Part shown: in pieces, positions 1-64,000 of the stretch
Position numbering within the stretch: position 1 is the stretch's first letter
How the letters are laid out: each line of letters starts with the position of its first letter
NCBI RefSeq assembly: GCF_054482525.1
Contig: NZ_CM137006.1
Reading direction: 5' to 3' (one strand)
Length of the DNA: 64,000 nt
The notes under the pieces: model-generated
The model's input: only the letters and a program-made list of their open reading frames with translations
Told to the model about the DNA's origin: nothing
Databases searched by the model: none
Translations under genes and position numbers: made by a program

Positions 1-187
1 GCAGGTTGCGAATCACGTCAACGAGGATTTCATCTGGCGCGTCAAAACCGAATGGTGCAGGATTGCCGATGTTCAGTTTCAGTACCTTGTTACCTTCTTC
101 TTCCAGGCGTTTTGCTTCTTTCAGCACCGGACCACGGATGTCGTAACAGACATTCTCTAATTTGCTGGATTTTTCAATGGGGGACAT
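1..187 (-). CDS. alaA: Glutamate-pyruvate aminotransferase AlaA (YfbQ), N-terminal part only; gene runs off the window start
   Basis: Reverse-complement translation from the ATG at 185..187 reads MSPIEKSSKLENVCYDIRGPVLKEAKRLEEEGNKVLKLNIGNPAPFGFDAPDEILVDVIRNL, which I recognise as the AlaA N-terminus; position next to lrhA fits. Confidence 0.85.
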   Translation of the reverse strand, partial: MSPIEKSSKLENVCYDIRGPVLKEAKRLEEEGNKVLKLNIGNPAPFGFDAPDEILVDVIRNL

Positions 188-2039
<1,852 letters not shown>

Positions 2040-2081
2040 TCGACGGACCATAGATAATTTCTGAGACAATAGTGTAAAAAC

Positions 2082-2122
2082 GAGCCGCTGGGGGTGTTTT
2101 AGACTCCAGCGGCTTTTTTTTA
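2082..2122 (+). terminator. Putative rho-independent terminator of lrhA
   Basis: GC-rich stem (GAGCCGCTGG / CCAGCGGCT) followed by a run of 8 T, about 45 nt after the lrhA stop. Confidence 0.55.
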
Positions 2123-2668
2123 GTAAAAAGCCTTCCTCGTATCGTGCAGAACGTACAAAACTGTTCATTTTTCAATCACCAGAGATTCACGTCCCGAACG
2201 CACAAATAATCGCCTGAAAAAAATCACCTGCTACAATGATGTTAAAAAATACGTAAATTTGTTGCTGCGTTTTTGTTATGGAATGACAAAAGCGTGTCAC
2301 AGATCAAGAAAATACTCTCTTTTGGGGGGAGGAATCGACACAAATTCCTGTCAAAATAGACCCGTATTTTTTCCATTGCTTCACAACGGACACGATTCAA
2401 CAACATCTAATTATCCTGGAGTCGTCAAGGATCTGGGGTGAAAGGGCATTAAATGCTAATGGTGTTGATATTATGTAAACTAATGTGAAGAAACTTTTGT
2501 TAAAGTTGACAAAAGGTTATAGAAAGGAGTAAAAGACCACATCAATTAGCTGTATAAAAGAGTTTCTACAGTGATTGTAAGGTTTTTTTTATTCCTCCCC
2601 ATGAATCGATGTGGCGTCCATCTGCCGTGAAGAGCAGTGAATCTGGCGCTACTTTTGATGAGTAAGCA
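2123..2668 (+). promoter_or_regulatory. nuo operon promoter/leader region
   Basis: About 550 bp AT-rich non-coding region directly upstream of nuoA; the nuo promoter region is known to be long and multiply regulated (established knowledge); individual sites not resolved here. Confidence 0.55.
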
Positions 2669-3112
2669 ATGAGTATGTCAACATCCACTGAAGTCATCGC
2701 TCATCACTGGGCATTCGCTATCTTTCTTATCGTTGCCATTGGCCTGTGTTGCCTGATGCTGGTAGGCGGTTGGTTTTTAGGCGGTCGCGCACGCGCGAGG
2801 TCGAAAAACGTGCCGTTTGAATCCGGTATCGACTCGGTCGGCTCCGCCCGCTTACGCCTGTCCGCCAAGTTTTATCTGGTGGCCATGTTCTTCGTTATCT
2901 TCGACGTTGAAGCGCTGTATCTGTTCGCATGGTCAACCTCTATCCGCGAAAGCGGCTGGGTAGGCTTTGTGGAAGCTGCAATTTTTATTTTTGTGTTACT
3001 GGCAGGTCTGGTTTATCTGGTGCGTATTGGCGCGCTGGACTGGACGCCCGCGCGTTCACGCCGCGAGCGTATGAACCCGGAAACGAACAGTATCGATAAT
3101 CGTCAACGCTAA
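2669..3112 (+). CDS. nuoA: NADH:quinone oxidoreductase subunit A
   Basis: 147-aa membrane protein, first gene of a 13-gene colinear cluster matching the nuo operon. Confidence 0.95.
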
Positions 3113-3127
3113 CCGCGAGGCATTAAG

Positions 3128-3790
3128 ATGGATTATACGCTCACCCGCATAGATCCCAACGGTGAGAACGACCGTTACCCCCTGCAAAAGCAGGAGATCG
3201 TAACCGACCCTCTGGAGCAAGAAGTTAACAAAAACGTGTTTATGGGCAAGCTCAATGACATGGTTAACTGGGGTCGTAAAAACTCAATTTGGCCGTATAA
3301 CTTCGGTCTTTCCTGCTGTTACGTTGAGATGGTGACTTCGTTTACCGCGGTGCATGACGTGGCGCGTTTTGGCGCAGAAGTATTGCGTGCTTCGCCGCGT
3401 CAGGCTGACCTGATGGTGGTGGCAGGAACCTGCTTTACCAAAATGGCACCGGTTATTCAGCGTCTGTATGACCAGATGCTGGAACCAAAATGGGTTATCT
3501 CAATGGGTGCCTGTGCCAACTCTGGCGGTATGTACGATATTTATTCCGTTGTGCAGGGCGTCGATAAATTCATCCCGGTTGATGTGTATATCCCGGGCTG
3601 CCCGCCGCGTCCTGAAGCGTACATGCAGGCACTGATGCTGTTGCAGGAATCTATCGGCAAAGAACGTCGTCCGCTCTCCTGGGTGGTTGGCGATCAGGGC
3701 GTTTATCGCGCCAATATGCAATCAGAGCGCGAACGCAAGCGCGGTGAACGCATTGCCGTAACCAACCTGCGTACACCTGACGAGATTTAA
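3128..3790 (+). CDS. nuoB: NADH:quinone oxidoreductase subunit B
   Basis: 220 aa, cysteine-containing Fe-S subunit sequence (CCYVEM ... GCPP). Confidence 0.95.
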
Positions 3791-3883
3791 TTTGCGCCTG
3801 TCGGCAAAGGGATTTTTCTTCGCTTATTCCTAAATCTATTTCGCGAAGCTTACTGCGCCGACAGTCACCACGGACCATTTGCA

Positions 3884-5686
3884 ATGGTGAACAATATGAC
3901 CGACTTAACCGCGCAAGAACCCGCCTGGCAGACCCGCGATCATCTTGATGATCCGGTGATTGGCGAACTGCGCAACCGTTTTGGGCCGGATGCCTTTACT
4001 GTTCAGGCGACTCGCACCGGGGTTCCCGTTGTGTGGATCAAGCGTGAACAATTACTGGAAGTGGCCGATTTCTTAAAGAAACTGCCGAAACCTTACGTCA
4101 TGCTGTTTGACTTACACGGCATGGACGAACGTCTGCGCACACACCGCGAAGGGTTACCTGCCGCGGATTTTTCCGTTTTCTACCATCTGATTTCTATCGA
4201 TCGTAACCGCGACATCATGCTGAAGGTGGCGCTGGCAGAAAACGATCTGCACGTACCGACCTTCACCAAACTGTTCCCGAACGCTAACTGGTATGAGCGT
4301 GAAACCTGGGATCTGTTTGGCATTACTTTCGACGGTCACCCGAACCTGCGCCGCATCATGATGCCGCAAACCTGGAAAGGTCACCCGCTGCGTAAAGATT
4401 ACCCGGCGCGCGCTACCGAATTCTCGCCGTTTGAGCTGACCAAAGCCAAACAGGATCTGGAAATGGAAGCCCTGACCTTCAAACCGGAAGAGTGGGGGAT
4501 GAAGCGCGGCACCGAAAACGAGGACTTCATGTTCCTCAACCTCGGTCCGAACCACCCGTCGGCGCACGGGGCTTTCCGTATCGTTTTACAACTCGATGGC
4601 GAAGAGATTGTCGACTGCGTACCAGACATCGGTTACCACCACCGTGGTGCAGAGAAAATGGGCGAACGCCAGTCCTGGCACAGCTACATTCCTTATACCG
4701 ACCGTATCGAATACCTCGGCGGCTGCGTTAACGAAATGCCTTACGTGCTGGCGGTAGAGAAACTGGCCGGGATCACCGTGCCGGATCGCGTTAACGTCAT
4801 TCGCGTAATGCTCTCCGAACTGTTCCGCATCAACAGCCACCTGCTGTATATCTCGACCTTTATTCAGGACGTCGGCGCGATGACGCCAGTGTTCTTCGCC
4901 TTTACCGATCGTCAGAAAATTTACGATCTGGTGGAAGCAATCACTGGTTTTCGTATGCACCCGGCGTGGTTCCGTATTGGCGGCGTAGCGCACGACCTGC
5001 CGCGTGGCTGGGATCGCCTGCTGCGTGAGTTTCTCGACTGGATGCCGAAACGTCTGGCGTCTTACGAGAAAGCGGCGCTGCAAAACACCATTCTGAAAGG
5101 TCGTTCCCAGGGCGTTGCCGCCTATGGCGCGAAAGAGGCGCTGGAGTGGGGCACCACCGGCGCGGGCCTGCGTGCTACCGGGATCGACTTCGACGTGCGT
5201 AAGGCGCGTCCTTATTCTGGCTATGAAAACTTCGACTTTGAAATCCCGGTTGGTGGTGGTGTTTCTGACTGCTACACCCGCGTAATGCTGAAAGTGGAAG
5301 AGCTGCGCCAGAGTCTGCGCATTCTTGAGCAGTGCCTCAACAACATGCCGGAAGGCCCGTTCAAAGCGGATCACCCGCTGACCACGCCGCCGCCGAAAGA
5401 GCGCACGCTGCAACATATCGAAACCCTGATCACCCACTTCCTGCAAGTGTCGTGGGGTCCGGTGATGCCTGCCAATGAATCCTTCCAGATGATTGAGGCG
5501 ACCAAAGGGATCAACAGTTACTACCTGACCAGCGACGGTAGCACCATGAGTTATCGCACTCGTATCCGCACGCCGAGTTATGCGCATTTGCAGCAAATTC
5601 CGGCGGCGATCCGCGGCAGCTTGGTGTCTGACCTGATTGTTTATCTGGGCAGTATCGATTTTGTTATGTCAGATGTGGACCGCTAA
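3884..5686 (+). CDS. nuoC: NADH:quinone oxidoreductase fused subunit C/D
   Basis: 600-aa ORF; an alternative ATG at 3896 gives MTDLTAQEP (596 aa); fused C/D subunit typical of E. coli. Confidence 0.93.
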
Positions 5687-5688
5687 TT

Positions 5689-6189
5689 ATGCACGAGAAT
5701 CAACAACCACAAACCGAGGCTTTTGAGCTGAGTGCGGCAGAGCGTGAAGCGATTGAGCACGAAATGCACCACTACGAAGACCCGCGTGCGGCGTCCATTG
5801 AAGCGCTGAAAATCGTTCAGAAGCAGCGTGGCTGGGTGCCGGATGGCGCGATCCACGCGATCGCCGATGTGCTGGGTATTCCGGCGAGCGACGTCGAAGG
5901 TGTGGCAACGTTTTATAGCCAGATCTTCCGCCAGCCGGTTGGCCGCCATGTGATCCGTTATTGCGACAGCGTGGTCTGTCATATCAACGGTTACCAGGGT
6001 ATTCAGGCGGCGCTCGAGAAAAAGCTGAACATCAAACCAGGGCAAACGACATTTGACGGTCGCTTTACGCTGCTGCCAACTTGCTGCCTGGGGAACTGTG
6101 ATAAAGGGCCAAACATGATGATCGATGAGGACACTCACGCGCATCTGACCCCGGAAGCGATCCCTGAACTGCTGGAGCGGTATAAATGA
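5689..6189 (+). CDS. nuoE: NADH:quinone oxidoreductase subunit E
   Basis: 166 aa, 2Fe-2S thioredoxin-like subunit; position in operon. Confidence 0.95.
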
Positions 6190-7523
6190 AAAACATTATC
6201 CGTACTCCCGAAACGCATCCGCTGACCTGGCGTCTGCGCGATGACAAACAGCCAGTGTGGCTGGACGAATACCGCAGCAAAAACGGTTACGAAGGGGCGC
6301 GTAAGGCGCTGACCGGGCTGTCTCCGGACGAAATTGTTAATCAGGTAAAAGACGCTGGTCTGAAAGGGCGCGGCGGCGCGGGCTTTTCGACTGGCCTGAA
6401 ATGGAGCCTGATGCCGAAAGACGAATCCATGAACATCCGTTACCTGCTATGTAACGCCGATGAAATGGAGCCGGGCACCTATAAAGACCGCCTGCTGATG
6501 GAGCAACTGCCGCACCTGCTGGTGGAAGGTATGCTCATCTCCGCGTTTGCCCTGAAAGCGTACCGTGGCTACATCTTCCTGCGTGGCGAGTATATCGAAG
6601 CGGCAGTGAATCTGCGCCGTGCCATTGCCGAAGCCACCGAAGCGGGTCTGCTTGGCAAAAACATTATGGGAACAGGTTTCGACTTCGAATTGTTCGTCCA
6701 TACCGGGGCAGGGCGCTACATCTGCGGTGAAGAAACAGCGTTAATCAACTCCCTGGAAGGGCGTCGCGCTAACCCACGCTCGAAGCCTCCATTCCCGGCA
6801 ACCTCCGGTGCATGGGGCAAACCGACCTGTGTCAATAACGTCGAAACCCTGTGTAACGTTCCGGCGATCCTTGCTAACGGCGTGGAGTGGTATCAGAACA
6901 TCTCGAAAAGTAAAGATGCTGGCACCAAGCTGATGGGCTTCTCCGGTCGGGTGAAAAATCCGGGCCTGTGGGAACTGCCGTTCGGCACCACCGCACGCGA
7001 GATCCTCGAAGATTACGCCGGTGGTATGCGTGACGGTCTGAAATTCAAAGCCTGGCAGCCAGGCGGTGCTGGTACTGACTTCCTGACTGAAGCGCACCTT
7101 GACCTGCCGATGGAATTCGAAAGTATCGGTAAAGCGGGAAGCCGTCTGGGTACGGCGCTGGCGATGGCGGTTGACCATGAGATCAACATGGTGTCGCTGG
7201 TGCGTAACCTGGAAGAGTTTTTCGCCCGTGAGTCCTGCGGCTGGTGTACGCCGTGCCGCGACGGTCTGCCGTGGAGCGTGAAAATTCTGCGTGCGCTGGA
7301 GCGTGGCGAAGGTCAGCCGGGCGATATCGAAACACTTGAGCAACTGTGTCGATTCTTAGGCCCGGGTAAAACTTTCTGTGCCCACGCACCTGGTGCAGTG
7401 GAGCCGTTACAGAGCGCCATCAAATATTTCCGCGAAGAATTTGAGGCGGGAATCAAACAGCCGTTCAGCAATACCCATTTGATTAATGGGATTCAGCCGA
7501 ACCTGCTGAAAGAGCGCTGGTAA
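6186..7523 (+). CDS. nuoF: NADH:quinone oxidoreductase subunit F (NADH-binding, FMN)
   Basis: 445 aa; GxGxxG-type nucleotide-binding motif (GRGGAGF); 4-nt overlap with nuoE. Confidence 0.95.
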
Positions 7524-7575
7524 CCGAATTTCGATTAACGCTCAGTCTCTGACTGAGAAAACTGGAAGCATGCTA

Positions 7576-10302
7576 ATGGCTACAATTCATGTAGACGGCA
7601 AAGAATACGAGGTCAACGGAGCGGACAACCTGCTGGAAGCTTGTCTGTCTCTGGGCCTTGATATTCCTTACTTTTGCTGGCATCCGGCGCTGGGAAGCGT
7701 CGGTGCTTGCCGCCAGTGTGCGGTGAAGCAATACCAAAACGCGGAAGACACGCGTGGTCGCCTGGTGATGTCCTGTATGACACCGGCTTCCGATGGCACC
7801 TTTATTTCCATTGACGACGAAGAAGCGAAACAGTTCCGTGAAAGTGTGGTCGAGTGGTTAATGACCAACCACCCGCACGACTGTCCGGTATGTGAAGAGG
7901 GCGGTAACTGCCATCTTCAGGATATGACTGTGATGACCGGACACAGCTTCCGTCGCTACCGTTTCACCAAACGTACCCACCGTAATCAGGATTTGGGGCC
8001 ATTCATCTCTCACGAAATGAACCGCTGCATCGCCTGCTACCGCTGCGTGCGTTACTACAAAGATTACGCTGACGGCACGGACCTGGGCGTTTACGGTGCG
8101 CACGACAACGTCTACTTCGGTCGCCCGGAAGACGGCACGCTGGAAAGCGAATTTTCCGGTAATCTGGTCGAGATTTGCCCGACCGGCGTATTCACCGACA
8201 AAACGCACTCCGAGCGTTACAACCGTAAATGGGATATGCAGTTTGCGCCGAGCATCTGCCAGCAATGTTCCATCGGCTGTAACATCAGCCCCGGCGAGCG
8301 TTACGGCGAACTGCGTCGTATCGAAAACCGTTACAACGGTACGGTAAACCACTACTTCCTCTGCGACCGTGGTCGTTTCGGTTACGGCTACGTCAACCTG
8401 AAAGATCGTCCGCGTCAGCCAGTACAGCGTCGTGGCGATGATTTCATTACCCTCAATGCCGAACAGGCAATGCAGGGCGCAGCAGATATTCTGCGTCAGT
8501 CGAAGAAAGTGATCGGTATTGGTTCTCCGCGTGCCAGCGTGGAAAGCAACTTTGCGCTGCGTGAGCTGGTGGGCGAAGAAAACTTCTACACCGGTATCGC
8601 TCACGGTGAGCAGGAACGTCTGCAACTGGCGCTGAAAGTACTGCGTGAAGGCGGCATTTATACGCCGGCACTGCGCGAAATCGAATCTTACGATGCGGTA
8701 CTGGTGCTGGGCGAAGACGTTACCCAGACCGGCGCGCGCGTCGCGCTGGCAGTTCGTCAGGCGGTGAAAGGTAAAGCACGCGAAATGGCGGCAGCACAGA
8801 AAGTGGCTGACTGGCAGATTGCGGCAATCCTCAACATCGGTCAACGTGCTAAGCATCCGCTGTTTGTTACCAACGTTGATGACACCCGTCTGGATGATAT
8901 CGCGGCGTGGACTTACCGCGCACCGGTTGAAGATCAGGCGCGTTTAGGTTTTGCCATCGCCCATGCGCTGGACAACTCAGCACCAGCGGTTGACGGTATC
9001 GAACCTGAGCTGCAAAGCAAAATCGACGTCATCGTGCAGGCTCTGGCGGGGGCGAAGAAACCGTTGATTATCTCCGGGACGAACGCCGGCAGCGCTGAAG
9101 TTATTCAGGCGGCGGCTAACGTCGCAAAAGCCCTGAAAGGTCGCGGCGCTGACGTCGGTATCACCATGATTGCCCGTTCCGTCAACAGCATGGGGCTGGG
9201 CATTATGGGCGGTGGATCGCTTGAAGAAGCGTTAACCGAACTGGAAACCGGACGCGCCGACGCGGTGGTGGTGCTGGAAAACGATCTGCATCGTCACGCT
9301 TCCGCTACCCGCGTGAATGCTGCGCTGGCGAAAGCGCCGCTGGTGATGGTGGTTGACCATCAACGCACAGCGATTATGGAAAACGCCCATCTGGTACTTT
9401 CCGCCGCCAGCTTTGCTGAAAGCGACGGTACGGTAATTAATAATGAAGGTCGCGCCCAACGTTTCTTCCAGGTTTACGATCCGGCTTATTACGACAGCAA
9501 AACTGTCATGCTGGAAAGCTGGCGCTGGTTACACTCGCTGCACAGCACCCTGCTGAGCCGTGAAGTGGACTGGACGCAGCTCGACCACGTGATTGACGCT
9601 GTTGTGGCGAAAATCCCGGAACTGGCAGGTATCAAAGATGCTGCGCCGGATGCGACATTCCGTATTCGTGGGCAGAAACTGGCCCGTGAGCCGCACCGTT
9701 ACAGCGGTCGTACCGCCATGCGCGCCAACATCAGCGTTCATGAGCCGCGTCAGCCGCAGGATATTGACACCATGTTCACCTTCTCGATGGAAGGTAACAA
9801 CCAGCCGACCGCGCACCGTTCGCAAGTGCCGTTTGCCTGGGCACCGGGCTGGAACTCCCCGCAGGCGTGGAACAAATTCCAGGACGAAGTGGGCGGCAAA
9901 CTGCGCTTTGGCGATCCAGGTGTGCGTCTGTTTGAAACCAGCGAAAACGGTCTGGATTACTTCACCAGCGTACCGGCACGCTTCCAGCCGCAGGCAGGGA
10001 AATGGCGTATCGCGCCGTACTACCACCTGTTTGGCAGCGATGAATTGTCACAGCGTGCTCCGGTTTTCCAGAGCCGTATGCCACAGCCGTACATCAAACT
10101 TAACCCAGCGGATGCCGCGAAGTTGGGTGTGAACGCGGGCACTCGCGTCTCCTTTAGCTACGATGGCAACACGGTCACGCTGCCGGTTGAAATCGCCGAA
10201 GGGCTGACGGCAGGGCAGGTTGGCTTGCCGATGGGTATGTCCGGCATTGCTCCGGTGCTGGCTGGCGCGCATCTTGAGGATCTCAAGGAGGCACAACAAT
10301 GA
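7576..10302 (+). CDS. nuoG: NADH:quinone oxidoreductase subunit G
   Basis: ORF opens at 7570 (MLM...); the third ATG at 7576 gives [11 protein letters not shown] and 908 aa; multiple Cys clusters. Confidence 0.93.
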
Positions 10303-11276
10303 GTTGGATATCACCGGAACTGATTGAGATCCTGCTGACCATCCTCAAAGCGGTGGTGATCCTGCTGGTGGTTGTCACCTGTGGGGCATTCATGAGCTTT
10401 GGCGAACGTCGCCTGCTGGGTCTGTTCCAGAACCGTTACGGACCTAACCGTGTTGGCTGGGGCGGTTCGCTCCAGCTGGTTGCGGACATGATCAAGATGT
10501 TCTTTAAAGAAGACTGGATCCCGAAATTCTCGGATCGCGTCATCTTTACCCTGGCACCGATGATTGCCTTTACCTCGCTGCTGCTGGCCTTTGCGATTGT
10601 GCCAGTCAGCCCAGGTTGGGTGGTTGCCGACCTGAACATCGGGATTTTGTTCTTCCTGATGATGGCCGGTCTGGCGGTCTACGCGGTGCTGTTTGCGGGC
10701 TGGTCAAGTAACAACAAATACTCGTTGCTGGGGGCGATGCGTGCTTCTGCGCAGACTCTGAGCTACGAAGTGTTCCTCGGGCTTTCCCTGATGGGCGTGG
10801 TGGCGCAGGCCGGTTCATTCAACATGACCGACATCGTCAACAGCCAGGCGCATGTGTGGAACGTCATCCCGCAATTCTTTGGTTTTATTACCTTTGCCAT
10901 CGCGGGCGTGGCGGTGTGTCACCGTCACCCGTTTGACCAGCCGGAAGCCGAGCAGGAACTGGCGGATGGTTACCACATTGAATATTCCGGTATGAAGTTC
11001 GGTCTGTTCTTCGTGGGTGAGTACATCGGGATTGTGACCATCTCTGCATTGATGGTGACGCTGTTCTTCGGTGGCTGGCAAGGCCCGTTGTTACCGCCAT
11101 TCATCTGGTTCGCGCTGAAAACCGCGTTCTTTATGATGATGTTCATTTTGATTCGTGCGTCGTTACCGCGTCCGCGTTATGACCAGGTAATGTCCTTCGG
11201 CTGGAAAATCTGCCTGCCGCTGACGCTGATCAACTTGCTGGTAACGGCGGCTGTCATTCTCTGGCAGGCGCAATAA
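10299..11276 (+). CDS. nuoH: NADH:quinone oxidoreductase subunit H
   Basis: 325-aa polytopic membrane protein; 4-nt overlap with nuoG. Confidence 0.95.
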
Positions 11277-11290
11277 GGGGCAATAAGACC

Positions 11291-11833
11291 ATGACCTTAA
11301 AAGAATTGTTAGTAGGTTTCGGCACCCAGGTTCGTAGTATCTGGATGATCGGCCTGCACGCGTTCGCCAAACGCGAAACGCGAATGTACCCGGAAGAGCC
11401 GGTCTATCTGCCGCCCCGTTATCGTGGTCGTATCGTTCTGACCCGCGACCCGGACGGCGAAGAGCGTTGCGTAGCCTGTAACCTCTGTGCGGTAGCCTGC
11501 CCGGTCGGCTGTATCTCGCTGCAAAAAGCAGAAACCAAAGACGGTCGCTGGTATCCGGAATTTTTCCGCATCAACTTCTCACGCTGCATTTTCTGTGGCC
11601 TGTGCGAAGAAGCCTGTCCGACCACGGCGATTCAGTTAACCCCGGATTTCGAAATGGGGGAATACAAGCGCCAGGATCTGGTTTACGAGAAAGAGGATCT
11701 GCTGATCTCCGGTCCGGGCAAATACCCGGAATATAACTTCTACCGGATGGCAGGTATGGCAATCGACGGCAAAGATAAGGGCGAAGCAGAGAACGAAGCC
11801 AAGCCTATCGACGTCAAGAGCCTGTTACCGTAA
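11291..11833 (+). CDS. nuoI: NADH:quinone oxidoreductase subunit I (2x 4Fe-4S ferredoxin)
   Basis: 180 aa with two CxxCxxCxxxCP motifs ([18 protein letters not shown]). Confidence 0.95.
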
Positions 11834-11844
11834 GGAGAGGGGCA

Positions 11845-12399
11845 ATGGAGTTCGCTTTTTATATCTGTGGCCTGATAGCCATACTTGCGACCTTGCGAGT
11901 GATCACCCATACCAATCCGGTACACGCACTGCTGTACCTGATTATTTCGCTGCTGGCGATCTCAGGGGTGTTCTTCTCACTGGGCGCTTACTTTGCCGGT
12001 GCGCTGGAAATTATCGTCTACGCGGGTGCCATTATGGTGCTGTTCGTGTTCGTGGTGATGATGCTCAACCTGGGCGGTTCAGAAATTGAACAGGAACGCC
12101 AGTGGCTGAAACCGCAGGTGTGGATTGGTCCGGCGATTTTGTCGGCCATCATGCTGGTGGTGATTGTTTACGCCATCCTTGGTGTTAATGATCAGGGTAT
12201 CGACGGTACGCCAATCAGTGCTAAAGCAGTGGGTATTACGCTGTTCGGGCCTTACGTACTGGCGGTGGAACTGGCTTCTATGCTGCTGCTCGCGGGTCTG
12301 GTTGTGGCCTTCCACGTTGGTCGTGAAGAGCGAGCGGGTGAAGTGCTGAGCAATCGTAAAGACGACAGCGCGAAAAGAAAAACGGAGGAGCACGCATGA
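11845..12399 (+). CDS. nuoJ: NADH:quinone oxidoreductase subunit J
   Basis: 184-aa membrane subunit, operon position. Confidence 0.95.
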
Positions 12400-12698
12400 T
12401 CCCCTTACAACATGGACTGATCCTCGCGGCAATCTTATTCGTTCTTGGCTTAACTGGTCTGGTTATCCGTCGCAATCTGCTGTTTATGCTGATTGGTCTG
12501 GAAATCATGATTAACGCCTCTGCGCTGGCCTTTGTGGTCGCCGGAAGCTACTGGGGCCAGACCGACGGTCAGGTGATGTATATTCTCGCCATCAGCCTCG
12601 CGGCGGCAGAAGCGAGTATCGGCCTAGCGCTGCTGCTGCAACTTCACCGTCGTCGCCAGAACCTGAACATCGATTCAGTAAGTGAGATGCGCGGATGA
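12396..12698 (+). CDS. nuoK: NADH:quinone oxidoreductase subunit K
   Basis: 100-aa membrane subunit, 4-nt overlap with nuoJ. Confidence 0.95.
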
Positions 12699-14536
12699 AC
12701 ATGCTTGCCTTAACCATTATTTTGCCATTGATTGGCTTTGTCCTGCTGGCGTTCTCCCGTGGGCGCTGGTCTGAAAACGTCTCGGCGATCGTTGGCGTTG
12801 GCTCTGTAGGCCTGGCGGCACTGGTAACTGCCTTTATTGGCGTCGACTTCTTCGCTAACGGCGAGCAGGCATACAGCCAGCCGCTGTGGACATGGATGTC
12901 GGTAGGCGACTTTAACATCGGTTTTAACCTGGTGCTGGACGGCCTGTCGCTGACCATGCTCTCGGTGGTCACTGGTGTGGGTTTCCTTATTCACATGTAC
13001 GCCTCCTGGTATATGCGCGGTGAAGAGGGCTACTCTCGCTTCTTCGCTTACACCAACCTGTTCATCGCCAGCATGGTAGTTCTGGTGCTTGCCGACAACC
13101 TGCTGCTGATGTACCTCGGCTGGGAAGGCGTGGGCCTGTGCTCCTATCTGCTGATCGGTTTCTATTACACCGATCCGAAGAATGGCGCAGCGGCAATGAA
13201 AGCGTTCGTCGTGACCCGTGTGGGTGACGTCTTCCTCGCTTTCGCGCTGTTCATTCTTTACAACGAACTGGGCACCCTGAACTTCCGCGAAATGGTGGAA
13301 CTGGCACCAGCGCACTTTGCTGACGGCAATAACATGCTGATGTGGGCGACGCTGATGCTGCTGGGCGGTGCGGTCGGTAAATCTGCGCAGTTGCCGTTGC
13401 AGACATGGCTTGCCGACGCGATGGCGGGCCCGACGCCTGTCTCCGCGCTGATCCACGCCGCAACGATGGTAACCGCGGGTGTCTACCTGATCGCCCGTAC
13501 CCACGGCCTGTTCCTGATGACGCCGGAAGTTCTGCATCTGGTGGGCATTGTTGGGGCGGTTACGCTGCTGCTGGCCGGTTTTGCGGCGCTGGTACAGACC
13601 GACATCAAACGTGTTCTCGCTTACTCTACCATGAGCCAGATTGGCTACATGTTCCTCGCGCTTGGCGTACAGGCATGGGATGCGGCGATTTTCCACTTGA
13701 TGACTCACGCGTTCTTTAAAGCGCTGCTGTTCCTGGCATCCGGTTCCGTCATTCTGGCCTGCCATCACGAACAGAACATCTTCAAGATGGGCGGTCTGCG
13801 TAAATCTATTCCGCTGGTTTATCTCTGCTTCCTGGTGGGCGGCGCAGCACTGTCGGCACTGCCGCTGGTCACTGCGGGCTTCTTCAGTAAGGATGAGATC
13901 CTCGCGGGTGCGATGGCGAATGGTCATATCAATCTGATGGTGGCTGGTCTGGTCGGTGCGTTTATGACCTCGCTCTACACCTTCCGTATGATTTTCATCG
14001 TCTTCCACGGAAAAGAACAAATTCACGCTCACGCCGTGAAAGGGGTAACTCACAGCCTGCCGCTGATTGTGCTGCTGATCCTTTCCACCTTCGTTGGCGC
14101 ACTGATTGTACCGCCGCTGCAGGGCGTGCTTCCGCAAACGACGGAGCTGGCGCACGGCAGCATGTTGACCCTGGAAATTACCTCTGGTGTGGTCGCGGTG
14201 GTCGGCATTCTGCTGGCAGCCTGGCTGTGGCTGGGTAAACGTACTCTGGTGACCTCCATCGCCAACAGTGCGCCGGGCCGTCTGCTGGGCACCTGGTGGT
14301 ACAACGCCTGGGGCTTTGACTGGCTGTACGACAAAGTGTTCGTCAAGCCGTTCCTGGGTGTTGCCTGGTTGCTGAAACGCGATCCGCTGAACTCAATGAT
14401 GAACATCCCGGCTGTCCTTTCCCGCTTTGCAGGTAAAGGTCTGCTGTTAAGCGAGAACGGTTATCTGCGCTGGTATGTGGCATCCATGAGCATCGGTGCG
14501 GTCGTGGTGCTGGCACTGTTGATGGTACTGCGTTGA
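12695..14536 (+). CDS. nuoL: NADH:quinone oxidoreductase subunit L
   Basis: 613-aa antiporter-like membrane subunit. Confidence 0.95.
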
Positions 14537-14557
14537 GTTGTTGGCTGAGTGAATATA

Positions 14558-14574
14558 CCCGGCGTTGCGCCGGG
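14558..14574 (+). other. Stable hairpin in the nuoL-nuoM intra-operon spacer
   Basis: CCCGGCG-TTG-CGCCGGG, a 7-bp GC stem with 3-nt loop, 22 nt after the nuoL stop, inside a 230-bp untranslated spacer. Confidence 0.5.
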
Positions 14575-14766
14575 TCTGTGAACTAAGAATAAATTTTAGG
14601 TAACTGTTCCTGAAGTACAGGCGTCATCGGCGAAGTCAGACCGGATACCGCCAGCGCACAGCAACCGGAGCGTACTTAAGTACGTGAGGATTGCGAGCAC
14701 TGCCGGGATTCGGGCTGGCGAGTGAGATAGCCTGAGCAGGAGTAAATATAAGGGACATACTTAGCT

Positions 14767-25182: not shown

Positions 25183-26853
25183 ATGTCAGTAAGCGCATTT
25201 AACCGACGCTGGGCGGCGGTCATTCTGGAAGCATTAACGCGTCACGGCGTCAGACACATCTGTATCGCCCCTGGCTCGCGTTCTACACCGTTAACGTTAG
25301 CGGCGGCGGAGAATTCCGCATTCATTCACCACACCCATTTCGATGAGCGTGGACTGGGGCATCTGGCGCTGGGGCTGGCGAAAGTCAGCAAGCAGCCGGT
25401 GGCTGTGATTGTGACCTCCGGCACGGCGGTAGCAAATCTCTATCCTGCACTGATTGAAGCCGGGTTAACCGGAGAAAAACTGATCCTGTTAACCGCCGAT
25501 CGCCCGCCGGAGCTAATTGACTGCGGCGCGAATCAGGCAATTCGTCAGCCGGGAATGTTCGCCTCTCACCCCACGCACAGTATTTCACTGCCGCGCCCGA
25601 CCCAGGATATCCCCGCACGTTGGCTGGTTTCTACCATCGACCACGCTCTCGGTACGCTTCATGCTGGTGGAATCCATATCAACTGTCCGTTTGCTGAACC
25701 GCTGTATGGCGAAATGGACGACACCGGGCTTAGCTGGCAACAGCGTCTGGGCGACTGGTGGCAGGACGATAAGCCGTGGCTGCGTGAAGCGCCTCGTCTG
25801 GAAAGTGAAAAACAGCGCGACTGGTTCTTCTGGCGACAAAAGCGCGGCGTGGTGGTTGCCGGGCGCATGAGTGCGGAAGAGGGCAAAAAAGTTACACTGT
25901 GGGCGCAAACTCTTGGCTGGCCGCTGATCGGCGATGTGCTGTCGCAAACCGGGCAGCCGCTGCCGTGTGCCGATCTCTGGTTAGGCAATGCCAAAGCGAT
26001 CAGCGAACTGCAACAGGCGCAAATTGTGGTGCAACTGGGAAGCAGCCTGACGGGCAAACGGCTCCTGCAATGGCAGGCAATCTGTGAACCCGAAGAGTAC
26101 TGGATTGTTGATGACATTGAAGGGCGACTTGATCCGGCACACCATCGCGGACGTCGCTTAATTGCCAATATTGCCGACTGGCTGGAGCAACATCCGGCAG
26201 AAAAACGCCAGCCCTGGTGCGTTGAAATCCCGCGCCTGGCGGAACAGGCAATGCAGGCGGTTATTGCCCGTCGCGATGCGTTTGGCGAAGCGCAACTGGC
26301 GCATCGCATCAGCGACTATCTGCCTGAACAGGGGCAATTGTTTGTCGGTAACAGCCTGGTGGTACGTCTGATTGATGCGCTTTCGCAACTTCCGGCAGGT
26401 TACCCGGTATACAGCAACCGTGGTGCCAGCGGTATCGACGGGCTGCTCTCGACCGCCGCAGGCGTTCAGCGGGCCAGTGGCAAACCGACGCTGGCGATTG
26501 TGGGCGATCTCTCAGCTCTTTACGATCTCAACGCGCTGGCGTTATTACGTCAGGTTTCCGCGCCGCTGGTATTAATTGTGGTGAACAACAACGGCGGGCA
26601 AATTTTCTCGCTGTTGCCAACGCCGAAAAACGAACGCGAGCGTTTCTATCTGATGCCGCAAAACGTCCATTTTGAGCACGCCGCCGCGATGTTCGAGCTG
26701 AAATATCATCGTCCGCAAAACTGGCAGGAACTTGAAACGGCACTTGCCGACGCCTGGCGCACGCCGACCACCACGGTAATTGAAATGGTGGTTAACGACA
26801 CCGATGGTGCGCAAACCCTCCAGCAACTGCTGGCGCAGGTTAGCCATTTATGA
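25183..26853 (+). CDS. menD: SEPHCHC synthase MenD (ThDP-dependent)
   Basis: ATG at 25183 gives [18 protein letters not shown] and 556 aa; the ORF track's 673-aa ORF is an upstream in-frame extension overlapping menF. Confidence 0.92.
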
Positions 26854-27608
26854 TCCTGCACGCGCAGGCAAAACACGGTAAACCAGGTTTACCCTGGCTG
26901 GTGTTTTTGCACGGTTTTTCCGGCGATTGCCACGAATGGCAAGAAGTGGGCGAGGTGTTTGCCGACTACTCACGGTTGTATGTTGATCTCCCAGGTCACG
27001 GTGGTTCGGCGGCGATTAGCGTCGATGGATTTGATGATGTCACCGACTTACTGCGTAAAACCTTAGTTAGTTACAACATCCTTAACTTCTGGCTGGTGGG
27101 GTACTCGCTTGGCGGACGGGTGGCGATGATGGCGGCTTGCCGGGGGCTGGCGGGGCTTTGTGGGGTTGTTGTCGAAGGCGGGCATCCTGGGTTGCAAAAT
27201 GCTGAACAACGCACGGAACGTCAGCATTCCGATCGCCAATGGGCGCAGCGTTTTCGCACAGAACCGTTAACGGCGGTATTTGCTGACTGGTATCAACAGC
27301 CTGTTTTTGCCTCACTCAATGACGAACAACGCCGGGAGCTGGTTGCGCTGCGCAGCAACAATAATGGCGCAACGCTTGCCGCCATGCTGGAGGCGACTTC
27401 TCTCGCCGTCCAGCCCGATTTACGTGCTAACCTTAGCGCCCGCACATTTGCGTTTTATTATTTATGTGGTGAACGTGACAGCAAATTCCGCGCTCTGGCG
27501 GCGGAACTGGCTGCCGACTGCCATGTCATTCCTCGCGCCGGACATAACGCGCATCGGGAAAATCCCGCTGGCGTAATCGCAAGTCTGGCGCAGATCTTGC
27601 GTTTCTGA
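26850..27608 (+). CDS. menH: SHCHC synthase MenH (alpha/beta hydrolase)
   Basis: 252 aa with GYSLGG nucleophile elbow; 4-nt overlap with menD. Confidence 0.92.
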
Positions 27609-27622
27609 CTAAAGGACACAAT

Positions 27623-28480
27623 ATGATTTATCCTGATGAAGCAATGCTTTACGCACCGGTTGAATGGCACGACTGCTCCGAAGGCTTTGAGGACATTCGT
27701 TATGAAAAATCCACCGACGGTATCGCAAAAATCACCATTAATCGTCCGCAGGTGCGCAATGCCTTCCGTCCTCTGACGGTAAAAGAGATGATCCAGGCGC
27801 TGGCAGATGCGCGTTATGACGACAACATCGGCGTGATCATTCTGACTGGTGCAGGCGATAAAGCGTTCTGCTCCGGTGGTGACCAGAAAGTGCGTGGTGA
27901 TTACGGCGGCTATAAAGATGATTCCGGCGTACATCACCTGAACGTGCTGGACTTCCAGCGTCAGATCCGTACCTGTCCGAAACCGGTTGTCGCGATGGTG
28001 GCTGGCTACTCCATCGGCGGCGGTCACGTTCTGCACATGATGTGCGACCTGACTATCGCGGCAGATAATGCCATCTTCGGTCAGACTGGCCCGAAAGTCG
28101 GTTCCTTCGACGGCGGCTGGGGCGCTTCCTACATGGCGCGCATCGTCGGGCAGAAAAAAGCACGTGAAATCTGGTTCCTGTGCCGTCAGTACGACGCGAA
28201 ACAGGCGCTGGATATGGGCCTTGTAAACACCGTGGTACCGCTGGCGGATCTGGAAAAAGAAACCGTCCGCTGGTGCCGCGAAATGCTGCAAAACAGCCCG
28301 ATGGCGCTGCGTTGCCTGAAAGCTGCGCTGAACGCCGACTGTGACGGTCAGGCAGGTCTGCAGGAGCTGGCAGGTAACGCCACCATGCTGTTCTATATGA
28401 CGGAAGAAGGTCAGGAAGGTCGCAACGCTTTCAACCAGAAACGTCAGCCTGATTTCAGCAAATTTAAACGGAATCCGTAA
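27623..28480 (+). CDS. menB: 1,4-dihydroxy-2-naphthoyl-CoA synthase MenB (crotonase fold)
   Basis: 285 aa, [29 protein letters not shown]. Confidence 0.95.
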
Positions 28481-29442
28481 TGCGTAGCGCGCAGGTATAC
28501 CGCTGGCAGATCCCCATGGACGCGGGGGTGGTTCTGCGCGACAGGCGGTTAAAAACCCGCGACGGGCTGTATGTTTGCCTGCGTGAGGGCGAGCGCGAAG
28601 GGTGGGGGGAGATCTCCCCACTACCGGGCTTCAGCCAGGAAACCTGGGAAGAGGCGCAAAGCGTGCTGCTTGCCTGGGTAAATAACTGGCTGACAGGCGA
28701 TTGCGAGCTACCGCAGATGCCTTCCGTCGCCTTTGGCGTAAGCTGTGCATTGGCGGAGCTGGCAGACACGCTCCCGCAGGCAGCCAATTATCGTGCTGCG
28801 CCGCTGTGTAATGGCGATCCTGACGATCTGATCCTCAAACTTGCCGATATGCCTGGCGAGAAAGTGGCGAAGGTCAAAGTGGGATTGTACGAAGCCGTGC
28901 GCGACGGCATGGTGGTCAATCTGTTGCTGGAGGCAATTCCGGATCTGCATTTGCGTCTTGACGCGAACCGCGCCTGGACGCCGCTGAAAGGCCAGCAGTT
29001 TGCCAAATACGTTAACCCGGATTATCGCGACCGCATCGCGTTTCTCGAAGAGCCGTGCAAAACCCGCGATGATTCGCGAGCGTTTGCCCGTGAAACCGGG
29101 ATTGCCATTGCCTGGGATGAAAGCCTGCGTGAGCCGGATTTTGCCTTTGTGGCGGAAGAAGGTGTGCGCGCGGTAGTTATCAAACCCACGCTCACGGGCT
29201 GCCTGGATAAAGTACGCGAGCAGGTGCAGGCGGCGCACGCGTTGGGGCTGACGGCGGTGATCAGTTCATCTATTGAGTCGAGCTTAGGCTTAACGCAACT
29301 GGCGCGGATTGCCGCCTGGTTAACACCAGAGACTATTCCAGGGCTGGACACGCTGGATCTGATGCAGGCGCAGCAGGTTCGTCGCTGGCCGGGTAGCCCG
29401 CTACCGTTAGTGGAAGTTGATGCACTGGAGCGGCTGTTATGA
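28480..29442 (+). CDS. menC: o-succinylbenzoate synthase MenC (enolase superfamily)
   Basis: 320 aa; overlaps the menB stop by 1 nt. Confidence 0.93.
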
Positions 29443-30794
29443 TCTTCTCTGACTGGCCGTGGCGTCACTGGCGGCAAGTGCGGGGAGAAGCCATCGCCTT
29501 ACGTCTTAATGACGAGCAACTTAACTGGCGCGAGCTTTGTGCTCGCGTCGATGAATTAGCCTCCGGCTTTGCGGCGCAGGGCGTTGTTGAGGGCAGCGGC
29601 GTGATGTTGCGGGCGTGGAATTCGCCGCAAACGCTGCTGGCCTGGCTGGCGTTACTGCAATGCGGGGCGCGGGTGCTGCCCGTGAATCCACAGCTGCCGC
29701 AACCGTTACTTGAGGAATTGCTCCCCAATCTGACGCTGCAATTTGCGCTGGTGCCGGATGGGGAAAACACGTTTCCGGCGTTAACGTCGCTGCACATTCA
29801 GCTGGTTGAAGGCGCACATGCCGCTGCGTGGCAGCCGACGCGTCTGTGCTCAATGACGTTGACCTCCGGCTCTACCGGTTTGCCGAAAGCCGCTGTTCAT
29901 ACTTATCAGGCCCATCTTGCCAGTGCGCAAGGTGTGTTATCGCTGATACCGTTTGGCGAGCACGATGACTGGTTGCTCTCTTTACCGCTGTTTCACGTCT
30001 CCGGCCAGGGAATTATGTGGCGCTGGTTATACGCTGGCGCGCGGATGACGGTACGTGATAAACAGCCATTGGAGCAAATGCTGGCAGGCTGTACTCACGC
30101 TTCACTGGTGCCAACACAACTCTGGCGTTTGCTGGTTAACCGCAGTTCCGTTTCCCTGAAAGCGGTGTTACTTGGCGGTGCGGCTATCCCGGTCGAGTTG
30201 ACGGAACAGGCGCGCGAGCAGGGGATTCGTTGCTTTTGCGGCTATGGTCTGACCGAGTTTGCCTCCACGGTGTGTGCGAAAGAAGCCGACGGCCTGGCGG
30301 ACGTCGGTTCGCCGCTGCCGGGGCGGGAAGTGAAAATCGTTAATGATGAAGTGTGGCTGCGGGCTGCCAGTATGGCAGAAGGTTACTGGCGTAACGGGCA
30401 ACTGGTTCCACTGATTAATGACGAAGGCTGGTACGCCACGCGCGATCGCGGTGAGATGCATAATGGCAAGCTGACCATTGTCGGACGTTTAGATAATCTG
30501 TTCTTCAGTGGCGGTGAGGGTATTCAGCCGGAAGAAGTCGAGCGTGTTATTGCTGCACATCCTGCAGTTTTGCAGGTGTTTATCGTTCCCGTTGCCGACA
30601 AGGAGTTTGGTCATCGGCCGGTAGCGGTGGTGGAGTATGACCAGCAAACCGTTGATCTTGACGAATGGGTGAAAGATAAGCTGGCTCGTTTTCAACAACC
30701 GGTGCGCTGGCTAACTCTGCCGCCGGAGCTGAAAAACGGCGGTATTAAAATTTCACGTCAGGCGCTAAAAGAGTGGGTGCAACGCCAGCAATAA
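29439..30794 (+). CDS. menE: o-succinylbenzoate-CoA ligase MenE
   Basis: 451 aa with adenylate-forming motif (TSGSTGLPK). Confidence 0.93.
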
Positions 30795-30903
30795 TTAATC
30801 CTCCGTTTCACTTCTCATTTCTGCCATTCCATTGCCGTTGATAAAGAGTTTATCTGTTAATCTGTAAATTGATGTGAAAACTCTTAGCAAACAGGATAAT
30901 GCA

Positions 30904-31170
30904 ATGGAATGGCTGGTCAAAAAATCGTGCTGCAATAAACAAGATAACAGACATGTACTTATGCTCTGCGATGCTGGTGGCACGATAAAAATGATCGCCG
31001 AAGTGAAGAGTGACTTCGCCGTGAAAGTGGGGGATTTACTCTCGCCTTTGCAGAATGCGCTTTATTGTATTAATCGTGAAAAGCTGCATACGGTGAAAGT
31101 CCTCTCGGCAAGCAGTTATAGCCCCGATGAGTGGGAACGGCAGTGTAAAGTGGCAGGGAAAACTCAGTAA
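30904..31170 (+). CDS. pmrD: Signal transduction connector protein PmrD
   Basis: ATG at 30904 gives [26 protein letters not shown] (88 aa); the ORF track's 98-aa ORF starts 30 nt upstream. Confidence 0.88.
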
Positions 31171-31550
31171 CGTTGTTTTGTCGTGGGCAGGAAAATCAGC
31201 ATCAACCCGCTCATAATACAGGCTACTCCCAGTAGTGCTTTCAGCGAAAAAGTCCCTTCCCAGCCGGGAAGTACCATTGAAGCAATCCATACCAGCACAT
31301 AACTCATACTGAGCAAGGCATAGGCTTTGCTTAGTGCAAGTTTATGTAGTGTTTTATACCAACAAAAAACGGAAAGCAGATAACCCAGCAGCCCGAGTAA
31401 CAGTATCCGGGCATCCAGGCCAAAAGCTAACAGCGCCGCGATAAAATCCCATAAGTGCGTCATCGGCGGCAGATGACTCGCCGCAAAACCCAGGCTTAAT
31501 TGCGCAGCGGAGGCGATAATGACGCTGAATAATCCCCACATCAGGCCCAT
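31164..31550 (-). CDS. arnF: Undecaprenyl-phosphate-aminoarabinose flippase subunit ArnF
   Basis: 128-aa 4-TM protein from the ATG at 31548..31550 ([17 protein letters not shown]); the 222-aa track ORF is an upstream extension. Confidence 0.88.
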
Positions 31551-31885
31551 TACACGGTACTCCCGAGGATCACAATGCCACCAATAATGAACGCCACCCC
31601 ACACCAGTGACGCGGCGATACCGGTTCGTGCCACAGTTTTACTGCAGCCAGCGTCACCCAGACAAAATTCAGACTTAACATCGGGTAGGCAATGCCTACC
31701 GGTACGTTCTGCAAGACCAGCAGCCAGAGCACCATGGCAGGACCAAGACAAGCCAGCGCCAGTCCCAGCCACAGCACGATATGTTTGCGCCGTTTGTTTA
31801 TCGCCACAAAGCAGGTTGCCTGTTTCTGACACAACTGCCCGGCAACGCTAAGCAAGCTGGCAAAGACTAATGTTAGCCAGATCAT
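31550..31885 (-). CDS. arnE: Undecaprenyl-phosphate-aminoarabinose flippase subunit ArnE
   Basis: 111-aa small-multidrug-resistance-like membrane protein; 1-nt overlap with arnF, 4-nt overlap with arnT. Confidence 0.88.
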
Positions 31886-33537
31886 TTGGGACGATACTGA
31901 ATCAGCACCAGACGCTCCTGACGATCGATGGTATCTGCGGGCGGAATGGCGAGACTGTTGATATCTTCATCGCGGTCAACCGAAAGCACGAGTGTAATAA
32001 TCCCCTCCTGACGATGTTGATTAAGCCAGTTTGCGAACTCATCACCGCTGACAAATCTCCCTTTCGCATCCGGATAATTAAGGCCGTATTTCAACTCACC
32101 TGTCTGGCGATACATGATGATGTCATCGCGTTGCAGGCTCCATGCCAGACCTGCGGCAACACCGACGCTATCAGTAAGAATATAGCGGCTTGGCTGCAGT
32201 GATTCTTGTGTCATCTCGACAAAAAATTGCGGATGTTTTCCTTCCATGACTCTGTCAGGAATTGAAAATCCTACCAGCAACGCCAGCCCCAGCGGGCAAA
32301 GCGCGGCAAAAGACCAGGTCTTTTCGACGTTTGTTAAGGTGTACCAGCCGAAAAATGCCCATAGCGAAAAAATCGACCAGGCACAGAAGACTTTATAGCT
32401 CTCGAAGGTTTGCCACACCGGCGTGTTCATTGGTCCCCAGGGGGAGACCACAAACGTAGCAATAATGCCAGTGACGCCAAAAGCGATGTTAATCCAGCCA
32501 TTAATCCGCAACGCCAGAGGATTATTTTTTGCTGCCAGCAAAGCGTAATGCGCCATCAGCATTGCCAGAGGTGCAAAGCAGGAAAGAATATAGGTGGGCA
32601 ATTTGCCTTTGGCGACGGAGAAAAACAGCAGCGGCATTACCGCCCAGCTCAACAAATAGACGGTTGCGGAATGCTTGCGGTTTTTCCAGCCTGCGTACAG
32701 TGCTCCGGGGAGTAATCCCAGCCACGGCAGGCTACCGGCAATGATGACCGGCAAGTAGTACCAGAACGAAGCTCTATGCTGAGCATCATCCATTGCAAAG
32801 CGTTGAATATGCTCAACCCAGAAAAAATAGTGCCAGAAGTCAGGCTCCCGCTGCGCTATCGCCAGTCCCCAGGGGAGAACCGTCAGTACGCAACTGATAA
32901 CCGCCAGCCAGCCGTAAATAAAGAGATCTTTCCAGCGTTTTTGCGTTGCAACCCATGGAAGCACGCTTAATACCGGCACGGCAAGGGCGAGAAAACCTTT
33001 GGTCATCACCCCCATGCCGCAAGTGATTCCCAGCAGTAAAAATCCCGCGCTTTTGCCTTTCCACGTCTGTGCCTGCATTGCCAGCCAGAAGCTGCACATT
33101 CCCGCCACCAGCCAGAAGGCAATAAACGGATCGAGCACGGCATAAGTGCCGATGGCATAGACAATGAACAATGAGAGGTAAATCACTGCGGCGAGTAATG
33201 CCAGACGTTTATCGCGCCATAAGCGCAGAGTAAACCAGGTCACCAGCGCGGCAGTTAACAGGGTCGCAAAGATAACGCCTGCCCGCACACCAAAGTTATT
33301 CGCGCCAAATAACCATTGCCCAATGCTGTTAATCCAGTATCCGGCAATGGGTTTTTCAAAATAACGTAGCCCTAACAGATGGGGCACAATCCAGTCGCCG
33401 GATGCCAGCATTTCCCGACTGATTTCCGCATAACGCGTTTCATCGGGTTGCCAGAGCAGACGCGTGCTGATCGGTAACAGGTAATAGCAGGCAATAAACG
33501 CGAAGAGGCCGATAAGGTAACGTACCGATTTCATCAA
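31882..33537 (-). CDS. arnT: Lipid A 4-amino-4-deoxy-L-arabinose transferase ArnT
   Basis: 551 aa (550 from the second Met), polytopic glycosyltransferase; operon order. Confidence 0.93.
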
Positions 33538-34424
33538 CGACTACCCACAATTTGTTGGCAACCCAGCCAGCCTTCACGTCCGGCAATATTTCCGCGAACA
33601 ACTTGCCCGAGCGGCAACGTCCCTGATAACAGTTCGCTTAAAGGGCAAAATGTCACGCCTTCCTGGGCTGCCCGTTTCAGGAGATCCACAAAATTATGCT
33701 GATAAGCGCAGCCTTCAACTTCTGCATGAATGGTATAAACCGGCGTGCCTTTATCTCGCAGGATGCGGTTGAGTAACCAACCGTTAAAATCTTCTGCTTT
33801 CACATCCCGACCAATCACTTCATCCCAGGTGGGTAAGGTCACCGGAATTTGCGCAGTACCGGGTTTTCCTGATTCGAGCAATGGACGAAACGGCATCGCT
33901 CCACGACAATCGCTGTTGTAGCGCAAATGGAACGCTTCTTTTGCTTCGATCACCTGCTGGTCGGCACGCCAGCCAGCGGCTGCGGAGCAAGTTACCGGTT
34001 GGCCGATAATTTCTTCCAGGGTGCGAAGGCCGCGTGCGATATCGTCGACCATTGTTTGCCGATCCCAGTTACCGCTATGGGCTTGCCAGGCATGGTGATC
34101 CCAGGCGTGCAGGCCGACTTCGTGGTGTTTAGCCGCTTCACGAATGATATCGGCATTGGCATGACCAATCTCTTTACCTGGCCAGGCCGTACCTGCCAGT
34201 AAAATATCCCAGCCATAAAGCGATGCCGCGTTTGAGCGCAGCATCTTCCACAAAAACTGTGGCTTCACCAGTCGCCAGAGATGGCGGCCCATATTGTCCG
34301 GGCCGACGCTGAAAAAAATGCTGGCCTGAATATTATGCTTACTCAAGATTTCCAGCAGACGCGGCACGCCTTCACGGGTGCCACGAAAGGTATCGACATC
34401 AATGCGTAAGCCTACTTTGGTCAT
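33534..34424 (-). CDS. arnD: 4-deoxy-4-formamido-L-arabinose-phosphoundecaprenol deformylase ArnD
   Basis: 296 aa, polysaccharide-deacetylase-like. Confidence 0.93.
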
Positions 34425-36402
34425 GATGGTTTATCCGTAAGATCAACGGTGCGCAGGAAGAAATCCAGCGTTTCGTCGATGGTTTCCTGCATATCAATTT
34501 TTGGTTCCCAGTCCAGGCAGCGGCGGGCATTGCGGATGCTCGGTTTACGATGCTCTACATCCTGATATCCTTTGCCGTAGTAGCTGCTACTTTCGACAAC
34601 ACGAAAGCCCGCAAACGGTGGGAAGTGATGGCGCAGCGGATGTTTTTCGAAGCTCGCCAGCAGCATCTCGCCCAGTTCCTCAATGCTCGCTTCGTTATCA
34701 GGATTGCCAATGTTGATAATTTCGCCGTCGCAGCGATTTCCCGCATTTTCGATAATGCGGTATAACGCCTCGATACCATCGCGAATATCAGTAAAGCAGC
34801 GTTTTTGTTTTCCGCCATCAATTAGCTTAATTGGTGAACCTTCTACCAGATTGAGAATGAGTTGCGTAATAGCGCGGGAGCTGCCGATTCGTGCTGCATT
34901 AAGGTTATCCAGTCGTGGTCCCATCCAGTTAAACGGCCGGAAGAGGGTGAACTGTAAACCCTCTTTTTCGCCATAGGCCCAGATCACCCGATCAAGTAAT
35001 TGTTTTGACACCGAATAAATCCAGCGTGGTTTATTCACCGGGCCGACGATTAAATTAGAATGGTCCTCATCGAAGTATTTATCGCTACACATCCCATAAA
35101 CTTCTGAAGTTGACGGGAAGATGATTCGCTTACGGTACTTCACGCAGTAGCGGATAATGCGCAGATTCTCTTCAAAATCGAGTTCAAATACGCGCAACGG
35201 GTTGCGGGTATATTCAATCGGCGTGGCTATCGCCACCAGCGGCAAGACGACATCACATTTTTTGACGTGATACTCAATCCATTCGGAATGAATACTGATA
35301 TCGCCTTCGACAAAGTGAAAATGCGGATGATTCAGAAAACGGCTTATCGCATCGCTGCCAATATCCAGACCGTAAACTTCATAATGATCTTCGCGCAGCA
35401 GGCGTTCTGTCAGATGGTTGCCAATAAAGCCATTCACCCCGAGGATGAGTACCCGGGTACGGCGTCGGGCGGTGCAGGCAGGCTGGCTATTCAAGCGTGA
35501 ACCTTGCACCAGGCCCAGCGTCTGCGCTAACTGCGAGCCCTGCATAGTAATGCCGTCGCCCGCCTGTCCGGTGACGATTTCCAGCGCGCCATCGCCACAG
35601 GCAATCAGCAGTGGTGCAACAGAAATCACGCTCCCCGGCTGTGCTTTGCTGGCATGAGGATGAACACGCGACGACCAGACGGTGAATTTCTGATTGCCAA
35701 CATAGCTGAAGGCACCCGGCCACGGATCGGCAACGGCACGCACCATGTTGTGCAGTACGGATGCCGGCTTATGCCATTCGAGGAAACTGTCTTCCGGTGT
35801 TCTGCGACCAAAACAGGTGGCTTCGTTTTCGCGCTGGGCGATTTCCAGAATATTACCGTGTTTAATGGCGGGTAATGTCTGCTCCAATAGCTGGCGCGCG
35901 GCATGGCACAATTTATGATGCAGCGTAATGGCGATATCGTCTGGCGCAATGGCAACGCGCAGTTGTGCCACAATGGCCCCGGCATCGGCACGTTTCACCA
36001 TTCGGTGCAATGTAACGCCAGTTTCCGTTTCACCGTTCACCAGCACCCAGTTCAGCGGCGCGCGACCACGATATTTTGGTAACAGCGAACCATGCAGATT
36101 AAATGCACCTCTCGGAGCGAGCTGCAAAATCTCATCGCAAATAAGATGGCGATAATAAAAAGAGAAAATCACCTCTGGTGATAGTTGGGCAATGCGTTCC
36201 ACCCACAGCGGATGATTAACGTTATCCGGCGCATAAACTGGAATGCCTCTTTCCGCTGCCAGTCGGGCAACCGAACCATAAAAGGCTTTTTCACCGGGGT
36301 TATCAGTATGGGTAAAAATGGCGCTAATTTCGTAACCGGCAGACAGCAGGGCTTCAATACCGAGGCATCCCATATCGTGGTAGGCAAAAACGACGGTTTT
36401 CA

Positions 36403-36403
<1 letters not shown>
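34421..36403 (-). CDS. arnA: Bifunctional UDP-glucuronate decarboxylase / UDP-Ara4N formyltransferase ArnA
   Basis: 660 aa; N-terminal formyltransferase ([13 protein letters not shown]) and C-terminal short-chain dehydrogenase domain ([14 protein letters not shown]). Confidence 0.95.
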
Positions 36404-37374
<971 letters not shown>

Positions 37375-38514
37375 TTATTGTCCTGCGAGTTGCTGAAGGG
37401 CTGTGATGACGCGGTCGGCATCGGCGGTGGTCATATCCGGGAACAGCGGCAACGAACAGATGCGTTCGCTATTCCATTCGGTATTCGGTAACGACAGCGT
37501 GGGAAAACGCTCGCGATAATATTTTTGTGTGTGAGCGGCGCGGAAATGTAACCCGGTACCAATGCCTCTTTCTTTTAACGCTTCCATCAACGCATCGCGA
37601 CTGATACCACAACGTTGTTCATCGACACGAATAATAAACAGATGCCAGGCGTGAACGTGCGGCCAGGCGGGAAGGCTTAATGGCTGAAAGGGGAGAGCTG
37701 CCAGTGCTTGCTGATATTGCTGGGCAATTTCGCGCCGACGGGTGTTGAGGTGCTCTAATTTGGCTAACTGGGTCAGGGCAATCGCGGCGTTAATATCGGT
37801 CAGATTATACTTATAGCCCGGCGTTAAGACTTCAGCTTGCGGTGCACGGCCCCAGGTTTGTCTGTCATAGGCATCGACACCCAGACCGTGAAATTTTAGC
37901 ATCCGTAGCTGGCGGGCAAGGTTTTCATTATCAGTAACAATCAGGCCACCTTCCGCACAGGTAATATTTTTGATGGCGTGAAACGAAAAAATAGCGGTAC
38001 CTTTTGCGCCAATATGTCGGCCTTTGTAATACGTACCGACGGCATGGGCAGCATCTTCGATAACTGCGATGCCGTAACGTTCGCCAATGGCGCGAATGGC
38101 GTCAATATCTGCTGGCGCACCGGCATAATGCACCGGAATGATGGCTTTAGTGCGTGGCGTAATGGCTGACTCGATCGCTTCAGGCGTGACCATCAGCGTA
38201 TCGCGGTCGACATCCACCATTACCGGCGTTGCACCCAACAAGGAGATCATATTGAGGGTTGAAACCCAGGTCAGGGAAGGCGTAATCACTTCATCGCCCT
38301 TGCCAATTTCCAACGCCATTAGCGTGATATGCATTCCGGCGGTGGCTGAACTGACCGCGATGGCATGCTGATTTCCCGTCAACTGGCAAAAGGCTTGTTC
38401 AAGCGCCTGATTCTTCGGACCGGTTGTGATCCAACCGGATTCGAGAACCTCTTTAACTGCAGCGAGTTCCTCCACGCCCATTGCTGGTCGCGAAAAAGGC
38501 AAAAATTCTGACAT
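37375..38514 (-). CDS. arnB: UDP-4-amino-4-deoxy-L-arabinose aminotransferase ArnB
   Basis: ATG at 38512..38514 gives [13 protein letters not shown] (379 aa); the track ORF extends to 38547. Confidence 0.9.
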
Positions 38515-38612
38515 TGCTTTTCCTTCCGCCATTGAATACCTGTCCACTTATATTTGCTATAAAGAGTGTTGTGTATATTTTGCCATTTGGAGCAAAATTT
38601 TAAGGATAGAAT

Positions 38613-38629
38613 ATTAACTTAACCTTAAG
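38613..38629 (-). promoter_or_regulatory. Putative PmrA (BasR) box upstream of arnB
   Basis: Minus-strand sequence CTTAAG-GTTAA-GTTAAT is a direct repeat of the YTTAAK half-site with 5-nt spacing, about 100 nt upstream of the arnB start; PmrA control of arn is established, the exact site is my reading. Confidence 0.5.
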
Positions 38630-38821
38630 AAACTAATATTAGACGTAAATATTGAAATTTTTATATTTTTTCTTATTTAGGCTTTGCATTTGGCAAAATT
38701 TTGAGGCATTTTGCCGGCATCGCAGGATTTTTAATATTACACCAACTGCTAATTATCGCCAGAAATGTCGCTCAATTTCACGGTAATTGTCTGGTTGCGC
38801 TTGTCTATAGGTGGAGTTTAC

Positions 38822-39424
38822 GTGTTAGCTTTTTGCCGCTCTTCGTTGAAGTCAAAAAAATATTTCATCATTTTACTGGCGCTCGCTGCAATTGCCGGAC
38901 TGGGTACTCATGCCGCCTGGAGTAGTAATGGTTTGCCACGTATCGACAATAAAACACTGGCCAGACTGGCACAGCAGCACACGGTTGTCGTTTTGTTTCG
39001 CCATGCTGAACGTTGCGATCGTTCAACCAATCAATGCTTGTCAGATAAAACAGGTATTACGGTCAAAGGTACCCAGGATGCCCGTGAACTGGGCAACGCT
39101 TTTAGCGCTGATATCCCTGATTTCGATCTTTATTCCAGTAATACCGTCCGGACCATTCAGTCGGCGACCTGGTTTTCAGCGGGTAAAAAGCTGACGGTAG
39201 ATAAACGACTTCTTCAATGCGGTAATGAGATTTATAGTGCAATTAAGGACTTACAAAGCAAAGCACCTGATAAAAATATCGTTATTTTTACCCATAATCA
39301 TTGCCTGACATATATTGCTAAAGATAAGCGTGATGCGACATTTAAACCTGATTATCTGGATGGTTTAGTCATGCATGTGGAAAAAGGCAAAGTTTATCTG
39401 GATGGGGAATTCGTTAACCACTAA
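38822..39424 (+). CDS. ais: LPS core heptose(II)-phosphate phosphatase Ais (PmrG)
   Basis: GTG at 38822 gives (M)[25 protein letters not shown] and 200 aa with signal peptide; divergent from arnB. Confidence 0.88.
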
Positions 39425-39462
39425 ATTTTCAATCTGACAGCCAGTAATGGCTGTCATCATTG

Positions 39463-39888
39463 TTACAGAAGACCTTTCAAACGTAACGTTTTTCGGGTGG
39501 CGACATTCAAATCATAATGCACCAGATCTTCAGGTTTTACCCACGCGTAGTCCTGAAACTCTTCGTTTATTTTCACTTCTCGGTTGGCAGAAACGCAGTC
39601 AAAAATCAGGTAAATCATATAAATCTCTTCCTTGCGACCATCTGCATACGTCTTGGTGCGAATATCATCGCTGAAGGTCCACGGCGTGATTTCTGTCAAA
39701 AGCAGCTGTTCTCCCAGTTCTTCGCGAATTTCGCGGCGTAGTGCCTCTTCAATTCGTTCGCCAGGCTCCACGCCGCCACCCGAAAGCGCCCATTGACCGG
39801 GGAAAACGCCGCGATCGTCGGCCATTTTACACAGCAAATAAGCACCATCATTTTGAATCAAAGGGCATACAATAGTCCGTTGTCGCAC
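39463..39888 (-). CDS. nudI: Nudix hydrolase NudI (nucleoside triphosphatase)
   Basis: GTG at 39886..39888 gives (M)[59 protein letters not shown] (Nudix box), 141 aa. Confidence 0.88.
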
Positions 39889-40166
39889 GGGGATATTCCT
39901 TATAAATAAAAAGAAACCATGAGAATACGGTAACTCAGAAATATGTGAAAGTGACAGTAATCTCTTTTGCGATGATAACTGCACTTATTATTATTTTTGT
40001 GTGTATCGATAAAGTGTGTTTATTTTTTCGGCGTTTAATTATTTAAGAAGTATTTAGTTACAATAAGTGACTAGATCCCTTTTTTCGCTCATTGAATCCT
40101 CTGTGCCAGGCAGTACAATCCCGCAGCTTTGGGAATTTTGATTTATTGCTTGTGGGAGAGGGGAAA

Positions 40167-40709
40167 ATGAAAAAAATTGCGCTAGCAGGTCTGGCCGGAA
40201 TGCTGTTGGTTTCTGCATCGGTCAATGCAATGAGCATCAGCGGCCAGGCGGGTAAAGAATACACCAATATTGGTGTCGGTTTTGGGACTGAATCAACGGG
40301 CCTGGCGTTAAGCGGTAACTGGACACATAACGACGACGACGGTGACGTCGCGGGCGTGGGGCTGGGGTTGAATCTACCTCTCGGGCCGTTAATGGCGACC
40401 GTTGGCGGAAAAGGCGTTTACACCAACCCGAATTACGGCGATGAAGGTTATGCCGCAGCGGTAGGAGGTGGTTTGCAGTGGAAAATTGGCAACAGCTTCC
40501 GTTTGTTTGGCGAGTATTACTACTCTCCGGATTCACTCTCCAGCGGTATTCAAAGTTATGAGGAAGCGAATGCTGGCGCGCGTTACACCATTATGCGTCC
40601 AGTCAGTATTGAGGCGGGTTATCGCTACCTGAATCTGTCGGGTAAAGACGGTAACCGCGACAACGCAGTGGCTGACGGCCCGTATGTTGGGGTTAACGCC
40701 AGTTTCTGA
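40167..40709 (+). CDS. yfaZ: Outer-membrane protein YfaZ
   Basis: ATG at 40167 gives MKKIALAGLAGMLLVSASVNA signal peptide, 180 aa, C-terminal Phe. Confidence 0.88.
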   Translation: MKKIALAGLAGMLLVSASVNAMSISGQAGKEYTNIGVGFGTESTGLALSGNWTHNDDDGDVAGVGLGLNLPLGPLMATVGGKGVYTNPNYGDEGYAAAVGGGLQWKIGNSFRLFGEYYYSPDSLSSGIQSYEEANAGARYTIMRPVSIEAGYRYLNLSGKDGNRDNAVADGPYVGVNASF

Positions 40710-40808
40710 TCCCTTCCGGCGCGGCATTCTGTCGCGCCATTCAGTTTCTTACTACGCCTTATCTCCCTTTGCGTTATAGTGATTCGATAACAAAAGCAGG
40801 AGATAACC

Positions 40809-42017
40809 ATGTTAAAAGTGGAAATGTTATCCACCGGGGATGAAGTGTTACACGGGCAAATCGTTGACACTAACGCTGCCTGGCTGGCCGATTTTTTCTT
40901 TCATCAGGGGTTGCCTTTAACTCGCCGCAATACGGTGGGGGATAACCTTGATGACTTAGTCACCATTCTTCGCGAACGTAGTCAGCACGCCGATGTGCTG
41001 ATCGTTAACGGCGGGCTGGGGCCGACCAGTGATGATTTAAGCGCACTCGCCGCTGCGACAGCAAAAGGTGAAGGCCTGGTGTTGCATGAAGCCTGGCTCA
41101 AAGAGATGGAACGCTATTTCCACGAACGTGGACGAGTAATGGCACCGAGCAACCGTAAACAAGCGGAGCTACCTGCCAGTGCTGAATTTATCAATAACCC
41201 GGTAGGCACCGCCTGTGGTTTTGCCGTGCAGCTTAATCGTTGCCTGATGTTCTTTACCCCCGGCGTACCGTCAGAATTTAAGGTGATGGTCGAGCACGAA
41301 ATCCTGCCGCGTCTGCGCGAGCGTTTTTCTTTACCACAGCCGCCGGTTTGTCTGCGTTTAACTACCTTTGGTCGTTCGGAAAGCGATCTGGCACAAAGCC
41401 TGGACACTCTACAACTGCCGCCGGGCGTAACAATGGGCTATCGCTCCTCAATGCCTATCATCGAACTGAAACTCACCGGACCGGCAAGCGAGCAACAGGC
41501 GATGGAAAAACTGTGGCTGGACGTTAAACGTGTTGCCGGACAGAGCGTGATTTTCGAAGGCACCGAAGGACTGCCCGCGCAGATCAGTCGCGAATTGCAA
41601 AACCGCCAGTTCAGCCTGACGTTGAGCGAGCAATTCACCAGCGGTTTATTGGCTTTGCAACTTTCTCGCGCAGGTGCTCCATTGCTGGCGTGTGAAGTGG
41701 TTCCTTCACAGGAAGAAACCCTGGCGCAAACTGCGCACTGGATTACAGAACGGCGGGCCAACCATTTTGCCGGGCTGGCACTGGCTGTTTCGGGTTTCGA
41801 GAACGAGCATCTCAACTTTGCGCTAGCCACGCCAGATGGCACTTTCGCTCTGCGTGTACGTTTCAGCACTACACGCTACAGCCTGGCTATCCGTCAGGAA
41901 GTGTGCGCAATGATGGCACTGAATATGCTGCGCCGTTGGTTAAACGGCCAGGACATTGCCAGTGAGCATGGCTGGATTGAGGTTGTTGAGTCCATGACCT
42001 TATCCAGTGCGCCGTAA
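40809..42017 (+). CDS. yfaY: CinA-like (molybdopterin-binding / competence-damage-inducible family) protein YfaY
   Basis: 402 aa; N-terminal MoCF-biosynthesis-like domain (MLKVEMLSTGDEVLHGQIVDTNAAWL); the last few codons may derive from the adjacent IS left end. Confidence 0.85.
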   Translation: MLKVEMLSTGDEVLHGQIVDTNAAWLADFFFHQGLPLTRRNTVGDNLDDLVTILRERSQHADVLIVNGGLGPTSDDLSALAAATAKGEGLVLHEAWLKEMERYFHERGRVMAPSNRKQAELPASAEFINNPVGTACGFAVQLNRCLMFFTPGVPSEFKVMVEHEILPRLRERFSLPQPPVCLRLTTFGRSESDLAQSLDTLQLPPGVTMGYRSSMPIIELKLTGPASEQQAMEKLWLDVKRVAGQSVIFEGTEGLPAQISRELQNRQFSLTLSEQFTSGLLALQLSRAGAPLLACEVVPSQEETLAQTAHWITERRANHFAGLALAVSGFENEHLNFALATPDGTFALRVRFSTTRYSLAIRQEVCAMMALNMLRRWLNGQDIASEHGWIEVVESMTLSSAP

Positions 42018-42492
42018 AACCCCGTCCTTCAGGGCGGGGATATAAGGCGCGGTTTTCCACCTGACCAGGTGTTTGCTGTTGTTCAATGTATTGGCGGATG
42101 ACGGATATTGGCGCACCTCCGCAGCTACTGGCAAAATAGCCAGGACTCCACAAAACGCCTTTGTAGTAATACCTGACAGCAATATCTGGTCGATCTCGTC
42201 GCAGAAACCTATTCGATATGCCTTTGAGGCTGTTTACCAGACTGAATATCGCCAGTTTTGGAGGATAGTTAATTAACAAATGGACGTGATCTGGTTCGCC
42301 ATCCATTTCAATCAGTTCAGCTTCAAAATCAGCACATACATTTGAAAAGTAAGTGCGTAGTTTTTCTGTCGCGTCATGGTCAAAAATCTGGCGTCGGTAT
42401 TTGGTGACAAAGACCCGGTGAACATGCATCAGGAAAACACAATGCCTTCCACGCCGGATATCGGTTTCTTTTTTCACAGACCAAAGTATCAT
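41887..42492 (-). CDS. tnpA: IS605-family transposase TnpA (Y1 HUH), apparently C-terminally extended
   Basis: HCVFLMHVHRVFVTKYRRQIF ... PDHVHLLINYPPK (HuH) ... LWSPGYFASSCGG (Tyr region); the core is about 150 aa but the ORF runs to 201 aa through the left-end hairpin and antisense into the yfaY 3' end. Confidence 0.8.
   Translation of the reverse strand: MILWSVKKETDIRRGRHCVFLMHVHRVFVTKYRRQIFDHDATEKLRTYFSNVCADFEAELIEMDGEPDHVHLLINYPPKLAIFSLVNSLKGISNRFLRRDRPDIAVRYYYKGVLWSPGYFASSCGGAPISVIRQYIEQQQTPGQVENRALYPRPEGRGFTAHWIRSWTQQPQSSHAHWQCPGRLTNGAAYSVPSLRTLPDG
42020..42039 (+). repeat. Left-end subterminal hairpin of the IS605-family element
   Basis: CCCCGTCC-TTCA-GGGCGGGG (8-bp stem including one G-T wobble, 4-nt loop); 17 of 20 identical to the right-end hairpin. 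Confidence 0.65.
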
Positions 42493-42499
42493 TTGGCCT

Positions 42500-43708
42500 G
42501 TGAAACGACTACAGGCATTTAAATTCCAGTTAAGACCCGGTGGTCAACAGGAGCGTGAAATGAGGCGCTTCGCAGGCGCATGTCGTTTCGTTTTCAATCG
42601 TGCTCTGGCACGTCAGAATGAGAATCATGAGGCCGGTAATAAATACATCCCTTACGGGAAAATGGCTTCCTGGCTGGTTGAGTGGAAAAACGCCACTGAA
42701 ACGCAATGGCTTAAAGATGCCCCCTCACAGCCATTGCAACAGTCACTGAAAGACCTTGAGCGGGCTTACAAAAACTTCTTCCAGAATCGGGCTGCTTTTC
42801 CCCGATTCAAAAAGCGGGGACAGAATGATGCATTCCGCTACCCGCAGGGCGTTAAGCTCGATCAGGAAAACAGCCGTATTTTTCTGCCGAAACTTGGCTG
42901 GATGCGCTACCGGAACAGCCGTCAGGTCACGGGTGTTGTAAAAAATGTCACTGTCAGCCAGTCCTGCGGTAAGTGGTACATCAGTATTCAGACAGAAAGT
43001 GAAGTATCAACTCCGGATCACCCTTCAGCATCAATGGTCGGGCTGGATGCTGGCGTGGCTAAACTCGCCACGCTGTCAGATGGCACAGTCTTTGAGCCTG
43101 TAAACAGTTTTCAGAAAAACCAGAAGACGCTGGCGAGACTTCAGCGACAGTTAAGCCGCAAGGTCAAATTCAGCAACAACTGGCAGAAGCAGAAACGCAA
43201 AATACAGCGACTGCATTCCTGTATCGCAAATATCCGCAGGGACTACCTTCACAAAGTCACAACGACCGTCAGCAAAAACCACGCAATGATAGTCATTGAG
43301 GATTTGAAGGTCAGCAACATGTCAAAGTCAGCAGCGGGTACGGTCAGCCAGCCGGGGCGCAATGTCCGGGCAAAATCAGGTTTAAACCGTTCGATACTGG
43401 ATCAGGGCTGGTATGAAATGCGCCGCCAGCTTGAGTACAAGCAGCTCTGGCGTGGCGGTCAGGTGCTTGCTGTTCCGCCAGCGTACACAAGCCAGCGTTG
43501 CACGTGCTGTGGTCATACAGCGAAAGAAAATCGCCTGTCACAAAGTCAATTCAGATGCCAGGTATGTGGATATACAGCGAACGCCGATGTAAATGGCGCT
43601 CGTAACATTTTAGCGGCGGGGCACGCCGTTCTTGCCTGTGGAGGGATGGTGCAGTCAGGCCGCTCGTTGAAGCAGGAACCCACCGAAATGATTCAGGCGA
43701 CAGCCTGA
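42500..43708 (+). CDS. tnpB: TnpB (OrfB), RuvC-like RNA-guided nuclease of IS605 family
   Basis: 402 aa, GTG start; RuvC-I ([16 protein letters not shown]), RuvC-II ([10 protein letters not shown]), zinc finger (CTCCGH ... CQVCG), RuvC-III ([10 protein letters not shown]). Confidence 0.9.
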
Positions 43709-43721
43709 ACGTAGCAGGGAT

Positions 43722-43741
43722 CCACGTTCTTCAGGGCGTGG
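43722..43741 (+). repeat. Right-end subterminal hairpin of the IS605-family element
   Basis: CCACGTTC-TTCA-GGGCGTGG, same architecture and loop as the left-end hairpin, 14 nt after the tnpB stop. Confidence 0.65.
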
Positions 43742-44907
43742 AGGATGTCAAGTTGGCGCTGTATGTGCTGGCGTTTCTCGACCGTTCGAATATCGGTTTT
43801 GCCAAACAGACCTACCAGATTGATACCGGGCTGAGTAATGAAGCTTATGCGCTGGGAGCAGGCATTTTCTTTGTGGTATATGCGTTTCTGGGTGTTCCGG
43901 CGAATCTTTTGATGCGCAAACTGGGGGCAAGAACCTGGATTGGTACGACAACACTGCTGTGGGGATTTCTTTCGGCAGCCATGGCATGGGCCGATACTGA
44001 AGCGAAATTTCTGATCGTTCGCACTCTGCTTGGTGCTGCGGAGGCCGGGTTCTTCCCTGGTATGATTTATCTCACCTCGCAATGGTTTCCGCAGCGTAAT
44101 CGCGCCAGCATTATGGGGCTGTTCTATATGGGTGCACCGCTGGCGTTAACACTGGGATCACCGCTTTCCGGCGCGCTGCTGGAGATGCATGGATTTATGG
44201 GGCATCCCGGCTGGTTCTGGATGTTTGTGATTGAAGGATTGCTGGCAGTCGGCGCTGGGGTATTCACATTCTTTTGGCTTGATGACACACCGGAGCAGGC
44301 ACGTTTTCTGAGTAAACAAGAAAAAACGTTGCTTATCAATCAACTGGCAAGTGAAGAACAACAGAAAGTGACTTCTCGATTGAGCGATGCGCTGCGTAAT
44401 GGCCGAGTCTGGCAACTGGCGATTATCTACCTGACCATTCAGGTGGCGGTTTACGGATTAATTTTCTTCCTGCCGACCCAGGTTGCTGCATTGCTGGGGA
44501 CAAAAGTGGGCTTTACGGCGTCGGTGGTCACCGCCATTCCGTGGGTTGCGGTCTTGTTTGGGACCTGGCTTATTCCGCGCTATTCCGATAAAACCGGCGA
44601 ACGGCGTAATGTCGCAGCGCTGTGTGTTGCAGCCATCGGGTTTATTGCCGTGCAGCCGGTGTTCTGGACGATGCCGACACAACTTCTTTCCGGTACGGCG
44701 CTGGCTGCGGGGATTGGTTTTATAAACCTGTTTGGTGCAGTGGGCGGGTTTATTGCCCCGATCCTGCGCGTGAAAGCAGAAACGTTATTTTCCAGCGATG
44801 CGGCGGGATTACTGACGCTGGCAGCGGTGGCGGTCATCGGTTCACTGATTATTTTCACTCTGCGTGTAAATCACACTGTTGCGCAGACCGACGTGGCACA
44901 TCATTAA
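43738..44907 (+). pseudogene. rhmT: MFS transporter RhmT (YfaV), 5'-truncated at the IS right end
   Basis: Homology to the L-rhamnonate transporter begins at LALYVLAFLDRSNIGFAKQ; the native N-terminus (about 20-40 residues) is missing and the ORF opens with a GTG inside the IS right-end hairpin; expression and function uncertain. Confidence 0.6.
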
Positions 44908-44923
44908 TAGGTTAAGGAACACC

Positions 44924-45727
44924 ATGAACGCATTATTAACCAATCCCTTTAAAGAACGTTTACGCAAGGGCGAAGTGCAAATTGGTCTGTGGTTAAGCTC
45001 AACGACTGCCTATATGGCAGAAATTGCCGCTACTTCCGGTTATGATTGGTTGCTGATTGACGGGGAGCATGCGCCAAACACCATTCAGGATCTTTATCAC
45101 CAGCTACAGGCGGTAGCGCCCTATGCCAGCCAACCCGTGATCCGTCCGGTGGAAGGCAGTAAGCCGCTGATTAAACAAGTCCTGGATATTGGCGCACAAA
45201 CTCTACTGATCCCGATGGTCGATACTGCCGATCAGGCACGTCAGGTGGTGTCTGCCACGCGCTATCCTCCCTACGGTGAGCGTGGTGTTGGGGCCAGTGT
45301 GGCACGGGCTGCGCGCTGGGGACGCATTGAGAATTACATGGCGCAAGTCAACGATTCGCTTTGTCTGTTGGTGCAGGTGGAAAGTAAAACGGCACTGGAT
45401 AACCTGGACGAAATCCTCGACGTCGAAGGGATTGATGGCGTGTTTATTGGACCTGCGGATCTTTCTGCGTCGTTGGGCTACCCGGATAACGCCGGGCACC
45501 CGGAAGTGCAGCGAATTATTGAAACCAGTATTCGGCGGATCCGTGCTGCGGGTAAAGCGGCTGGTTTTCTGGCTGTGGCTCCTGATATGGCGCAGCAATG
45601 CCTGGCGTGGGGAGCGAACTTTGTCGCTGTTGGCGTTGACACGATGCTCTACAGCGATGCCCTGGATCAACGACTGGCGATGTTTAAATCAGGCAAAAAT
45701 GGGCCACGCATAAAAGGTAGTTATTGA
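44924..45727 (+). CDS. rhmA: 2-keto-3-deoxy-L-rhamnonate aldolase RhmA (YfaU)
   Basis: ATG at 44924 gives [26 protein letters not shown] (267 aa), HpcH/HpaI aldolase family. Confidence 0.88.
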
Positions 45728-45767
45728 TATCAAAGGCCCATGGGGATCGGCTGTGGGCCTGTGTTAA

Positions 45768-45941
45768 TTAGTGGTTATTCGCTGCCAGATCGGCTTCGCT
45801 TAGCTGGGTGGCCGCGAGCACCAGGTCACGATCAATGCCCTGTTCCAGCATGCGCAAAGCAATTTTAATGGCTTGTTCATGCATGCCTTCCTGCCAGCCA
45901 ATTTGGTGTCCTTCCTGCCGTAGCCGTTCAGCAATAGTCAT
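45768..45941 (-). CDS. ypaA: YpaA, a small protein duplicating the C-terminal module of Rpn (YhgA-like) proteins
   Basis: 57-aa [60 protein letters not shown]; its DNA is a near-copy of the 3' end of the neighbouring rpnB-like gene; below the ORF-track size cut-off. Confidence 0.6.
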   Translation of the reverse strand: MTIAERLRQEGHQIGWQEGMHEQAIKIALRMLEQGIDRDLVLAATQLSEADLAANNH

Positions 45942-45953
45942 TAATCTCTCCTT

Positions 45954-46913
45954 TTAATAACAGTTCGGAATATCAGCATCAGTGAGTTGGGTTGTCGCCA
46001 GCACAATCTCACGTTCAAAGCCCTGTTCCAGCATGCGCAAGGCAATTTTAATGGCTTGTTCATGCATACCTTCTACTTTGCCTTTCTGCAAACCCTCCAA
46101 CTTCCCCTCCTGCCAACCTTCAATCTTACCCTCCTGCCAGCCAATTTGATGTCCTTCCTGCCGCAGCCGTTCAGCAATAGTCATTAATCTCTCCTTTTGT
46201 AGTGGTGAACGTTCGGCAATCTCCTCAATAAAACGGGTGAAACGGGAGGTATCGCCGCATTGCAGCAGATAATTAAACAGCGTTTGTAGCTGGCTGTCAT
46301 TAGTGAAGCCTCTAACCAAAAGCGTGGTGATCCTGTCGACCATACCGATTAAATCGCGGTCGCGAATATGCTTTTGAATCAGTTCCAGCAGAGCTATACG
46401 CCGATGTTGCATGATCTCATCGTCAGGTACGATGGTGATATCCACCAACGGAAAAGCTTCGGTGTACAACTGCCGGGCAAGTTGCGGATCGTCAAACTCA
46501 TCCAGCCAGTTGAGTGAGTACGGGTAAGGCGAGGTTTCGCCATGATAAAACAGCAACGGCACCACCAGCGGGACTCTGTCATAGCCTTTGTCCAGGTGAC
46601 GCTGCATGGCGGCAGTGGCATAGCGCATTAGCCGAAAAGCCATATTCTTTTCTGCAGAGCTTTGATGTTCAATCACGCAGTAGATATAACCGTCACCGTC
46701 GCTGGTTTCCACGGACCACAAAACATCCGAGTAGTAAGCGCGTAAACTTTTTTCAATAAAACTGGTGGGTTCCAGGCGTAAGGTTTGCAGGTTGCAAAGC
46801 TTGCGCAGCGGCTCTGGTAGATGTATTTCCAGAAAATCCCGTGCGGTTTCGGGTGTGAACATAAAGGTTTTAAACACCGCATCATGCGGGGAGGAGGTTG
46901 TTGATTCGGTCAT
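45954..46913 (-). CDS. rpnB: Rpn-family recombination-promoting nuclease (YhgA-like), RpnB/YfaD-like
   Basis: 319 aa; N-terminal PD-(D/E)XK-like region ([26 protein letters not shown]) and C-terminal GWQEGK repeats plus the conserved tail [24 protein letters not shown]; K-12 position of yfaD. Confidence 0.8.
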
Positions 46914-47105
46914 GGTTGTCCGTCACCTGATATTTATGATGACGCGACATTACGGTTATCCCAGGCCTTTGACATCTGCCAGTTTCAGCCTTTGTGAGAC
47001 GTTTTCAGAGGAATTTTCACTGCGTTGCAACGCATACATTGGGCATGGAATCGTGTACGCAAAAATGCCCGGTAACCACATGCTTACCGGGCATCAGAAG
47101 GGAGT

Positions 47106-51170
<4,065 letters not shown>

Positions 51171-51442
51171 TGTTATCCCTCTGAAGTTCGTTTTTTACCA
51201 TTTAGCCATAGTAAAAACATGAATTGTTTGATTTCGCGCATATTCGCTCATAATTCGAAAGTGAAACGTGATTTCATGCGTCATTATGAACATTTAACCC
51301 ATCGTATTTAATAATGTGTGCGGTAATTCACATTTAATTTATGAATGTTTTCTTAACATCGCGGCAACTCAAGAAACGGCATGTTCTCCCACTGAATCAG
51401 GCTGTTAATCATAAATAAGACCACGGGCCACGGAGGCTATCA
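51171..51442. promoter_or_regulatory. Divergent glpACB / glpTQ control region with a putative CRP site
   Basis: TGTGC-GGTAAT-TCACA at 51317..51332 fits the CRP consensus TGTGA-N6-TCACA; the region is established as GlpR/CRP controlled, GlpR operators not individually resolved. Confidence 0.6.
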
Positions 51443-52801
51443 ATGTTGAGTATTTTTAAACCAGCGCCACACAAAGCGCGCTTACCTGCCGCGGAGATCG
51501 ATCCGACTTATCGTCGATTGCGCTGGCAAATTTTCCTGGGGATATTCTTTGGTTATGCTGCTTACTATTTGGTTCGTAAGAACTTTGCCCTCGCTATGCC
51601 TTATCTGGTCGAGCAGGGATTCTCACGCGGTGATTTAGGTTTTGCCCTTTCGGGGATCTCGATTGCTTATGGATTTTCGAAATTCATCATGGGCTCGGTG
51701 TCGGATCGCTCGAATCCGCGCGTATTCCTGCCCGCAGGTTTGATTCTGGCGGCGGCGGTGATGCTTTTTATGGGCTTTGTGCCGTGGGCGACGTCGAGCA
51801 TTGCGGTGATGTTTGTGCTGCTGTTCCTCTGCGGTTGGTTCCAGGGGATGGGATGGCCGCCGTGCGGTCGTACTATGGTGCACTGGTGGTCGCAGAAAGA
51901 ACGTGGCGGCATTGTGTCAGTGTGGAACTGTGCGCATAACGTCGGTGGTGGTATTCCGCCGCTGCTGTTCCTGCTGGGGATGGCCTGGTTCAATGACTGG
52001 CACGCGGCGCTCTATATGCCCGCTTTCTGCGCCATTCTGGTGGCACTGTTCGCCTTTGCGATGATGCGCGATACCCCGCAATCCTGTGGCCTGCCGCCGA
52101 TCGAAGAGTACAAAAATGATTATCCGGACGACTATAACGAAAAAGCGGAACAGGAGCTGACGGCGAAGCAAATCTTCATGCAGTACGTGCTGCCGAACAA
52201 ACTGCTGTGGTACATCGCTATCGCCAACGTGTTCGTTTATCTGCTGCGTTACGGCATCCTCGACTGGTCACCGACTTATCTGAAAGAGGTGAAACACTTC
52301 GCGCTGGATAAATCCTCCTGGGCCTACTTCTTCTATGAGTATGCGGGCATTCCGGGCACCCTGCTGTGCGGCTGGATGTCGGATAAAGTCTTCCGTGGCA
52401 ACCGTGGGGCCACCGGCGTCTTCTTTATGACACTGGTGACCATCGCGACTATCGTTTACTGGATGAACCCGGCAGGTAACCCAACCGTAGATATGATTTG
52501 TATGATTGTTATCGGCTTCCTGATCTACGGCCCTGTGATGCTGATCGGTCTGCATGCGCTGGAACTGGCACCGAAAAAAGCGGCAGGTACGGCAGCGGGC
52601 TTTACCGGGCTGTTTGGTTACCTGGGCGGTTCGGTGGCGGCGAGCGCGATTGTTGGCTACACAGTGGACTTCTTCGGCTGGGATGGCGGCTTTATGGTAA
52701 TGATTGGCGGCAGCATTCTGGCGGTTATCTTGTTGATTGTTGTGATGATTGGCGAAAAACGTCGCCATCAGGAATTACTGCAAAAACGCAACGGAGGCTA
52801 A
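51443..52801 (+). CDS. glpT: Glycerol-3-phosphate:phosphate antiporter GlpT (MFS)
   Basis: 452 aa, [31 protein letters not shown]. Confidence 0.95.
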
Positions 52802-52805
52802 TGGC

Positions 52806-53882
52806 ATGAAATTGACGCTGAAAAACCTTAGCATGGCGATCATGATGAGTGGAATGATCATGGGAAGCAGTGCAATGGCGGCGGACAGCAACGAAAAAAT
52901 AGTCATCGCCCATCGCGGTGCCAGTGGATATTTGCCGGAGCATACGCTGCCAGCAAAAGCGATGGCGTATGCGCAGGGAGCGGATTATCTGGAACAAGAT
53001 TTGGTGATGACCAAAGACGACCATCTGGTTGTCCTGCATGACCATTATCTCGATCGTGTTACTGATGTTGCCGATCGTTTCCCGGATCGGGCGCGCAAAG
53101 ACGGTCGTTACTACGCGATAGATTTCACGCTCGATGAAATTAAGTCACTGAAATTTACCGAAGGTTTCGATATTGAAAATGGTAAGAAAGTACAGACTTA
53201 TCCGGGGCGTTTCCCGATGGGTAAATCTGACTTCCGGGTACACACTTTCGAGGAAGAGATTGAATTTGTTCAGGGGTTAAATCACTCTACCGGGAAAAAT
53301 ATCGGTATCTATCCAGAAATTAAAGCGCCGTGGTTCCATCATCAGGAAGGGAAGGATATTGCGGCTAAAACGCTGGAAGTGCTGAAGAAATATGGTTACA
53401 GCGGTAAGGACGACAAAGTTTATTTGCAATGTTTTGATGCCGATGAACTGAAGCGTATTAAGAATGAGCTGGAACCTAAAATGGGCATGGACCTCAATCT
53501 GGTACAGCTGATTGCCTATACCGACTGGAACGAAACTCAGCAGAAACAGCCGGACGGAAGCTGGGTTAATTACAACTACGACTGGATGTTTAAGCCGGGG
53601 GCCATGAAACAGGTGGCGGAATATGCTGATGGTATTGGTCCGGATTATCATATGTTGATTGAGGAGACATCGCAGCCAGGTAATATCAAACTCACTGGCA
53701 TGGTGCAAGATGCTCAGCAGAATAAACTGGTAGTGCATCCTTACACCGTGCGGTCAGATAAGCTGCCTGAATACACTACTGATGTGAATCAGTTATATGA
53801 TGCTCTGTATAACAAAGCGGGTGTAAATGGGCTGTTTACTGATTTCCCTGATAAGGCAGTAAAATTCCTTAATAAAGAGTAA
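52806..53882 (+). CDS. glpQ: Periplasmic glycerophosphodiester phosphodiesterase GlpQ
   Basis: ATG at 52806 gives MKLTLKNLSMAIMMSGMIMGSSAMA signal peptide, 358 aa, HRGASGYLPEHT motif. Confidence 0.93.
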   Translation: MKLTLKNLSMAIMMSGMIMGSSAMAADSNEKIVIAHRGASGYLPEHTLPAKAMAYAQGADYLEQDLVMTKDDHLVVLHDHYLDRVTDVADRFPDRARKDGRYYAIDFTLDEIKSLKFTEGFDIENGKKVQTYPGRFPMGKSDFRVHTFEEEIEFVQGLNHSTGKNIGIYPEIKAPWFHHQEGKDIAAKTLEVLKKYGYSGKDDKVYLQCFDADELKRIKNELEPKMGMDLNLVQLIAYTDWNETQQKQPDGSWVNYNYDWMFKPGAMKQVAEYADGIGPDYHMLIEETSQPGNIKLTGMVQDAQQNKLVVHPYTVRSDKLPEYTTDVNQLYDALYNKAGVNGLFTDFPDKAVKFLNKE

Positions 53883-54102
53883 TGCTATTGCAGGATGGCG
53901 TTCATGCGCCATCCTCTGCTAAAACGAAATAATGCTACTACCGGTTATTCTTTTCATTAACCGGTGCATCCTGTTAAAAAAGATGCCAACATATTTGCGT
54001 AAAACTCATTCGTTAAGAAAGCTAACACTGGGCATTGTTATTCCTTAAACAGTATGAATTGGGTTCAATAATAAATTGTATTGCAGTTTATACTGTAAAG
54101 TA

Positions 54103-55173
54103 TTATTCGCATTTCGGAAAAGTAAAGAAAATATTAATGTATCTTATTAATTTATTATATTGTTCTTGAGTGAATGCTATTTGCACACCTTCAGGATAAT
54201 ATTCACCAGTAATAACCAGTTGTCCATTGCTGTGTTGTACCATTAAACCTTTTTTTTCCTTTGGATCTTCAAACTTAGAATTATCAAACGTGAAGATGTT
54301 ATTTTCCTGTTTTGAGTAAGCAAAGAAATCTCGTGTATAGCTGAAACTATCATTTATTAATGGTGCTAACTTTTTGTCGGCGATATCGATAAGCTCACCA
54401 CTTAATTTATTGATGTATTTCATTTGGTTCAATTTTTTCTGCGCTTGTACAATTTGCTTGTAGGTATTTTTAATTTCCTTAGAAGAATTCTTGAATTTAT
54501 CATAGCGTTCCACGGAGGATGCGTATTTGTACCATTCTGTATTTTTCTCAGAATGTAGTAGCAGGTCTGTATATTTTTTTTGATCGCTGTAAAGTTGACT
54601 TTTAATACTTTCCTCACTGCTGGTTTTATAAGGTTTATCAGAGCTGTTTATTTTTGAAATGTCTTTTTCTGTCGGTGACTGGACCGTGTTGTGGATATTT
54701 TCTTTTATAACATGTTCATTGATGATGTTAATTGCAGTTTCATATTCATTTAAGTTTATTGTTCTTTGTGAAATAAACCCTTCTTTGCTTTCGACACTCA
54801 AAATACCTTCGTTGTTTTCACCTCGGGTAAAGGTAAGGGTATAGGGTTCATAATCCGCTGCAAATTCATTTTTATACGTTATGACATGTTCGACAAAATG
54901 TCTTATTGGTACGAAACTATAACTGTGAACGTCAATTTTTTGGGTCTTGATACTATCAATTGCATCTGAGGCTTTCGTGAAAAAAGTCAATAAATTAGCT
55001 ATGCTGTCTGCTGAGGTTGATAACCCGTATCTACTTTGAGATATTTTTAGAAACTCATCGCAAAAAATCTCAAGTTTCGCGGTTTGTTGTGATTCTTTGT
55101 AAACTTCTGCTGGTTGCAATTTATTATTTTGTAAAATATTACCTCGAGATAAGTGAATAGATGTATTTGGCAT
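54103..55173 (-). CDS. Hypothetical protein, about 356 aa, low GC, no recognisable domain (orphan accessory gene)
   Basis: Long uninterrupted ORF in a clearly AT-rich segment; ATG at 55171..55173 preceded by AAGGAA at 7-8 nt spacing (the ORF track starts 12 codons earlier on a TTG); Lys/Ser/Asn/Glu-rich, no signal peptide or TM segments; I recall no K-12 gene at this position. Confidence 0.65.
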   Translation of the reverse strand: MPNTSIHLSRGNILQNNKLQPAEVYKESQQTAKLEIFCDEFLKISQSRYGLSTSADSIANLLTFFTKASDAIDSIKTQKIDVHSYSFVPIRHFVEHVITYKNEFAADYEPYTLTFTRGENNEGILSVESKEGFISQRTINLNEYETAINIINEHVIKENIHNTVQSPTEKDISKINSSDKPYKTSSEESIKSQLYSDQKKYTDLLLHSEKNTEWYKYASSVERYDKFKNSSKEIKNTYKQIVQAQKKLNQMKYINKLSGELIDIADKKLAPLINDSFSYTRDFFAYSKQENNIFTFDNSKFEDPKEKKGLMVQHSNGQLVITGEYYPEGVQIAFTQEQYNKLIRYINIFFTFPKCE

Positions 55174-55638
55174 AAATGATTCCTTGTATTGTGAGTTAAC
55201 AAGATACAATTTAATCTTTGCAGAATATATTCACTATCAAATTTAGCTCATTTTATTACGAAGACCTTTACGCATGTTAGAAAGTATCATTATTGTTAAT
55301 AAATACGGTAATAAGTAACAAACAGATATTGATAACTTCCCTGACAAGTTATTAAGTATCCCACTTGAAGATTGAGAATGGCTCCAGAGTAAACTGTGTA
55401 CTGTTCGCCGGAGTGTCATTACTCTCAACAATCGGTTTTGACAGTGAGTCGGGCGCTTCATACCGGTTTCTACCTGGAGTCATTGTCACTTCTCCCAACT
55501 GGATAAATATATATCGCCAATTCACAAAGTGGGCCAAAATCAGGTGAAAACGAATTATTACGCCAGGTAAAGGCTATAGTACAACTAAGTGTGGCGAATC
55601 AGGCAGTCTTGCATTTGTCATCAATCTCATGTCTTACA

Positions 55639-55845
55639 TCAAATTTTTCCACTCACCACGAGTTGTTCCGTACACGTTTGTAGTAAAAACAGTGGACTGC
55701 CTTCTACCGGCTTTTCTTTAGCCAGCAACGAAATCTGTCGATAGAAGGTTGGTTCGAGAGGAACGGAACACAATTCACCTGCAATGGTTTTCAGCGTCAA
55801 CTCTGGTAATAAGGCGATGCCTAATCCCTGTCGAATAAAATTCAT
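55639..55845 (-). pseudogene. yfaH: YfaH, a LysR-family regulator fragment (C-terminal effector-domain remnant)
   Basis: 68-aa ORF resembling a LysR substrate-binding-domain piece (GLGIALLPELTLK); no helix-turn-helix domain. Confidence 0.65.
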
Positions 55846-56060
55846 CGCTGTATCCGCCTGATTAAATTCACATTTTATCTGCTGGGTGCACTATTAGTGG
55901 TAGTGGCTGGTGGAGTCTATGCGCTGCAAATGAAGGGTAAAAGCGGTGTCGCGCTAGTAGTGGCAAAAGAAATTCATTAATACGACACGTTTCATTAAGA
56001 TTTTTCGCAGGTAACCACCTATAGTCATTGTCGTAAATAAAAAATGACAGGCGATAGGGT

Positions 56061-56711
56061 ATGGCAGTTTCAGCAAAGCACGACGAATTTAATCACTGGT
56101 GGGCAACAGAGGGCGACTGGGTTGAAGAGCCTAACTATCGCCGTAATGGTATGAGCGGGGTGCAATGCGTCGAGCGCAACGGCAAAAAGCTATATGTAAA
56201 GCGCATGACGCATCATCTGTTTCATTCCGTACGTTATCCGTTCGGCCGACCAACGATTGTCCGTGAGGTTGCGGTAATTAAAGAACTGGAACGGGCTGGT
56301 GTCATCGTGCCGAAGATCGTTTTTGGTGAAGCGGTGAAAATTGAGGGGGAATGGCGCGCGTTGCTGGTGACTGAAGATATGGCGGGGTTCATCAGCATTG
56401 CTGACTGGTATGCCCAGCATGCAGTAACGCCCTATTCTGACGAAGTACGGCAAGCCATGTTGAAAGCAGTGGCGCTGGCGTTTAAGAAAATGCATAGCGT
56501 TAATCGTCAGCATGGCTGTTGCTATGTTCGCCATATCTATGTGAAAACAGAAGGTAAGGTAGAAGCTGGATTTCTTGATCTGGAGAAAAGTCGTCGCCGC
56601 TTGCGTCGCGATAAAGCGATTAATCATGACTTCCGCCAGCTGGAAAAATATCTGGAGCCGATCCCCAAAGCGGACTGGGAGCAGGTGAAAGCGTATTACT
56701 ACGCCATGTAA
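56061..56711 (+). CDS. inaA: Acid-inducible Kdo/WaaP-family kinase-like protein InaA
   Basis: 216 aa, MAVSAKHDEFNHWWATEGDWVEEPNYRRNGMSGVQ. Confidence 0.9.
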   Translation: MAVSAKHDEFNHWWATEGDWVEEPNYRRNGMSGVQCVERNGKKLYVKRMTHHLFHSVRYPFGRPTIVREVAVIKELERAGVIVPKIVFGEAVKIEGEWRALLVTEDMAGFISIADWYAQHAVTPYSDEVRQAMLKAVALAFKKMHSVNRQHGCCYVRHIYVKTEGKVEAGFLDLEKSRRRLRRDKAINHDFRQLEKYLEPIPKADWEQVKAYYYAM

Positions 56712-56764
56712 TCGTTGTAGGCCAGATAATACGCGTAAGCGTCGTATCTGGCACTACAACCAAT

Positions 56765-57019
56765 TCACATCTCGATTTCAATATCGCCTTTTGCCCGGCA
56801 ACAACAGGGCAAAATTTCCCCCGGCTGAATAAAGGCTAACGGTTCGGCAATCCAGTCCACCTGGCCTGCAACAAGGCGCGTGCGACAGGAACCGCAGTAA
56901 CCTTCGCGGCACTGGTACTCAACCGCCACATTGTGGGATTCCAGCGCCGCCAGAAGGGAAGGGTGTTCATCCTGGCACAGCAGTTGTGTGCCAGTGATGC
57001 GCAGGGTAATGCGAGCCAT
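56765..57019 (-). CDS. yfaE: 2Fe-2S ferredoxin YfaE (maintenance of the NrdB diferric-tyrosyl cofactor)
   Basis: 84 aa with CxxGxCGxC-type motif (CREGYCGSC); immediately downstream of nrdB. Confidence 0.9.
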   Translation of the reverse strand: MARITLRITGTQLLCQDEHPSLLAALESHNVAVEYQCREGYCGSCRTRLVAGQVDWIAEPLAFIQPGEILPCCCRAKGDIEIEM

Positions 57020-58149
57020 CAGAGCTGGAAGTTACTCAAATCGTCGGTGTCCACTTCCGAGTCAATCTGCCCGACCAGATAAGAACTGACTTCCACTTCC
57101 TGCGGAGCAACCTGCACGTTATCAGACACCAGCCAGGTATTGATCCACGGGATCGGGTTGGAGCGAGTCTGGAACGGCAGATCCAAACCGACTGCCTGCA
57201 TGCGGATATTGGTGATATATTCAACGTACTGGCAGAGAATGTCTTTATTCAGACCAATCATCGAACCGTCACGGAACAGATAATCCGCCCAGTCTTTCTC
57301 TTGCTGTGCCGCCTGGACAAACAGGTCATAGCATTCCTGCTTACATTCTTCGGCAATTTCCGCCATCTCCGGATCATCCGCGCCGCTGCGCAGCAGATTC
57401 AGCATATGCTGAGTACCGGTCAGGTGCAGGGCTTCATCGCGGGCAATCAGGCGAATAATTTTGGCGTTACCTTCCATCAGTTCGCGTTCTGCAAAGGCAA
57501 AGGAACAAGCAAAGCTGACGTAGAAGCGGATCGCTTCCAGCGCGTTAACGCTCATCAGGCAGAGATACAGTTTTTTCTTCAGCTCGCGCAGGCTAACGGT
57601 TACGGTTTTACCGTTAACGGTGTGGGTACCTTCGCCCAGCAGATGCCAGTAGCTGGTCATTTCGATCAGCTCATCGTAATAACTGGAGATCCCTTCCGCA
57701 CGTTTCTGGATCTGCTCGTTGGTGACGATATCATCAAACACAACGGACGGATCGTTAACGATATTACGAATGATATGGGTATAAGAACGAGAGTGAATGG
57801 TTTCTGAGAACGCCCAGGTTTCGACCCAGGTTTCCAGTTCAGGGATCGAGATCAGCGGCAGCAGTGCCACGTTCGGGCTGCGACCCTGAATGGAGTCCAG
57901 CAACGTCTGATATTTCAGGTTGCTGATAAAGATGTGTTTTTCGTGTTCAGGCAGTGCCTGGTAATCGATACGGTCACGAGAAACGTCAACTTCTTCCGGA
58001 CGCCAGAAGAAAGAGAGCTGCTTTTCGATCAGCTTTTCGAAGATGTCATATTTTTGCTGATCGTAGCGAGCCACGTTGACCGGCTGACCAAAGAACATCG
58101 GTTCTTTCAGCTGATCATTTTTCGTCTGTGAAAAGGTGGTATATGCCAT
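57019..58149 (-). CDS. nrdB: Ribonucleotide reductase class Ia beta subunit NrdB
   Basis: ATG at 58147..58149 gives [40 protein letters not shown] (376 aa). Confidence 0.95.
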
Positions 58150-58169
58150 GAATGTGTCCTGTTGGGAGT

Positions 58170-58285
58170 TTAATGCCGGATAAGGCATTTTACGCCGCAT
58201 CCTGTGCCTGATGCGACGCTGGCGCGTCTTATCAGGCCTACAAACCGAGCCGTAGGCCGGATAAGGCGTTCACGCCGCATCCTGC
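58170..58285. repeat. REP / BIME-type repetitive extragenic palindromes between nrdA and nrdB
   Basis: Three imperfect palindromic units of the GCCGGATAAGGCGTTCACGCCGCATCCGGC type in alternating orientation. Confidence 0.7.
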
Positions 58286-58294
58286 ATCTCAATA

Positions 58295-60580
58295 TCAGAT
58301 CTTACATGCGCCGCTTTCGCAGCCATCGTCCTGGATTGACGGCACCAGATCGTCTTGTGCGTCTTCAGCACCGTCACGGGTGTTCTGATAATACAGCGTT
58401 TTGACCCCGAATTTGTAGGCGGTGAGCAGGTCTTTCAGCAGTTGCTGCATCGGCACTTTTCCTGACGGGAAGCGTGACGGATCGTAGTTGGTGTTAGCAG
58501 AGATCGACTGATCGATAAATTTCTGCATGATACCCACCAGTTGCAGATAGCCATCGTTACCCGGCATTTCCCACAGCAGTTCATAGGCGTCGTGCAGATG
58601 CTCGTAGTCCGGCACCACCTGGCGCAGAATACCGTCTTTCGACGCTTTGATGCTGACGTAACCACGCGGCGGTTCAATACCGTTAGTGGCGTTAGAGATC
58701 TGCGAAGAGGTCTCGGACGGCATCAGAGCAGAAAGCGTGGAGTTACGCAGGCCGTGCGTTTTGATTGACTCACGCAGTGCTTCCCAGTCGTAATGCAGCG
58801 GCTCATTAGCGATGGCATCCAGATCTTTCTTATAGGTATCGATCGGCAGGATCCCTTTCGCGTAAGTGGTTTCGTTAAACCACGGGCACGCGCCTTGCTC
58901 TTTCGCCAGCTCATTAGAGGCTTTCAGCAGGTAATACTGAATGGCTTCGAAGGTTTTATGCGTCAGGTTGTTGGCGCTGCCGTCGGAGTAGCGTTTACCG
59001 TGCTTCGCCAGGTAGTAAGCGAAGTTGATCACACCAATACCCAGCGTACGACGACCCATCGCTCCACGTTTGGCGGCCGGGATCGGGTAATCCTGATAAT
59101 CCAGCAGCGCGTCGAGTGCGCGTACTGCCAGAATCGCCAGCTCTTCCAGTTCATCCAGGCTATTAATTGCGCCCAGGTTAAAAGCAGACAACGTACACAG
59201 CGCGATTTCACCGTTCTCGTCGTTGACATCATTCAGCGGTTTGGTCGGCAGGGCGATTTCCAGGCACAGGTTAGACTGGCGCACTGGCGCGATGGCCGGA
59301 TCAAACGGGCTATGGGTATTACAGTGGTCAACGTTCTGAATATAGATACGACCGGTAGACGCACGTTCCTGCATCATCAGCGAGAACAGTTCAACGGCTT
59401 TCACACGCTGCTTGCGGATGCTGTCGTCTTTCTCATATTTGGTGTACAGGCGTTCAAACTCTTCCTGATCGGCGAAGAACGCGTCGTACAACCCCGGTAC
59501 GTCGGACGGGCTGAACAGGGTGATATCTTCACCTTTCAGCAGACGGGTATACATCAGTTTGTTGATTTGTACCCCGTAGTCCATATGACGCACGCGGTTG
59601 CCTTCCACCCCACGGTTGTTTTTCAACACCAGCAGGCTTTCAACTTCCAGATGCCACATCGGGTAGAACAGCGTAGCTGCACCGCCACGCACACCGCCCT
59701 GAGAGCAGGATTTCACCGCTGTCTGGAAATGCTTATAGAACGGAATACAACCGGTATGGAACGCTTCGCCACCGCGAATCGGGCTACCCAGCGCACGAAT
59801 ACGCCCGGCGTTGATGCCGATCCCGGCACGCTGGGAAACGTATTTAACAATCGCGCTGGAGGTGGCGTTAATGGAATCCAGGCTGTCGCCGCACTCGATC
59901 AGTACGCAGGAGCTGAACTGACGAGTCGGGGTACGCACGCCGGACATGATTGGCGTCGGCAGCGAAATTTTAAATGTGGAAACCGCGTCGTAAAAACGCT
60001 TCACGTATTGCAGGCGCGTTTCACGCGGGTAGTTCGAGAACAGGCACGCGGCAACCAGAATATAAAGGAACTGGGCGCTTTCGTAGATTTCGCCGGTCAC
60101 ACGGTTCTGCACCAGATATTTGCCTTCCAGCTGCTTAACCGCAGCATAAGAGAAGGTCATATCACGGTCGTGATCGATAAACGTGTCCATCTGCTTGAAC
60201 TCTTCTTCCGTGTAGTCTTCCAGCAGATGATTATCGTATTTGCCCATCTCGACCATTTTCACCACGTGGTCGTACAGCGCAGGCGGCTCAAACTGGCCGT
60301 AGGCTTTTTTACGCAGGTGGAAGATCGCCAGGCGCGCGGCGAGATACTGATAATCCGGCGCATCACGGGAGATCAGGTCTGCGGCAGCCTTGATAATGGT
60401 TTCGTGGATGTCAGAGGTCTTGATACCGTCATAAAACTGAATGTGGGAGCGCAGTTCGACCTGGGAAATCGAAACGTTATGCAGTCCTTCTGCCGCCCAA
60501 TCCAGAACGCGATGGATTTTGTCGAGATTGATGCGCTCTGTGCTACCGTCGCGCTTTGTCACCAGCAGATTCTGATTCAT
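58295..60580 (-). CDS. nrdA: Ribonucleotide reductase class Ia alpha subunit NrdA
   Basis: 761 aa, MNQNLLVTKRDGSTERINLDKIHRVLDWAAEGL (ATP-cone) and catalytic core. Confidence 0.95.
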   Translation of the reverse strand: MNQNLLVTKRDGSTERINLDKIHRVLDWAAEGLHNVSISQVELRSHIQFYDGIKTSDIHETIIKAAADLISRDAPDYQYLAARLAIFHLRKKAYGQFEPPALYDHVVKMVEMGKYDNHLLEDYTEEEFKQMDTFIDHDRDMTFSYAAVKQLEGKYLVQNRVTGEIYESAQFLYILVAACLFSNYPRETRLQYVKRFYDAVSTFKISLPTPIMSGVRTPTRQFSSCVLIECGDSLDSINATSSAIVKYVSQRAGIGINAGRIRALGSPIRGGEAFHTGCIPFYKHFQTAVKSCSQGGVRGGAATLFYPMWHLEVESLLVLKNNRGVEGNRVRHMDYGVQINKLMYTRLLKGEDITLFSPSDVPGLYDAFFADQEEFERLYTKYEKDDSIRKQRVKAVELFSLMMQERASTGRIYIQNVDHCNTHSPFDPAIAPVRQSNLCLEIALPTKPLNDVNDENGEIALCTLSAFNLGAINSLDELEELAILAVRALDALLDYQDYPIPAAKRGAMGRRTLGIGVINFAYYLAKHGKRYSDGSANNLTHKTFEAIQYYLLKASNELAKEQGACPWFNETTYAKGILPIDTYKKDLDAIANEPLHYDWEALRESIKTHGLRNSTLSALMPSETSSQISNATNGIEPPRGYVSIKASKDGILRQVVPDYEHLHDAYELLWEMPGNDGYLQLVGIMQKFIDQSISANTNYDPSRFPSGKVPMQQLLKDLLTAYKFGVKTLYYQNTRDGAEDAQDDLVPSIQDDGCESGACKI

Positions 60581-60760
60581 GTATGTCGTACCTGTTTTTG
60601 GAATTCTTCCGCAATAGTTTCATGCAGACTACCTGTAGTGAGGGAAGCTGCTTAGAACACTATATATAGGGGGTATGTTTGGGATTCACTGCAAGATAGT
60701 GTGAAAATGGCCCTCTTGCAAGTGCATAACTTTGTGGATAACTCAGGAAGGAAAAAGTGG
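60581..60760 (-). promoter_or_regulatory. nrdAB promoter region with putative NrdR boxes and a DnaA box
   Basis: TTATCCACA (minus strand, 60733..60741) matches the DnaA box consensus; ACACTATATATAGGGG (about 60657..60672) resembles the palindromic NrdR box; regulation of nrdAB by DnaA and NrdR is established, site calls are by eye. Confidence 0.55.
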
Positions 60761-61274
60761 CTTTCGCGCACCTTAGGTCAGACAAGGTGTCCGGGAAAGT
60801 CAATGGGAGGAGAAAAATTTGTTAAAAATAACTGTTCGGCGATTTCTTGAACGGAAGAATAGGTTAGATAAATTGATGTAGATGGTTTATTAATCTTTTG
60901 GCTAATGATTGCAAAAATTGATCTAAGCACGAGTCATCACATAATCTGATGTATCAGTTATGGTCAATATATAAGCGAATGTAAGCGGTTGTTGATGTCG
61001 AAATGGTTGTTTTCTCTTCGGTTGTTGTTAAATGAGAAGCCATTTTGTTAATTTACCTTATATTATAAGAAAATTATTCATTACTTTAATTCAGTTTAAA
61101 CATAACTGATATCCCTTAAGGTGATTAACTTGAATTATGACGCACTGATATTATTCATGAAATAATAACAAAATAGCCATTGCACCGGGTTGAACAATTT
61201 ACAAAAGAAAAATAACCCATATCGTATAATGCGATTAAATATGCCGTCTTATAGAAAATGATGGTCAGATTAAT

Positions 61275-64000: not shown

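Follow-up and report, generated by a model that had tools for sequence, protein, structure and literature searches.

The window analysed here, a stretch of 64,000 nt from contig NZ_CM137006.1 (RefSeq assembly GCF_054482525.1), holds the E. coli nuo operon on the + strand, on which the window features described below also lie. According to the ORF list, the nuoL CDS occupies 12695-14536 and ends with a TGA stop codon at 14534-14536, and the nuoM CDS occupies 14767-16296 and begins with an ATG at 14767-14769; both assignments agree with matching E. coli records, which annotate nuoL and, in RefSeq, the nuoM start. The positions of these two codons bear out the 230-bp separation of nuoL and nuoM (14537-14766) reported in the original prediction, and this spacer is one of two length alleles in E. 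coli. The remaining junctions from nuoA to nuoN measure 15, 93, 2, -4, 46, -4, 14, 11, -4, -4 and 6 bp. As had been claimed, all of them overlap or stay under 100 bp, the maximum within the window being 93 bp, and the 230-bp nuoL-nuoM gap is therefore a genuine outlier.

The spacer is a mosaic composed of a GC hairpin, an AU-rich linker, a hairpin of ~137 nt, the nuoM Shine-Dalgarno (SD) sequence and the ATG. The GC hairpin (CCCGGCG-UUG-CGCCGGG), recognized in the sequence as an inverted repeat, was found exactly where it had been predicted, at 14558-14574. It starts 21 nt past the nuoL stop codon and consists of a strong 7-bp G+C-rich helix closed by a 3-nt loop, with imperfect arms that widen the inverted repeat to 14545-14587. 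Next comes the linker UCUGUGAACUAAGAAUAAAUUUUAGGUAACU (14575-14605), which is presumably single-stranded and a candidate RNase E site; it contains the motif AAUAA(A/U)UUUUAG common to the Salmonella alleles L137 and L138. The long imperfect hairpin (14606-14742) was delimited by MFE folds and by alignments with the Salmonella locus L140, with K-12 and with the basal alleles described below. At its centre lies a perfect 14-bp palindrome, CGTACTTAAGTACG (14671-14684), containing the stretch GTACTTAAGTAC (14672-14683) that had been predicted at 14686-14697, so that this second palindrome does exist, at a site ~14 nt to the left. A putative nuoM SD sequence, AAGGGA (14750-14755), is located 7 nt 3' of the long hairpin and 11 nt 5' of the ATG, at the position that AAGGAA takes in the basal and K-12 alleles.

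Folding of the spacer gave an MFE of -89.1 kcal/mol, compared with -69.1 ± 4.4 kcal/mol for dinucleotide shuffles (z = -4.6; none of 200 shuffles was as good). Both the GC hairpin and the long hairpin (14618-14734) survived the addition of flanking coding sequence to the fold. The predicted unpaired probabilities in the MFE fold were 0.29 for the SD and 0.21 for the AUG, with outer pairings that shift with the folding context. A scan of the spacer with 4227 Rfam covariance models returned as best matches only miRNA models at chance level (E 0.65 or worse), and a full-text literature search found nothing relevant on the nuoL-nuoM spacer.

Among the possibilities raised in the original prediction was an inserted REP-like sequence. 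Insertion held for the second palindrome, which belongs to a 118-bp RSA/ERIC-like hairpin, and the REP assignment failed for the GC hairpin. The REP consensus (GCCGGATG...CATCCGGC with a CTAC tail, an imperfect palindrome of ~35-40 bp) was not found at 14558-14574, which reads CCCGGCGTTGCGCCGGG and carries no GATG, TTATCC or CTAC motif. REPs are dispersed in hundreds of copies per genome, whereas the GC-hairpin region is single-copy: the first 66 nt of the spacer, GC hairpin included, matched exactly one place per genome in 723 genomes (blastn, distant mode). REP/BIME elements, for instance those of malE-malF and hisJ-hisQ, resemble the present case in placing a stable hairpin soon after a stop codon within an operon, but they differ from this single-copy hairpin, which is without the REP consensus. 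A barrier to 3' exonucleases is the classical role of REPs. Canonical REPs occupy the position of the GC hairpin in the K-12 allele and in the Salmonella alleles L137, L138 and L140.

The interior of the long hairpin, 118 bp at 14618-14735, is the core of a low-copy dispersed palindromic repeat, as defined by blastn, by its paralogues and by a consensus fold. In the blastn search (query 9-126, corresponding to window 14618-14735) the core matched 4 places per E. coli genome in the median and 7 at most, and at least 4919 of 5426 E. coli genomes had a place covering at least 80% of the repeat query. Its paralogues reside in the intergenic gaps pheM-pheS (L001 1501-1618 and L004 1501-1618), pyrH-frr (L128 1201-1289) and qseE-qseG (L127 1201-1303), the last in the opposite, antisense orientation. 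The pheM-pheS copy lies in the pheS 5' UTR, directly past the pheM attenuator terminator. The E. coli paralogues fold to hairpins of ~140-150 nt, each with its own locus-specific outer stem, and of the 47 pairs in the consensus hairpin that RNAalifold gave for six copies at four loci, 14 show compensatory changes. Plasmid-borne copies account for 11 of 21311 E. coli core matches (e.g. NZ_CP147085.1 27230-27283, on a 162-kb plasmid).

We assign the core, probably and on the basis of length and copy number, to the 'RSA' repeats of the K-12 annotation. The K-12 GenBank annotation contains an 'RSA' repeat of 150/151 bp in six copies (PMC5172473); the core has five blastn copies in K-12, and its full hairpin of ~140-150 nt is of similar size. 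K-12 differs from the window in having no core copy at nuoL-nuoM, and the K-12 RefSeq record annotates no repeat features at nuoL-nuoM or pheM-pheS. The core is also multi-copy and non-coding, has terminal inverted repeats and shows presence/absence polymorphism at the orthologous nuoL-nuoM site in Salmonella, features typical of MITEs. To our knowledge, no partner transposase of the core repeat has been described.

Two further features of the core sequence were recorded. A 13-codon ORF with a GTG start, MRIASTAGIRAGE*, is present in the 3' arm at 14684-14725, and the pheM-pheS, pyrH-frr and qseE-qseG copies have an equivalent open frame that ends at the same stop position; the frame is conserved, probably trivially, because the copies have no indels there. 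In addition, AGUACGUGAGGA (14679-14690) matches at 11 of 12 positions the universally conserved sequence of the 23S sarcin-ricin loop, AGUACGAGAGGA, and could form a GNRA-capped mimic. This likeness is probably a coincidence and was set aside, since neither the alpha-type nor the ERIC apexes share it.

Comparison of the junction across Enterobacteriaceae revealed a series of spacer alleles. The 230-bp allele was detected at 99% identity or more to the window in 723-724 of 5426 complete E. coli genomes, including O157:H7, REL606/B-type and PCN033, and the remaining E. coli genomes have a spacer of 163-165 bp that megablast could not align with the 230-bp allele. The K-12 spacer allele holds a canonical REP (GTAGGTCGGATAAGCCGCC...GCATCCGAC). 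A basal spacer of 76 bp with one small hairpin is found in Salmonella Rissen, Citrobacter braakii and Enterobacter kobei. This mini-hairpin covaries (AGGCCUC-UGUCA-GAGGCCU versus AGGCCCC-UGCUG-GGGGCCU) and is followed by 3-4 nt, AAGGAA and the ATG. Salmonella has at least five length alleles at nuoL-nuoM (76, 230, 250, 251 and 313 bp) and E. coli two. The spacer is thus highly polymorphic, whereas the original prediction had named a spacer identical in all relatives as the outcome that would speak against it. The core is present in the 230-, 250-, 251- and 313-bp Salmonella alleles, and the 76-bp allele has the mini-hairpin only. In place of the window's GC hairpin, the 250-, 251- and 313-bp alleles have a canonical REP. 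In the 313-bp allele (S. enterica, L138 288-600) an insertion of 62 bp is nested in the 3' arm of the core, and the arms contain several paired substitutions.

The motif order in two of these alleles indicates where the core is situated. In the 250-bp Salmonella allele (L140 351-600) the order is GAATTCGTTGAAAATC, AAGTCC, core, GGGACTT and AAACAAGGAACAAAGATCACC-ATG, and in K-12 (L002 501-663) it is GAATTCGTTGAAAATC, CGGTCC-TGAC-GGGAC and TTTTACAAGGAATAAAGATCGCC-ATG; the core therefore sits between the two halves of the mini-hairpin. The outer stem of the window, GUUCCUG/CAGGAG, is by sequence comparison the diverged counterpart of the ancestral mini-hairpin. An earlier idea that the GC hairpin is the counterpart of the basal mini-hairpin was dropped, since in the Salmonella alleles the long hairpin takes the mini-hairpin site and the GC hairpin the REP site. 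Insertion of the core into the loop of a pre-existing mini-hairpin is the reading that the alignments favour. It is also possible to regard the mini-hairpins as deletion remnants of an older full-length element, but four genera have the short form, and phylogenetic parsimony on this account favours insertion. The position of the core in L140 and the locus-specific stems of the paralogues would suggest, more generally, insertion into pre-existing hairpin loops. As candidate target-site duplications, which are TA for ERIC-type elements, TA dinucleotides are found at 14601-14602 and 14743-14744 in the window, Salmonella L137 has ATC on the left, and many, but not all, alpha-proteobacterial copies described below are flanked by TA or TTA. 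The excess length of the spacer is explained by a 118-bp dispersed palindromic repeat sitting in a small conserved hairpin.

Across the alleles a common order recurs, in which the nuoL stop is followed by a REP or GC hairpin, an AU-rich linker and an SD-adjacent hairpin, and then by the SD and the ATG. Every allele examined, from four genera, has the SD-adjacent hairpin, with covariation; the hairpin or REP after the stop codon is a feature of the long alleles only, and the basal 76-bp allele is without it.

The 230-bp allele extends beyond E. coli to E. whittamii and to Salmonella. Mapping of mismatch positions revealed a tract of 312 bp (14529-14840), spanning the spacer and the initial 74 nt of the nuoM gene, in which the window and S. 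enterica subsp. arizonae CCUG 6322T are 100% identical, and three further Salmonella genomes have 0-1 mismatches to the window spacer. The flanking nuoL and nuoM sequences are only ~87-91% identical to the Salmonella genes, and such near-identity of the spacer between diverged flanks makes lateral import likely. The left edge of the exchanged tract is at most 8 bp from the nuoL stop, which is the spacer boundary, and five mismatches to K-12 are clustered at 14773-14802, so the foreign tract includes a short part of nuoM. In Salmonella the haplotype with the element varies, occurring in four lengths and with many substitutions, and in E. coli it is uniform, from which we infer import from an arizonae-like Salmonella. 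The allele was thus probably brought into E. coli from Salmonella by recombination, judging from these identity patterns; transfer in the opposite direction, from Escherichia to Salmonella, is possible.

The apex of the long hairpin, GGA-GCGUAC-UUAA-GUACGU-GA(G) (14667-14688), resembles that of ERIC. Alignment of the ERIC apex (CCCCAG-GA-GCUUAC-AUAA-GUAAGU-GA-CUGGGG) with the window apex (CC-GGA-GCGUAC-UUAA-GUACGU-GA-GG) gave identity at 18 of 22 positions, with a compensatory change of a G-C to a U-A pair, and both have the architecture stem-(G)GA-GCKUAC-NUAA-GUAMGU-GA-stem. ERIC/IRU elements (~127 bp) are, like the core, long imperfect palindromes in transcribed intergenic DNA. The core is likewise intercistronic, in nuo, pheST, pyrH-frr and qseEGF, and forms a long RNA hairpin that is presumably transcribed, given its position in operons. 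A covariance model built from alpha-proteobacterial copies matched an ERIC copy weakly (26.9 bits, E ~1e-3). By contrast, the similarity of the arms of ERIC and the core was no better than that of shuffles (z = -0.7 and 0.7, against z ~10 for nuoLM versus pheMS), the ERIC ends TATAC...GTATA are absent from the core, and copy numbers differ, with a median of 9 per genome for ERIC and 4 for the core. The ERIC query used here was a 44-mer that proved genuine, with a median of 9 places per genome, and a verified ERIC copy folds to the same apex architecture. With unrelated arms, the core is ruled out as an ERIC in the strict sense, but it shares the ERIC apex module. It adds a new locus to a class of palindromic repeats already known from enterobacteria. 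ERIC hairpins within mRNA are reported to introduce RNase E sites and to change how stable the adjacent mRNA is (PMC3184786; PMC2267715), and Correia/NEMIS and other MITEs, which are co-transcribed, have been reported to affect mRNA stability (PMC3184786). Correia/NEMIS and bacterial MITEs resemble the core in being non-coding, hairpin-forming, multi-copy and polymorphic for presence at orthologous sites; they differ in that in the core the centre, not the termini, is most conserved, and in that the core appears to be lodged in the loop of an older hairpin.

The apex module is widespread. The exact 22-mer GGAGCGTAYTTAAGTACGTGAG was found at more than 120 loci in species-representative genomes, for an estimated ~0.3 matches expected by chance in 298 Gb. 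Among the matches listed, the phyla and classes represented are the Alpha-, Gamma- and Deltaproteobacteria, the Firmicutes (Listeria grayi) and the Planctomycetes (Scalindua), and several copies per genome are present in Mesorhizobium, Asticcacaulis and Devosia. Other carriers include Bosea, Brucella daejeonensis, Acidocella, a Pseudomonas, Candidatus Scalindua, Listeria grayi and a Desulfobacterales MAG. In 112 of the 117 distinct copies among these matches the apex stem forms, and the same 117 copies have a median of 51 arm-to-arm pairs and a median fold z of -7.4. The arms are wholly different between taxa, yet complementary, and the apex caps a long hairpin in each. An alignment of 20 alpha-type copies has 31 consensus pairs, 22 of them with compensatory changes. 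An alignment of all phyla (MAFFT followed by RNAalifold) recovered the apex alone, the arms having diverged too far to be aligned, while per-class alignments succeeded. Copies that the covariance model found without an exact apex vary most in the loop (UUAAA, UUUUC, UCGA), and their stem covaries; the loop therefore appears dispensable, with the stem and the GA-rich internal loop conserved. An Rfam scan of ten loci, alpha-proteobacterial and Listeria, yielded matches at chance level only, and a full-text literature search for the apex and the alpha-type flanking sequences returned no printed match.

Several copies carry additional structures. In several Mesorhizobium copies (L032 298-429, L034, L037, L045 1257-1388 and L087 12643-12842) a second small palindromic repeat, ggcctacgccggccgtagcc...cttcggccggcgaaggcc, is nested at the CCGG adjoining the apex. 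A different small hairpin insertion, agttctactgcg.cgcagtagaac, is present in L053, L056 and L102, and in L011 part of the apex is duplicated in tandem. The apex matched only one of 2.9 M viral contigs (L136 4625-4646, IMGVR_UViG_3300047542_000005).

With crude gene calls, 88 of the 91 classifiable copies among the matches listed are intergenic, and half lie between convergent genes; in tandem gene contexts, again among the matches listed and with crude gene calls, 25 copies are antisense and 7 sense. Mismatches of the G:T type outnumber A:C mismatches on one strand (568 versus 385), which suggests folding as a single strand. The strand test and the gene orientation thus give conflicting hints as to whether RNA or single-stranded DNA is the folded molecule. 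We tentatively propose, though with more doubt than confidence, that the core is the E. coli form of an undescribed cross-phylum hairpin superfamily that includes ERIC and is characterized by a near-invariant apex and freely covarying stems. The proposed members would be numerous per genome in Rhizobiales and Caulobacterales and would also occur in Listeria grayi, Pseudomonas, Scalindua and Desulfobacterales. Such elements may favour landing in pre-existing hairpin loops, and the apex could be the recognition site of a conserved factor, be it the long-sought enzyme that mobilises ERIC-type elements, an RNA-binding protein or an RNase.

For the nuoL-nuoM junction itself, we favour, with a probability of roughly 0.55, a transcribed intercistronic palindromic spacer that was probably imported from Salmonella, has an RSA-like core lodged in an SD-adjacent hairpin and acts as a processing/stability module, being neither a terminator nor a REP. 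A role in mRNA processing or stability appears the most plausible one on our analysis, given the SD-adjacent hairpin in every allele, the post-stop hairpin or REP in every long allele and the precedent of ERIC and REP. RNA polymerase would read through the spacer, and the two hairpins and the linker would together form the module. RNase E would cut within the AU-rich linker (14575-14605). Upstream of it, the GC hairpin or REP would protect nuoA-L against 3' exonucleases, and the long downstream hairpin would serve as a protective 5' stem-loop for the nuoM-N segment and would leave the SD AAGGGA free for independent initiation at nuoM. The last step is at odds with the MFE fold, which predicts that the SD and AUG are partly paired. 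NuoL and NuoM are 1:1 subunits, so differential stability of their mRNA segments is not obviously needed, and because the 76-bp basal allele is without the upstream hairpin, a two-hairpin module is not universal.

The best of the alternatives, which we consider possible although rather unlikely, is that the 118-bp repeat is a passenger, a MITE-like insertion, selfish or relic, that a permissive spacer tolerates. Its hairpin would be kept by the biology of the element, and the allele would have spread by neutral recombination. The arms could then have stayed complementary because propagation of the element, as opposed to nuo expression, depends on it. Such tolerance would account for the coexistence of the 76-, 163-, 230-, 250-, 251- and 313-bp alleles with an intact nuo operon and for the Salmonella allele with an extra 62-bp insertion nested in the 3' arm. 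It is likewise consistent with a multi-copy family that is mostly intergenic (88 of 91 copies among the matches listed) and that occurs in both orientations relative to transcription, as seen in the antisense qseE-qseG copy and in the 25 antisense and 7 sense copies in tandem contexts among the matches listed. It does not readily explain why an SD-adjacent hairpin with covariation is found in every allele examined from four genera, why the long alleles have repeatedly and independently come to carry a hairpin or REP after the stop codon, or why the copies elsewhere in E. coli are fixed within the housekeeping operons of almost every genome (4919/5426).

A role at the DNA level is improbable. 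The palindrome would in that case act as a cruciform or protein-binding site related to recombination or replication, which would explain the exchange between genera and would suit the perfect 14-bp palindrome at the centre, the left end of the exchanged tract, which falls no more than 8 bp from the stop codon and spacer boundary, and the location of half of the classifiable copies among the matches listed between convergent genes. The ~50 complementary pairs, however, extend far past a protein-sized site, the excess of G:T over A:C mismatches (568 versus 385) suggests single-strand folding, and we know of no protein that binds the palindrome.

Slightly less credible still is a partial intrinsic terminator, in which the GC hairpin would halt some polymerases and lower expression of the distal subunits. 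This partial attenuator had been offered in the original prediction, and the strong 7-bp G+C-rich stem 21 nt past the stop codon is what one would look for, but the stem is followed by UCUGUGAA instead of a U-tract, no U-tract follows either hairpin, and in the basal alleles it is UUAAAAAGG that comes after the mini-hairpin. A consensus scan detected neither terminator-like nor plus-strand promoter-like sites in 14537-14766, and nuoM and nuoN, which encode subunits that complex I needs, lie downstream in the same operon; the attenuator was accordingly abandoned. Least probable of all is an independent sRNA gene or small ORF within the spacer, such as the GTG ORF at 14684-14725, for although its frame and stop are kept in the nuoLM, pheMS, pyrH-frr and qseEG copies, this conservation is trivial in copies without indels, the ORF is located inside a stable helix, no plus-strand promoter-like site or Rfam match accompanies it, and the alpha-proteobacterial relatives have no equivalent ORF.

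The nuo operon spans 15 kb and encodes 13 subunits that have to be produced in balanced amounts. At the nuoM junction a hairpin always stands by the ribosome-binding site, often with a second one after the nuoL stop, a pattern that points to a processing/stability module open to testing. Strains frequent in the laboratory and among pathogens, namely the B/REL606 type and O157:H7, differ from K-12 at this junction, so results on nuo mRNA obtained in K-12 may not transfer to them. The region also provides a clear case in which Salmonella and Escherichia have exchanged an intergenic cassette together with very little flanking sequence. What the analysis adds is the two length alleles in E. coli, the probable import from Salmonella and the apex found across phyla, and an ERIC-like apex extending from Listeria to Mesorhizobium would offer a handle on how ERIC-type elements move or act.

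Follow-up and report, generated by a model that had tools for sequence, protein, structure and literature searches.

The pmrD and arnF genes converge and overlap tail to tail by 7 bp within the 64,000-nt stretch of DNA analysed here (hereafter, the window). The reading that best accounts for the data, and which is considered probable, is that of a compact and already annotated junction where each transcript ends in the opposite gene, probably through Rho, and where the complementary 3′ ends arise as a by-product. The overlap itself is known, as it is found in the reference annotation of E. coli K-12 and of thousands of other genomes.

Geometry of the Overlap

The 7-bp overlap put forward in the first-pass annotation is confirmed by the sequence, by the open reading frames and by RefSeq in three strains (Table 1). 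The RefSeq CDS ends of E. coli PCN033, which is 100% identical to the window, match the overlap exactly, and the same 7 bp are annotated in O157 Sakai and in K-12 MG1655 (arnF at 2372892-2373278 on the plus strand, pmrD at 2373272-2373538 on the minus strand). On the arnF side, the overlap comprises the stop codon, Tyr128 and the third base of Arg127; on the pmrD side, it comprises the third base of Thr87, Gln88 and the stop codon. Each stop codon falls within the final sense codons of its neighbour. The two stop codons had been described as overlapping each other, which is contradicted by the sequence: they have no base in common and are separated by G31167.

Both frames are backed by full-length homologues, the PmrD homologues carrying PF11183 and the ArnF orthologues, of 125-128 aa, being annotated under that name. 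Of 5426 complete E. coli genomes, 5238 contain a 76-nt stretch spanning the junction, with pmrD and arnF both annotated over it in 10 out of the 10 records listed. The reading frames and their stops, the homologues and the RefSeq annotation of the three strains identify pmrD and arnF as tail-to-tail overlapping protein-coding genes. Eight convergent junctions are annotated in the window, which alone serves as the baseline for convergent CDS overlaps, and such an overlap is found only at pmrD/arnF, the remaining seven junctions showing gaps of 38-220 nt.

Co-directional overlaps are also observed within the arn operon, of 1 nt between arnE and arnF (31550) and of 4 nt between arnT and arnE (31882..31885), which is the usual pattern of translational coupling. 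Farther away in the window, a partial IS200/IS605 tnpA and an intact TnpB (InsQ) gene are found at about 42067..43708, adjoining an MFS transporter gene, and the pseudogenes annotated elsewhere include a frameshifted elaD and LysR-domain fragments.

Table 1. Features of the pmrD/arnF region, in window coordinates.
Feature	Position	Strand	Description
menE CDS	29439..30794	+	Last gene of the men operon, upstream of pmrD and co-directional with it
menE-pmrD spacer	30795..30903	+	109 nt, holds the pmrD promoter region
pmrD CDS	30904..31170	+	88 aa, PhoP-activated connector protein; stop TAA 31168..31170; RefSeq WP_001366409.1
Weak hairpin	30996..31021	- (arn-sense)	dG -9.3, followed by ATCATTTTTAT; about 145 nt past the arnF stop, inside pmrD codons
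CDS overlap pmrD/arnF	31164..31170		7 bp, tail to tail, TCAGTAA; sequence, ORF list and RefSeq
arnF CDS	31164..31550	-	128 aa, Ara4N-undecaprenyl-phosphate flippase subunit; last gene of the arnBCADTEF operon; stop TGA 31166..31164; RefSeq WP_000523864.1
Hairpin	31307..31336	+ (pmrD-sense)	13 bp, dG -17.5 (to -20.1); about 140 nt past the pmrD stop
arnE CDS	31550..31885	-	Upstream operon partner of arnF; ORF list and RefSeq
arnT	31882..33534	-	Farther upstream in the arn operon

Spacing of the Junction across Species

In compact bacterial genomes, short tail-to-tail overlaps of a few bases form when one gene loses its stop codon and is extended to the next in-frame stop, located within its neighbour. 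Compared with generic short overlaps of this type, pmrD/arnF is distinctive only in that both genes belong to the polymyxin-resistance circuit. The variability of the junction was analysed on loci gathered by aligning PmrD homologues and scanning one genome per species, more loci being added through ArnF homologues. The comparison covers Escherichia, Salmonella, Citrobacter and Pseudescherichia, the Klebsiella and Enterobacter pmrD loci not having been recovered by the peptide-pattern scan.

The 14 loci with both genes differ in spacing, the widest gap being of 9 nt and the longest overlap of 7 bp. The latter is shared by E. coli, E. fergusonii, E. marmotae and E. albertii, in the form TCAGTA(A/G). 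An overlap of 6 bp, the palindrome TCATGA with the two stops back to back, is found in S. enterica and its subsp. diarizonae. Citrobacter shows short gaps, of 2 nt in C. freundii and C. youngae, of 3 nt in C. farmeri and the amalonaticus-like loci, and of 9 nt in C. amalonaticus S646. The 7 bp are thus conserved within Escherichia, although the proteins there are only about 77-79% identical, and the overlap length is not conserved beyond this genus. The C-terminal tails of PmrD and ArnF vary both in sequence and in length between genera. The exact 7-bp overlap would be, as these comparisons suggest, an Escherichia-specific outcome of stop-codon drift in poorly constrained C-terminal tails.

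The Pseudescherichia locus (L016:2501-4265) is informative in this respect, as it is devoid of pmrD and its arnF and menE genes converge with a gap of 7 nt. Such a tight junction implies that the lack of spacer is independent of pmrD, and the spacer-less end of the arn operon is thus ancestral. Together with the variable overlap length, this tight junction argues against the 7-bp overlap being a selected regulatory feature. This locus also marks the exact point, the arnF/menE junction, where pmrD either was inserted or has been lost cleanly.

Several of the loci gathered show rearrangements or irregularities of their own. Almost the whole arn operon has been lost, through different deletions, in E. 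coli SCPM-O-B-8794 (window equivalents about 31232..38439; L005:2700-3200) and in Escherichia sp. MOD1-EC7003 (about 31423..38453; L004:2990-3110). Both retain pmrD together with the final 68 or 259 nt of arnF, fused to the first 60-75 nt or so of arnB, and this remnant adjoins ais, nudI and yfaZ. The PmrA-dependent arnB promoter would now face straight into pmrD antisense in these two strains. In SCPM-O-B-8794, the PmrD tail now ends at a different stop (...KSANNVVLQ*), in line with the stop-codon drift suggested above. In Salmonella enterica subsp. arizonae CCUG 6322T (L011:2750-3130), arnF is found as three tblastn pieces and its ORF stops at 114 aa, which likely reflects a frameshift or pseudogene, or an assembly error. 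Lastly, two pmrD/arnF loci are found in the 'Citrobacter sp.' MAG HRGM_Genome_0066, one on an E. coli-like contig (L003, 3.1 kb, 95-98% identity) and the other of genuine Citrobacter type (L009), which suggests contamination of the MAG bin.

Overlapping Transcripts and the Polymyxin-Resistance Circuit

Because the coding sequences overlap, any transcript reaching its own stop contains sequence complementary to the other mRNA. The overlap of the two transcripts at their 3′ ends, as initially proposed, is therefore well founded, and it has been published for arnF-pmrD from MG1655 RNA-seq data (PMC12288877). In that study, which describes ExcludonFinder (Nucleic Acids Res 2025), arnF-pmrD is one of 165 convergent excludons of MG1655, the criterion for listing being an overlap of the transcript boundaries in 50% or more of 58 RNA-seq samples. 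The pair is explicitly named as a same-pathway excludon and is listed without a functional test. Another convergent overlap of the polymyxin circuit, pmrR-basS, belongs to the same list (PMC12288877, Table 1), and a 25-bp pmrR/pmrB overlap has been discussed for BL21 (PMC8004244). The pmrD/arnF pair resembles the other MG1655 convergent excludons in its 3′ transcript overlap, in the convergence of same-pathway neighbours and in the possibility of transcriptional interference or RNase III processing. It differs from the E. coli excludons of that list, which have a mean spacer of 95 nt and overlap through their 3′ UTRs, since it has no spacer and the coding sequences themselves overlap.

The regulatory context of the two genes is well described. 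The pmrD gene is activated by PhoP in E. coli, Salmonella and Klebsiella, and it dates back to the common ancestor of these genera, where it was either acquired or invented (PMC3140997, PMC2565834). In Salmonella, phosphorylated PmrA represses the PhoP-promoted transcription of pmrD, according to the account of Kato, Latifi and Groisman (2003) given in PMC3140997 and PMC2565834. This repression is reported to be absent in E. coli and Klebsiella, and its absence in Klebsiella has been linked to a pmrD promoter without a PmrA-box-like sequence (PMC3140997, PMC2565834).

Antisense interference between pmrD and arnF is plausible. A functional role of the convergent excludon would imply that PmrA-driven arn transcription, running antisense through pmrD, lowers pmrD expression through polymerase collision and/or RNase III cleavage of the duplex, and that PhoP-driven pmrD or men transcription acts likewise on the arnF/arnE end. 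A promoter-independent negative feedback would thereby be added to the PhoP-PmrD-PmrA circuit. This possibility is considered unlikely. The transcript overlap on which it relies is forced by the sequence and reported by RNA-seq, and the pair has been singled out for its common pathway, but an excludon call based on coverage follows almost inevitably from the CDS overlap as soon as the two genes are expressed. Its predicted direction, active PmrA lowering pmrD, agrees with the negative feedback known in Salmonella. The latter is nevertheless ascribed to PmrA acting as a repressor of the PhoP-promoted transcription of pmrD, that is to say to an effect of the same sign exerted at the promoter level and involving no 3′ overlap, and the Klebsiella promoter mentioned above points the same way. 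The spacer-less junction is found in 14 of the 14 loci with both genes, but the arnF-menE junction is equally tight where pmrD is absent. Moreover, the literature search retrieved no experiment on antisense effects or on reciprocal expression of arnF and pmrD.

Transcription Termination around the Junction

The first-pass annotation had also concluded that the overlap leaves no room for terminators. This holds for an intergenic terminator, which is impossible because there is no spacer between arnF and pmrD, but it overlooks the possibility of embedded or Rho-dependent termination. A consensus scan of positions 30500..32000 detected no canonical intrinsic terminator at the junction on either strand; its five matches all lie within coding regions and none is positioned to end pmrD or arnF. 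Global folding across the junction is no better than that of shuffled sequence on both strands (z of +0.9 and +0.6), and the Rfam 15 covariance models gave no match in 29000..34000 at E<=1. No G+C-rich stem-loop with A-tract and U-tract flanks, as expected for a bidirectional intrinsic terminator, lies between the gene ends. More generally, no terminator-like element was found at or adjoining the junction on either strand, and none is conserved there in the other species.

A comparison can be drawn with the convergent gene pairs separated by bidirectional intrinsic terminators in SEnd-seq work (Wang et al., bioRxiv 10.1101/2022.10.23.513370). The pmrD/arnF pair is similarly convergent, with head-on polymerases whose collision could aid termination. 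In contrast to the sites of that work (10.1101/2022.10.23.513370), where a defined stem-loop lies between the gene ends, the pmrD/arnF junction has none.

A more lenient search for hairpins followed by a U-tract yielded two non-canonical candidates, each about 140 nt past a stop (Table 1). The one on the plus strand, within the arnF codons for LSKAYALLS, could be taken as an intrinsic terminator for the pmrD and men transcripts embedded in arnF, with its U-rich tail, which would cap the antisense overlap at about 170 nt. This is very doubtful. The hairpin is the strongest in the region and is favoured on the plus strand by three G-U pairs, but its U-tract is not adjacent to the stem, from which it is separated by 12-14 nt, and is missing in several Citrobacter loci. 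It was also missed by the standard terminator scan. Each of the 16 sequences aligned has the potential to form a hairpin at this position. When the antisense arnF strand was aligned from these 16 loci and the pairs were counted against 500 column shuffles, pairing was kept in 84% of cells, a level matched by 72 of the 500 shuffles, and covariation was not significant. The variable columns correspond to third codon positions, so that the pairing would result from the conserved codons of the LSKAYALLS peptide rather than from selection on structure. The hairpin was thus rejected as a supported structure, on account of the shuffles and of this third-position variation, and it is retained only as a candidate pause or termination element. 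Its weaker counterpart on the minus strand is absent in E. fergusonii and E. marmotae, and is not conserved.

Upstream of pmrD, neither the consensus nor the lenient scan detected a terminator-like site on the plus strand in the menE-pmrD spacer. Read-through from the men operon into pmrD, and on into arnF antisense, is therefore possible, and it may add to the transcription entering arnF antisense.

The base composition beyond each stop offers another indication. The C/G ratio, calculated in 78-nt windows, is 1.5-1.7 after the pmrD stop, over windows spanning +21 to +158, and 1.1-1.7 after the arnF stop, from +1 to +198, with a dip to 1.1 at +41 to +118. It is mostly 1.4-1.7 in the first 160 nt or so past each stop. 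Such C-over-G antisense stretches are compatible with Rho-dependent termination inside the opposite gene. Mapped 3′ ends for pmrD and arnF were not found in the Adams 2021 or SMRT-Cappable-seq supplements, and the literature search retrieved neither a paper joining pmrD with Term-seq nor bicyclomycin data for termination at pmrD/arnF.

Proposed Origin of the Overlapping 3′ Ends

The idea that the overlap is an annotation artefact, one gene truly ending earlier, could draw on the poor conservation of both C-terminal tails between genera, but it is hardly conceivable and was rejected, since a stop position is set by the reading frame and not by the annotator, full-length homologues back both frames, and the same ends recur in PCN033, Sakai and K-12, with an identical stretch in thousands of genomes.

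The preferred reading remains that of a compact junction with by-product antisense 3′ ends. The arnBCADTEF operon, activated by PmrA, abuts without a spacer the pmrD gene, which is activated by PhoP and comes after the men operon. As no terminator can lie between the genes, each transcript has to end inside the other gene, and its 3′ extension is antisense to the neighbour. Termination would most likely be Rho-dependent, acting on untranslated C-rich antisense RNA as the base composition suggests, and may be assisted by weak hairpins and by head-on polymerase collisions. Any mutual antisense or collision effect would then be a by-product of compaction, at most a modest modulator and not a dedicated control element. 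As a counterpoint, a tight junction kept in Escherichia, Salmonella and Citrobacter between genes of a single circuit would be equally consistent with selection for an antisense relationship, and the conservation of the 7 bp within Escherichia, in spite of the divergence of the proteins, also speaks against the preferred reading.

Meaning for the PhoP-PmrD-PmrA Circuit

The overlapping-transcript reading of arnF-pmrD is already published, and the overlap matters little as it stands. A more far-reaching interpretation, regarded as quite improbable, is that the spacer-less arn/pmrD junction provides a negative feedback independent of promoters, by which PmrA-activated arn transcription through pmrD antisense would damp the connector that activates PmrA. 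If true, this feedback at the junction would operate in E. coli too, where promoter-level repression of pmrD by PmrA is reported to be absent. It would represent one more layer on a well-studied polymyxin-resistance circuit, that is to say a modest refinement and no new principle. Such an antisense feedback, if real, could also affect the interpretation of pmrD and arn reporter and deletion constructs, because deleting the 3′ end of one gene alters the other.

Follow-up and report, generated by a model that had tools for sequence, protein, structure and literature searches.

The window analysed here, a 64,000-nucleotide stretch of contig NZ_CM137006.1 (assembly GCF_054482525.1), carries next to yfaY an insertion sequence with divergently oriented genes for a Y1 HUH transposase (tnpA) and a TnpB protein, followed by a 5'-truncated yfaV gene (Table 1). 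On the basis of its sequence, this insertion is a copy of IS609, an already known element of the IS605 group in the IS200/IS605 family that is exactly 1,748 bp long and shares its termini and 97.7% identity over 1,748/1,748 bp with the K-12 MG1655 feature named 'insertion sequence:IS609'. The K-12 copy (1503161-1504908; yncK pseudogene plus insQ) has the same length, divergent gene order, 402-aa InsQ/TnpB product, TTAT left flank and TCAA right end. IS609 is listed in ISfinder and annotated in E. coli K-12, and RefSeq annotation of genomes such as PCN033 and 042 already includes the very insertion found in the window. The original prediction of an IS605-family element with divergent tnpA and tnpB was thus borne out by the identity to K-12 IS609 and by protein family matches, and all of the sequence features that it described lie where it placed them; its span of 42000-43750 was correct as an approximate location, but comparison of nine insertion sites and an empty site fixes the ends at 42004 and 43751.

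Table 1. Features of the IS609 copy and its immediate flanks, in window coordinates.
Feature	Position	Strand	Details
TTAT target and left cleavage tetranucleotide; inferred TnpB TAM	42000..42003	+	Flank DNA (yfaY codons), outside the element
IS609	42004..43751	+	+ strand is the 'top' (active) strand; homology to other copies and relatives stops exactly at both positions
Putative left guide tetranucleotide AAAA	42016-42019	+	By analogy with IS608 (PMC5934647)
Left-end subterminal hairpin (IPL)	42020..42039	+	8-bp stem, CCCCGTCC TTCA GGGCGGGG
tnpA, Y1 HUH transposase, codons 1-143	42064..42492	-	H69, H71, Y135
tnpB (insQ), 402 aa, GTG start	42500..43708	+	RuvC D183/E267/D363; zinc finger C334/C337/C353/C356
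Predicted omega-RNA scaffold (tnpB 3' end through right end)	43613..43751	+	Covariation-supported fold
Putative right guide GGAT	43718-43721	+	
Right-end subterminal hairpin (IPR)	43722..43741	+	Stem, CCACGTTC TTCA GGGCGTGG
Right cleavage site TCAA	43748-43751	+	Ends 10 nt past the hairpin foot; spacing and TCAA as in IS608 (PMC3201880)
Right flank, would-be guide portion of the omega RNA	43752..43771	+	GTTGGCGCTGTATGTGCTGG; position inferred from the TnpB model (PMC8612924)
yfaV (rhmT), MFS transporter gene, 5'-truncated	43752..44907	+	Element abuts codon 21

The end positions are those at which homology breaks off when nine insertion sites are compared, eight of which are at other loci, and homology to Salmonella, Klebsiella, Proteus and Shewanella relatives likewise ends exactly at these two bases. 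Across IS609-like elements of five other genera (Salmonella, Klebsiella, Proteus, Photorhabdus and Shewanella), identity over the right-end region is 67-94%, and the last base is the same. All nine insertion sites have identical ends, with the element terminating in GGATGTCAA, and YTTAT lies directly 5' of the left end at 9/9 of the sites compared. In addition, the K-12 site (ydcL-ydcO) is present in 2,043 genomes as a precise empty site, uninterrupted and with a single TTAT. Insertion of IS609 takes place 3' of TTAT and generates no target duplication; the element ends in TCAA, and its termini (CCAGTG... and ...GTCAA) form no terminal inverted repeats.

The subterminal hairpins lie 16 nt inside the left end and 10 nt inside the right end, and the two 20-nt structures are identical at 17/20 positions. 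A degenerate pattern describing them has two matches in 64 kb, both at IPL and IPR, where shuffles expect 0.00. The left hairpin is nested in a longer imperfect palindrome (42009-42050) and has a DNA fold of -13.8 kcal/mol (z = -3.4), and the right-end hairpin shows compensatory pairs in relatives (A-T/T-A/T-G and C-G/G-C). This geometry is near that of IS608 from Helicobacter pylori, the mechanistic model of the IS200/IS605 family, which also combines a Y1 HUH TnpA with subterminal imperfect palindromes at both ends, a TCAA that ends 10 nt beyond the right hairpin on its 3' side, and a 4-nt target 5' of the left end that is not duplicated. The elements differ in the distance from left end to hairpin (16 nt in IS609, 19 nt in IS608) and in their targets and guides, as the left cleavage site of IS608 is TTAC and its left guide AAAG (PMC5934647), whereas IS609 uses TTAT and the putative guide AAAA. 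Because the left hairpin begins 3 nt past the yfaY stop, the hairpins might instead be taken for host features, for example a yfaY terminator at 42020 or REP-like elements. However, the yfaY gene of K-12, whose homology to the window stops upstream at 42003/42004, is without the hairpin, the structure accompanies the element to eight other loci, the window has no further match to its pattern, and no T-run follows the left hairpin, so that a terminator or REP element is refuted for the left hairpin and a host origin of the pair has a negligible probability. The element ends seen at nine sites and the empty site instead uphold the proposal that these hairpins are the subterminal left-end and right-end structures. 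The + strand has a positive GC skew in 7/8 window bins, so the top strand is the lagging-strand template, and a bias of the IS200/IS605 top strand to this template is established (PMC5027513).

The product of the minus-strand gene matches IS608 TnpA (E = 1e-19), with H69-V-H71 aligned with the HUH motif and Y135 opposite Y127, and scores 138.5 bits against the NCBIfam model transpos_IS200 (NF033573; cutoff 55). Motifs and family membership therefore agree with the predicted Y1 HUH transposase, but the gene is without its own stop codon, and the PGAP/RefSeq annotation labels it a pseudogene with a 'missing C-terminus', as it labels tnpA at every locus examined. The open reading frame has no internal stop, meets no stop inside the element, and continues past the left end as far as 41887, which gives 201 aa. 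The same is seen in the other E. coli IS609 copies examined, all of which have lost the tnpA stop and run out via the left end. TnpA of the IS609-like elements in the five other genera, at 80-84% identity, has 138-146 aa and terminates at its own stop as ...QQQTPG/S/D*, whereas the E. coli copies read on as QVENRALYPRPEGRGF..., translating the left-end hairpin. This read-through form is common to copies at nine different TTAT sites and has therefore been mobile, so that IS609 has spread in E. coli with a stop-less TnpA. The missing tnpA stop and the gene order are further differences from IS608, in which tnpA and tnpB are co-oriented. In K-12, a stop at codon 96 interrupts tnpA, in contrast to the window copy, whose frame is open along its whole length; tnpA is disrupted in 6/10 copies (pN/pS 0.71). 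Relative to the family consensus, the window gene has six amino-acid changes specific to its lineage, and private substitutions of the window lineage are clustered at 42178-42312. The window tnpA has kept its catalytic motifs but lost its stop codon.

The predicted 402-aa TnpB, with complete RuvC and zinc-finger (CxxC...CxxC) motifs and no frameshift, was confirmed. It aligns with ISDra2 TnpB from Deinococcus radiodurans (8BF8/8EXA) over residues 3-377 (E = 4e-55), including the D-E-D triad and the zinc finger; it scores 387 bits against the NCBIfam model guided_TnpB (NF040570; cutoff 100) and matches the Pfam families HTH_OrfB_IS605 (PF12323), OrfB_IS605 (PF01385) and Cas12f1-like_TNB (PF07282). 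The tnpB gene is intact in 10/10 copies at 9 loci with an overall pN/pS of 0.31, and against a consensus of the remaining copies the window gene shows 11 nonsynonymous and 6 synonymous changes. Its intact motifs suggest that the window TnpB may be an active RNA-guided nuclease. A nuclease-dead, domesticated TnpB (TldR-like) was considered and rejected, as the D-E-D triad is intact. Literature searches on the function of InsQ/IS609 TnpB yielded only surveys and one screening mention, and an IS609-type TnpB has been purified for trans-cleavage screening (PMC12781874).

The fold of the ~140 nt preceding the right end is consistent with a predicted omega RNA, and the ISDra2 TnpB/omega-RNA system (PDB 8EXA, 8H1J, 8BF8) likewise has a structured 3' region that extends to the right end. 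The scaffold would contain helices at 43613-43629, 43635-43676, 43683-43718 and 43721-43742. Among 12 sequences that represent 6 genera, the paired share of cells is 95%, compared with 36-50% in slid controls, and nine pairs have compensatory changes, a number that 0/500 shuffles reach; these values come from a region that is partly coding, in which the last helix is also the DNA hairpin bound by TnpA, and the structure they test was itself built from this alignment. An Rfam search of 41500-44300 gave sub-threshold matches only (RAGATH-18, E = 0.05; HgcC, E = 0.2; sot0042), none of which is counted as evidence, and a sigma-70 promoter scan gave no convincing site for tnpA or tnpB. The sequence in the position of the guide portion corresponds to yfaV from codon 21 on, and in K-12 the same sequence is preceded by GTTTAT. 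The TAM of ISDra2 is TTGAT, whereas that of IS609, inferred from the transposon target, would be TTAT.

Unlike the K-12 copy, which is a simple insertion, that of the window lies beside a deletion, and it replaces 2,348 bp of K-12 sequence that comprise the yfaY tail, rhmR, rhmD and 62 nt of yfaV. The proposed location between yfaY and the rhm genes thus holds for yfaY, but rhmR and rhmD are absent, and the last four codons and stop of yfaY are supplied by IS609. Likewise, the simple empty site expected at the K-12 yfaY-rhmR junction does not exist, because 2,348 bp are missing beside the element. Homology to K-12 ends at 42003/42004 and restarts at 43752, and both K-12 breakpoints read TTAT|, one in the last yfaY codons and the other at codon 20 of yfaV. 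Because TTAT occurs 14 times in the deleted segment (~0.6% of positions), the probability of a chance coincidence is ~0.006.

Two routes to this arrangement can be envisaged. In one, two IS609 copies in the same orientation would have occupied both TTAT sites and then undergone homologous recombination; in the other, TnpA would have catalysed the intramolecular transfer of a strand that joined the right end to the downstream TTAT. Neither of the predicted single-insertion intermediates, with the element at one TTAT site beside wild-type DNA, was found in 5,426 genomes. The same lack of intermediates would fit a deletion independent of IS609 target chemistry, in which rhmR-rhmD were lost separately and IS609 came into the scar afterwards, or were lost by an illegitimate deletion beside the element, and spontaneous deletions are common, as illustrated in the same window by a 72-bp in-frame deletion in yfaV near 44622, between AGCGCTG repeats. 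Such an independent origin is nevertheless quite improbable, since both K-12 breakpoints lie exactly 3' of the tetranucleotide that is IS609's own target and the deletion allele without IS609 is absent from the 5,426 genomes; a prior TTAT-to-TTAT microhomology event is conceivable, since one TTAT would remain for IS609 to use, but it needs the 4-bp target to have been hit by chance.

A more specific proposal, unlikely as a whole, joins a one-step TnpA-mediated adjacent deletion to a TnpB drive acting on the wild-type rhm allele. In the first part, the in-situ right end (TCAA|) would have been joined to the DNA on the 3' side of a TTAT farther downstream, which the left-end guide had captured; to our knowledge, no such 'adjacent deletion' reaction has been described for Y1 HUH single-strand transposases. 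In the second part, TTAT natively precedes the flank in wild-type yfaV, so TnpB and its omega RNA would cut the wild-type rhm allele. The deletion allele would then resist replacement by recombination and act as a small chromosomal drive that fixes the loss of L-rhamnonate catabolism.

Comparative genomics places the IS609-with-deletion arrangement in 187-189 of 5,426 complete genomes, such that ~3.5% of sequenced E. coli have lost the L-rhamnonate pathway regulator and dehydratase with it; IS609 itself occurs in ~89% of the complete genomes of E. coli. The window and strain 042 are 98.2% identical over the element and 97.5-98.4% identical over the flanking DNA, and the insertion and deletion arrangement looks old and vertically inherited. 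As a whole, the locus is very probably best explained as an IS609 copy in an old, vertical insertion with an associated TTAT-to-TTAT deletion of 2,348 bp. As IS609 is already catalogued and its family has been studied, the insertion is mostly of little consequence; the modest value of the locus lies in the ends, TTAT target with inferred TAM, and empty site that could be pinned from many genomes, and in a clean natural case of an IS200/IS605 element with a deletion bounded by two target sites. PCN033 has a second IS609 at a TetR locus, and recent transposition or gene conversion from that copy was rejected, as 38 positions differ.

In IS608 and ISDra2, TnpA binds both subterminal hairpins on the single-stranded top strand and cuts 3' of the left flanking target and 3' of the right terminus, so that a single-stranded circle is excised. 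By the same scheme, IS609 TnpA would make its left cut just 3' of the flanking TTAT and its right cut just 3' of the TCAA terminus, and on the lagging-strand template the circle would re-insert 3' of a different TTAT, leaving the target unduplicated. An omega RNA made up of the tnpB 3' end, the right end and ~16-20 nt of right flank would then guide TnpB, which would cut any TTAT-plus-flank joint left after excision, and recombination with the sister copy would bring the element back.

It is doubtful, though a serious possibility, that the window copy is instead a dead relic, with a tnpA made non-functional by drift and the loss of its stop codon and an unexpressed or inactive tnpB and RNA, that is kept as its deletion brings no benefit. 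The tnpA pseudogene label at every locus, the match between element and flank divergence, the excess of nonsynonymous over synonymous differences in the window tnpB, and the absence of a promoter consensus for either gene all point in this direction, as does the finding that K-12 IS609 did not transpose in mutation-accumulation lines (PMC5009759). No excision product of the yfaY-yfaV locus was found in 5,426 genomes either, but its absence is equally predicted by TnpB-mediated retention. Against a relic stand the read-through tnpA, which was mobile in that form, the catalytic residues, every one of which is retained in both proteins, and the low pN/pS of tnpB, which stays intact across the E. 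coli copies while tnpA decays.

The element separating yfaY from the rhm genes for L-rhamnonate utilisation is IS609, a known, catalogued insertion sequence, in keeping with the original prediction of an IS605-family element. It aligns end to end, at 97.7% identity, with the 1,748-bp K-12 MG1655 feature annotated 'insertion sequence:IS609' (1503161-1504908), which holds the yncK pseudogene and insQ, and similarity collapses directly outside. A near-full-length match is present in 4,836 of the 5,426 E. coli complete genomes; the median number of matching places in a genome is 3, and 568 of the 18,930 places are plasmid-borne. This frequency and copy number agree with a published survey (PMC9956272), in which ~91% of E. 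coli genomes carried IS605-group elements, at ~2 copies each, and cleavage motifs were commonly TTAT and TCAA.

Copies from eight further loci (among them ydcL-ydcO, yoaG-yeaQ, yajI, ygjK, gltX-yfeD, yidH and, in two strains, a TetR-family gene) were compared, together with the strain 042 copy at the locus of the window; all of them, 042 included, begin with CC(A/G)GTGCGCC directly 3' of YTTAT and end with ...GGATGTCAA. In 2,043 genomes the two K-12 flanks occur joined and uninterrupted, with 100% identity; this empty site is precise, contains one TTAT and shows no duplication. Matches to relatives 67-94% identical, on replicons of Salmonella, Klebsiella, Proteus, E. fergusonii and Shewanella, likewise end at window position 43751. 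Together, these observations define the element and its target (see table), so that the predicted extent of 42000-43750 was right in location and inexact in its bounds.

Features of the IS609 locus (positions in the window)
Feature	Position	Strand	Description
Target TTAT	42000-42003		directly 5' of left end
IS609	42004-43751		ends from copies, empty site and relatives
Left hairpin	42020-42039		CCCCGTCC-TTCA-GGGCGGGG; 8-bp stem, 4-nt loop
tnpA ORF	starts 42492	-	between hairpins
tnpB ORF	42500-43708	+	402 aa; between hairpins
Right hairpin	43722-43741		CCACGTTC-TTCA-GGGCGTGG; 8-bp stem, 4-nt loop

The divergent tnpA and tnpB and the two end hairpins foreseen from the sequence are all present; the hairpins are identical at 17 of 20 positions, and a degenerate pattern for them has just these two matches in the 64-kb window (0.00 expected from shuffles). 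In IS608, the Helicobacter pylori model element, the left end is cut 3' of TTAC, with 19 nt between the cut and the left hairpin, and the right end is cut at TCAA, 10 nt 3' of the right hairpin; each hairpin foot has a tetranucleotide guide on its 5' side, AAAG (GL) and GAAT (GR) (PMC3201880; PMC5934647). The IS609 right hairpin likewise has GGAT before it and 10 nt ending in TCAA after it, whereas the left hairpin, preceded by AAAA, begins 16 rather than 19 nt inside the left end; by analogy, TTAT would pair with AAAA as TTAC does with AAAG in IS608. The single-stranded left end is predicted to form an imperfect palindrome that is longer than the hairpin (42009-42050, -13.8 kcal/mol, z = -3.4), and the right hairpin alone is predicted to be energetically unexceptional (z = -0.5); its relatives carry compensatory substitutions (A-T/T-A/T-G at one pair, C-G/G-C at another). 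The + strand GC skew is positive in 7 of 8 bins of the window, which places the IS609 top strand on the lagging-strand template, as expected for the IS200/IS605 family (PMC5027513). The sole 8-kb bin with negative skew (-0.020), 32001-40000, lies upstream of the locus and takes in the arn operon region.

A simple empty site had been expected at the K-12 yfaY-rhmR junction; instead, the comparison revealed a deletion bounded by target sites. K-12 homology ends at 42003/42004 and starts again at 43752, and the element stands in place of 2,348 bp of K-12 sequence: 8 nt from the end of yfaY, the genes yfaX/rhmR and rhmD, and 62 nt from the start of yfaV/rhmT. Both K-12 breakpoints, ...GACCTTAT|C in yfaY and ...CCGTTTAT|GTTGGCG in yfaV, lie directly 3' of TTAT; since the deleted segment contains 14 TTAT sites, the chance probability of the second coincidence is ~0.006. 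Two same-orientation IS609 insertions at both TTAT sites could have been followed by homologous recombination, or the right end of an element in situ could have been joined to the downstream TTAT site by a single TnpA-catalysed strand exchange. Both routes fit the data; among the 5,426 genomes, neither a single-insertion intermediate at either TTAT site nor a deletion allele lacking IS609 was found.

The two junctions of this locus are found in 187 and 189 genomes, respectively; 042 is among them, as is PCN033, which matches the window at 100% identity. The window and 042 are as similar in the element (98.17%) as in its flanks (97.5-98.4%), indicating an old, vertically inherited insertion. 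In addition, 38 differences separate the window copy from the second IS609 of PCN033, so no recent transposition has taken place, and K-12 IS609 did not move in mutation-accumulation lines (PMC5009759). The IS609 left end supplies the stop codon of yfaY (40809-42017) and the four codons before it, so that the protein ends ...TLSSAP* instead of the ...TLSV* of K-12. Compared with K-12 and 042, yfaV has also lost 72 bp in frame at 44600-44640, between direct repeats of AGCGCTG. Taken together with the truncated 5' end of yfaV and the missing rhmR and rhmD, this loss suggests decay of the rhm genes that are left.

The predicted Y1 HUH transposase was recognised correctly, except that its gene has lost its stop codon. 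The tnpA product passes NCBIfam transpos_IS200 and aligns with IS608 TnpA at E = 1e-19; in this alignment H69-V-H71 falls on the IS608 HUH motif and Y135 on Y127. TnpA of Salmonella, Proteus, Photorhabdus, Morganella and Klebsiella relatives has 138-146 aa and stops after ...YIEQQQTPG/S/D, whereas all E. coli IS609 forms read on as QVENRALYPRPEGRGF..., translating the left-end hairpin and then whatever flank adjoins; this read-through accounts for the PGAP label 'incomplete, missing C-terminus' at every locus. In the window, the read-through ORF has 201 aa, ends at 41887 within yfaY, and overlaps the yfaY 3' end by ~130 nt on the opposite strand. Since copies at nine different TTAT sites share it, the form predates their dispersal, and read-through TnpA was presumably active. 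Among ten copies examined, six have an internal stop or frameshift in tnpA, the window copy having neither, and pN/pS is 0.71. Eight substitutions private to the window/PCN033 lineage, mostly nonsynonymous, fall within 135 bp (42178-42312), and either clustered mutation or a patch of recombination could account for them; they give window TnpA six departures from the family consensus, R28, I61, F84, I93, N95 and F97 (consensus L, V, S, V, S/G and L). The tnpA and tnpB start codons are only 7 bp apart and are spanned by a 14-nt inverted repeat (42472-42505; 13/14 complementary, 6-nt spacer) that may serve both genes as a regulatory site; most other copies have A instead of G at 42496 and a less perfect repeat.

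The window tnpB contains no frameshifts or stops, and the claimed set of TnpB motifs is complete. Residues 3-377 align with TnpB of the Deinococcus radiodurans element ISDra2 (8BF8/8EXA/8H1J; E = 4e-55), and D183, E267 and D363 correspond to ISDra2 D191, E278 and D361; C334/C337/C353/C356 form the zinc finger, the Pfam domains are HTH_OrfB_IS605, OrfB_IS605 and Cas12f1-like_TNB, and the NCBIfam guided_TnpB score is 387 bits (cutoff 100). Across IS609 copies examined, tnpB has a pN/pS of 0.31 and is intact in 10 of 10. In a further copy, on plasmid pEC416_1 (3010-4643), tnpB is frameshifted and the 3' region is rearranged, so tnpB is not invariably intact.

Alignment of the last ~210 nt of the element (12 sequences, six genera) yields a predicted consensus fold with helices at 43613-43629, 43635-43676, 43683-43718 and 43721-43742. 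Paired cells reach 95%, compared with 36-50% when partners are slid, and nine pairs show compensatory changes, compared with 0-4 in controls (observed values reached by 0/500 shuffles), on the same alignment that gave the fold, with the region upstream of 43708 also coding and the last helix also a TnpA-bound DNA hairpin. An Rfam search of 41500-44300 gave no match above threshold. The fold is consistent with, though no proof of, an omega RNA that would use the right flank from 43752 as its guide, following the published model (PMC8612924). Wild-type yfaV has TTAT followed by exactly this predicted guide sequence, so TnpB-omega RNA of the window copy, if active, would cut the wild-type allele and any excision joint. 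The TTAT-to-TTAT deletion and a possible self-protecting effect of the guide are the only mildly novel aspects of the locus. Right-end-only IS609-like fragments of ~100-140 nt, with no tnpB upstream, occur in the E. coli IncY plasmid CP057381 (261-399) and a Providencia stuartii plasmid (301-404); they keep the conserved scaffold, end exactly in ...GGATGYCAA, and may be orphan omega-RNA-like remnants.

Follow-up and report, generated by a model that had tools for sequence, protein, structure and literature searches.

Probable early decay of tnpA beside an intact tnpB in a copy of IS609 at the end of yfaY

The long tnpA reading frame in the window (the whole stretch of 64,000 nt that was analysed, from contig NZ_CM137006.1 of assembly GCF_054482525.1) most probably marks a transposase gene in early decay, which lost its stop codon by a TAG-to-CAG change within a stranded copy of IS609 whose tnpB is retained; we put the probability of this reading at about 80%. 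On alignment, the 201-aa ORF reads as a tnpA of IS609 that has lost its stop rather than as a new kind of protein. For annotation, this means that the ORF should not be entered as a new long transposase, as its C-terminal 58 residues are the left end of the element and antisense yfaY. IS609 commonly decays in this way, by stop loss, and the present case is an ordinary one, mostly annotated already. It illustrates a general pattern in stranded IS605-type elements, in which tnpA decays and the RNA-guided nuclease gene tnpB remains intact.

Assignment to IS609 and boundaries

The region is a peel-and-paste element of the IS200/IS605 family, in which tnpA codes for a Y1 transposase and tnpB, in divergent orientation, for an RNA-guided nuclease. 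The element, at 42004..43751 (top strand, 1748 bp), is a copy of IS609, an insertion sequence already known from E. coli. Its ungapped match to the K-12 IS609 is 98% (1711 of 1752 positions identical across the locus, the K-12 mobile element also being annotated as 1748 bp), and along all 1748 bp it is 97.7–98% identical to the copies of K-12 and O157, against a threshold of at least 95%. With IS609 of the O157:H7 reference and of K-12 (where the copy carries yncK and insQ) it shares the TTAT target, the end hairpins, divergent tnpA and tnpB, and a TnpB of 402 aa. The ends were set by the break of homology at five independent insertion sites and by the K-12 IS609 annotation, which concur in placing the left boundary at 42004, compared with about 42018 earlier. 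The target tetranucleotide TTAT (42000..42003, +) lies directly 5′ of the left end, as at all five of the aligned sites, and homology to K-12 yfaY stops there. No second TTAT follows the right end at the five sites; insertion 3′ of TTAT was without target duplication.

Each end carries a subterminal imperfect hairpin, both of them on the + strand, and there are no terminal inverted repeats, as is characteristic of IS200/IS605 elements. The left-end hairpin (42009..42050, +; inner stem 42020–42039) folds as single-stranded DNA at −17.3 kcal/mol (z −3.9), and its loop and stem resemble those of the right-end hairpin (43721..43742, +; z −3.4), seen as a secondary match in the alignment; the element terminates at 43751 (…GATGTCAA). 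The left-end hairpin might serve as an intrinsic terminator of tnpA, although no more than four U follow its inner stem, which is embedded in a longer stem. The insertion point falls in the last codons of yfaY (40809..42017, +), whose final 14 nt (42004–42017, stop included) are supplied by IS609, such that the product ends in LSSAP* in the window and in LSV* in K-12. On the other side, yfaV minus its first 62 nt (43752..44907, +) is fused directly to the right end of IS609. The tnpB gene (42500..43708, +) is intact and would encode an InsQ-like RNA-guided endonuclease of 402 aa, with a GTG start that is ATG in relatives. The three Pfam domains of TnpB (PF12323, PF01385 and PF07282) denote the RuvC-like nuclease with zinc ribbon that is the accessory protein of the family; NCBIfam NF040570 matched at 387 bits, and tnpB was stop-free in 9 of 10 sampled copies. 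Rfam gave no match above threshold, and its sole sub-threshold match, HgcC, covered the 3′ end of tnpB and the right end.

The tnpA reading frame and its lost stop

The minus-strand ORF runs from ATG (42490–42492) to TAG (41887–41889) and gives 201 aa. The original prediction, that the tnpA frame stays open to the edge of the element and reads through the left-end hairpin antisense to yfaY, was confirmed: the frame covers 201 codons (41887–42492), of which 41887–42017 (131 nt, about 43 codons) overlap yfaY. The tnpA core, codons 1–143 (42064..42492, −), encodes a Y1 HUH transposase matched by Pfam Y1_Tnp (PF01797; residues 18–139, E 6e-40) and NCBIfam NF033573 (residues 13–138, 138 bits; cut-off 55). 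The HUH motif H69-V-H71 and the catalytic tyrosine Y135 are invariant in the TnpA alignment, and Q139 is also retained in the window. The core differs from the O157 reference at 9 of 143 residues, and L26R, V61I and L96F occur in the window copy alone among the sampled copies.

IS608 of H. pylori and ISDra2 share with the element the Y1 HUH fold, a catalytic tyrosine near the C-terminus, hairpins close to the ends and a short target 3′ of which insertion takes place. Y135 aligns to Y127, the catalytic tyrosine of IS608. The tnpA and tnpB genes of IS608 and ISDra2 point in one direction and their targets are TTAC and TTGAT, whereas the window has divergent genes and a TTAT target. The match of the window TnpA to IS608 TnpA (PDB 2a6m, 155 aa) had an E value of 1e-19.

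The change that matters is at codon 144 (42061..42063, −), which is CAG in the window, where the reference IS609 and relatives have a TAG stop. The base at 42063 (+ strand) is G here and A in the TAG copies, a T-to-C difference on the tnpA strand, and codons 143–144 read GGT TAG at three other loci but GGT CAG in the window and in K-12. An intact IS609 has a 143-aa TnpA that ends in the codon-144 TAG, as in O157:H7, in which tnpA is 432 nt (143 aa and stop) and the product is named IS609 family transposase (WP_000604943.1). A stop at codon 144 is found in the reference and in about 24 relatives from other genera (TAG in 22), and is TAA or TGA in more distant TnpA relatives. Relatives include the IS609-like elements of Proteus, Serratia, Morganella, Buttiauxella, Yersinia and Salmonella, which have TnpA proteins 76–84% identical to that of the window, a like architecture and a conserved left end; at least one IS609-like element of other Enterobacterales has inserted recently and interrupts an alpha-amylase gene. 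In the alignment with relatives from other genera, CAG at codon 144 was confined to Escherichia copies. Thus, of two alternatives put forward for the long ORF, loss of the native stop is borne out.

The other alternative, a C-terminal extension of the lineage, is true only trivially: read-through ORFs of 160–254 aa do occur in other E. coli copies, but their tails vary with the flank and match no domain, and TnpA in the other genera of the alignment is 138–146 aa long, never 201. The read-through tail of the window copy (41887..42060, −) comprises codons 145–201 and TAG, with codons 145–163 in the left end and 164–201 antisense to yfaY. Because the 20 left-end codons past codon 144 contain no stop, the tail is determined by the insertion flank. 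The chance of 58 extra stop-free codons is about 0.06 ((61/64)^58), so that the tail length is unremarkable and the significant point is the stop loss. A conserved C-terminal domain was rejected, as there was no Pfam or NCBIfam match past residue 139 and tails differ by insertion site; the AlphaFold2 model of TnpA, itself poor (pLDDT 43), drew the tail as coil of low confidence.

Distribution and annotation of the CAG allele

The CAG allele is a widespread IS609 polymorphism in E. coli and not a private mutation. In complete E. coli genomes, the exact 48-mer with CAG was present in 4010 records and that with TAG in 1256; the 5,426 genomes hold roughly 11,000 copies of IS609. The identical sequence was found in PCN033 and 19KM1776, K-12 MG1655 also carries CAG, and strain PV15-279 carries both alleles. 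NCBI PGAP labels two copies, the identical one of PCN033 and that of 042, as pseudogenes with ‘missing C-terminus’. Truncation of the left end was rejected as the basis of this label, for no part of that end is missing and it lines up with all other copies. The allele resembles the stop-loss (non-stop) pseudogenes of decaying insertion sequences in the removal of a stop by one base, the ORF that enters unrelated DNA and the incomplete flag, and differs from them in being very common and on more than one haplotype background. A literature search on stop loss in IS609 returned no relevant report.

Decay of tnpA and alternative explanations

In 10 sampled copies only, which are mosaic and non-independent, pooled pN/pS was 1.34 for tnpA and 0.32 for tnpB. 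In these copies tnpA is evolving neutrally, and tnpB is conserved and intact. Further internal stops or frameshifts in tnpA were observed in three copies and in K-12, which has TGA at codon 96 besides CAG, and the K-12 IS609 showed zero transposition events in mutation-accumulation lines (PMC5009759). Because tnpA in these copies shows no detectable constraint and often bears further lesions next to an intact tnpB, a transposase gene in early decay with tnpB retained is the likeliest explanation. A single T-to-C transition has turned the tnpA stop TAG at codon 144 into CAG, and translation, if any, would then run through the left-end hairpin into the flank, here antisense yfaY, to reach 201 codons; the extended protein would presumably have no use or be made poorly. 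This might come about if tnpA transcripts stopped at the left-end hairpin, lacked a stop codon and were cleared by tmRNA. The suggestion that this TnpA may be inactive is plausible in view of the missing purifying selection, although H69-V-H71, Y135 and Q139 are kept.

A different explanation is that the stop loss is recurrent or favoured, either through quasi-palindrome mutation (CACCTG GT TAGGTG to CAGGTG) or through selection that silences TnpA and keeps TnpB. The base concerned is part of a small palindrome, CACCTG-AC-CAGGTG (42058..42071, +), perfect with CAG and matched in 5 of 6 pairs with TAG, which is restricted to Escherichia copies, the sole carriers of CAG. Moreover, positions 42063 and 42045 together fail the four-gamete test, one copy (L016) has CAG on a background specific to the yjfZ site, flanked by markers at distances of 18 and 31 nt, and CAG is the majority allele. 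However, the arms have only 5–6 bp, with the mismatch in their innermost pair, which makes them a weak substrate for template switching. The mosaic haplotypes make gene conversion between copies evident, the CAG majority may simply mirror old, vertically inherited copies, and selection for silencing would not require this specific base. We regard a recurrent or favoured stop loss as unlikely.

Several observations do not sit easily with decay. The core ORF of tnpA is open with its HUH motif and catalytic tyrosine, and because TnpA tails naturally vary (155 aa in IS608, and 133 to 159 aa among solved TnpA proteins), an extended protein could still work. In addition, CAG occurs at five or more insertion sites, among them ydcL, yfaY, yedK, yjfZ and gltX, which would fit transposition continuing after stop loss. 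The read-through TnpA would then be active, and the stop-lost IS609 would have stayed mobile, each new site adding a C-terminal tail encoded by the flank. On the other hand, the gltX and yjfZ sites each hold both alleles, and in a neighbour-joining tree of the mosaic copies CAG and TAG are interspersed, so that the sharing of CAG between sites can stem from recurrent mutation or gene conversion. The pN/pS of tnpA (about 1.3) and the further lesions in many CAG copies also argue against an active protein, and TAG copies in the same genomes, such as that of PV15-279, could supply TnpA in trans. We consider activity of the read-through TnpA quite improbable. A sequencing or assembly error in the window, which had been named as a possible source of the apparent read-through, is ruled out by the identical copies, the K-12 allele and the 4010 exact records.

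The tnpA and tnpB start sites

The original prediction placed the tnpA ATG and the tnpB GTG (42500) back-to-back, which is correct: they are separated by 7 nt (42493–42499), a spacing also annotated in other IS609 copies. It took this to suggest unusual or coupled expression control. The close arrangement of the two starts is ancestral in the subfamily and its norm, and is not peculiar to the window copy. The 7-nt gap arises from an ATG specific to IS609; relatives start tnpA at codon 6, which leaves 22 nt between the starts. In contrast to the window, IS609-like elements of other Enterobacterales have the codon-144 stop, ATG starts 22 nt apart and an intact ATTATACT. This conserved core lies in their 22-nt gap, 7 nt from each ATG, and is readable as a −10 box on both strands. 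The window retains a degenerate core, ATGATACT (42485..42492, −), at the place of this putative two-strand −10 box, and the T-to-G change within it creates the annotated tnpA ATG. Annotated codon 6 (42475..42477, −), where relatives have the ATG of a 138-aa TnpA, is GTG, but strain 042 has ATG there in its yfaY-site copy (position 42477). IS609 is thus degraded at the core and at both ancestral ATGs (ATGATACT, GTG and GTG).

Each promoter had been expected to lie inside the coding sequence of the other gene. This would be necessary for the −35 regions alone, but not for the −10-like core in the gap of the relatives. Scanning for promoters revealed no canonical sigma-70 site close to either start, and a literature search on insQ/yncK expression, leaderless IS605 genes and transcription starts found nothing relevant. 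The position of the conserved ATTATACT core 7 nt from each ATG suggests that two divergent leaderless mRNAs with overlapping −10 boxes were made in the ancestral layout, and coupled control of tnpA and tnpB is possible. A TAnnnT hexamer 6–7 nt from the ATG was present at 57 of 79 related loci, as a pattern in the DNA letters only, and TAnnnT-TGGTCT-ATG is deeply conserved at the tnpA start of the IS605 subfamily, in Enterobacterales as well as in Streptomyces, Chlamydiae and Melainabacteria. Two further readings are tentative and rather doubtful. In the first, TAG-to-CAG changes would recur in IS609, perhaps aided by the palindrome, and commonly silence or modify TnpA with TnpB kept, or a flank-tailed TnpA may be active. 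In the second, TAnnnT-TGGTCT-ATG would mark a leaderless transposase mRNA and, in the enterobacterial group, would stand back-to-back with the −10 box of tnpB, so that the two genes are expressed divergently and in a coupled way. If true, such a start signal, and a stop loss that may recur, would give testable handles on how transposase expression is kept low in these elements.

An imperfect 13-bp inverted repeat (42472..42505) spans both GTG codons. It is not conserved in relatives and is polymorphic in E. coli (at 42496), which makes a function, such as that of an operator, doubtful.

Identity and ends of the element

The stretch 42000–43751 gave a gap-free alignment, with 1711 of 1752 positions identical, to the K-12 locus that bears the annotation 'insertion sequence:IS609'; this locus is 1748 bp long and by annotation holds the pseudogene yncK and insQ. 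We set the ends by aligning copies from five chromosomal sites (yfaY, ydcL, gltX, yedK and yjfZ), at all of which homology begins right 3′ of TTAT and stops at …GATGTCAA, thus IS609 occupies 42004–43751 with the target TTAT at 42000–42003. On the plus strand, imperfect hairpins lie at the left end (42009–42050, inner stem 42020–42039) and at the right end (43721–43742). Every IS200/IS605 family feature tested was found, which identifies the element as IS609, one of the known members of this well-studied family. The original prediction had put the left boundary ∼14 nt too far in; with the left end at 42004, the last 14 nt of yfaY, stop included, are IS609 sequence, and the yfaY C-terminus reads LSSAP* compared with LSV* in K-12. 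Across 1801 nt the window is identical in E. coli PCN033 and 19KM1776, and the yfaY/IS609 junction is present in 187 of 5426 complete E. coli genomes. The region 43651–43764 (tnpB 3′ end and right end) is the expected place for the guide (omega) RNA of TnpB, and its first hairpin (43692–43709) spans the tnpB stop; in an Rfam search HgcC scored 19 bits here, below its gathering score of 50.

Loss of the tnpA stop codon

As originally predicted, tnpA on the minus strand is a 201-aa ORF, from ATG at 42490–42492 to TAG at 41887–41889, with 7 bases (42493–42499) between its annotated start and the GTG start of tnpB at 42500. Y1_Tnp (Pfam) matches tnpA residues 18–139 (E 6e-40) and NF033573 (NCBIfam) residues 13–138; the 402-aa tnpB ORF on the plus strand has three TnpB domains (Pfam) and matches NF040570 (NCBIfam) at 387 bits. 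Inside tnpB (42548–42563), AGGAG is followed 6 nt on by an in-frame ATG (42561), where some gene callers set the start, giving 382 aa and a partly lost N-terminal domain.

A protein search returned TnpA relatives of 138–146 aa in Salmonella, Proteus, Klebsiella, Photorhabdus, Yersinia and Morganella, each with the C-terminus …YIEQQQTP[S/G/D]; among E. coli relatives of ≥90% identity, lengths range from 143 to 254 aa, with a common sequence to residue ∼163 and divergence beyond. Around codon 144 (42061–42063) the DNA reads GGT TAG in three copies, one from Salmonella, one from Proteus and one of E. coli type (L006), and GGT CAG in the window and K-12, hence the cause of read-through is a single base. 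The O157:H7 copy, called 'IS609 family transposase' by PGAP, has a 143-aa TnpA with TAG at codon 144. A wider scan of one genome per species gave ∼24 readable relatives, all stopping at codon 144, 22 of them at TAG and the more distant at TAA or TGA; the sole other CAG came from an Escherichia sp. genome that has a TAG copy too. Together, the protein lengths, the DNA comparison, and the reference copy and scan indicate that the ancestral stop is TAG at codon 144. The suggestion that the native stop had been lost is upheld by these comparisons, which trace the loss in the window to a T-to-C change at 42063 (plus-strand G). Because the 19 left-end codons that follow (145–163) contain no stop, the frame exits IS609, codon 164 being TAT of the target and the remainder antisense to yfaY. 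In a 2057-nt contig of Streptomyces mutabilis JCM 4400, the translated tnpA 3′ end and the left end of an element are near-identical to those of a Proteus mirabilis copy (L012); the Streptomyces assembly is probably contaminated.

Probable decay of tnpA and retention of tnpB

We consider it likely, at a probability of roughly 80%, that tnpA is undergoing decay and that tnpB is being kept. The extended TnpA could be functional, judging from an open core ORF in which H69-V-H71, Y135 and Q139 are present and aligned to the catalytic residues of IS608 TnpA, and from the variable C-terminal length of solved TnpA proteins. Against this, pooled pN/pS over 10 sampled copies was 1.34 for tnpA and 0.32 for tnpB, figures that are descriptive only, as pairs are non-independent and copies mosaic. 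Moreover, several copies carry further lesions (codon 96 is TGA in K-12 and TUM1886, and O145 and ATCC 8739 have frameshifts), and the window copy has L26R, V61I and L96F, which are absent from the other sampled copies; codon 26 shows three different states among yfaY-site copies. The read-through tail had no domain match in a Pfam search and was predicted as coil by a poor model, and IS609 of K-12 did not move in mutation-accumulation lines (PMC5009759), both of which also argue against function. Possibly, tnpA transcripts ending at the left-end hairpin would be non-stop mRNAs when made from the CAG allele, and would be cleared by tmRNA; this hairpin is only a weak terminator candidate. In Proteus mirabilis (L012, 1015–4421) an alpha-amylase gene is interrupted by a relative whose TnpA (138 aa) and TnpB (402 aa) are intact; this looks like an active element that inserted recently, and it would be useful as a control.

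Distribution and origin of the CAG allele

Copies at ydcL, yfaY and yedK have CAG and those at yeaR and yidH have TAG, while gltX and yjfZ have some copies with each. Position 42063 paired with 42045 fails the four-gamete test. In one yjfZ copy (L016), CAG lies between yjfZ-specific markers 18 and 31 nt off, and CAG on this background calls for either a further mutation or gene conversion over a very short tract. The base change completes a small palindrome, CACCTG-GT-CAGGTG, seen in Escherichia copies only, and template-switch correction could have produced CAG there, which we regard as unlikely given the short arms.

An exact 48-mer for each allele was searched against 5,426 complete E. coli genomes, and matched 4010 records for CAG and 1256 for TAG, so that read-through is the majority form of IS609 in E. 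coli; some genomes, for example PV15-279, have both alleles. Sequencing error, raised earlier as an alternative, is ruled out by these exact CAG matches. Of ∼565 plasmid matches to the whole element in E. coli genomes only ∼39 have the 48-mer of the tnpA 3′ end and left end, hence most plasmid copies seem to lack that end. Defective IS609 tnpA is already flagged in public annotation, and PGAP lists the copies in PCN033 (identical to that of the window) and 042 as pseudogenes, 'missing C-terminus'. The literature searched held no description of the TAG-to-CAG cause, its population frequency or the conserved start motif; these are refinements and no new kind of system.

Back-to-back starts of tnpA and tnpB

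The divergent start layout is common to all IS609 copies and relatives. Relatives have an ATG start for each gene, with 22 nt between the two, and the intergenic order is CAT (tnpB start, other strand), 7 variable nt, ATTATACT, TTGGYCT and ATG. Read on the tnpA strand, ATTATACT gives TATACT, and on the tnpB strand TATAAT, with 7 nt between each hexamer and its own ATG. Among more distant relatives, a TAnnnT hexamer lies 6–7 nt before TGGTCT-ATG in 57 of 79 loci, including Streptomyces, Chlamydiae, Sulfurovum and Melainabacteria. TTGG[T/C]CT directly 5′ of the tnpA ATG is kept across phyla (57/79 loci; L026–L105), always downstream of TAnnnT, with its window equivalent at 42478–42484, and it is non-coding since in-frame stops lie upstream in several loci. 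This pattern suggests, at the level of sequence, leaderless mRNAs with overlapping −10 boxes in the relatives.

In IS609 the core is ATGATACT, with GTG at both ancestral ATG positions (42500–42502 and 42475–42477), positions that are ATG in all relatives outside Escherichia; codon 6 of tnpA is also ATG in the strain 042 copy at yfaY. The annotated tnpA ATG (42490–42492) is made by a T-to-G change in the core, therefore the 7-nt gap is IS609-specific and the ancestral tnpA start is codon 6 (42475–42477). Each promoter had been expected to lie inside the other gene, which holds for the −35 regions only; the putative −10 boxes overlap in the core between the relatives' starts. Coupled control of tnpA and tnpB would be possible. 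A 13-bp inverted repeat over both GTGs is neither conserved in relatives nor fixed.

Flanking genes

Compared with K-12 (L004, 5092–7438), 2347 bp are replaced by IS609 (window junctions 42000–42004 and 43751–43752), namely the last 7 nt of yfaY, the whole of yfaX and rhmD, and the first 62 nt of yfaV. Since both K-12 breakpoints are directly 3′ of TTAT, the IS609 target, the replacement is consistent with recombination between two earlier IS609 insertions or with an adjacent deletion made by TnpA. The truncated yfaV (43705–44907) remains in frame across the IS609 right end; PGAP starts this MFS transporter at CTG (43705), within IS609 and overlapping the tnpB stop, and the first GTG is at 43738. 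Its N-terminus is therefore IS-encoded, and any transcription of it probably comes from tnpB read-through. At 44612–44622 yfaV is without 72 nt (24 codons, in-frame) that are found in K-12 and strain 042, a segment bordered in K-12 by an 11-nt direct repeat.

Follow-up and report, generated by a model that had tools for sequence, protein, structure and literature searches.

An IS609-like element and a target-to-target deletion in the L-rhamnonate gene cluster of Escherichia coli

In Escherichia coli K-12 the yfaXWVU/rhmRDTA cluster lies between yfaY and rpnE/glpC in the order yfaY, rhmR, rhmD, rhmT, rhmA, which an earlier, sequence-only reading of the DNA studied here had given correctly. The stretch that was analysed (64,000 nucleotides of contig NZ_CM137006.1, RefSeq assembly GCF_054482525.1; hereafter the window) keeps what is left of the cluster at the same chromosomal place, but is without its regulator and dehydratase genes and carries an insertion sequence (IS) there instead. 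How did the element come to stand where these genes are missing, and was it the element that removed them?

The element and its two junctions

Pairwise comparison of the window with the yfaY-rhmA locus of K-12 MG1655 follows homology through yfaY up to position 42003 and finds it again at 43752, which corresponds to nt 63 of yfaV/rhmT. The 2348 bp of K-12 that are absent between these points comprise the final 8 nt of yfaY with the stop codon, the whole of yfaX/rhmR, the whole of rhmD and nt 1-62 of rhmT; in their place the window has a 1748-bp IS609-like element. The sequence-only reading had placed the IS directly after yfaY, and the two do adjoin, but the element starts inside the gene, at 42004, and not after its stop, at 42018. 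As a result the last 14 nt of yfaY (40809..42017, + strand, 402 aa, Pfam MoCF_biosynth) are IS-derived (42004-42017), and its product ends in ...LSSAP* as opposed to ...LSV* in K-12.

The element (42004..43751, + strand) is complete, beginning with CCAGTGCGCC and ending with GGATGTCAA. The same 1748 bp are found at six other E. coli loci, with end-to-end matches (query positions 3-1747) at the ydcO, ytfA, yedK, yoaG and gltX/yfeD loci of other genomes, where some copies are named 'IS609 family' by the PGAP annotation; the places that IS609 occupies are few and mostly fixed, the median genome having 2. The right terminus is the same in the six other copies, and K-12 rhmT homology starts at the very next base. 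TTAT precedes the left end at all seven sites, and three empty sites in K-12 are contiguous across the insertion point, with the boundary after TTAT and no target duplication.

Both ends carry subterminal imperfect hairpins, identified by sequence and DNA folding, and there are no terminal inverted repeats. The left-end recognition structure (42016..42039, + strand) consists of AAAA (42016-42019), a probable guide tetranucleotide, and a hairpin, CCCCGTCC-TTCA-GGGCGGGG (42020-42039), with 16 nt between the hairpin foot and the cleavage site. Its right-end counterpart (43718..43751, + strand) is made of GGAT (43718-43721), the hairpin CCACGTTC-TTCA-GGGCGTGG (43722-43741) and 10 nt, AGGATGTCAA, that end in TCAA at the IS terminus.

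Between the ends lie two genes. The Y1/HUH transposase gene tnpA (42061..42492, − strand, 143 codons) matches Pfam Y1_Tnp over the full profile (1-121, E=2.5e-40) and encodes both an HVH motif and the C-terminal YIEQQ tyrosine. Comparison with an intact 143-aa copy in strain JNE21-009 established that its stop has changed from TAG to CAG at 42061-42063, so that the frame continues to 41887 (201 aa) and is called a pseudogene by PGAP. The accompanying 'missing C-terminus' flag might suggest a left-end truncation of the element; this was rejected, the element being full length and the flag reflecting the loss of the stop. In most IS609 copies tnpA is annotated as defective. The tnpB frame (42500..43708, + strand, 402 aa) is open and intact; its product, of the RNA-guided endonuclease family, has the Pfam domains OrfB_IS605, Cas12f1-like_TNB and HTH_OrfB_IS605, and its residues 3-377 match the ISDra2 TnpB structures 8EXA and 8H1J (E=4e-55). 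In IS608, tnpA and tnpB are co-directional; here, unlike in that element, tnpA is divergent from tnpB.

Together these features assign the element, by sequence, to the IS608/IS609 type of the IS200/IS605 family, with which it shares a Y1/HUH TnpA together with a TnpB, subterminal hairpins, lack of a target duplication and insertion 3′ of a fixed tetranucleotide. The rules worked out for IS608 ends (PMC3201880), namely hairpins, a guide tetranucleotide and TCAA 10 nt past the right hairpin, apply to it down to the position of TCAA, with the differences that the IS608 target is TTAC and not TTAT and that its left cleavage falls 19 nt, rather than 16 nt, from the hairpin foot. From a typical IS609/IS608 copy the present one differs by its read-through tnpA and by being flanked by two different genomic positions, so that it is not a simple insertion.

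The two positions have a motif in common. At the left junction, TTAT (42000..42003, + strand, codons 398-399 of yfaY) stands directly 5′ of the IS and is followed by CCAGTGCG, the K-12 sequence at that spot being TTAT followed by CTGTCTGA; this TTAT is kept in nine intact alleles. At the right junction ...GTCAA is followed by GTTGGCGCTG, the counterpart of which is preceded by GTTTAT in K-12 and eight other intact alleles; the 20 nt of the right flank (43752..43771, + strand), GTTGGCGCTGTATGTGCTGG, are identical and preceded by TTTAT in 9/9 intact rhmT alleles examined. The missing 2348 bp hence start just past one TTAT and finish with another (rhmT codons 20-21). With 32 occurrences of TTAT in 4401 nt of top strand, the probability that a random endpoint follows one is ~0.007, and a deletion bounded in this way by two target sites points to the transposase, or to recombination of one copy with another, and not to random deletion. 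By contrast, strain 2011C-3911 has lost 3864 bp at rhm with no IS present; there the ends show microhomology of 1-2 bp and lack TTAT.

The sequence-only reading had proposed an IS-mediated adjacent deletion, and the exact IS ends, the TTAT at the left and the TTAT before the rhmT flank in all nine intact alleles support this. Such a deletion is recognized by an exact IS terminus at the junction and a distal endpoint that fits the target of the element, both of which are seen here. Classical adjacent deletions by DDE elements (IS1, IS10, IS26) likewise leave one element with an exact end and a deletion that runs from that end to a target-fitting site. However, the present element belongs to the Y1 single-strand transposons, and its chemistry differs from that of the DDE elements: a tyrosine transposase acts on single-stranded DNA, no target duplication arises, and the distal endpoint is a base-paired tetranucleotide rather than the product of a loose target preference.

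What remains of the L-rhamnonate genes

The loss of rhmR and rhmD, inferred earlier from the window, extends to the whole genome of the strains that match it here. K-12 RhmD and RhmR have no tblastn match in the 64-kb window, and no rhmR or rhmD DNA is present anywhere in the complete genomes of PCN033, SCU-102 and 19KM1776, the three that are 99.9-100% identical to the window at this locus; a relocated copy, which would have overturned the earlier reading, is thus not found in them. Genomes with an intact cluster do yield a second match. Judged from gene content, with the regulator and the dehydratase missing and the transporter gene damaged, the L-rhamnonate pathway cannot run in the window strain.

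The rhmT (yfaV) remnant (43752..44907, + strand, Pfam MFS_1) covers K-12 codons 22-429, or 408 of the 429, in agreement with the N-terminal loss noted previously. Only 21 codons are gone from the 5′ side, together with the native promoter and ribosome-binding site; by hydropathy these codons include the start of predicted TM1. PGAP begins a 400-aa 'MFS transporter' at position 43705, with CTG as the start codon; as nothing but this CTG, which overlaps the stop of tnpB, underlies the start, it does not provide the valid alternative N-terminus that would contradict a truncation.

Overlooked in the sequence-only reading was a 72-bp in-frame deletion inside the remnant (junction at 44612..44622, + strand). 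Flanked by short direct repeats (..AGCGCTG..) and present only in the window and three genomes, it removes K-12 residues 310-333 (ALTLLAAGIGIGLSGLLSPVMAIV), a run of 24 hydrophobic residues. The earlier suggestion that the transporter is probably inactive can accordingly be graded: inactivity is plausible for the common truncated allele, and in the window strain, where residues 310-333 are also deleted, the transporter is almost certainly dead.

The aldolase gene is intact, as had been stated: rhmA (yfaU; 44924..45727, + strand) encodes a 2-keto-3-deoxy-L-rhamnonate aldolase of 267 aa that is 99.25% identical to K-12 RhmA and matches Pfam HpcH_HpaI (E=2.8e-67). In a crude promoter scan of the + strand, nothing resembling a sigma-70 site was detected upstream of the rhmT remnant, which is probably promoterless, with rhmA transcribable only by read-through from tnpB. 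Substitutions private to the lineage are too few for dN/dS to bear on the truncated transporter or the orphan aldolase, and the pairwise dN/dS values mostly represent divergence older than, or unrelated to, the deletion event.

Distribution and possible origins of the deletion

A search for the same junction in other genomes, proposed with the initial observation, showed that 187 (~3%) of the complete E. coli genomes, 5426 in all, have the left junction, strain 042 (phylogroup D) among them. The best match in the search for an intermediate, strain H101, was rejected: its IS609 copy is internally deleted, lies between lsrG and tam and is unrelated to the one studied here. Loss of the cluster is not confined to this allele: at least 80% of the rhmR-rhmD segment survives in only ~70% of complete genomes, and at least three other independent rhm-loss alleles bring the number in the species to at least four; a separate ~1.7 kb deletion from rhmR into rhmT turned up in the search for an IS-less joint. 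The IS609 rhm allele is an ordinary, already-annotated lineage polymorphism, and its added interest is mechanistic only.

As a mechanism we tentatively favor, at somewhat less than even confidence, a one-step adjacent deletion made by TnpA from a single IS609 copy. An IS609-like single-strand transposon would have inserted 3′ of TTAT in the last yfaY codons, its strand being the template for lagging-strand synthesis. TnpA would then, in a second reaction of the transposase type, have cut the right end, as in excision, while the left-end-guided active site cut not after the TTAT beside the left end but after the one 2348 nt downstream, in rhmT codons 20-21. By strand transfer, nt 63 of rhmT would have become linked to the right end, the 2348 nt in between (yfaY tail, rhmR, rhmD and 5′ end of rhmT) being released as a single-strand circle and lost, and replication would have fixed the deletion. 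The outcome would be loss of the dehydratase and of the IclR-type regulator, a promoterless gene for a transporter without its first 21 residues, and an intact aldolase gene; in the window lineage, the transporter remnant would later have decayed by the 72-bp in-frame deletion. Whereas the structure of the locus, both exact ends, both TTAT sites, the lack of rhmR and rhmD genome-wide and the spread of the allele among genomes are observed, the order of these events, the one-step TnpA chemistry and the state of expression are what we infer.

Target-guided cleavage of this kind is made plausible by the IS608-like architecture of the ends, with their hairpins, 4-nt guide position and TCAA. The GC skew of the window + strand is positive (+0.044), and in K-12 the locus maps to the minus strand at 2.36 Mb; on the K-12 map, we take the top strand of the element to be the lagging-strand template. 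In favor of the one-step deletion, the joint without the IS (TTAT-GTTGGCG) occurs in none of the 5426 genomes. Against it count the absence, from the same 5426 complete genomes, of an intermediate with the IS at the yfaY site and rhm intact, and the need for a distal TTAT 2.3 kb away to outcompete the one in cis. The stop-less tnpA of this copy also counts against it, but the stop loss could postdate the event. No IS609 excision joint was seen in the 5426 genomes. A literature search found no published description of a TnpA-catalysed adjacent deletion in the IS200/IS605 family, and nothing specific on IS609 biology or on rhm polymorphism.

The same sequence would result if two IS609 copies had inserted in the same orientation, at the TTAT of yfaY and at that of rhmT, and RecA-dependent recombination between the 1.75-kb direct repeats had left one copy and removed the second TTAT. 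This is a real possibility, only slightly less probable than the one-step deletion: it predicts the observed exact ends with TTAT kept at the left and absent at the right, calls for no unprecedented transposase reaction, and draws on homologous recombination, which is demonstrably very active at this locus, while the strand bias known for the IS200/IS605 family favors the same orientation of both copies. However, an element that holds few, mostly fixed sites would have had to undergo two rare insertions no more than 2.3 kb apart, and queries with chimeric junctions recovered neither a single insertion nor the two-copy state in any of the 5426 genomes. If instead the 2348 bp had been lost by slippage or microhomology between the TTAT repeats, and IS609 had inserted later at the TTAT of the joint, the 4-bp repeat shared by the endpoints and the existence of other IS-less rhm deletions would be accounted for; yet besides the missing IS-less joint, the IS would have had to choose this TTAT among ~25,000 per strand (extrapolated from 0.005/nt), a coincidence that is unnecessary if the IS caused the deletion, and we regard this order of events as highly improbable. 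An illegitimate deletion unconnected with the IS and next to it only by chance, or an artefact of assembly, has nothing specific to support it beyond the frequency of deletions at this locus, and is effectively refuted by the identical structure of 187 independently assembled complete genomes, in which both IS ends are exact and both endpoints lie at TTAT.

A further question is whether the allele arose once, in phylogroup D. The window/PCN033 and 042/MB22 haplotypes, despite identical junctions, share exclusively 0 of 108 variable flank sites, and on neither flank do they form sister groups. Between their IS copies there are 33 differences in 1748 sites, a divergence equal to that between copies inserted at different loci, and the window rhmT is nearer to its counterpart in strain N3 (99.2%), where the cluster is intact, than to that of MB22. 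These data would fit an allele that arose more than once, or that was moved between backgrounds by TnpB-guided homing-type conversion. On the other hand, PCN033 and 042 both belong to phylogroup D and cluster together (PMC4578781), and recurrence would have had to use the same two of 15 TTAT sites twice. Moreover, 042, MB22 and ECA64 are identical in IS, rhmT and rhmA yet 20-25 SNPs apart in yfaY, the mark of a fine-scale recombination mosaic, at which non-sister flanks are expected even under a single origin. We consider a multiple origin, or such a homing-type transfer, unlikely. Flank phylogeny combined with an IS609 copy tree was uninformative on this point, the IS tree being star-like and the flanks a sub-kb mosaic.

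A putative guide RNA and the meaning of the allele

TnpB and its omega-RNA have been described to target the donor joint left by excision (Meers et al., 10.1101/2023.03.14.532601). As in that system, an intact TnpB lies beside the right end. The flanking nucleotides 43752..43771 are the putative guide portion of the omega-RNA of this copy, whose scaffold presumably ends at the IS right end and which is predicted to end in GTTGGCGCTGTATGTG. Rfam gave nothing above threshold for an omega-RNA family in the right-end region of the element, the matches at 43635-43764 to HgcC (19.1 bits, gathering threshold 50) and RAGATH-18 (26.5 bits, threshold 44.9) both being subthreshold; the fold z-score of the putative omega-RNA region is −2.4.

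All the intact rhmT alleles examined contain the 20-nt flank with TTTAT upstream, which together make up a perfect target. In the Meers et al. system the 'empty site' is a simple excision joint, whereas here it would be the wild-type allele, with 2.3 kb of extra genes. It is conceivable, if quite improbable, that the TnpB/omega-RNA of this copy would take the wild-type rhm allele for an empty donor site, making the deletion a self-propagating, homing-type allele. Provided that the IS609 TnpB is active, intact rhmT would be cleaved by it, whether resident or newly arriving, and repair templated by the copy with the IS would turn the intact cluster into the deletion allele or block its restoration; such homing could also explain identical junctions within unrelated flanking haplotypes.

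In summary, for the biology of E. coli the allele is a small matter, one of several independent losses of a dispensable L-rhamnonate cluster, although it is a marker for part of phylogroup D, with the reference strain 042 among its carriers, and corrects an automatic annotation in which the remnant appears as an ordinary 'MFS transporter' starting at CTG. For the biology of transposons, it is a clean natural case of an IS200/IS605 element with a deletion bounded on both sides by its own tetranucleotide target, and suggests that single-strand transposons may be able to make target-guided adjacent deletions.

Loss of rhmR, rhmD and the start of rhmT

The 7 kb at 40000-47000 of the window are E. 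coli chromosome, with identities of 100% to strains 19KM1776 and PCN033 and of 99.9% to SCU-102, and are annotated by PGAP in the order yfaY, tnpA pseudogene, TnpB gene, 'MFS transporter', yfaU, rpnE-like gene and glpC. The K-12 MG1655 order is yfaY, yfaX (rhmR), rhmD, yfaV (rhmT) and yfaU (rhmA), just as an earlier sequence-only reading of the locus had given it. BLAST alignment with the K-12 yfaY-rhmA locus follows the homology through yfaY to an insert, where it is broken, and again from 43752, which corresponds to nt 63 of yfaV. The K-12 segment absent from the window measures 2348 bp and consists of the last 8 nt of yfaY, yfaX/rhmR and rhmD in their entirety, and 62 nt from the start of rhmT; the C-terminus of YfaY becomes ...LSSAP* in place of the ...LSV* of K-12. 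RhmA is intact, as claimed (267 aa, 99.25% identity to K-12), and tblastn detected neither RhmD nor RhmR within the 64-kb window. At the level of whole genomes, a composite query made of the rhmT remnant plus reverse-complemented rhmR and rhmD pieces matched PCN033, SCU-102 and 19KM1776 only once each, at the remnant, and matched genomes with an intact cluster twice; the possibility that rhmR and rhmD lie elsewhere in the genome, which would have undone the sequence-only reading, is therefore answered negatively in these three near-identical strains.

The rhmT remnant (43752-44907) retains RhmT residues 22-429 in frame, its homology starting at nt 63, in agreement with the N-terminal loss proposed before; the 5' truncation costs the protein its cytoplasmic tail and the beginning of predicted TM1. 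Overlooked in that proposal is a further in-frame deletion of 72 bp relative to K-12, bounded by short direct repeats (about 44612-44622), that removes 24 hydrophobic residues (K-12 310-333, ALTLLAAGIGIGLSGLLSPVMAIV), or roughly one transmembrane helix. Among the IS-bearing genomes examined, it occurs only in the window, PCN033, SCU-102 and 19KM1776, and not in the allele type of strains 042 and MB22. With residues 1-21 and 310-333 gone, the predicted protein of the window strain cannot be a normal 12-helix transporter, which bears out the judgement that it is probably inactive. PGAP starts the remnant at a CTG (43705) overlapping the tnpB stop (CTGA); some translated product is conceivable, because an in-frame TTG (43753) follows 7 nt after a GGAGGA (43740-43745) in the right end of the IS. 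The IS terminus could likewise be a candidate source of a ribosome-binding site for any downstream gene. A promoter scan of the + strand from tnpB to rhmA found no sigma-70-like promoter, which is weak evidence.

Downstream, an intact rpnE-like gene annotated as 'ISNCY family transposase' (45954-46913, 319 aa) adjoins a ypaA-like pseudogene remnant (45888), whose length differs by 24 bp between the window and the 042/MB22 type; in strain N3, whose rhm cluster is intact, the annotated remnant is 186 nt long, as in the window strain. Binned GC skew is -0.02 in 32001-40000 (8 kb), where arnB (minus strand) lies at the right end and more of the arn operon is expected upstream by synteny with 042, and +0.04 to +0.065 in all other bins.

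A complete IS609-like element

Over its full length, the DNA between the K-12-like flanks corresponds to a repeated element that other genomes carry near ydcO, ytfA, yedK, yoaG and gltX/yfeD. Alignment of its ends with seven further copies (five other insertion sites plus the rhm copy of MB22), together with comparison of three of these five sites with the matching K-12 empty sites, delimits a complete IS609-like element of 1748 bp (42004-43751) that has CC(A/G)GTGCGCC at its start and GGATGTCAA at its end, the insertion lying 3' of TTAT without target duplication. Its coding content, according to Pfam, is a Y1 transposase and a TnpB of 402 aa, the latter matching ISDra2 TnpB structures at E=4e-55. 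Like IS608, whose type of end architecture has been described (PMC3201880), the element has a subterminal hairpin at both ends, a tetranucleotide (here AAAA) with a presumed guide role adjoining the foot of the left hairpin on its 5' side, and a right end that closes with TCAA, 10 nt beyond the right hairpin. On these ends, the Y1 transposase and TnpB, we assign it to the IS200/IS605 family as a complete IS609-like member; every family feature that can be looked for in sequence was found.

The stop codon of tnpA (42061-42063, minus strand) reads CAG here, against TAG in JNE21-009, whose 143-aa copy is intact, and the frame without stop leaves the IS into antisense yfaY as a 201-aa ORF ending at 41887. 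The PGAP flag of a 'missing C-terminus' on tnpA, also given to several other E. coli copies, thus reflects a TAG-to-CAG stop-loss and not a truncated IS end; the same read-through is seen in the 19KM1776 copy at the ytfA site. Ten IS609 copies, from the window and other E. coli loci, differ pairwise at 23-39 of 1748 sites and form a star-like tree, and copies at the ytfA site diverge between strains as much as copies at different loci do, a pattern that suggests an old insertion burst, gene conversion between copies, or both. Strain 2017-02-2CC carries, between lsrG and tam (5001-5735 of its locus), an internally deleted IS609 with both ends and tnpA present and nearly all of tnpB gone, i.e. 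a tnpB-less derivative.

Junctions and the route of deletion

The left IS end adjoins a TTAT in yfaY (42000-42003), where K-12 reads TTAT|CTGTCTGA, and the right end is joined to GTTGGCGCTG..., which is directly preceded by GTTTAT in K-12 and eight other intact alleles; one target site therefore lies directly before the missing 2348 bp, and a second forms their end. On this strand, 4401 nt contain TTAT 32 times, so that a random endpoint would fall after one in about 0.7% of cases. In contrast, neither end of an IS-less 3864-bp rhm deletion in strain 2011C-3911 (position 3071), which starts 72 nt beyond the yfaY TTAT and extends into rhmA, lies at a TTAT, and the microhomology there is 1-2 bp. 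The exact IS ends and the TTAT at both edges support the IS-mediated adjacent deletion proposed by the sequence-only reading. The IS200/IS605 family acts on the lagging-strand template. GC skew of the window + strand is positive, the locus is on the minus strand of K-12 at 2.36 Mb, and from the K-12 map we take the active strand of the element and both TTATs to be on the lagging-strand template.

We slightly prefer, tentatively, a one-step route in which TnpA would cleave the right end as in excision, the left-end guide would choose the distal TTAT in rhmT, and the right end would be joined to rhmT while the intervening strand is let go as a circle. Two same-orientation IS609 insertions followed by homologous recombination, which we regard as a real but somewhat less probable possibility, would yield exactly the same product, and the sequence fits both alike; intermediates of this second route are absent from 5426 complete genomes, and none of the TnpA route were found among them either. 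A deletion that came first, with IS609 inserted at the joint later, is unlikely because the same genomes contain no IS-less joint.

Distribution and significance of the allele

Of the 5426 complete genomes, 187 carry the left junction, among them 042 and a strain of serotype O15:H18 that is designated ST69; 114 genomes match the 7-kb region over 80% or more of its length. PCN033 and 042 both belong to phylogroup D (PMC4578781). The IS-bearing allele falls into two haplotype classes: the window type, with 3 genomes, and that of 042 and MB22. The two differ by about 1.9% everywhere, also in the IS (33 of 1748 sites). That these share no exclusive flank variants and are not sister on either flank would fit a recurrent origin; against this, the ais-yfaY flank (39000-42003) is, by bin-wise comparison, a sub-kb recombination mosaic across strains, and yfaY differs by 20-25 SNPs among 042, MB22 and ECA64, whose IS, rhmT and rhmA are identical, so that flank phylogeny cannot tell one old origin from recurrence. 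A single origin within phylogroup D is tentatively favoured over recurrence. In 400-bp bins of this flank, perfect matches to the window come from different strains in different bins.

The rhmR-rhmD segment is retained over at least 80% of its length in only 3825 of 5426 genomes (~70%). Three other inactivations are independent of the window allele: the 2011C-3911 deletion, a ~1.7-kb deletion fusing rhmR into rhmT (2012C-4502, 2978-4539; 80 genomes) and an IS1203 insertion in rhmT of O157 strain Al Ain (6345-7558). The cluster is evidently dispensable, and for K-12, L-rhamnonate is classed by the EcoCyc curators among the dead-end metabolites (PMC3781023).

TnpB and its omega-RNA have been described to target donor joints (10.1101/2023.03.14.532601). 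The candidate guide of this IS609 copy is rhmT sequence, preceded by TTTAT in the wild type, and the region 43635-43764 (tnpB 3' end and IS right end), possibly an omega-RNA scaffold, matches two Rfam families below threshold, RAGATH-18 (26.5 bits, E=0.039) and HgcC (19.1 bits, E=0.16), the consensus 3' end of the latter (GGAGGAGGUCAG) resembling the IS terminus (GGAGGAUGUCAA). It is quite improbable that this TnpB targets intact rhm alleles in the same way; if it did, the deletion would be a homing-type allele. The literature searched holds no description of this rhm allele or of TnpA-mediated adjacent deletions. The earlier observation as a whole is confirmed and its interpretation supported: gene loss associated with an IS is a known kind of event, seen here in publicly annotated genomes, and the allele, neat as its mechanistic signature is, represents a lineage polymorphism of an ordinary sort.

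Follow-up and report, generated by a model that had tools for sequence, protein, structure and literature searches.

A predicted TnpB omega RNA scaffold and flank-derived guide at the right end of an IS609/InsQ-type element in Escherichia coli

INTRODUCTION

TnpB proteins are established RNA-guided DNA nucleases whose guide RNA is transcribed from the 3' end of tnpB through the right end of the transposon, and our expectations for the family are drawn from what is said in Karvelis 2021, Altae-Tran 2021, Nakagawa 2023, Meers 2023, and Nety 2023.

The omega RNA (reRNA) of ISDra2 from Deinococcus radiodurans is known from cryo-EM (Nakagawa 2023, PMC10097598), and RAGATH-18 was demonstrated to serve an IS607 TnpB as its guide scaffold (PMC11061315). 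An "IS609 omega RNA scaffold" is listed together with ISAba30 scaffolds in Table S3 of a study that used them in vitro (PMC12781874, NAR 2026), where Table S2 pairs the name "IS609" with the TAM TTAT and an IS609-like TnpB was assayed. A literature search on E. coli IS609, InsQ, and ydcM found no study of a native omega RNA and no sRNA reported for insQ.

The DNA analysed here, called the window in the following, is a 64,000-nt stretch of contig NZ_CM137006.1 (assembly GCF_054482525.1) and is 100% identical to E. coli strain PCN033. The initial annotation had proposed a TnpB guide RNA at the right end of an IS element in the window, and our analysis supports this proposal. Judged from sequence, we put at roughly 0.8 the probability that positions 43611..43751 are the omega RNA scaffold of an IS609/InsQ-type element and that the adjoining 16 to 20 nt of rhmT (43752..43767/71) are its guide.

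RESULTS AND DISCUSSION

The IS element and its boundaries

The element is of the IS200/IS605 family, IS609/InsQ type, and occupies 42004..43751 (1748 bp) between yfaY and a 5'-truncated rhmT (yfaV). Membership in the family is defined by a lack of terminal inverted repeats and of target duplication and by a specific tetranucleotide 5' of the insertion, and the window copy has a Y1/HUH TnpA, two subterminal hairpins (42020-42039 and 43722-43741), and an insertion point 3' of TTAT, which is present on the left side of the IS only. The left end (42004..42066, plus strand) is conserved among related loci as well as among E. coli copies and carries the hairpin CCCCGTCCTTCAGGGCGGGG at 42020..42039, which is similar to the hairpin of the right end. 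At the left junction, other IS copies align from 41999/42000, and matches to yfaY alone stop at 42004. The motif TTAT at 42000..42003 (plus strand), which adjoins the left end on its 5' side, is the target site of the insertion, as indicated by the junction matches and by the left flanks of related elements, which read tTTAT or tTTAC, and it is also the predicted TAM for TnpB.

The right end had been placed at about 43745-43750, and the exact edge lies instead between 43751 and 43752: other E. coli copies align up to 43751, and matches to rhmT alone start at 43752. The same edge is seen in about 35 related loci outside E. coli (from Citrobacter, Serratia, Xenorhabdus, Morganella, Klebsiella, Pantoea, Photorhabdus, Janthinobacterium, Methylococcaceae, and a zetaproteobacterium), where similarity terminates at ...GGAGGATGTCAA (43751) and is followed by an unrelated flank in each case. 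The last IS base, 43751, closes the tail UGUCAA (43746..43751, plus strand), which contains the TCAA cleavage site identified by the boundary comparison. In the three E. coli IS copies that were compared, 158 of 162 scaffold positions are invariant and the three 3' flanks are unrelated; the second copy of PCN033 sits between two annotated TetR/AcrR pseudogene fragments.

The predicted guide and its target

With the boundary at 43751, the guide begins at 43752 (GTTGGCGCTGTATGTG...). The predicted guide of 16-20 nt, GTTGGCGCTGTATGTG(CTGG), spans 43752..43771 on the plus strand, corresponds to rhmT from within codon 21, and consists of the first bases beyond the IS; the sequence is unique in the window. 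The initial annotation had expected a guide of this length from the truncated rhmT near 43750..43770, of which the origin and the length stand and the limits are now 43752 and 43767/71. It had also named the case that would speak against it, a guide made of internal IS sequence; since the IS ends at 43751, the guide is true flanking rhmT sequence.

The motif sought to the left of the left end is TTAT, and it also precedes the guide match in intact rhmT, where alleles read TTTAT followed directly by GTTGGCG (TTTAT, then GTTGGCGCTG). In the occupied site, GTCAA stands 5' of the guide-matching DNA, and the site therefore lacks a TAM. The predicted target can be written as TTAT + GTTGGCGCTGTATGTGCTGG.

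tnpB, tnpA, and transcription signals

The tnpB gene (insQ; 42500..43708, plus strand) encodes a full-length RNA-guided endonuclease of 402 aa. The protein matches the NCBIfam model NF040570 (guided_TnpB) with 387 bits (cut-off 100) and the ISDra2 TnpB structures 8bf8, 8exa, and 8h1j over residues 3-377 (E = 4e-55), and it has an intact RuvC catalytic triad (D183/E267/D363) and a zinc finger made of two CxxC pairs (C334/C337/C353/C356). It shares about 85% identity with the TnpB of locus L015 from Pantoea, and the 3' end of that locus matches the published IS609 scaffold. The stop codon TGA lies at 43706-43708, 43 nt from the right end of the IS. The RefSeq annotation names the protein an RNA-guided endonuclease and carries no annotation for its RNA.

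The tnpA gene (42004..42492, minus strand) encodes a Y1/HUH transposase with 139 bits to NF033573, covering profile positions 2-126 of 126. Its ORF has no stop codon and reads through the left end to 41887 (201 aa): the C-termini of relatives finish with ...QYIEQQQTPG/S followed by a stop, and the window sequence runs on as ...QTPGQVENR. PGAP flags tnpA as a pseudogene in the window copy and in the K-12-type copy. Excision, the source of the natural target, may thus have ceased, given the lost stop codon and the pseudogene call.

A simple scan for sigma-70 promoters on the plus strand finds none in 43200-43900 (3' part of tnpB) or in 41950-42700 (tnpA-tnpB region), and the scan of 43200-43900 shows no terminator after the right end. 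With these scans negative, the origin of the transcript is left to what is expected of the family.

The omega RNA gene might be a well-preserved relic, with tnpB and the scaffold intact in sequence but silent, or of no use, in this strain, since a TnpA that no longer excises would never give rise to the target. The lost tnpA stop codon and the two pseudogene calls would agree with such a history, as would the promoter scans and the yfaY/rhmT insertion itself, which is fixed with identical junctions in 187 complete genomes. However, we consider a relic unlikely, as the 402-aa TnpB ORF and its catalytic residues are intact, the scaffold is near-invariant among E. coli copies and constrained at synonymous sites across genera, TnpA retains its HUH motif, its Tyr motif, and a match to the whole IS200 profile, and intact rhmT alleles arriving by recombination would remain targets.

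Structure and constraint of the predicted scaffold

The core scaffold (43611..43751, plus strand; positions -141 to -1 relative to the guide) is delimited by covariation and synonymous constraint and makes up the last ~140 nt of the IS, 98 nt of which lie inside tnpB. The earlier estimate of about 43560..43745 correctly overlapped the 3' end of tnpB, but its start was arbitrary, as the covarying structure begins at about 43611-43613, and the end moves to 43751.

In the consensus structure, 95.2% of cells are paired, compared to 38-49% when the partners are slid, and 15 pairs show double-sided (compensatory) changes versus 5.1±1.5 in shuffles; none of 500 shuffles reached any of the five structure measures. 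The RNAalifold consensus gives compensatory changes in 15 of its 38 pairs. The plus strand is favoured as the RNA strand by the many G-U pairs and by a fold z-score of -2.7, against -1.1 for the minus strand. Synonymous divergence in tnpB is 0.41 for codons 1-371, 0.19 for codons 372-402, and 0.12 for codons 381-400, with the drop beginning at 43613.

Stem A (43613..43629, plus strand; GCGGCG/CGCCGT) encloses the 5-nt loop GGGCA (43619-43623) and shows double-sided changes in four of six pairs. At its pair 43618:43624, 14 sequences have A-U and 11 have G-C, and each of the two bases occupies a third codon position (Ala, His). Stems B and C (43635..43676, plus strand) are formed by CCUGU...GCAGG around UGGAG and GUUGAAG and by an inner hairpin (43644-43650/43659-43664), with covariation in stem C. 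An alternative partner for stem B, CAGG at 43714-17, covaries equally in one locus (L028), but we prefer 43673-76 on account of the homologous position in ISDra2. The stem D hairpin UCAGGC-GACA-GCCUGA (43693..43708, plus strand) has covarying pairs and includes the tnpB stop codon. It is part of a clade-specific insert that separates stem B from the terminal hairpin, and a Photorhabdus/Klebsiella subgroup has a different module in its place.

The terminal hairpin (43721..43742, plus strand) is the subterminal hairpin of the right end, that is, the ssDNA substrate of TnpA, and at the same time corresponds to stem 4 of the omega RNA. It was already recognised at 43722..43741 as CCACG TTCTTCAGGG CGTGG, and the family consensus widens it to 43721-43729/43734-43742, with double-sided changes in five of nine pairs. 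We further propose a pseudoknot between the stem A loop GG(R)CA (43619-23) and UGUCA (43746-50), where 99.1% of cells can pair; the tail is invariant within the clade, and the pseudoknot is therefore supported by one-sided variation only. RNAalifold had placed a helix at 43605-43610/43743-43748, with 98.8% of cells paired and likewise one-sided changes only, which we dropped for the pseudoknot (43620-43623/43746-43749), since only the latter fits the solved ISDra2 structure. The single-sequence minimum-free-energy fold, which pairs 43612-17 with 43659-64, departs in its 5' half from the covariation-supported consensus and was also set aside.

Since covariation of the terminal hairpin taken alone cannot tell DNA from RNA, and since this hairpin is the TnpA substrate in the IS family and resembles the hairpin of the left end, the conservation might be that of a DNA-level right end (the ssDNA hairpin and the TCAA site for TnpA) combined with coding constraint on the TnpB C-terminus, with no functional RNA. 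Such an explanation is very improbable, as the covarying helices reach ~140 nt upstream, well past the TnpA binding site, and involve synonymous codon positions, and synonymous divergence is halved in the overlap. Furthermore, the TnpB C-terminal tail is variable in sequence while the RNA pairs are retained, G-U pairs occur often, and the fold of the complementary strand is no better than that of shuffled sequences.

Comparison with known TnpB-associated RNAs

A comparison with known omega RNAs had been suggested as a check. The layout matches ISDra2 motif by motif, and the Rfam scan of the whole window at gathering thresholds gives no match at the locus. The sub-threshold matches of a permissive scan are all to TnpB-associated RNAs, with scores too low for membership: RAGATH-18 (RF03064) at 43635-43678 with 26.5 bits (E = 0.039; gathering score 44.9), HgcC (RF00062) with 19.1 bits against 50, and sot0042 (RF02656) with 14.0 bits against 88. 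HgcC is an archaeal RNA and sot0042 a sense-overlapping transcript; they are associated with the 3' ends of orfB genes of IS1341/IS605, and their matches over 43651-43764 and 43581-43742 are weak. With CCCCGCCCUUUAGGGCGGGGAGGAGGUCAG, the 3' end of the HgcC consensus mirrors the right end of IS609. The central motif of the window RNA, CCUGUGGAG...GUUGAAGCAGGAA, agrees with the RAGATH-18 model at its two ends, whereas its inner stem is 27 nt shorter, and RAGATH-18 RNAs lie outside coding sequence, accompany IS607 (serine recombinase) elements, and have a different TAM.

As in ISDra2, the predicted RNA extends from the tnpB 3' end to the right end, its guide derives from the flank, and the TAM is the target site of the transposon. 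The candidate pseudoknot GGGCA:UGUCA corresponds to GGAAU(-106..-102):GUUCA(-6..-2) of ISDra2, just 5' of the guide, a place where Cas12 guide RNAs also have a pseudoknot. Stems B and C are the counterpart of stems 2 and 3, where stem 2 lies between UGGAG and GAAG (ISDra2 GCUCAU GGAG...GCGAAG UGAGA), and stem 4 has a (C)UU(C/U)A(G) loop of the UUUA type and is followed by GAGG..UCAA. The layout GAAUC-stem-CUUUAG-stem-GAGG..UCAA is common to the window, ISDra2, ISDge10, and ISYmu1 scaffolds, and ISDge10 and ISYmu1 have the same 5-nt-loop hairpin as the window. In contrast to ISDra2, the IS609 clade has the TAM TTAT/TTAC instead of TTGAT and an extra ~40-nt hairpin module (43680-43720) between stem 2 and stem 4, with stem D being absent from the ISDra2 and ISDge10 scaffolds, and the window tnpA is divergent where that of ISDra2 is co-directional.

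An nhmmer search of validated scaffolds with a profile of the IS609-clade scaffold finds ISAba30-2 (E = 2.5e-34), ISTel2 weakly, and ISDge10 (E = 0.028), and does not detect the ISDra2, ISYmu1, and ISAam1 scaffolds. The profile barely detects ISDge10 and misses ISDra2, so the likeness to the solved structures is one of motifs and layout, without alignable homology. The scaffold listed for IS609 in PMC12781874 (207 nt) belongs to the clade of the window copy, ends in GGAGGAUGUCAA as the window scaffold does, has the same helices, and is paired with TTAT; it differs in being an ortholog sequence, 168/207 identical to the window, and is a predicted scaffold and not one mapped from native RNA.

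Proposed function

What the TnpB omega RNA model predicts for a sequence appears to be present at this locus: a covarying secondary structure that includes synonymous codon positions, on the tnpB sense strand, overlapping the tnpB 3' end and stopping at the transposon right end; a conserved scaffold that directly abuts a copy-specific flank, both in E. coli copies and in other genera; a TAM that is the motif 5' of the left end and also 5' of the guide match in intact rhmT; and an adjacent full-length TnpB with intact RuvC triad and zinc finger. By this model, a tnpB transcript that reads through the right end would be the source of the RNA, whose scaffold would be bound and trimmed by TnpB. 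The complex would cut double-stranded DNA at places where the guide sequence comes after 5'-TTAT, and such a site would exist only where the IS is absent, that is, at the donor joint after TnpA excision or in an uninterrupted rhmT allele. Repair of the cut from an IS-bearing copy would keep the element, and the occupied site would be spared because GTCAA instead of TTAT precedes the guide match.

TldR proteins are nuclease-dead. It is scarcely credible that the window TnpB-RNA pair has been domesticated as a TldR-like regulator, or that read-through from the IS mainly drives the truncated rhmT-rhmA, since the missing terminator, the ORF that runs from inside the IS into rhmT, and the presence of the K-12-type copy in nearly all E. 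coli genomes are set against an intact RuvC triad and zinc finger, a guide that is plain flanking DNA as in mobile copies and different in each copy, an rhmT without its first 20 full codons, and a pathway whose regulator and dehydratase genes are deleted.

The rhmT locus and implications for the family

The truncated rhmT, an MFS transporter gene (43752..44907, plus strand), lacks its first 62 nt in comparison with strain K56-43-un, and PGAP annotates the transporter with a start inside the IS. Exactly 2348 bp between two TTAT sites are absent, comprising the yfaY 3' end, rhmR, rhmD, and the first 62 nt of rhmT, and the IS stands in their place. It is doubtful, but conceivable, that the IS609 machinery brought about the loss of the L-rhamnonate locus in this lineage and may now act to maintain that loss. 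The deletion would then have been an adjacent one catalysed by TnpA, in which right-end TCAA cleavage was joined to cleavage at a downstream TTAT target, rather than a recombination between two IS copies. Searches for both possible intermediates found no genome with an rhmT-TTTAT/LE or an RE/CTGTCTGA junction. An incoming intact rhmT allele would be cut by the resident guide with the TAM TTAT, making it harder for horizontal transfer to repair the deletion. The resident guide matches the intact rhmT allele of most E. coli.

The locus is an ordinary, already described kind of feature in the arrangement expected for its transposon family, and it illustrates that an unannotated guide-RNA gene can be placed from family knowledge alone. 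Rfam has no model that detects the IS609 omega RNA, and exact coordinates are now given for this copy, with the scaffold at 43611..43751, the guide from 43752, and TTAT as the TAM. Of the 5426 complete E. coli genomes searched, nearly all carry IS609/InsQ copies, and native guides should therefore be readable from each right-end junction.

Element proteins and boundaries

The window is E. coli DNA, and strain PCN033 matches it at 100% identity over 41900-43900. On the plus strand, yfaZ (40092-40709) and yfaY (40809-42017) are followed by the insertion sequence (42004..43751), a 5'-truncated rhmT/yfaV ending at 44907, and rhmA/yfaU. The two genes of the element diverge: tnpA starts at 42492 on the minus strand, and tnpB/insQ (42500-43708) is on the plus strand. 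The 402-residue TnpB matches the "guided_TnpB" model with 387 bits and the solved ISDra2 TnpB structures with an E value of 4e-55, and it retains the catalytic triad D183/E267/D363 and the two CxxC pairs.

Both junctions were queried against 5426 complete E. coli genomes. Where the element sits elsewhere, its match to the window runs from 41999/42000 to 43751, going 1 to 9 bases further in a few copies, and in genomes lacking the element the yfaY match ends at 42004 and the rhmT match begins at 43752. TTAT or TTAC immediately precedes the first base of the element in three of three E. coli copies and in most relatives. The junction matches and left-flank motifs therefore define an element of 1748 bp (42004..43751) with the target motif TTAY, and flanking rhmT begins at 43752. 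The initial annotation came close to this right end, falling 1 to 6 nt short of the last base at 43751.

The three E. coli copies, namely, the window copy, a second PCN033 copy with a TetR/AcrR pseudogene fragment on either side, and the K-12-type insQ-ydcO copy, have their final 162 nt in common with four substitutions and diverge completely beyond. A one-genome-per-species scan for TnpB relatives yielded 51 loci (28 to 94% amino acid identity); in about 35 of these, from at least 10 genera, the likeness to the window stops at ...GGAGGATGTCAA, and the 3' flanks are all unrelated. The earlier proposal that the guide is sequence outside the element agrees with this pattern, as copies share sequence to 43751 only and the flank from 43752 differs per copy. 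The IS609/InsQ right-end sequence occurs in 5422 of the 5426 genomes (median, 2 sites each). Among the matches listed, many are at the K-12-type insQ-ydcO site, where TnpB is intact although the tnpA annotation has an internal stop.

Conserved RNA structure at the right end

Alignment of 27 non-redundant sequences over window positions 43585-43751 gave five helices with RNAalifold; of their 38 pairs, 15 show compensatory changes. Stem A (43613-43618/43624-43629), which closes a 5-nt loop, GGGCA, lies entirely within the tnpB coding sequence; stem B (43635-43639/43672-43676) encloses stem C (43644-43650/43659-43664), stem D (43694-43697/43704-43707) spans the tnpB stop codon, and the terminal hairpin (43721-43729/43734-43742) is the one that the initial annotation had located exactly, at 43722..43741. 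The loop-closing pair of stem A is A-U in 14 sequences and G-C in 11, both bases being third positions, of an Ala and a His codon.

Standard pairs make up 95% of cells, compared with 38 to 49% when partners are slid by 1 to 3 columns. None of 500 column shuffles matched the observed value on any of five measures, and double-sided changes occur in 15 pairs, against 5.1±1.5 in shuffles. G-U pairs are numerous in the consensus structure, and the plus strand folds better than its shuffles (z = -2.7), whereas the complement does not (z = -1.1). As an independent test, synonymous divergence among 14 full-length tnpB orthologues is 0.41 for codons 1-371, 0.19 for codons 372-402 (from 43613), and 0.12 for codons 381-400. 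Together, pairing, covariation, strand bias, and synonymous constraint show that a structured molecule on the sense strand of tnpB is under selection. It reaches some 140 nt back from the right end, which greatly exceeds what a transposase binding site would require.

Synonymous divergence dips again inside tnpB, at codons 241-270 (0.20 to 0.25; window 43220-43310) and codons 1-20 (0.25; window 42500-42560), against 0.41 overall, and a minus-strand promoter-like site is present at 43314..43286. An overlapping signal, for instance an internal promoter or an antisense RNA, might explain these features. The clade-specific insert carrying stem D lies between the two members of a near-repeat in the scaffold, GCAGGAACCCACCG (43672-43685) and GCAGGGAUCCACG (43713-43725). 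In a distant relative (locus L028), both CAGG copies are changed to CAAG along with the partner CCUG to CUUG, so alternative pairings around 43680-43720 are possible.

In other species, we find internally deleted or 5'-truncated derivatives that have lost tnpB and kept the last ~150 to 220 nt, comprising scaffold and right end (L051, 2432-2747; L041, 2430-2850; L050, ~2500-2648; L047, ~2510-2677; L043, 2517-2738). In L051 and L041, left-end or tnpA-derived sequence is joined upstream, giving miniature non-autonomous elements. The shortest kept piece begins at about window position 43604, near the inferred scaffold start.

Similarity to known guide RNAs

The Rfam scan found no family at the gathering score at this locus; the three best sub-threshold matches, RAGATH-18 (26.5 bits, E = 0.039), HgcC, and sot0042, are all known from TnpB 3' ends, RAGATH-18 being the guide scaffold of IS607 TnpBs (PMC11061315).

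The ISDra2 scaffold, solved by cryo-EM, has 116 nt and four stems, with a pseudoknot of -5U..-3C with -103A..-105G and non-canonical pairs -6:-102 and -2:-106 (PMC10097598). Indexed on the published scaffold sequence (PMC12781874, Table S3), the pseudoknot reads GGAAU (-106..-102):GUUCA (-6..-2), stem 2 is GCUCAU/GUGAGA between GGAG and GAAG, and the stem 4 loop is UUUA. The window shows counterparts of these motifs in unchanged order: the stem A loop GGGCA with UGUCA (43746-43750) for the pseudoknot, CCUG-UGGAG ... GUUGAAG-CAGG for stem 2, and GAUCC-stem-UUCA-stem-GGAGGAUGUCAA for stem 4. The proposed pseudoknot pairs in 99% of cells (G-C; G-U or A-U; C-G or U-G; A-U), support that is one-sided because the tail is invariant within the clade. 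ISDge10 (CGCG-GGGCA-CGCG ... UGUCAA) and ISYmu1 (CCGCA-GGAAU-UGCGG ... UUUCAA) have the same 5-nt-loop hairpin. What sets the IS609 clade apart is an additional module of ~40 nt, which contains stem D and separates stem B from the terminal hairpin; a Photorhabdus/Klebsiella subgroup has another module there. The clade sequence profile matched ISAba30-2 strongly, ISDge10 marginally, and the ISDra2 scaffold not at all, so what the clade shares with the solved structure is layout and motifs.

Predicted guide and its target

By analogy with the family, the tnpB transcript would continue past the right end, after which the scan found no terminator; TnpB would bind the scaffold, and the RNA would be trimmed to the scaffold and a guide of 16 to 20 nt. 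The complex would then cut DNA with TTAT followed by GTTGGCGCTGTATGTG... The guide sequence occurs once in the window, where it is preceded by GTCAA, so the occupied site lacks the combination of TTAT and guide sequence. Intact rhmT alleles have it, reading TTTAT|GTTGGCGCTG, and precise excision would restore a target by joining yfaY-TTAT to GTTGG.

The element stands in the exact place of 2348 bp found in other E. coli between two TTAT sites (junctions at window 42000-42003 and 43752, corresponding to 1149-1152 and 3497-3501 in L052, a comparison locus without the deletion). The missing stretch begins with the last 8 nt of yfaY, its stop codon among them, takes in rhmR/yfaX and rhmD, and ends 62 nt into rhmT. 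The final 14 nt of the yfaY frame (42004-42017), stop codon included, come from the left end of the element, and the YfaY C terminus is therefore altered, ending in ...MTLSSAP instead of the ...MTLSV of strains without the element. The deleted form is common to 187 complete genomes. Both junctions resemble canonical insertion junctions, and no genome among the E. coli searched has a single-insertion intermediate of either kind; two copies could have recombined, or TnpA could have produced an adjacent deletion.

The tnpA stop codon is gone in the Escherichia IS609 lineage, relatives stopping after ...QQQTPG/S, and the frame (41887-42492, minus strand) runs across the left-end hairpin into yfaY, giving 201 residues compared with about 141 to 145. 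PGAP calls tnpA a pseudogene; the HUH and tyrosine motifs and the whole IS200/IS605 Y1 transposase profile (139 bits, fully covered) are nevertheless kept. With this stop codon lost, continued operation of the TnpB-omega RNA system in this strain is uncertain. A separate IS200 element without tnpB lies downstream of nuoN (17822-17945 and 17904-18413), where an Rfam match to the Hfq-binding RNA STnc490 (146 bits) overlaps the 5' end of the IS200-type transposase frame (169 residues).

The omega RNA locus proposed at the right end is supported by every test possible from sequence, as a predicted scaffold. Our literature search found no report of a native E. coli IS609/InsQ omega RNA. In a 2026 paper, an "IS609" TnpB ortholog was purified and used with the TAM, the motif 5' of guide-matching DNA, TTAT, and its 207-nt omega RNA scaffold is a prediction (PMC12781874); this scaffold shares the terminal GGAGGAUGUCAA with the window and is identical to it at 168 of 207 positions. 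The feature is thus an ordinary instance of a well-described system, since a predicted scaffold and TAM for this IS family are already in print.

Follow-up and report, generated by a model that had tools for sequence, protein, structure and literature searches.

The rpnE–ypaA locus of Escherichia coli: a nuclease-family gene with an internal start, its duplicated short module and strain-variable repeats

Why should a gene of the PD-(D/E)XK nuclease family be followed directly by a second copy of its own 3′ end, and is the small protein encoded by this copy a partner of the larger one? The question is raised by a locus in the 64 kb stretch of DNA that we analysed (hereafter the window). A reading of the sequence alone had described an rpnB-like gene with a duplicated 3′ end and an in-frame repeat array, and had suggested that the separately expressed C-terminal fragment, YpaA, might act as an antitoxin-like partner. 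The gene within a gene, the second copy and the variation in repeat number were all published between 2019 and 2023, so the locus itself is not new. What we add to the literature is incremental, namely a prevalence of 58%, repeat counts that are uncoupled between the two genes, an array that can reside in either module and purifying selection on ypaA. The locus bears on the role of the second copy when its repeat number does not match that of its neighbour, as is the case in 12 of the 13 haplotypes described below.

The window carries yfaU (plus strand, ending at 45727), a 57-residue ORF, a 319-residue ORF and glpC (minus strand), giving the synteny glpC, rpnE, ypaA, yfaU, and the surroundings are metabolic operons rather than a defence island. 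Positions 45700–46950 are 100% identical to the chromosome of E. coli PCN033. The long ORF matched Pfam family PF04754 (Transposase_31) with E = 6.1e-88 over residues 8–209 (profile positions 1–202 of 203) and scored 710.8 bits, against a cut-off of 583, with the NCBIfam equivalog NF007418, the model that underlies RefSeq rpnE assignments. RpnB corresponds to YfcI and RpnE to YfaD (Kingston et al., 2017; PMC5350276), so that the label ‘rpnB-like’ has to be replaced by rpnE (yfaD). We consider it highly probable that our explanation as a whole is correct and that the locus is the chromosomal rpnE (yfaD)–ypaA pair of E. coli, in the allele of strain PCN033. Between the convergent yfaU and ypaA lies a G+C-rich hairpin, which is probably a terminator shared by the two genes. 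The coordinates of all features are collected in Table 1.

Table 1. Features of the rpnE–ypaA locus, in window coordinates
Feature	Position	Strand	Basis
G+C-rich hairpin between convergent yfaU and ypaA	45734..45760		10-pair stem with 6 G-C pairs; scored on the plus strand only
ypaA (rpnE_Ss), 57 aa; standalone second RpnE_S module without extra repeats, with diverged tail	45768..45941	-	ORF; NF007418; 7TH0; synteny with K-12
Downstream copy of 102-nt duplicated block	45789..45890		Repeat search; partner 45972-46073; family D1; 84% identity
Downstream copy of 80-nt duplicated block	45876..45955		Repeat search; partner 46119-46198; family D2; 91% identity
ypaA Shine–Dalgarno sequence, directly 3′ of the rpnE stop codon TAA (45954-45956)	45946..45953	-	Sequence TGTTATTAAAAGGAGAGATTAATG
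RpnE_S, gene within a gene; in-frame ORF from Met244, 76 aa	45954..46184	-	K-12 start context; 7TH0 match of AlphaFold2 model
rpnE (yfaD) CDS, long product RpnE_L, 319 aa	45954..46913	-	ORF; Pfam; NCBIfam; RefSeq rpnE in PCN033, WP_000140566.1
Array of eight 4-aa (12-nt) units	46065..46160	-	Codon reading; Tandem Repeats Finder; 4-aa steps among strains
Internal Shine–Dalgarno sequence AAGGAGAG, 4 nt 5′ of the internal ATG	46189..46196	-	Sequence AAAAGGAGAGATTAATG; identical to the ypaA site
N-terminal YhgA-like PD-(D/E)XK nuclease domain, residues 8-209	46287..46892	-	Pfam

With regard to the nuclease domain, D11, D63, E82, Q84, R94 and D165, which Kingston et al. (2017; PMC5350276) had mutated in RpnA, are all kept in the window RpnE with the same numbering as in RpnA; they include the active-site residues that match RpnA D63, E82 and Q84, and the conserved PDDE motif is present as well. 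K-12 RpnE was inactive in assays of recombination, toxicity and SOS induction (Kingston et al., 2017; PMC5350276). RpnE is therefore at most a putative toxin, although co-expressed RpnE_S may have masked its activity in those assays. In a search with PADLOC (2023 library), no Rpn-named model matched RpnE or YpaA; a weak match of the ‘C3a178 putative invertase’ model to residues 208–300 (E = 8e-5) was discarded.

The 66-nt block at 46133–46198 recurs at 45890–45955 with exactly two mismatches, as the sequence-only reading had it, and the similarity extends further, the 57-residue YpaA aligning with the last 76 residues of the long ORF from an internal methionine, Met244. The two collinear blocks found by the repeat search were resolved by pairwise alignment into one head-to-tail duplication, the unit of which runs from AAAAGGAGAGATTAATG, present upstream of both Met244 and ypaA, to the stop codon. 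The duplicated unit comprises the last 243 nt of rpnE and measures 183 nt in ypaA; the whole difference of 60 nt falls in a single gap within the repeat array and equals five 4-aa repeats. A 31-nt motif that includes both ribosome-binding site and start codon is present at two places in the 64-kb window and in none of 100 shuffles. The duplicated module, the in-frame array and the 20 residues by which the protein exceeds its K-12 counterpart (319 versus 299 aa) are thus all confirmed.

The second copy is a separate ORF with its own ribosome-binding site, syntenic with ypaA of K-12; its ATG lies 12 nt past the rpnE stop codon, and both ribosome-binding site and ATG are identical to those of the internal start in rpnE. 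YpaA aligned with positions 244–308 of NF007418 (E = 8.7e-29), the RpnE model being its best family match. The protein is 80% identical to RpnE_S and shares with it the N-terminal 17 residues. With the extra repeats excluded, DNA identity between the two modules of the window is 96% over the first 35 codons, compared with 69% for the tails. Our local copy of Pfam returned only a sub-threshold match of ypaA to RepB_primase_C and did not return PF27070 (HTH_Rpn_C), unlike the precomputed tables, in which the latter is listed.

There is direct evidence from K-12 that all three products of such a locus are made. Retapamulin profiling (Ribo-RET) of K-12 showed a peak at an internal, in-frame start for each of its five rpn genes, and the product started within rpnE was noted to be nearly identical to YpaA (Meydan et al., 2019). 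RpnE_S, RpnE_L and YpaA of K-12 were each detected as SPA-tagged proteins (Zhong et al., 2023; PMC10400941). Translation from the K-12 rpnE internal start has been observed by Ribo-RET, Onc112 profiling and SPA tagging. The start context of RpnE_S in the window, with its ATG at 46182–46184, is the same as in K-12. The idea that ypaA might be untranslated, which the sequence-only reading had allowed for, is met by the detection of YpaA in K-12 (Zhong et al., 2023). Internal transcription start sites have been reported in all K-12 rpn genes; a strict sigma-70 scan of positions 45650–47110 found no promoter and thus gave no position for the internal one described in print.

To gain insight into the nature of the short module, we compared it with RpnA_S, the structure of which was solved by Zhong et al. 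(2023; PMC10400941). YpaA matched this chain (PDB 7TH0) over residues 1–55 in a phmmer search (E = 1.4e-4). With the 76-residue RpnE_S the match splits into residues 1–13 and 38–72, a break that locates the inserted extra repeats within the first helix. The top Foldseek match in the PDB for an AlphaFold2 model of RpnE_S was again 7TH0 (probability 0.99, target-normalised TM-score 0.73, E-value 0.16), and on this basis the short module is predicted to have the three-helix fold of RpnA_S. The monomer model has a mean pLDDT of 70.5 and is confident only at residues ~40–70; the repeat region is of low confidence (block-mean pLDDT ~51–61), and the model did not confirm that extra repeats simply lengthen helix 1. 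The strongest PDB sequence matches to YpaA, with E-values down to 3e-13, were to designer pentatricopeptide-repeat proteins. We rejected these as an artefact, since each adds up about ten matches of a single helical hairpin, none of which is significant by itself. The hairpin formed by helices 2 and 3 (YpaA residues 18–48) does resemble the consensus pentatricopeptide-repeat motif.

How such a module may act is indicated by work on the paralogues. The short proteins of RpnA, RpnB, RpnC and RpnP2 block the toxicity, the SOS induction and the DNA cleavage caused by their long proteins, and it is for these four only that binding and blocking of the long protein by the short one have been demonstrated (Zhong et al., 2023; PMC10400941). 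The rpnE gene encodes RpnE_L, a 319-residue protein of the PD-(D/E)XK nuclease family, and has an internal in-frame start with a strong Shine–Dalgarno sequence, at which K-12 makes RpnE_S (76 residues in the window strain), comprising the C-terminal helical domain. By homology, RpnE_S would use the long helix to bind RpnE_L at its C-terminal domain, identical to RpnE_S, and keep the nuclease inactive, thus acting as an intragenic antitoxin. The first helix of the module holds the run of 4-aa glycine-containing units, and the strain-variable number of these units would decide which short protein fits which long protein. On the same homology with RpnA, RpnB, RpnC and RpnP2, the system may serve in phage defence. 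The gene ypaA, renamed rpnE_Ss (Zhong et al., 2023; PMC10400941), duplicates the short module in tandem, ribosome-binding site and ATG included, and is translated in K-12; the allele survey presented below suggests that it is maintained as a functional small protein. The locus would then illustrate a published principle, in which a toxic nuclease carries its antitoxin as a gene within the gene and a short repeat tunes the fit.

The array that is proposed to set this fit begins at residue 9 of the short protein, with the insertion of extra units following residue 17. The 60 nt at 46074–46133 are extra with respect to both K-12 rpnE and ypaA. Tandem Repeats Finder reported positions 46086–46139 with a period of 24, 2.2 copies and 83% matches, and the DNA of the array is 67% identical to itself at a shift of 24 nt, a value reached by none of 10,000 shuffles, and 43% identical at 12 nt. 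The 24-bp unit described in the sequence-only reading therefore fits the window allele, but the step by which strains differ is 12 nt, or four residues. That number is not invariant across strains, as had been envisaged as an alternative; we found from zero to eight extra units in rpnE alleles and from zero to six in ypaA alleles. RpnE in this way shows the feature that marks the family, 4-aa repeats that start 8–20 residues past the initiating methionine and vary in number among strains, in accordance with the report that all RpnS and RpnSs proteins of E. coli differ among strains in repeat number (Zhong et al., 2023; PMC10400941). Among the standalone proteins, lengths of 57, 61, 65, 69, 73, 77, 81 and 89 aa occur. 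One protein of 76 aa (P0008) has an in-frame duplication of an 11-residue segment inside the module, and in the 89-residue form (P0002) the opening unit, HQIGWQEG, is itself repeated; these two duplications show that length change is not confined to the xEGx run.

We next consider the distribution of the two-gene arrangement. With a junction-specific query, the rpnE–ypaA junction was found in 3,133 of 5,426 complete E. coli genomes (58%); in the remaining matching genomes (42% of the set was without the junction), the alignment reached the internal start region only. Reading 16 loci from complete genomes together with further loci from public assemblies yielded 13 distinct two-gene haplotypes. 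When metagenomes were scanned for the DNA pattern of the junction, only three loci came up, a number too small to survey. The arrangement is old, since E. fergusonii and a cryptic Escherichia clade have it too. The RpnE_S of E. fergusonii (L063, L064) is 100% identical to the 76-residue RpnE_S of the window, the five-repeat array included, and this could be due to transfer between species or to an old shared allele. In both E. fergusonii and the cryptic clade, the rhamnonate genes beside ypaA are missing or reduced to an IclR-family fragment.

Expressed as the number of extra repeats in rpnE and in ypaA, the haplotypes are (5,0) in the window, (0,1) in K-12, and (5,1), (5,2), (3,1), (8,4), (6,2), (1,4), (0,5), (6,6), (6,4), (0,3) and (0,4). 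The two counts match in one haplotype and differ in the other 12; this sample of 13 is small and is not corrected for phylogeny. Random pairing of the first 12 haplotypes would be expected to give 1.08 matches, indicating neither matching nor avoidance. The notion that ypaA never shares the repeat number of its rpnE held for the first nine haplotypes and was broken by the (6,6) locus, L045. We infer that the repeat number of ypaA is independent of that of the adjacent rpnE. The haplotypes are nevertheless stable within lineages, the exact window YpaA having a 319-residue RpnE beside it in 10 of 10 places, just as a 299-residue RpnE accompanied the K-12 YpaA in 10 of 10. These stable pairings, and the fact that the array units are imperfect copies of each other, led us to reject fast, slippage-driven phase variation.

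The consequence for YpaA follows from a published rule. In RpnC, protection requires a short protein whose repeat number equals that of the long one, and is lost when the two differ by a single repeat (Zhong et al., 2023; PMC10400941). By this rule YpaA of the window, with no extra repeats against five in RpnE, would not be a cognate partner, and since the counts are uncoupled YpaA would usually misfit its neighbour. The suggestion that a C-terminal fragment acts as an antitoxin-like partner thus stands for the Rpn family, where it has been shown (Zhong et al., 2023; PMC10400941), but is weakened for this particular fragment, which is five repeats short of the window RpnE. On the basis of the independent repeat numbers, and of the exchange between ypaA and the 3′ end of rpnE described next, we consider it more likely that ypaA is a non-cognate paralogue and recombination partner than a dedicated antitoxin of the neighbouring RpnE_L.

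Several comparisons point to such exchange. The five-repeat array of the window rpnE, joined to an rpnE-type tail, is identical at 159 of 165 nt to the array of ypaA in locus L040, which is joined to a ypaA-type tail; L040 is the (0,5) haplotype, in which rpnE has no extra repeats, the reverse of the (5,0) window. The array has therefore changed module while each tail stayed in its own position. All five single-gene alleles that we read consist of rpnE ending with a ypaA-type tail. One of these fusions, L006, is identical to the ypaA of L040 at 234 of 234 nt. In another, L012, the eight-repeat array of L007 is joined to a ypaA-type tail; L007 and L012 have identical YfaU and GlpC proteins, and the L012 allele fits a recent deletion between conserved 15-residue segments. 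It has been stated that the downstream copy can be lost, either because it is deleted or because it becomes fused to the N-terminal domain of rpn (Zhong et al., 2023; PMC10400941). We infer that ypaA exchanges sequence with the 3′ end of rpnE by homologous recombination, giving rise to array swaps and rpnE–ypaA fusions.

It is possible, though doubtful, that this is the main purpose of ypaA, in other words that the gene is chiefly a recombination cassette and that exchange with the 3′ end of rpnE re-specifies the C-terminal domain of RpnE. The reciprocal array positions in the window and L040, the fusion alleles, also mentioned by Zhong et al., and the 42% of genomes without the junction, the five such loci read all carrying a ypaA-type tail, are what this reading would lead one to expect. 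Exchange must be rare, however, given the constant pairings of both the window and the K-12 YpaA; tandem paralogues recombine whether or not this is selected for; and purifying selection, together with translation, argues that the protein itself matters. A further extension, in which ypaA is an expressed donor cassette whose array and tail swaps re-specify the interaction domain of RpnE_L and RpnE_S, in the manner of cassette switching in antigenic variation, seems to us distinctly unlikely. In this scheme the mismatched YpaA could itself have a separate role, such as neutralising incoming non-self alleles of RpnE or serving as a decoy for a phage factor. The survey shows movement of the array and uncoupled counts, and does not show selection for swapping.

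The alternative that YpaA is after all a true second antitoxin for the adjacent RpnE_L, raising the dose or using a differently regulated message, we regard as unlikely, though somewhat less so than the switching scheme. In its favour are the ribosome-binding site and first 17 residues shared with RpnE_S, a start only 12 nt past the rpnE stop codon, at which translation is probably coupled, the production of YpaA in K-12, the purifying selection and the presence of the arrangement in E. fergusonii and the cryptic clade. These points have to be set against the single match in 13 haplotypes, which equals the expectation for random pairing, the counts of five and zero in the window, when one repeat suffices to abolish protection in RpnC, and the divergence of the tails.

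Could ypaA instead be a functionless leftover of the tandem duplication? In RefSeq, PCN033 and many other genomes have it marked as an incomplete pseudogene, and 42% of genomes are without it. The mark is an artefact of the difference in length from the 61-residue K-12 protein; neither the ORF nor its ribosome-binding site and ATG are damaged. Moreover, the ypaA ORF is intact in all 13 haplotypes, encoding 57 + 4k residues, and pairwise pN/pS was 0.15 for ypaA, close to 0.13 for RpnE_S, with 0.06 for the N-terminal domain. The low ratio and the intact ORFs indicate that ypaA is under purifying selection and is no decaying remnant and, with the protein detected in K-12, we give this reading little chance. 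In several lineages (L042–L044, L052–L054 and L056–L058) it is the long rpnE ORF that is truncated (171–242 aa), the short module being intact and called as a separate gene; in L056–L058 the truncated ORF ends exactly at the ATG of the short protein. These lineages look like cases of toxin decay with the antitoxin module kept, or of a split into two genes.

That rpnE is a transposase and the repeat the end of a mobile element is suggested by the RefSeq product name and by the Pfam family name Transposase_31, but is hardly credible. The repeat search found no inverted repeats in 45700–46950; of 5,426 genomes, 5,420 gave a match to the locus, none of the places being on a plasmid, and the glpC-side context was constant in every locus read. 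What is duplicated is a coding module that has a translation start of its own, and for rpn genes no terminal repeats, target duplications or evidence of transposition were found (Zhong et al., 2023; PMC10400941).

Two points of annotation arise here, namely that rpnE is called a transposase and that an intact ypaA is called a pseudogene when its repeat number differs from that of K-12. RefSeq marks the intact ypaA as a pseudogene (‘incomplete; missing N-terminus’) in the window, at 45768–45953, and in L002–L005, L007, L008, L013 and L016, and the feature is stretched up to the rpnE stop codon. We attribute the flag to a repeat number different from that of the 61-residue K-12 protein. The records that flag ypaA also name rpnE ‘ISNCY family transposase’.

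Of the known systems, the closest is rpnE–ypaA of K-12, which has the same neighbours, glpC and yfaU, the same internal ribosome-binding site and ATG and the same tandem copy, and of which the window is an allelic variant. The N-terminal 243 residues of RpnE differ at two positions, and the window RpnE has five more 4-aa repeats (319 versus 299 aa), whereas its YpaA has one repeat fewer (57 versus 61 aa) and the substitutions F36I and Q40L. A more distant likeness was seen in weak NCBIfam FliH matches to RpnE residues 205–287 (window 46053–46301; E = 1.2e-7 to 3.7e-4), which cover the repeat run, with its glycine at every fourth residue. FliH/YscL proteins have N-terminal GxxxG runs; in FliH, the glycines are likewise spaced four residues apart, in a helix that takes part in self-association. 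The FliH-model scores for RpnE are far below the family cut-offs, and the likeness is one of repeat chemistry only, with no evidence of homology.

RpnA_L/RpnA_S resembles RpnE in having a PF04754 nuclease domain followed by a separately translated short helical C-terminal module, and the RpnA_S and RpnE_S/YpaA modules have their first 11 residues in common. RpnA_S (a 49-residue chain in 7TH0) differs from the RpnE locus in being without extra repeats and without a downstream copy, and toxicity and neutralisation have been shown experimentally for RpnA, whereas the role of RpnE is assigned by homology. The second copy itself has a counterpart in the rpnC/rpnC_Ss pair of some E. coli strains, in which, as in rpnE–ypaA, a standalone short module lies directly downstream of its parent; unlike ypaA, rpnC_Ss arose by an independent duplication of a different paralogue (PMC10400941).

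Follow-up and report, generated by a model that had tools for sequence, protein, structure and literature searches.

The interval between glpQ and inaA of Escherichia coli holds, directly beyond the short LysR-type fragment known as yfaH, an open frame on the plus strand that reads like the end of a membrane protein, and the question is whether this frame is a small gene of its own, regulatory DNA of inaA or what is left of a larger gene. The sequence considered here is the segment 55846-56060 of a 64,000-nucleotide stretch of contig NZ_CM137006.1 (assembly GCF_054482525.1), the whole of which is called the window in the following and in which inaA is followed by yfaE, nrdB, and nrdA (the other features are collected in Table 1). 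The part of the window from 55500 to 56200 is 100% identical to E. coli PCN033 (NZ_CP006632.1). A first-pass annotation of the same DNA had described an open frame without any start codon, interpreted as the C-terminal tail of a membrane protein, in a decayed and rearranged hotspot between inaA and glpQ.

On the plus strand the frame runs uninterrupted from 55825 to its TAA stop at 55978-55980 and its translation is SLSNKIHRCIRLIKFTFYLLGALLVVVAGGVYALQMKGKSGVALVVAKEIH; the peptide starting with LLGALL begins at 55879 and not, with a trivial offset, at 55882 as first given. The absence of a start codon holds for the upstream portion, in which no ATG, GTG, or TTG occurs in this frame from 55825 up to 55897, and thus none upstream of the deletion junction described below, but it does not hold further on, where GTG 55897, GTG 55903, and ATG 55930 are in frame and the program-made ORF list contains a 27-aa GTG ORF at 55897..55980. 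These three codons are internal Val and Met codons of a parent protein of the Major Facilitator Superfamily (MFS). In fact, the transporter-derived part of the open frame comprises only the sequence from 55876 onward, and the preceding 17 codons (55825-55875) are antisense to the yfaH remnant and open by chance.

The origin of the downstream part is evident from the comparison with the ST69 genome, in which the 105 nucleotides 55876..55980 are found without a single difference (105/105) at the same position as the 3' end of an MFS gene (8156..8260 of the ST69 locus, L004), so that this frame is not a chance ORF. The proposed C-terminal tail of a membrane protein is supported at the protein level, since the translated frame aligns by BLASTP to residues 363-396 of the intact transporter with 34/34 identities (E=1e-19) and corresponds to the last helix and tail of a 396-aa MFS_1 protein. 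The parent protein (7070-8257 of L004) matches Pfam PF07690 MFS_1 with E=1.8e-59 and 201.8 bits against a cut-off of 33.4, and its residues 361-379 are the last hydrophobic segment, with a Kyte-Doolittle value of 2.31 in a 19-residue scan; the basic tail that follows, QMKGKSGVALVVAKEIH, retains its length and pattern in nearly all of the orthologues that were compared. The 34-aa remnant peptide has no Pfam domain match, and the full 12-helix two-bundle MFS domain is absent from the window, where codons 1-362 are deleted and the last hydrophobic segment and the tail remain. Judged by its sequence, the segment is therefore a fragment of an MFS_1 family member and not a functional member.

The intact E. 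coli transporters WP_000660225.1 and WP_063084519.1 have identical residues 363-396 and lie in the same position and orientation upstream of inaA; the window retains 9% of this gene and has lost 91%, whereas the complete gene of 1191 bp encodes an MFS_1 domain and multiple hydrophobic helices from its own start codon and shares a divergent promoter with the LysR gene. Databases name the intact transporter only as "MFS transporter" or with a COG title of the "arabinose efflux permease" type, and the NCBIfam models nearest to it, searched for an indication of the substrate, gave only sub-threshold scores (PRK05122, 111.7 bits vs a cut-off of 374; PRK12382, 86 vs 364).

Table 1. Features of the glpQ-inaA interval in the window (positions of the 64,000-nucleotide stretch).
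Feature	Position	Strand	Description or basis
glpQ	52749..53882	+	ORF list
Orphan AT-rich ORF, 368 aa	54103..55209	-	ORF list
LysR-family regulator remnant (yfaH)	55639..55875	-	C-terminal ~78 codons of a 292-aa protein
Upstream part of the open frame, SLSNKIHRCIRLIKFTF	55825..55875	+	Antisense of the yfaH remnant, without ATG/GTG/TTG; MFS homology begins only at 55874-55876
Deletion junction, one surviving copy of the direct repeat TTTATCTG	55874..55881		Split alignment to the intact allele
MFS transporter remnant, codons 363-396, YLLGALLVVVAGGVYALQMKGKSGVALVVAKEIH, and TAA stop	55876..55980	+	Last transmembrane helix and cytoplasmic tail
inaA upstream region, 80 bp, with -10-like TATAGT at 56020-56025	55981..56060	+	Alignment of six structural forms
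inaA, lipopolysaccharide kinase InaA, 216 aa	56061..56711	+	ORF list; annotated in PCN033, K-12, ST69, and W409

The intact ancestor that the first-pass annotation had proposed to look for is thus a gene for a 396-aa MFS_1 transporter beside a gene for a 292-aa LysR-type regulator. In ST69 (NZ_CP102488.1) and W409 an intact 879-bp LysR gene and the 1191-bp MFS gene lie between glpQ and inaA, divergently oriented and separated by 151 bp in ST69 and 164 bp in W409, and the MFS gene stops 80 bp before inaA; an intact pair at the same position is also present in O157:H7 SS17. The intact regulator of ST69 contains both the HTH_1 (5e-18) and the LysR_substrate (9e-37) domains, and its residues 226-292 match NCBIfam PRK09729, the 68-aa yfaH model (E=4e-43). 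In the window the 68-aa ATG ORF at 55639..55845 on the minus strand is the yfaH of K-12, and the yfaH remnant is 97.4% identical to the 3' part of the ST69 LysR gene. The HTH half of the regulator, the shared intergenic region, and the 5' end of the target gene are all deleted in the window, including the native MFS start and the 151-bp divergent intergenic region, which both fall inside a deleted segment of 1880 bp; the full divergent arrangement of LysR gene and target is found only in the intact allele. The intact system would probably have been an ordinary case of an MFS permease or efflux gene under the control of a LysR regulator transcribed in the opposite direction.

The limits of the lost segment are marked by a short direct repeat. 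Window positions 55500-55886 align to 5901-6286 of the ST69 locus (L004) and positions 55874-56200 to 8154-8480, with a 13-bp overlap between the two alignments. Intact alleles have two copies of the repeat TTTATCTG at a distance of 1880 bp, one in the LysR gene and one in the MFS gene; at the left site the sequence is TTTTATCTG(T/C)GG, within the codons P-Q-I-K of the opposite strand, and at the right site it is ATTTATCTGCTGGG, within the MFS codons I-Y-L-L-G. Both sites have the exact core TTTATCTG of 8 bp (9 bp in some alleles) in common, and up to 11-12 of the 13 bp match overall. With the segment between the two sites the LysR gene has lost its first ~214-215 codons and the MFS gene its codons 1-362, and the promoter region that they shared is gone as well. 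Deletions at short direct repeats that generate bacterial pseudogenes likewise start from two flanking repeats and leave one copy at the junction, and in comparison with typical examples there is nothing unusual here, a core of 8 exact bp (9 bp in some alleles) being in the normal range.

The same junction is common to the window, K-12, PCN033, HH45, and six further genomes. The identity of the remnant with the intact ST69 allele prompted the consideration of a recurrent, independent deletion in the lineage of the window, which is rejected on account of shared variants adjacent to the junction: at positions 55841, 55843, 55858, 55871, and 55873 the window agrees with each of the seven further remnant alleles in the comparison and differs from ST69 (at 55857 there is likewise a difference from ST69, but the remnant alleles vary). 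The window is ST69-like apart from these junction-adjacent variants. Because the variants on the left of the junction are common to remnant alleles, unlike ST69, the pattern points to one deletion event that would have been followed by recombination.

On these grounds the frame beside yfaH is very probably a non-functional gene remnant, generated by an 1880-bp deletion between direct repeats in an ancestral LysR-MFS pair. The ancestor would have been a divergent pair between glpQ and inaA, encoding a LysR-type regulator and a 12-helix MFS transporter, and a single deletion between the two copies of TTTATCTG would have joined the LysR gene at about codon 214-215 to the MFS gene at codon 362/363. 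The direct-repeat signature suggests microhomology-mediated illegitimate recombination or replication slippage as the mechanism. Such a deletion would have cost the regulator its DNA-binding half and the transporter gene 91% of its length, together with the promoter region shared by both, so that the yfaH fragment and the MFS fragment would both be products of one event; the survivors would be the C-terminal ~78 codons of the LysR gene on the minus strand and the last 34 codons of the MFS gene on the plus strand, meeting at 55874-55881. The remnant, which is presumably not expressed, probably persists as neutral DNA beside the inaA promoter, and its frame may still be open because 105 bp are too short to have gathered a stop or a frameshift.

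That the pair itself is old is indicated by its occurrence outside E. coli. In a scan of one genome per species the MFS transporter was found at 81-97% identity in Escherichia sp. including E. whittamii, in Salmonella enterica subsp. arizonae and diarizonae, in several Citrobacter and Kluyvera species, and in Klebsiella spallanzanii, Pluralibacter, Superficieibacter, and Phytobacter. The order glpT-glpQ-LysR(-)-MFS(+)-yfaE(-)-nrdB(-), traced by tblastn with the E. coli neighbours, is kept, and synteny of the pair extends to more than 20 enterobacterial species besides E. coli. Judged by this synteny across genera the LysR-MFS pair is ancestral, which makes the state of the window and of E. coli a loss; the form of the locus without any remnant, considered as an ancestral empty site, is rejected on the same cross-genus synteny. 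The position of inaA itself is lineage-specific: apart from Escherichia, a single Pseudocitrobacter MAG has inaA in the slot between MFS and yfaE, and in genera such as Salmonella, Citrobacter, and Kluyvera this slot consists of just the ~8-10 bp that separate the end of the MFS gene from yfaE.

A different origin would be a horizontally acquired LysR-MFS islet present in some strains, of which the window would carry the scar of an imprecise excision. The distribution within E. coli is indeed patchy, an AT-rich orphan gene is inserted next door, and there are two strongly diverged classes of intact alleles, with the LysR part of W409 only 77.6% identical. However, this proposal is largely refuted by synteny, since numerous genera of the Enterobacteriaceae have the pair at the same place between glpQ and yfaE, with an MFS identity of 81-97%; moreover, the GC content of the remnants (0.43-0.47) is near that of the neighbouring glpQ (0.46), and no integrase, tRNA, or terminal repeats are involved at a junction that is a plain 8-bp microhomology. 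An excised islet is therefore extremely unlikely.

The divergence of the intact alleles is an observation in its own right. The LysR gene of W409 (L001, 3874..4752) has 77.6% DNA identity to the window remnant 55639..55875, the 3' end of its MFS gene is 99.4% identical to the window, and another intact allele is 85% identical overall; the difference between the LysR part and the MFS 3' end of W409 indicates recombination mosaicism across the locus. At a larger distance, 55%-identical relatives of the enterobacterial MFS transporter occur in the Firmicutes Desulfosporosinus sp. FKB and Bacillus sp. EB600, one of them with a LysR-like neighbour, which hints at an old inter-phylum transfer of the MFS gene or of the pair.

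The frequency of the different states was determined in 5426 complete E. coli genomes. At least 1216 of them (~22%) contain at least 80% of the LysR-MFS pair; the contiguous deleted form is present at a coverage of at least 80% in 3109, and ~3150 (~58%) match only the two remnants; the remaining state, without any match to the LysR-MFS pair, is found in 1060 (~20%). The remnant is dispensable, since about 20% of the genomes have lost everything. In the remnant-free FDAARGOS_1287, in particular, 202 bp separate glpQ from inaA and the MFS stop codon is the point at which BLAST homology to the intact allele sets in, and in HH45 a further deletion has removed most of the yfaH remnant. The locus thus exists in intact, 1880-bp deleted, further deleted, and fully lost states, each with or without the orphan gene, which is present in PCN033 and ST69 and absent from K-12 and W409. 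The picture of a decayed hotspot between inaA and glpQ agrees with these several states of decay, but "rearranged" is too strong a word, the changes seen at the locus being deletions and one insertion, with no inversions or translocations.

The AT-rich segment around the orphan ORF (53883..55638), between glpQ and the yfaH remnant, has a GC content of 0.32-0.34 vs 0.51 for the window and is probably a separate, horizontally acquired insertion; in PCN033 and ST69 the orphan ORF is annotated by PGAP as "hypothetical protein, frameshifted". A 3.5-kb contig labelled "MAG: Collinsella sp." (JAIJJM010000334.1) carries the E. coli orphan gene at 98% and the LysR gene at 100% amino acid identity, and is almost certainly E. 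coli contamination of the MAG.

The remnant could have been co-opted for a later use, for instance as a small single-helix membrane protein that would consist of the last helix and the basic tail of the transporter, translated from GTG 55897 (27 aa) or ATG 55930 (16 aa). The GTG-initiated 27-aa ORF does exist, it is strongly hydrophobic like many small membrane proteins of E. coli, and the frame is unbroken in all 10 remnant alleles sampled, although an open frame of 105 bp is expected even without selection. Neither of the internal GTG and ATG starts is preceded by a convincing Shine-Dalgarno-like sequence, and the native promoter is deleted; a strict scan for sigma-70 promoters and terminators over 55600-56120, which is no guide to a promoter that depends on an activator, found no promoter-like or terminator-like sites. 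A search against Rfam at a permissive threshold (53800-57100) found no family in the remnant. In the inaA-yfaE intergenic region a sub-threshold match to naRNA4 was recorded at 56720..56787 on the minus strand (27.3 bits vs a gathering threshold of 59.5, E=0.046), which is probably a REP-type palindromic element.

The variation among remnant alleles bears on the same point. These differ at up to 8 of the 105 nucleotides and the changes include A->K, A->T, L->P, V->A, and V->I; the radical replacements A->K and L->P argue against a co-opted protein. Some of the changes, for example V->I and A->T, are also polymorphic in intact orthologues, and relaxed constraint is therefore neither shown nor excluded; the remnant of the window does not differ at any position from the intact ST69 allele, so that no decay is visible in this strain. 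In addition, K-12 RefSeq lists nearby small proteins found by ribosome profiling, yoaM in the nrdA-nrdB gap (K-12, L003, 1351..1386) and ypaB beside nrdA (W409, L001, 10923..11066), and nothing at the remnant, so that small-ORF curation has covered this region without calling it. The strongest case against function is the complete absence of the sequence from a fifth of E. coli genomes (1060/5426), and a co-opted small membrane protein is accordingly held to be extremely unlikely.

The second possible use concerns inaA. This gene is a member of the mar/sox/rob regulon and has an activator-dependent promoter, which most likely lies in 55981-56060. That segment is the only part of 55846-56060 conserved in every E. 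coli form, the remnant-free one included, and is matched in 5425 of the 5426 genomes; no usable coordinates of the inaA promoter or transcription start were found in the literature. The stretch with the remnant could be kept as regulatory DNA of inaA, containing for example upstream promoter elements or activator sites, and its coding appearance would be only historical. The distance from the remnant to the inaA start is 80 bp, the -10-like TATAGT lies within these 80 bp, sites near the -35 region and upstream of it are plausible for an activator-dependent promoter, and in a MAFFT alignment the remnant-free form is weakly similar (~17/22 nt) to the terminal ~20 bp of the remnant. Significant homology in remnant-free genomes begins, however, only at the MFS stop codon, and at least 55876-55959 is therefore unneeded for inaA in ~20% of the genomes. 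The marbox consensus AYNGCACNNWNNRYYAAAYN, searched with up to two mismatches, had no match in 55800-56060 and 13 matches in the whole window vs 16.8 expected, no commoner than chance; the best candidate by eye, at 55982-56001, would have three mismatches and is not significant. A regulatory role of the stretch is thus unlikely and, being compatible with a pseudogene origin, is not a true alternative to it. Either the translation of a membrane micropeptide of 16-27 aa or, alternatively, a rewiring of inaA expression by the loss of LysR-controlled read-through from the transporter gene is very unlikely; if inaA had been rewired, the proportions of 22% intact, 58% remnant, and 20% absent would reflect selection and not drift.

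The identification of the frame as a degraded transporter end agrees with the annotation of several genomes. In PCN033 the RefSeq (PGAP) record has a plus-strand pseudogene at the positions equivalent to 55876..55980 ("hypothetical protein; incomplete; missing N-terminus") and a LysR substrate-binding fragment pseudogene on the minus strand at window 55639..55887; the same 105-bp pseudogene, likewise without its N-terminus, is annotated by PGAP in all eight remnant-carrying genomes examined (PCN033 and seven others). The pseudogene fragment is therefore ordinary and already known through PGAP annotation. In K-12 MG1655, in contrast, the RefSeq annotation has yfaH (b2238) alone, with no feature from there to inaA, although the equivalent of the remnant is present on the minus strand of NC_000913.3 at 2349552-2349656; the comparison with K-12 thus revealed a homologous stretch that bears no annotation of any kind, promoter DNA included. 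The LysR-derived yfaH pseudogene of K-12, which has a name and a locus tag, and the unannotated MFS fragment are both C-terminal fragments without a native start, and yfaH, 30 bp away on the opposite strand, would have arisen from the same 1880-bp deletion as the second half of its scar.

Beyond a tidy annotation the importance of these results is slight. They supply a pseudogene annotation that is missing in K-12 and a simple presence/absence marker for the locus, and they advise caution, in that a hydrophobic open frame such as this one is not to be taken for a new small-protein gene. For the biology of E. coli they mean that yfaH and the adjacent unannotated 105 bp of K-12 would be the two halves of one deletion scar, by which an ancestral LysR-regulated MFS transporter was probably destroyed, a transporter that about one fifth of E. 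coli, O157:H7 among them, and many other Enterobacteriaceae still possess in intact form.
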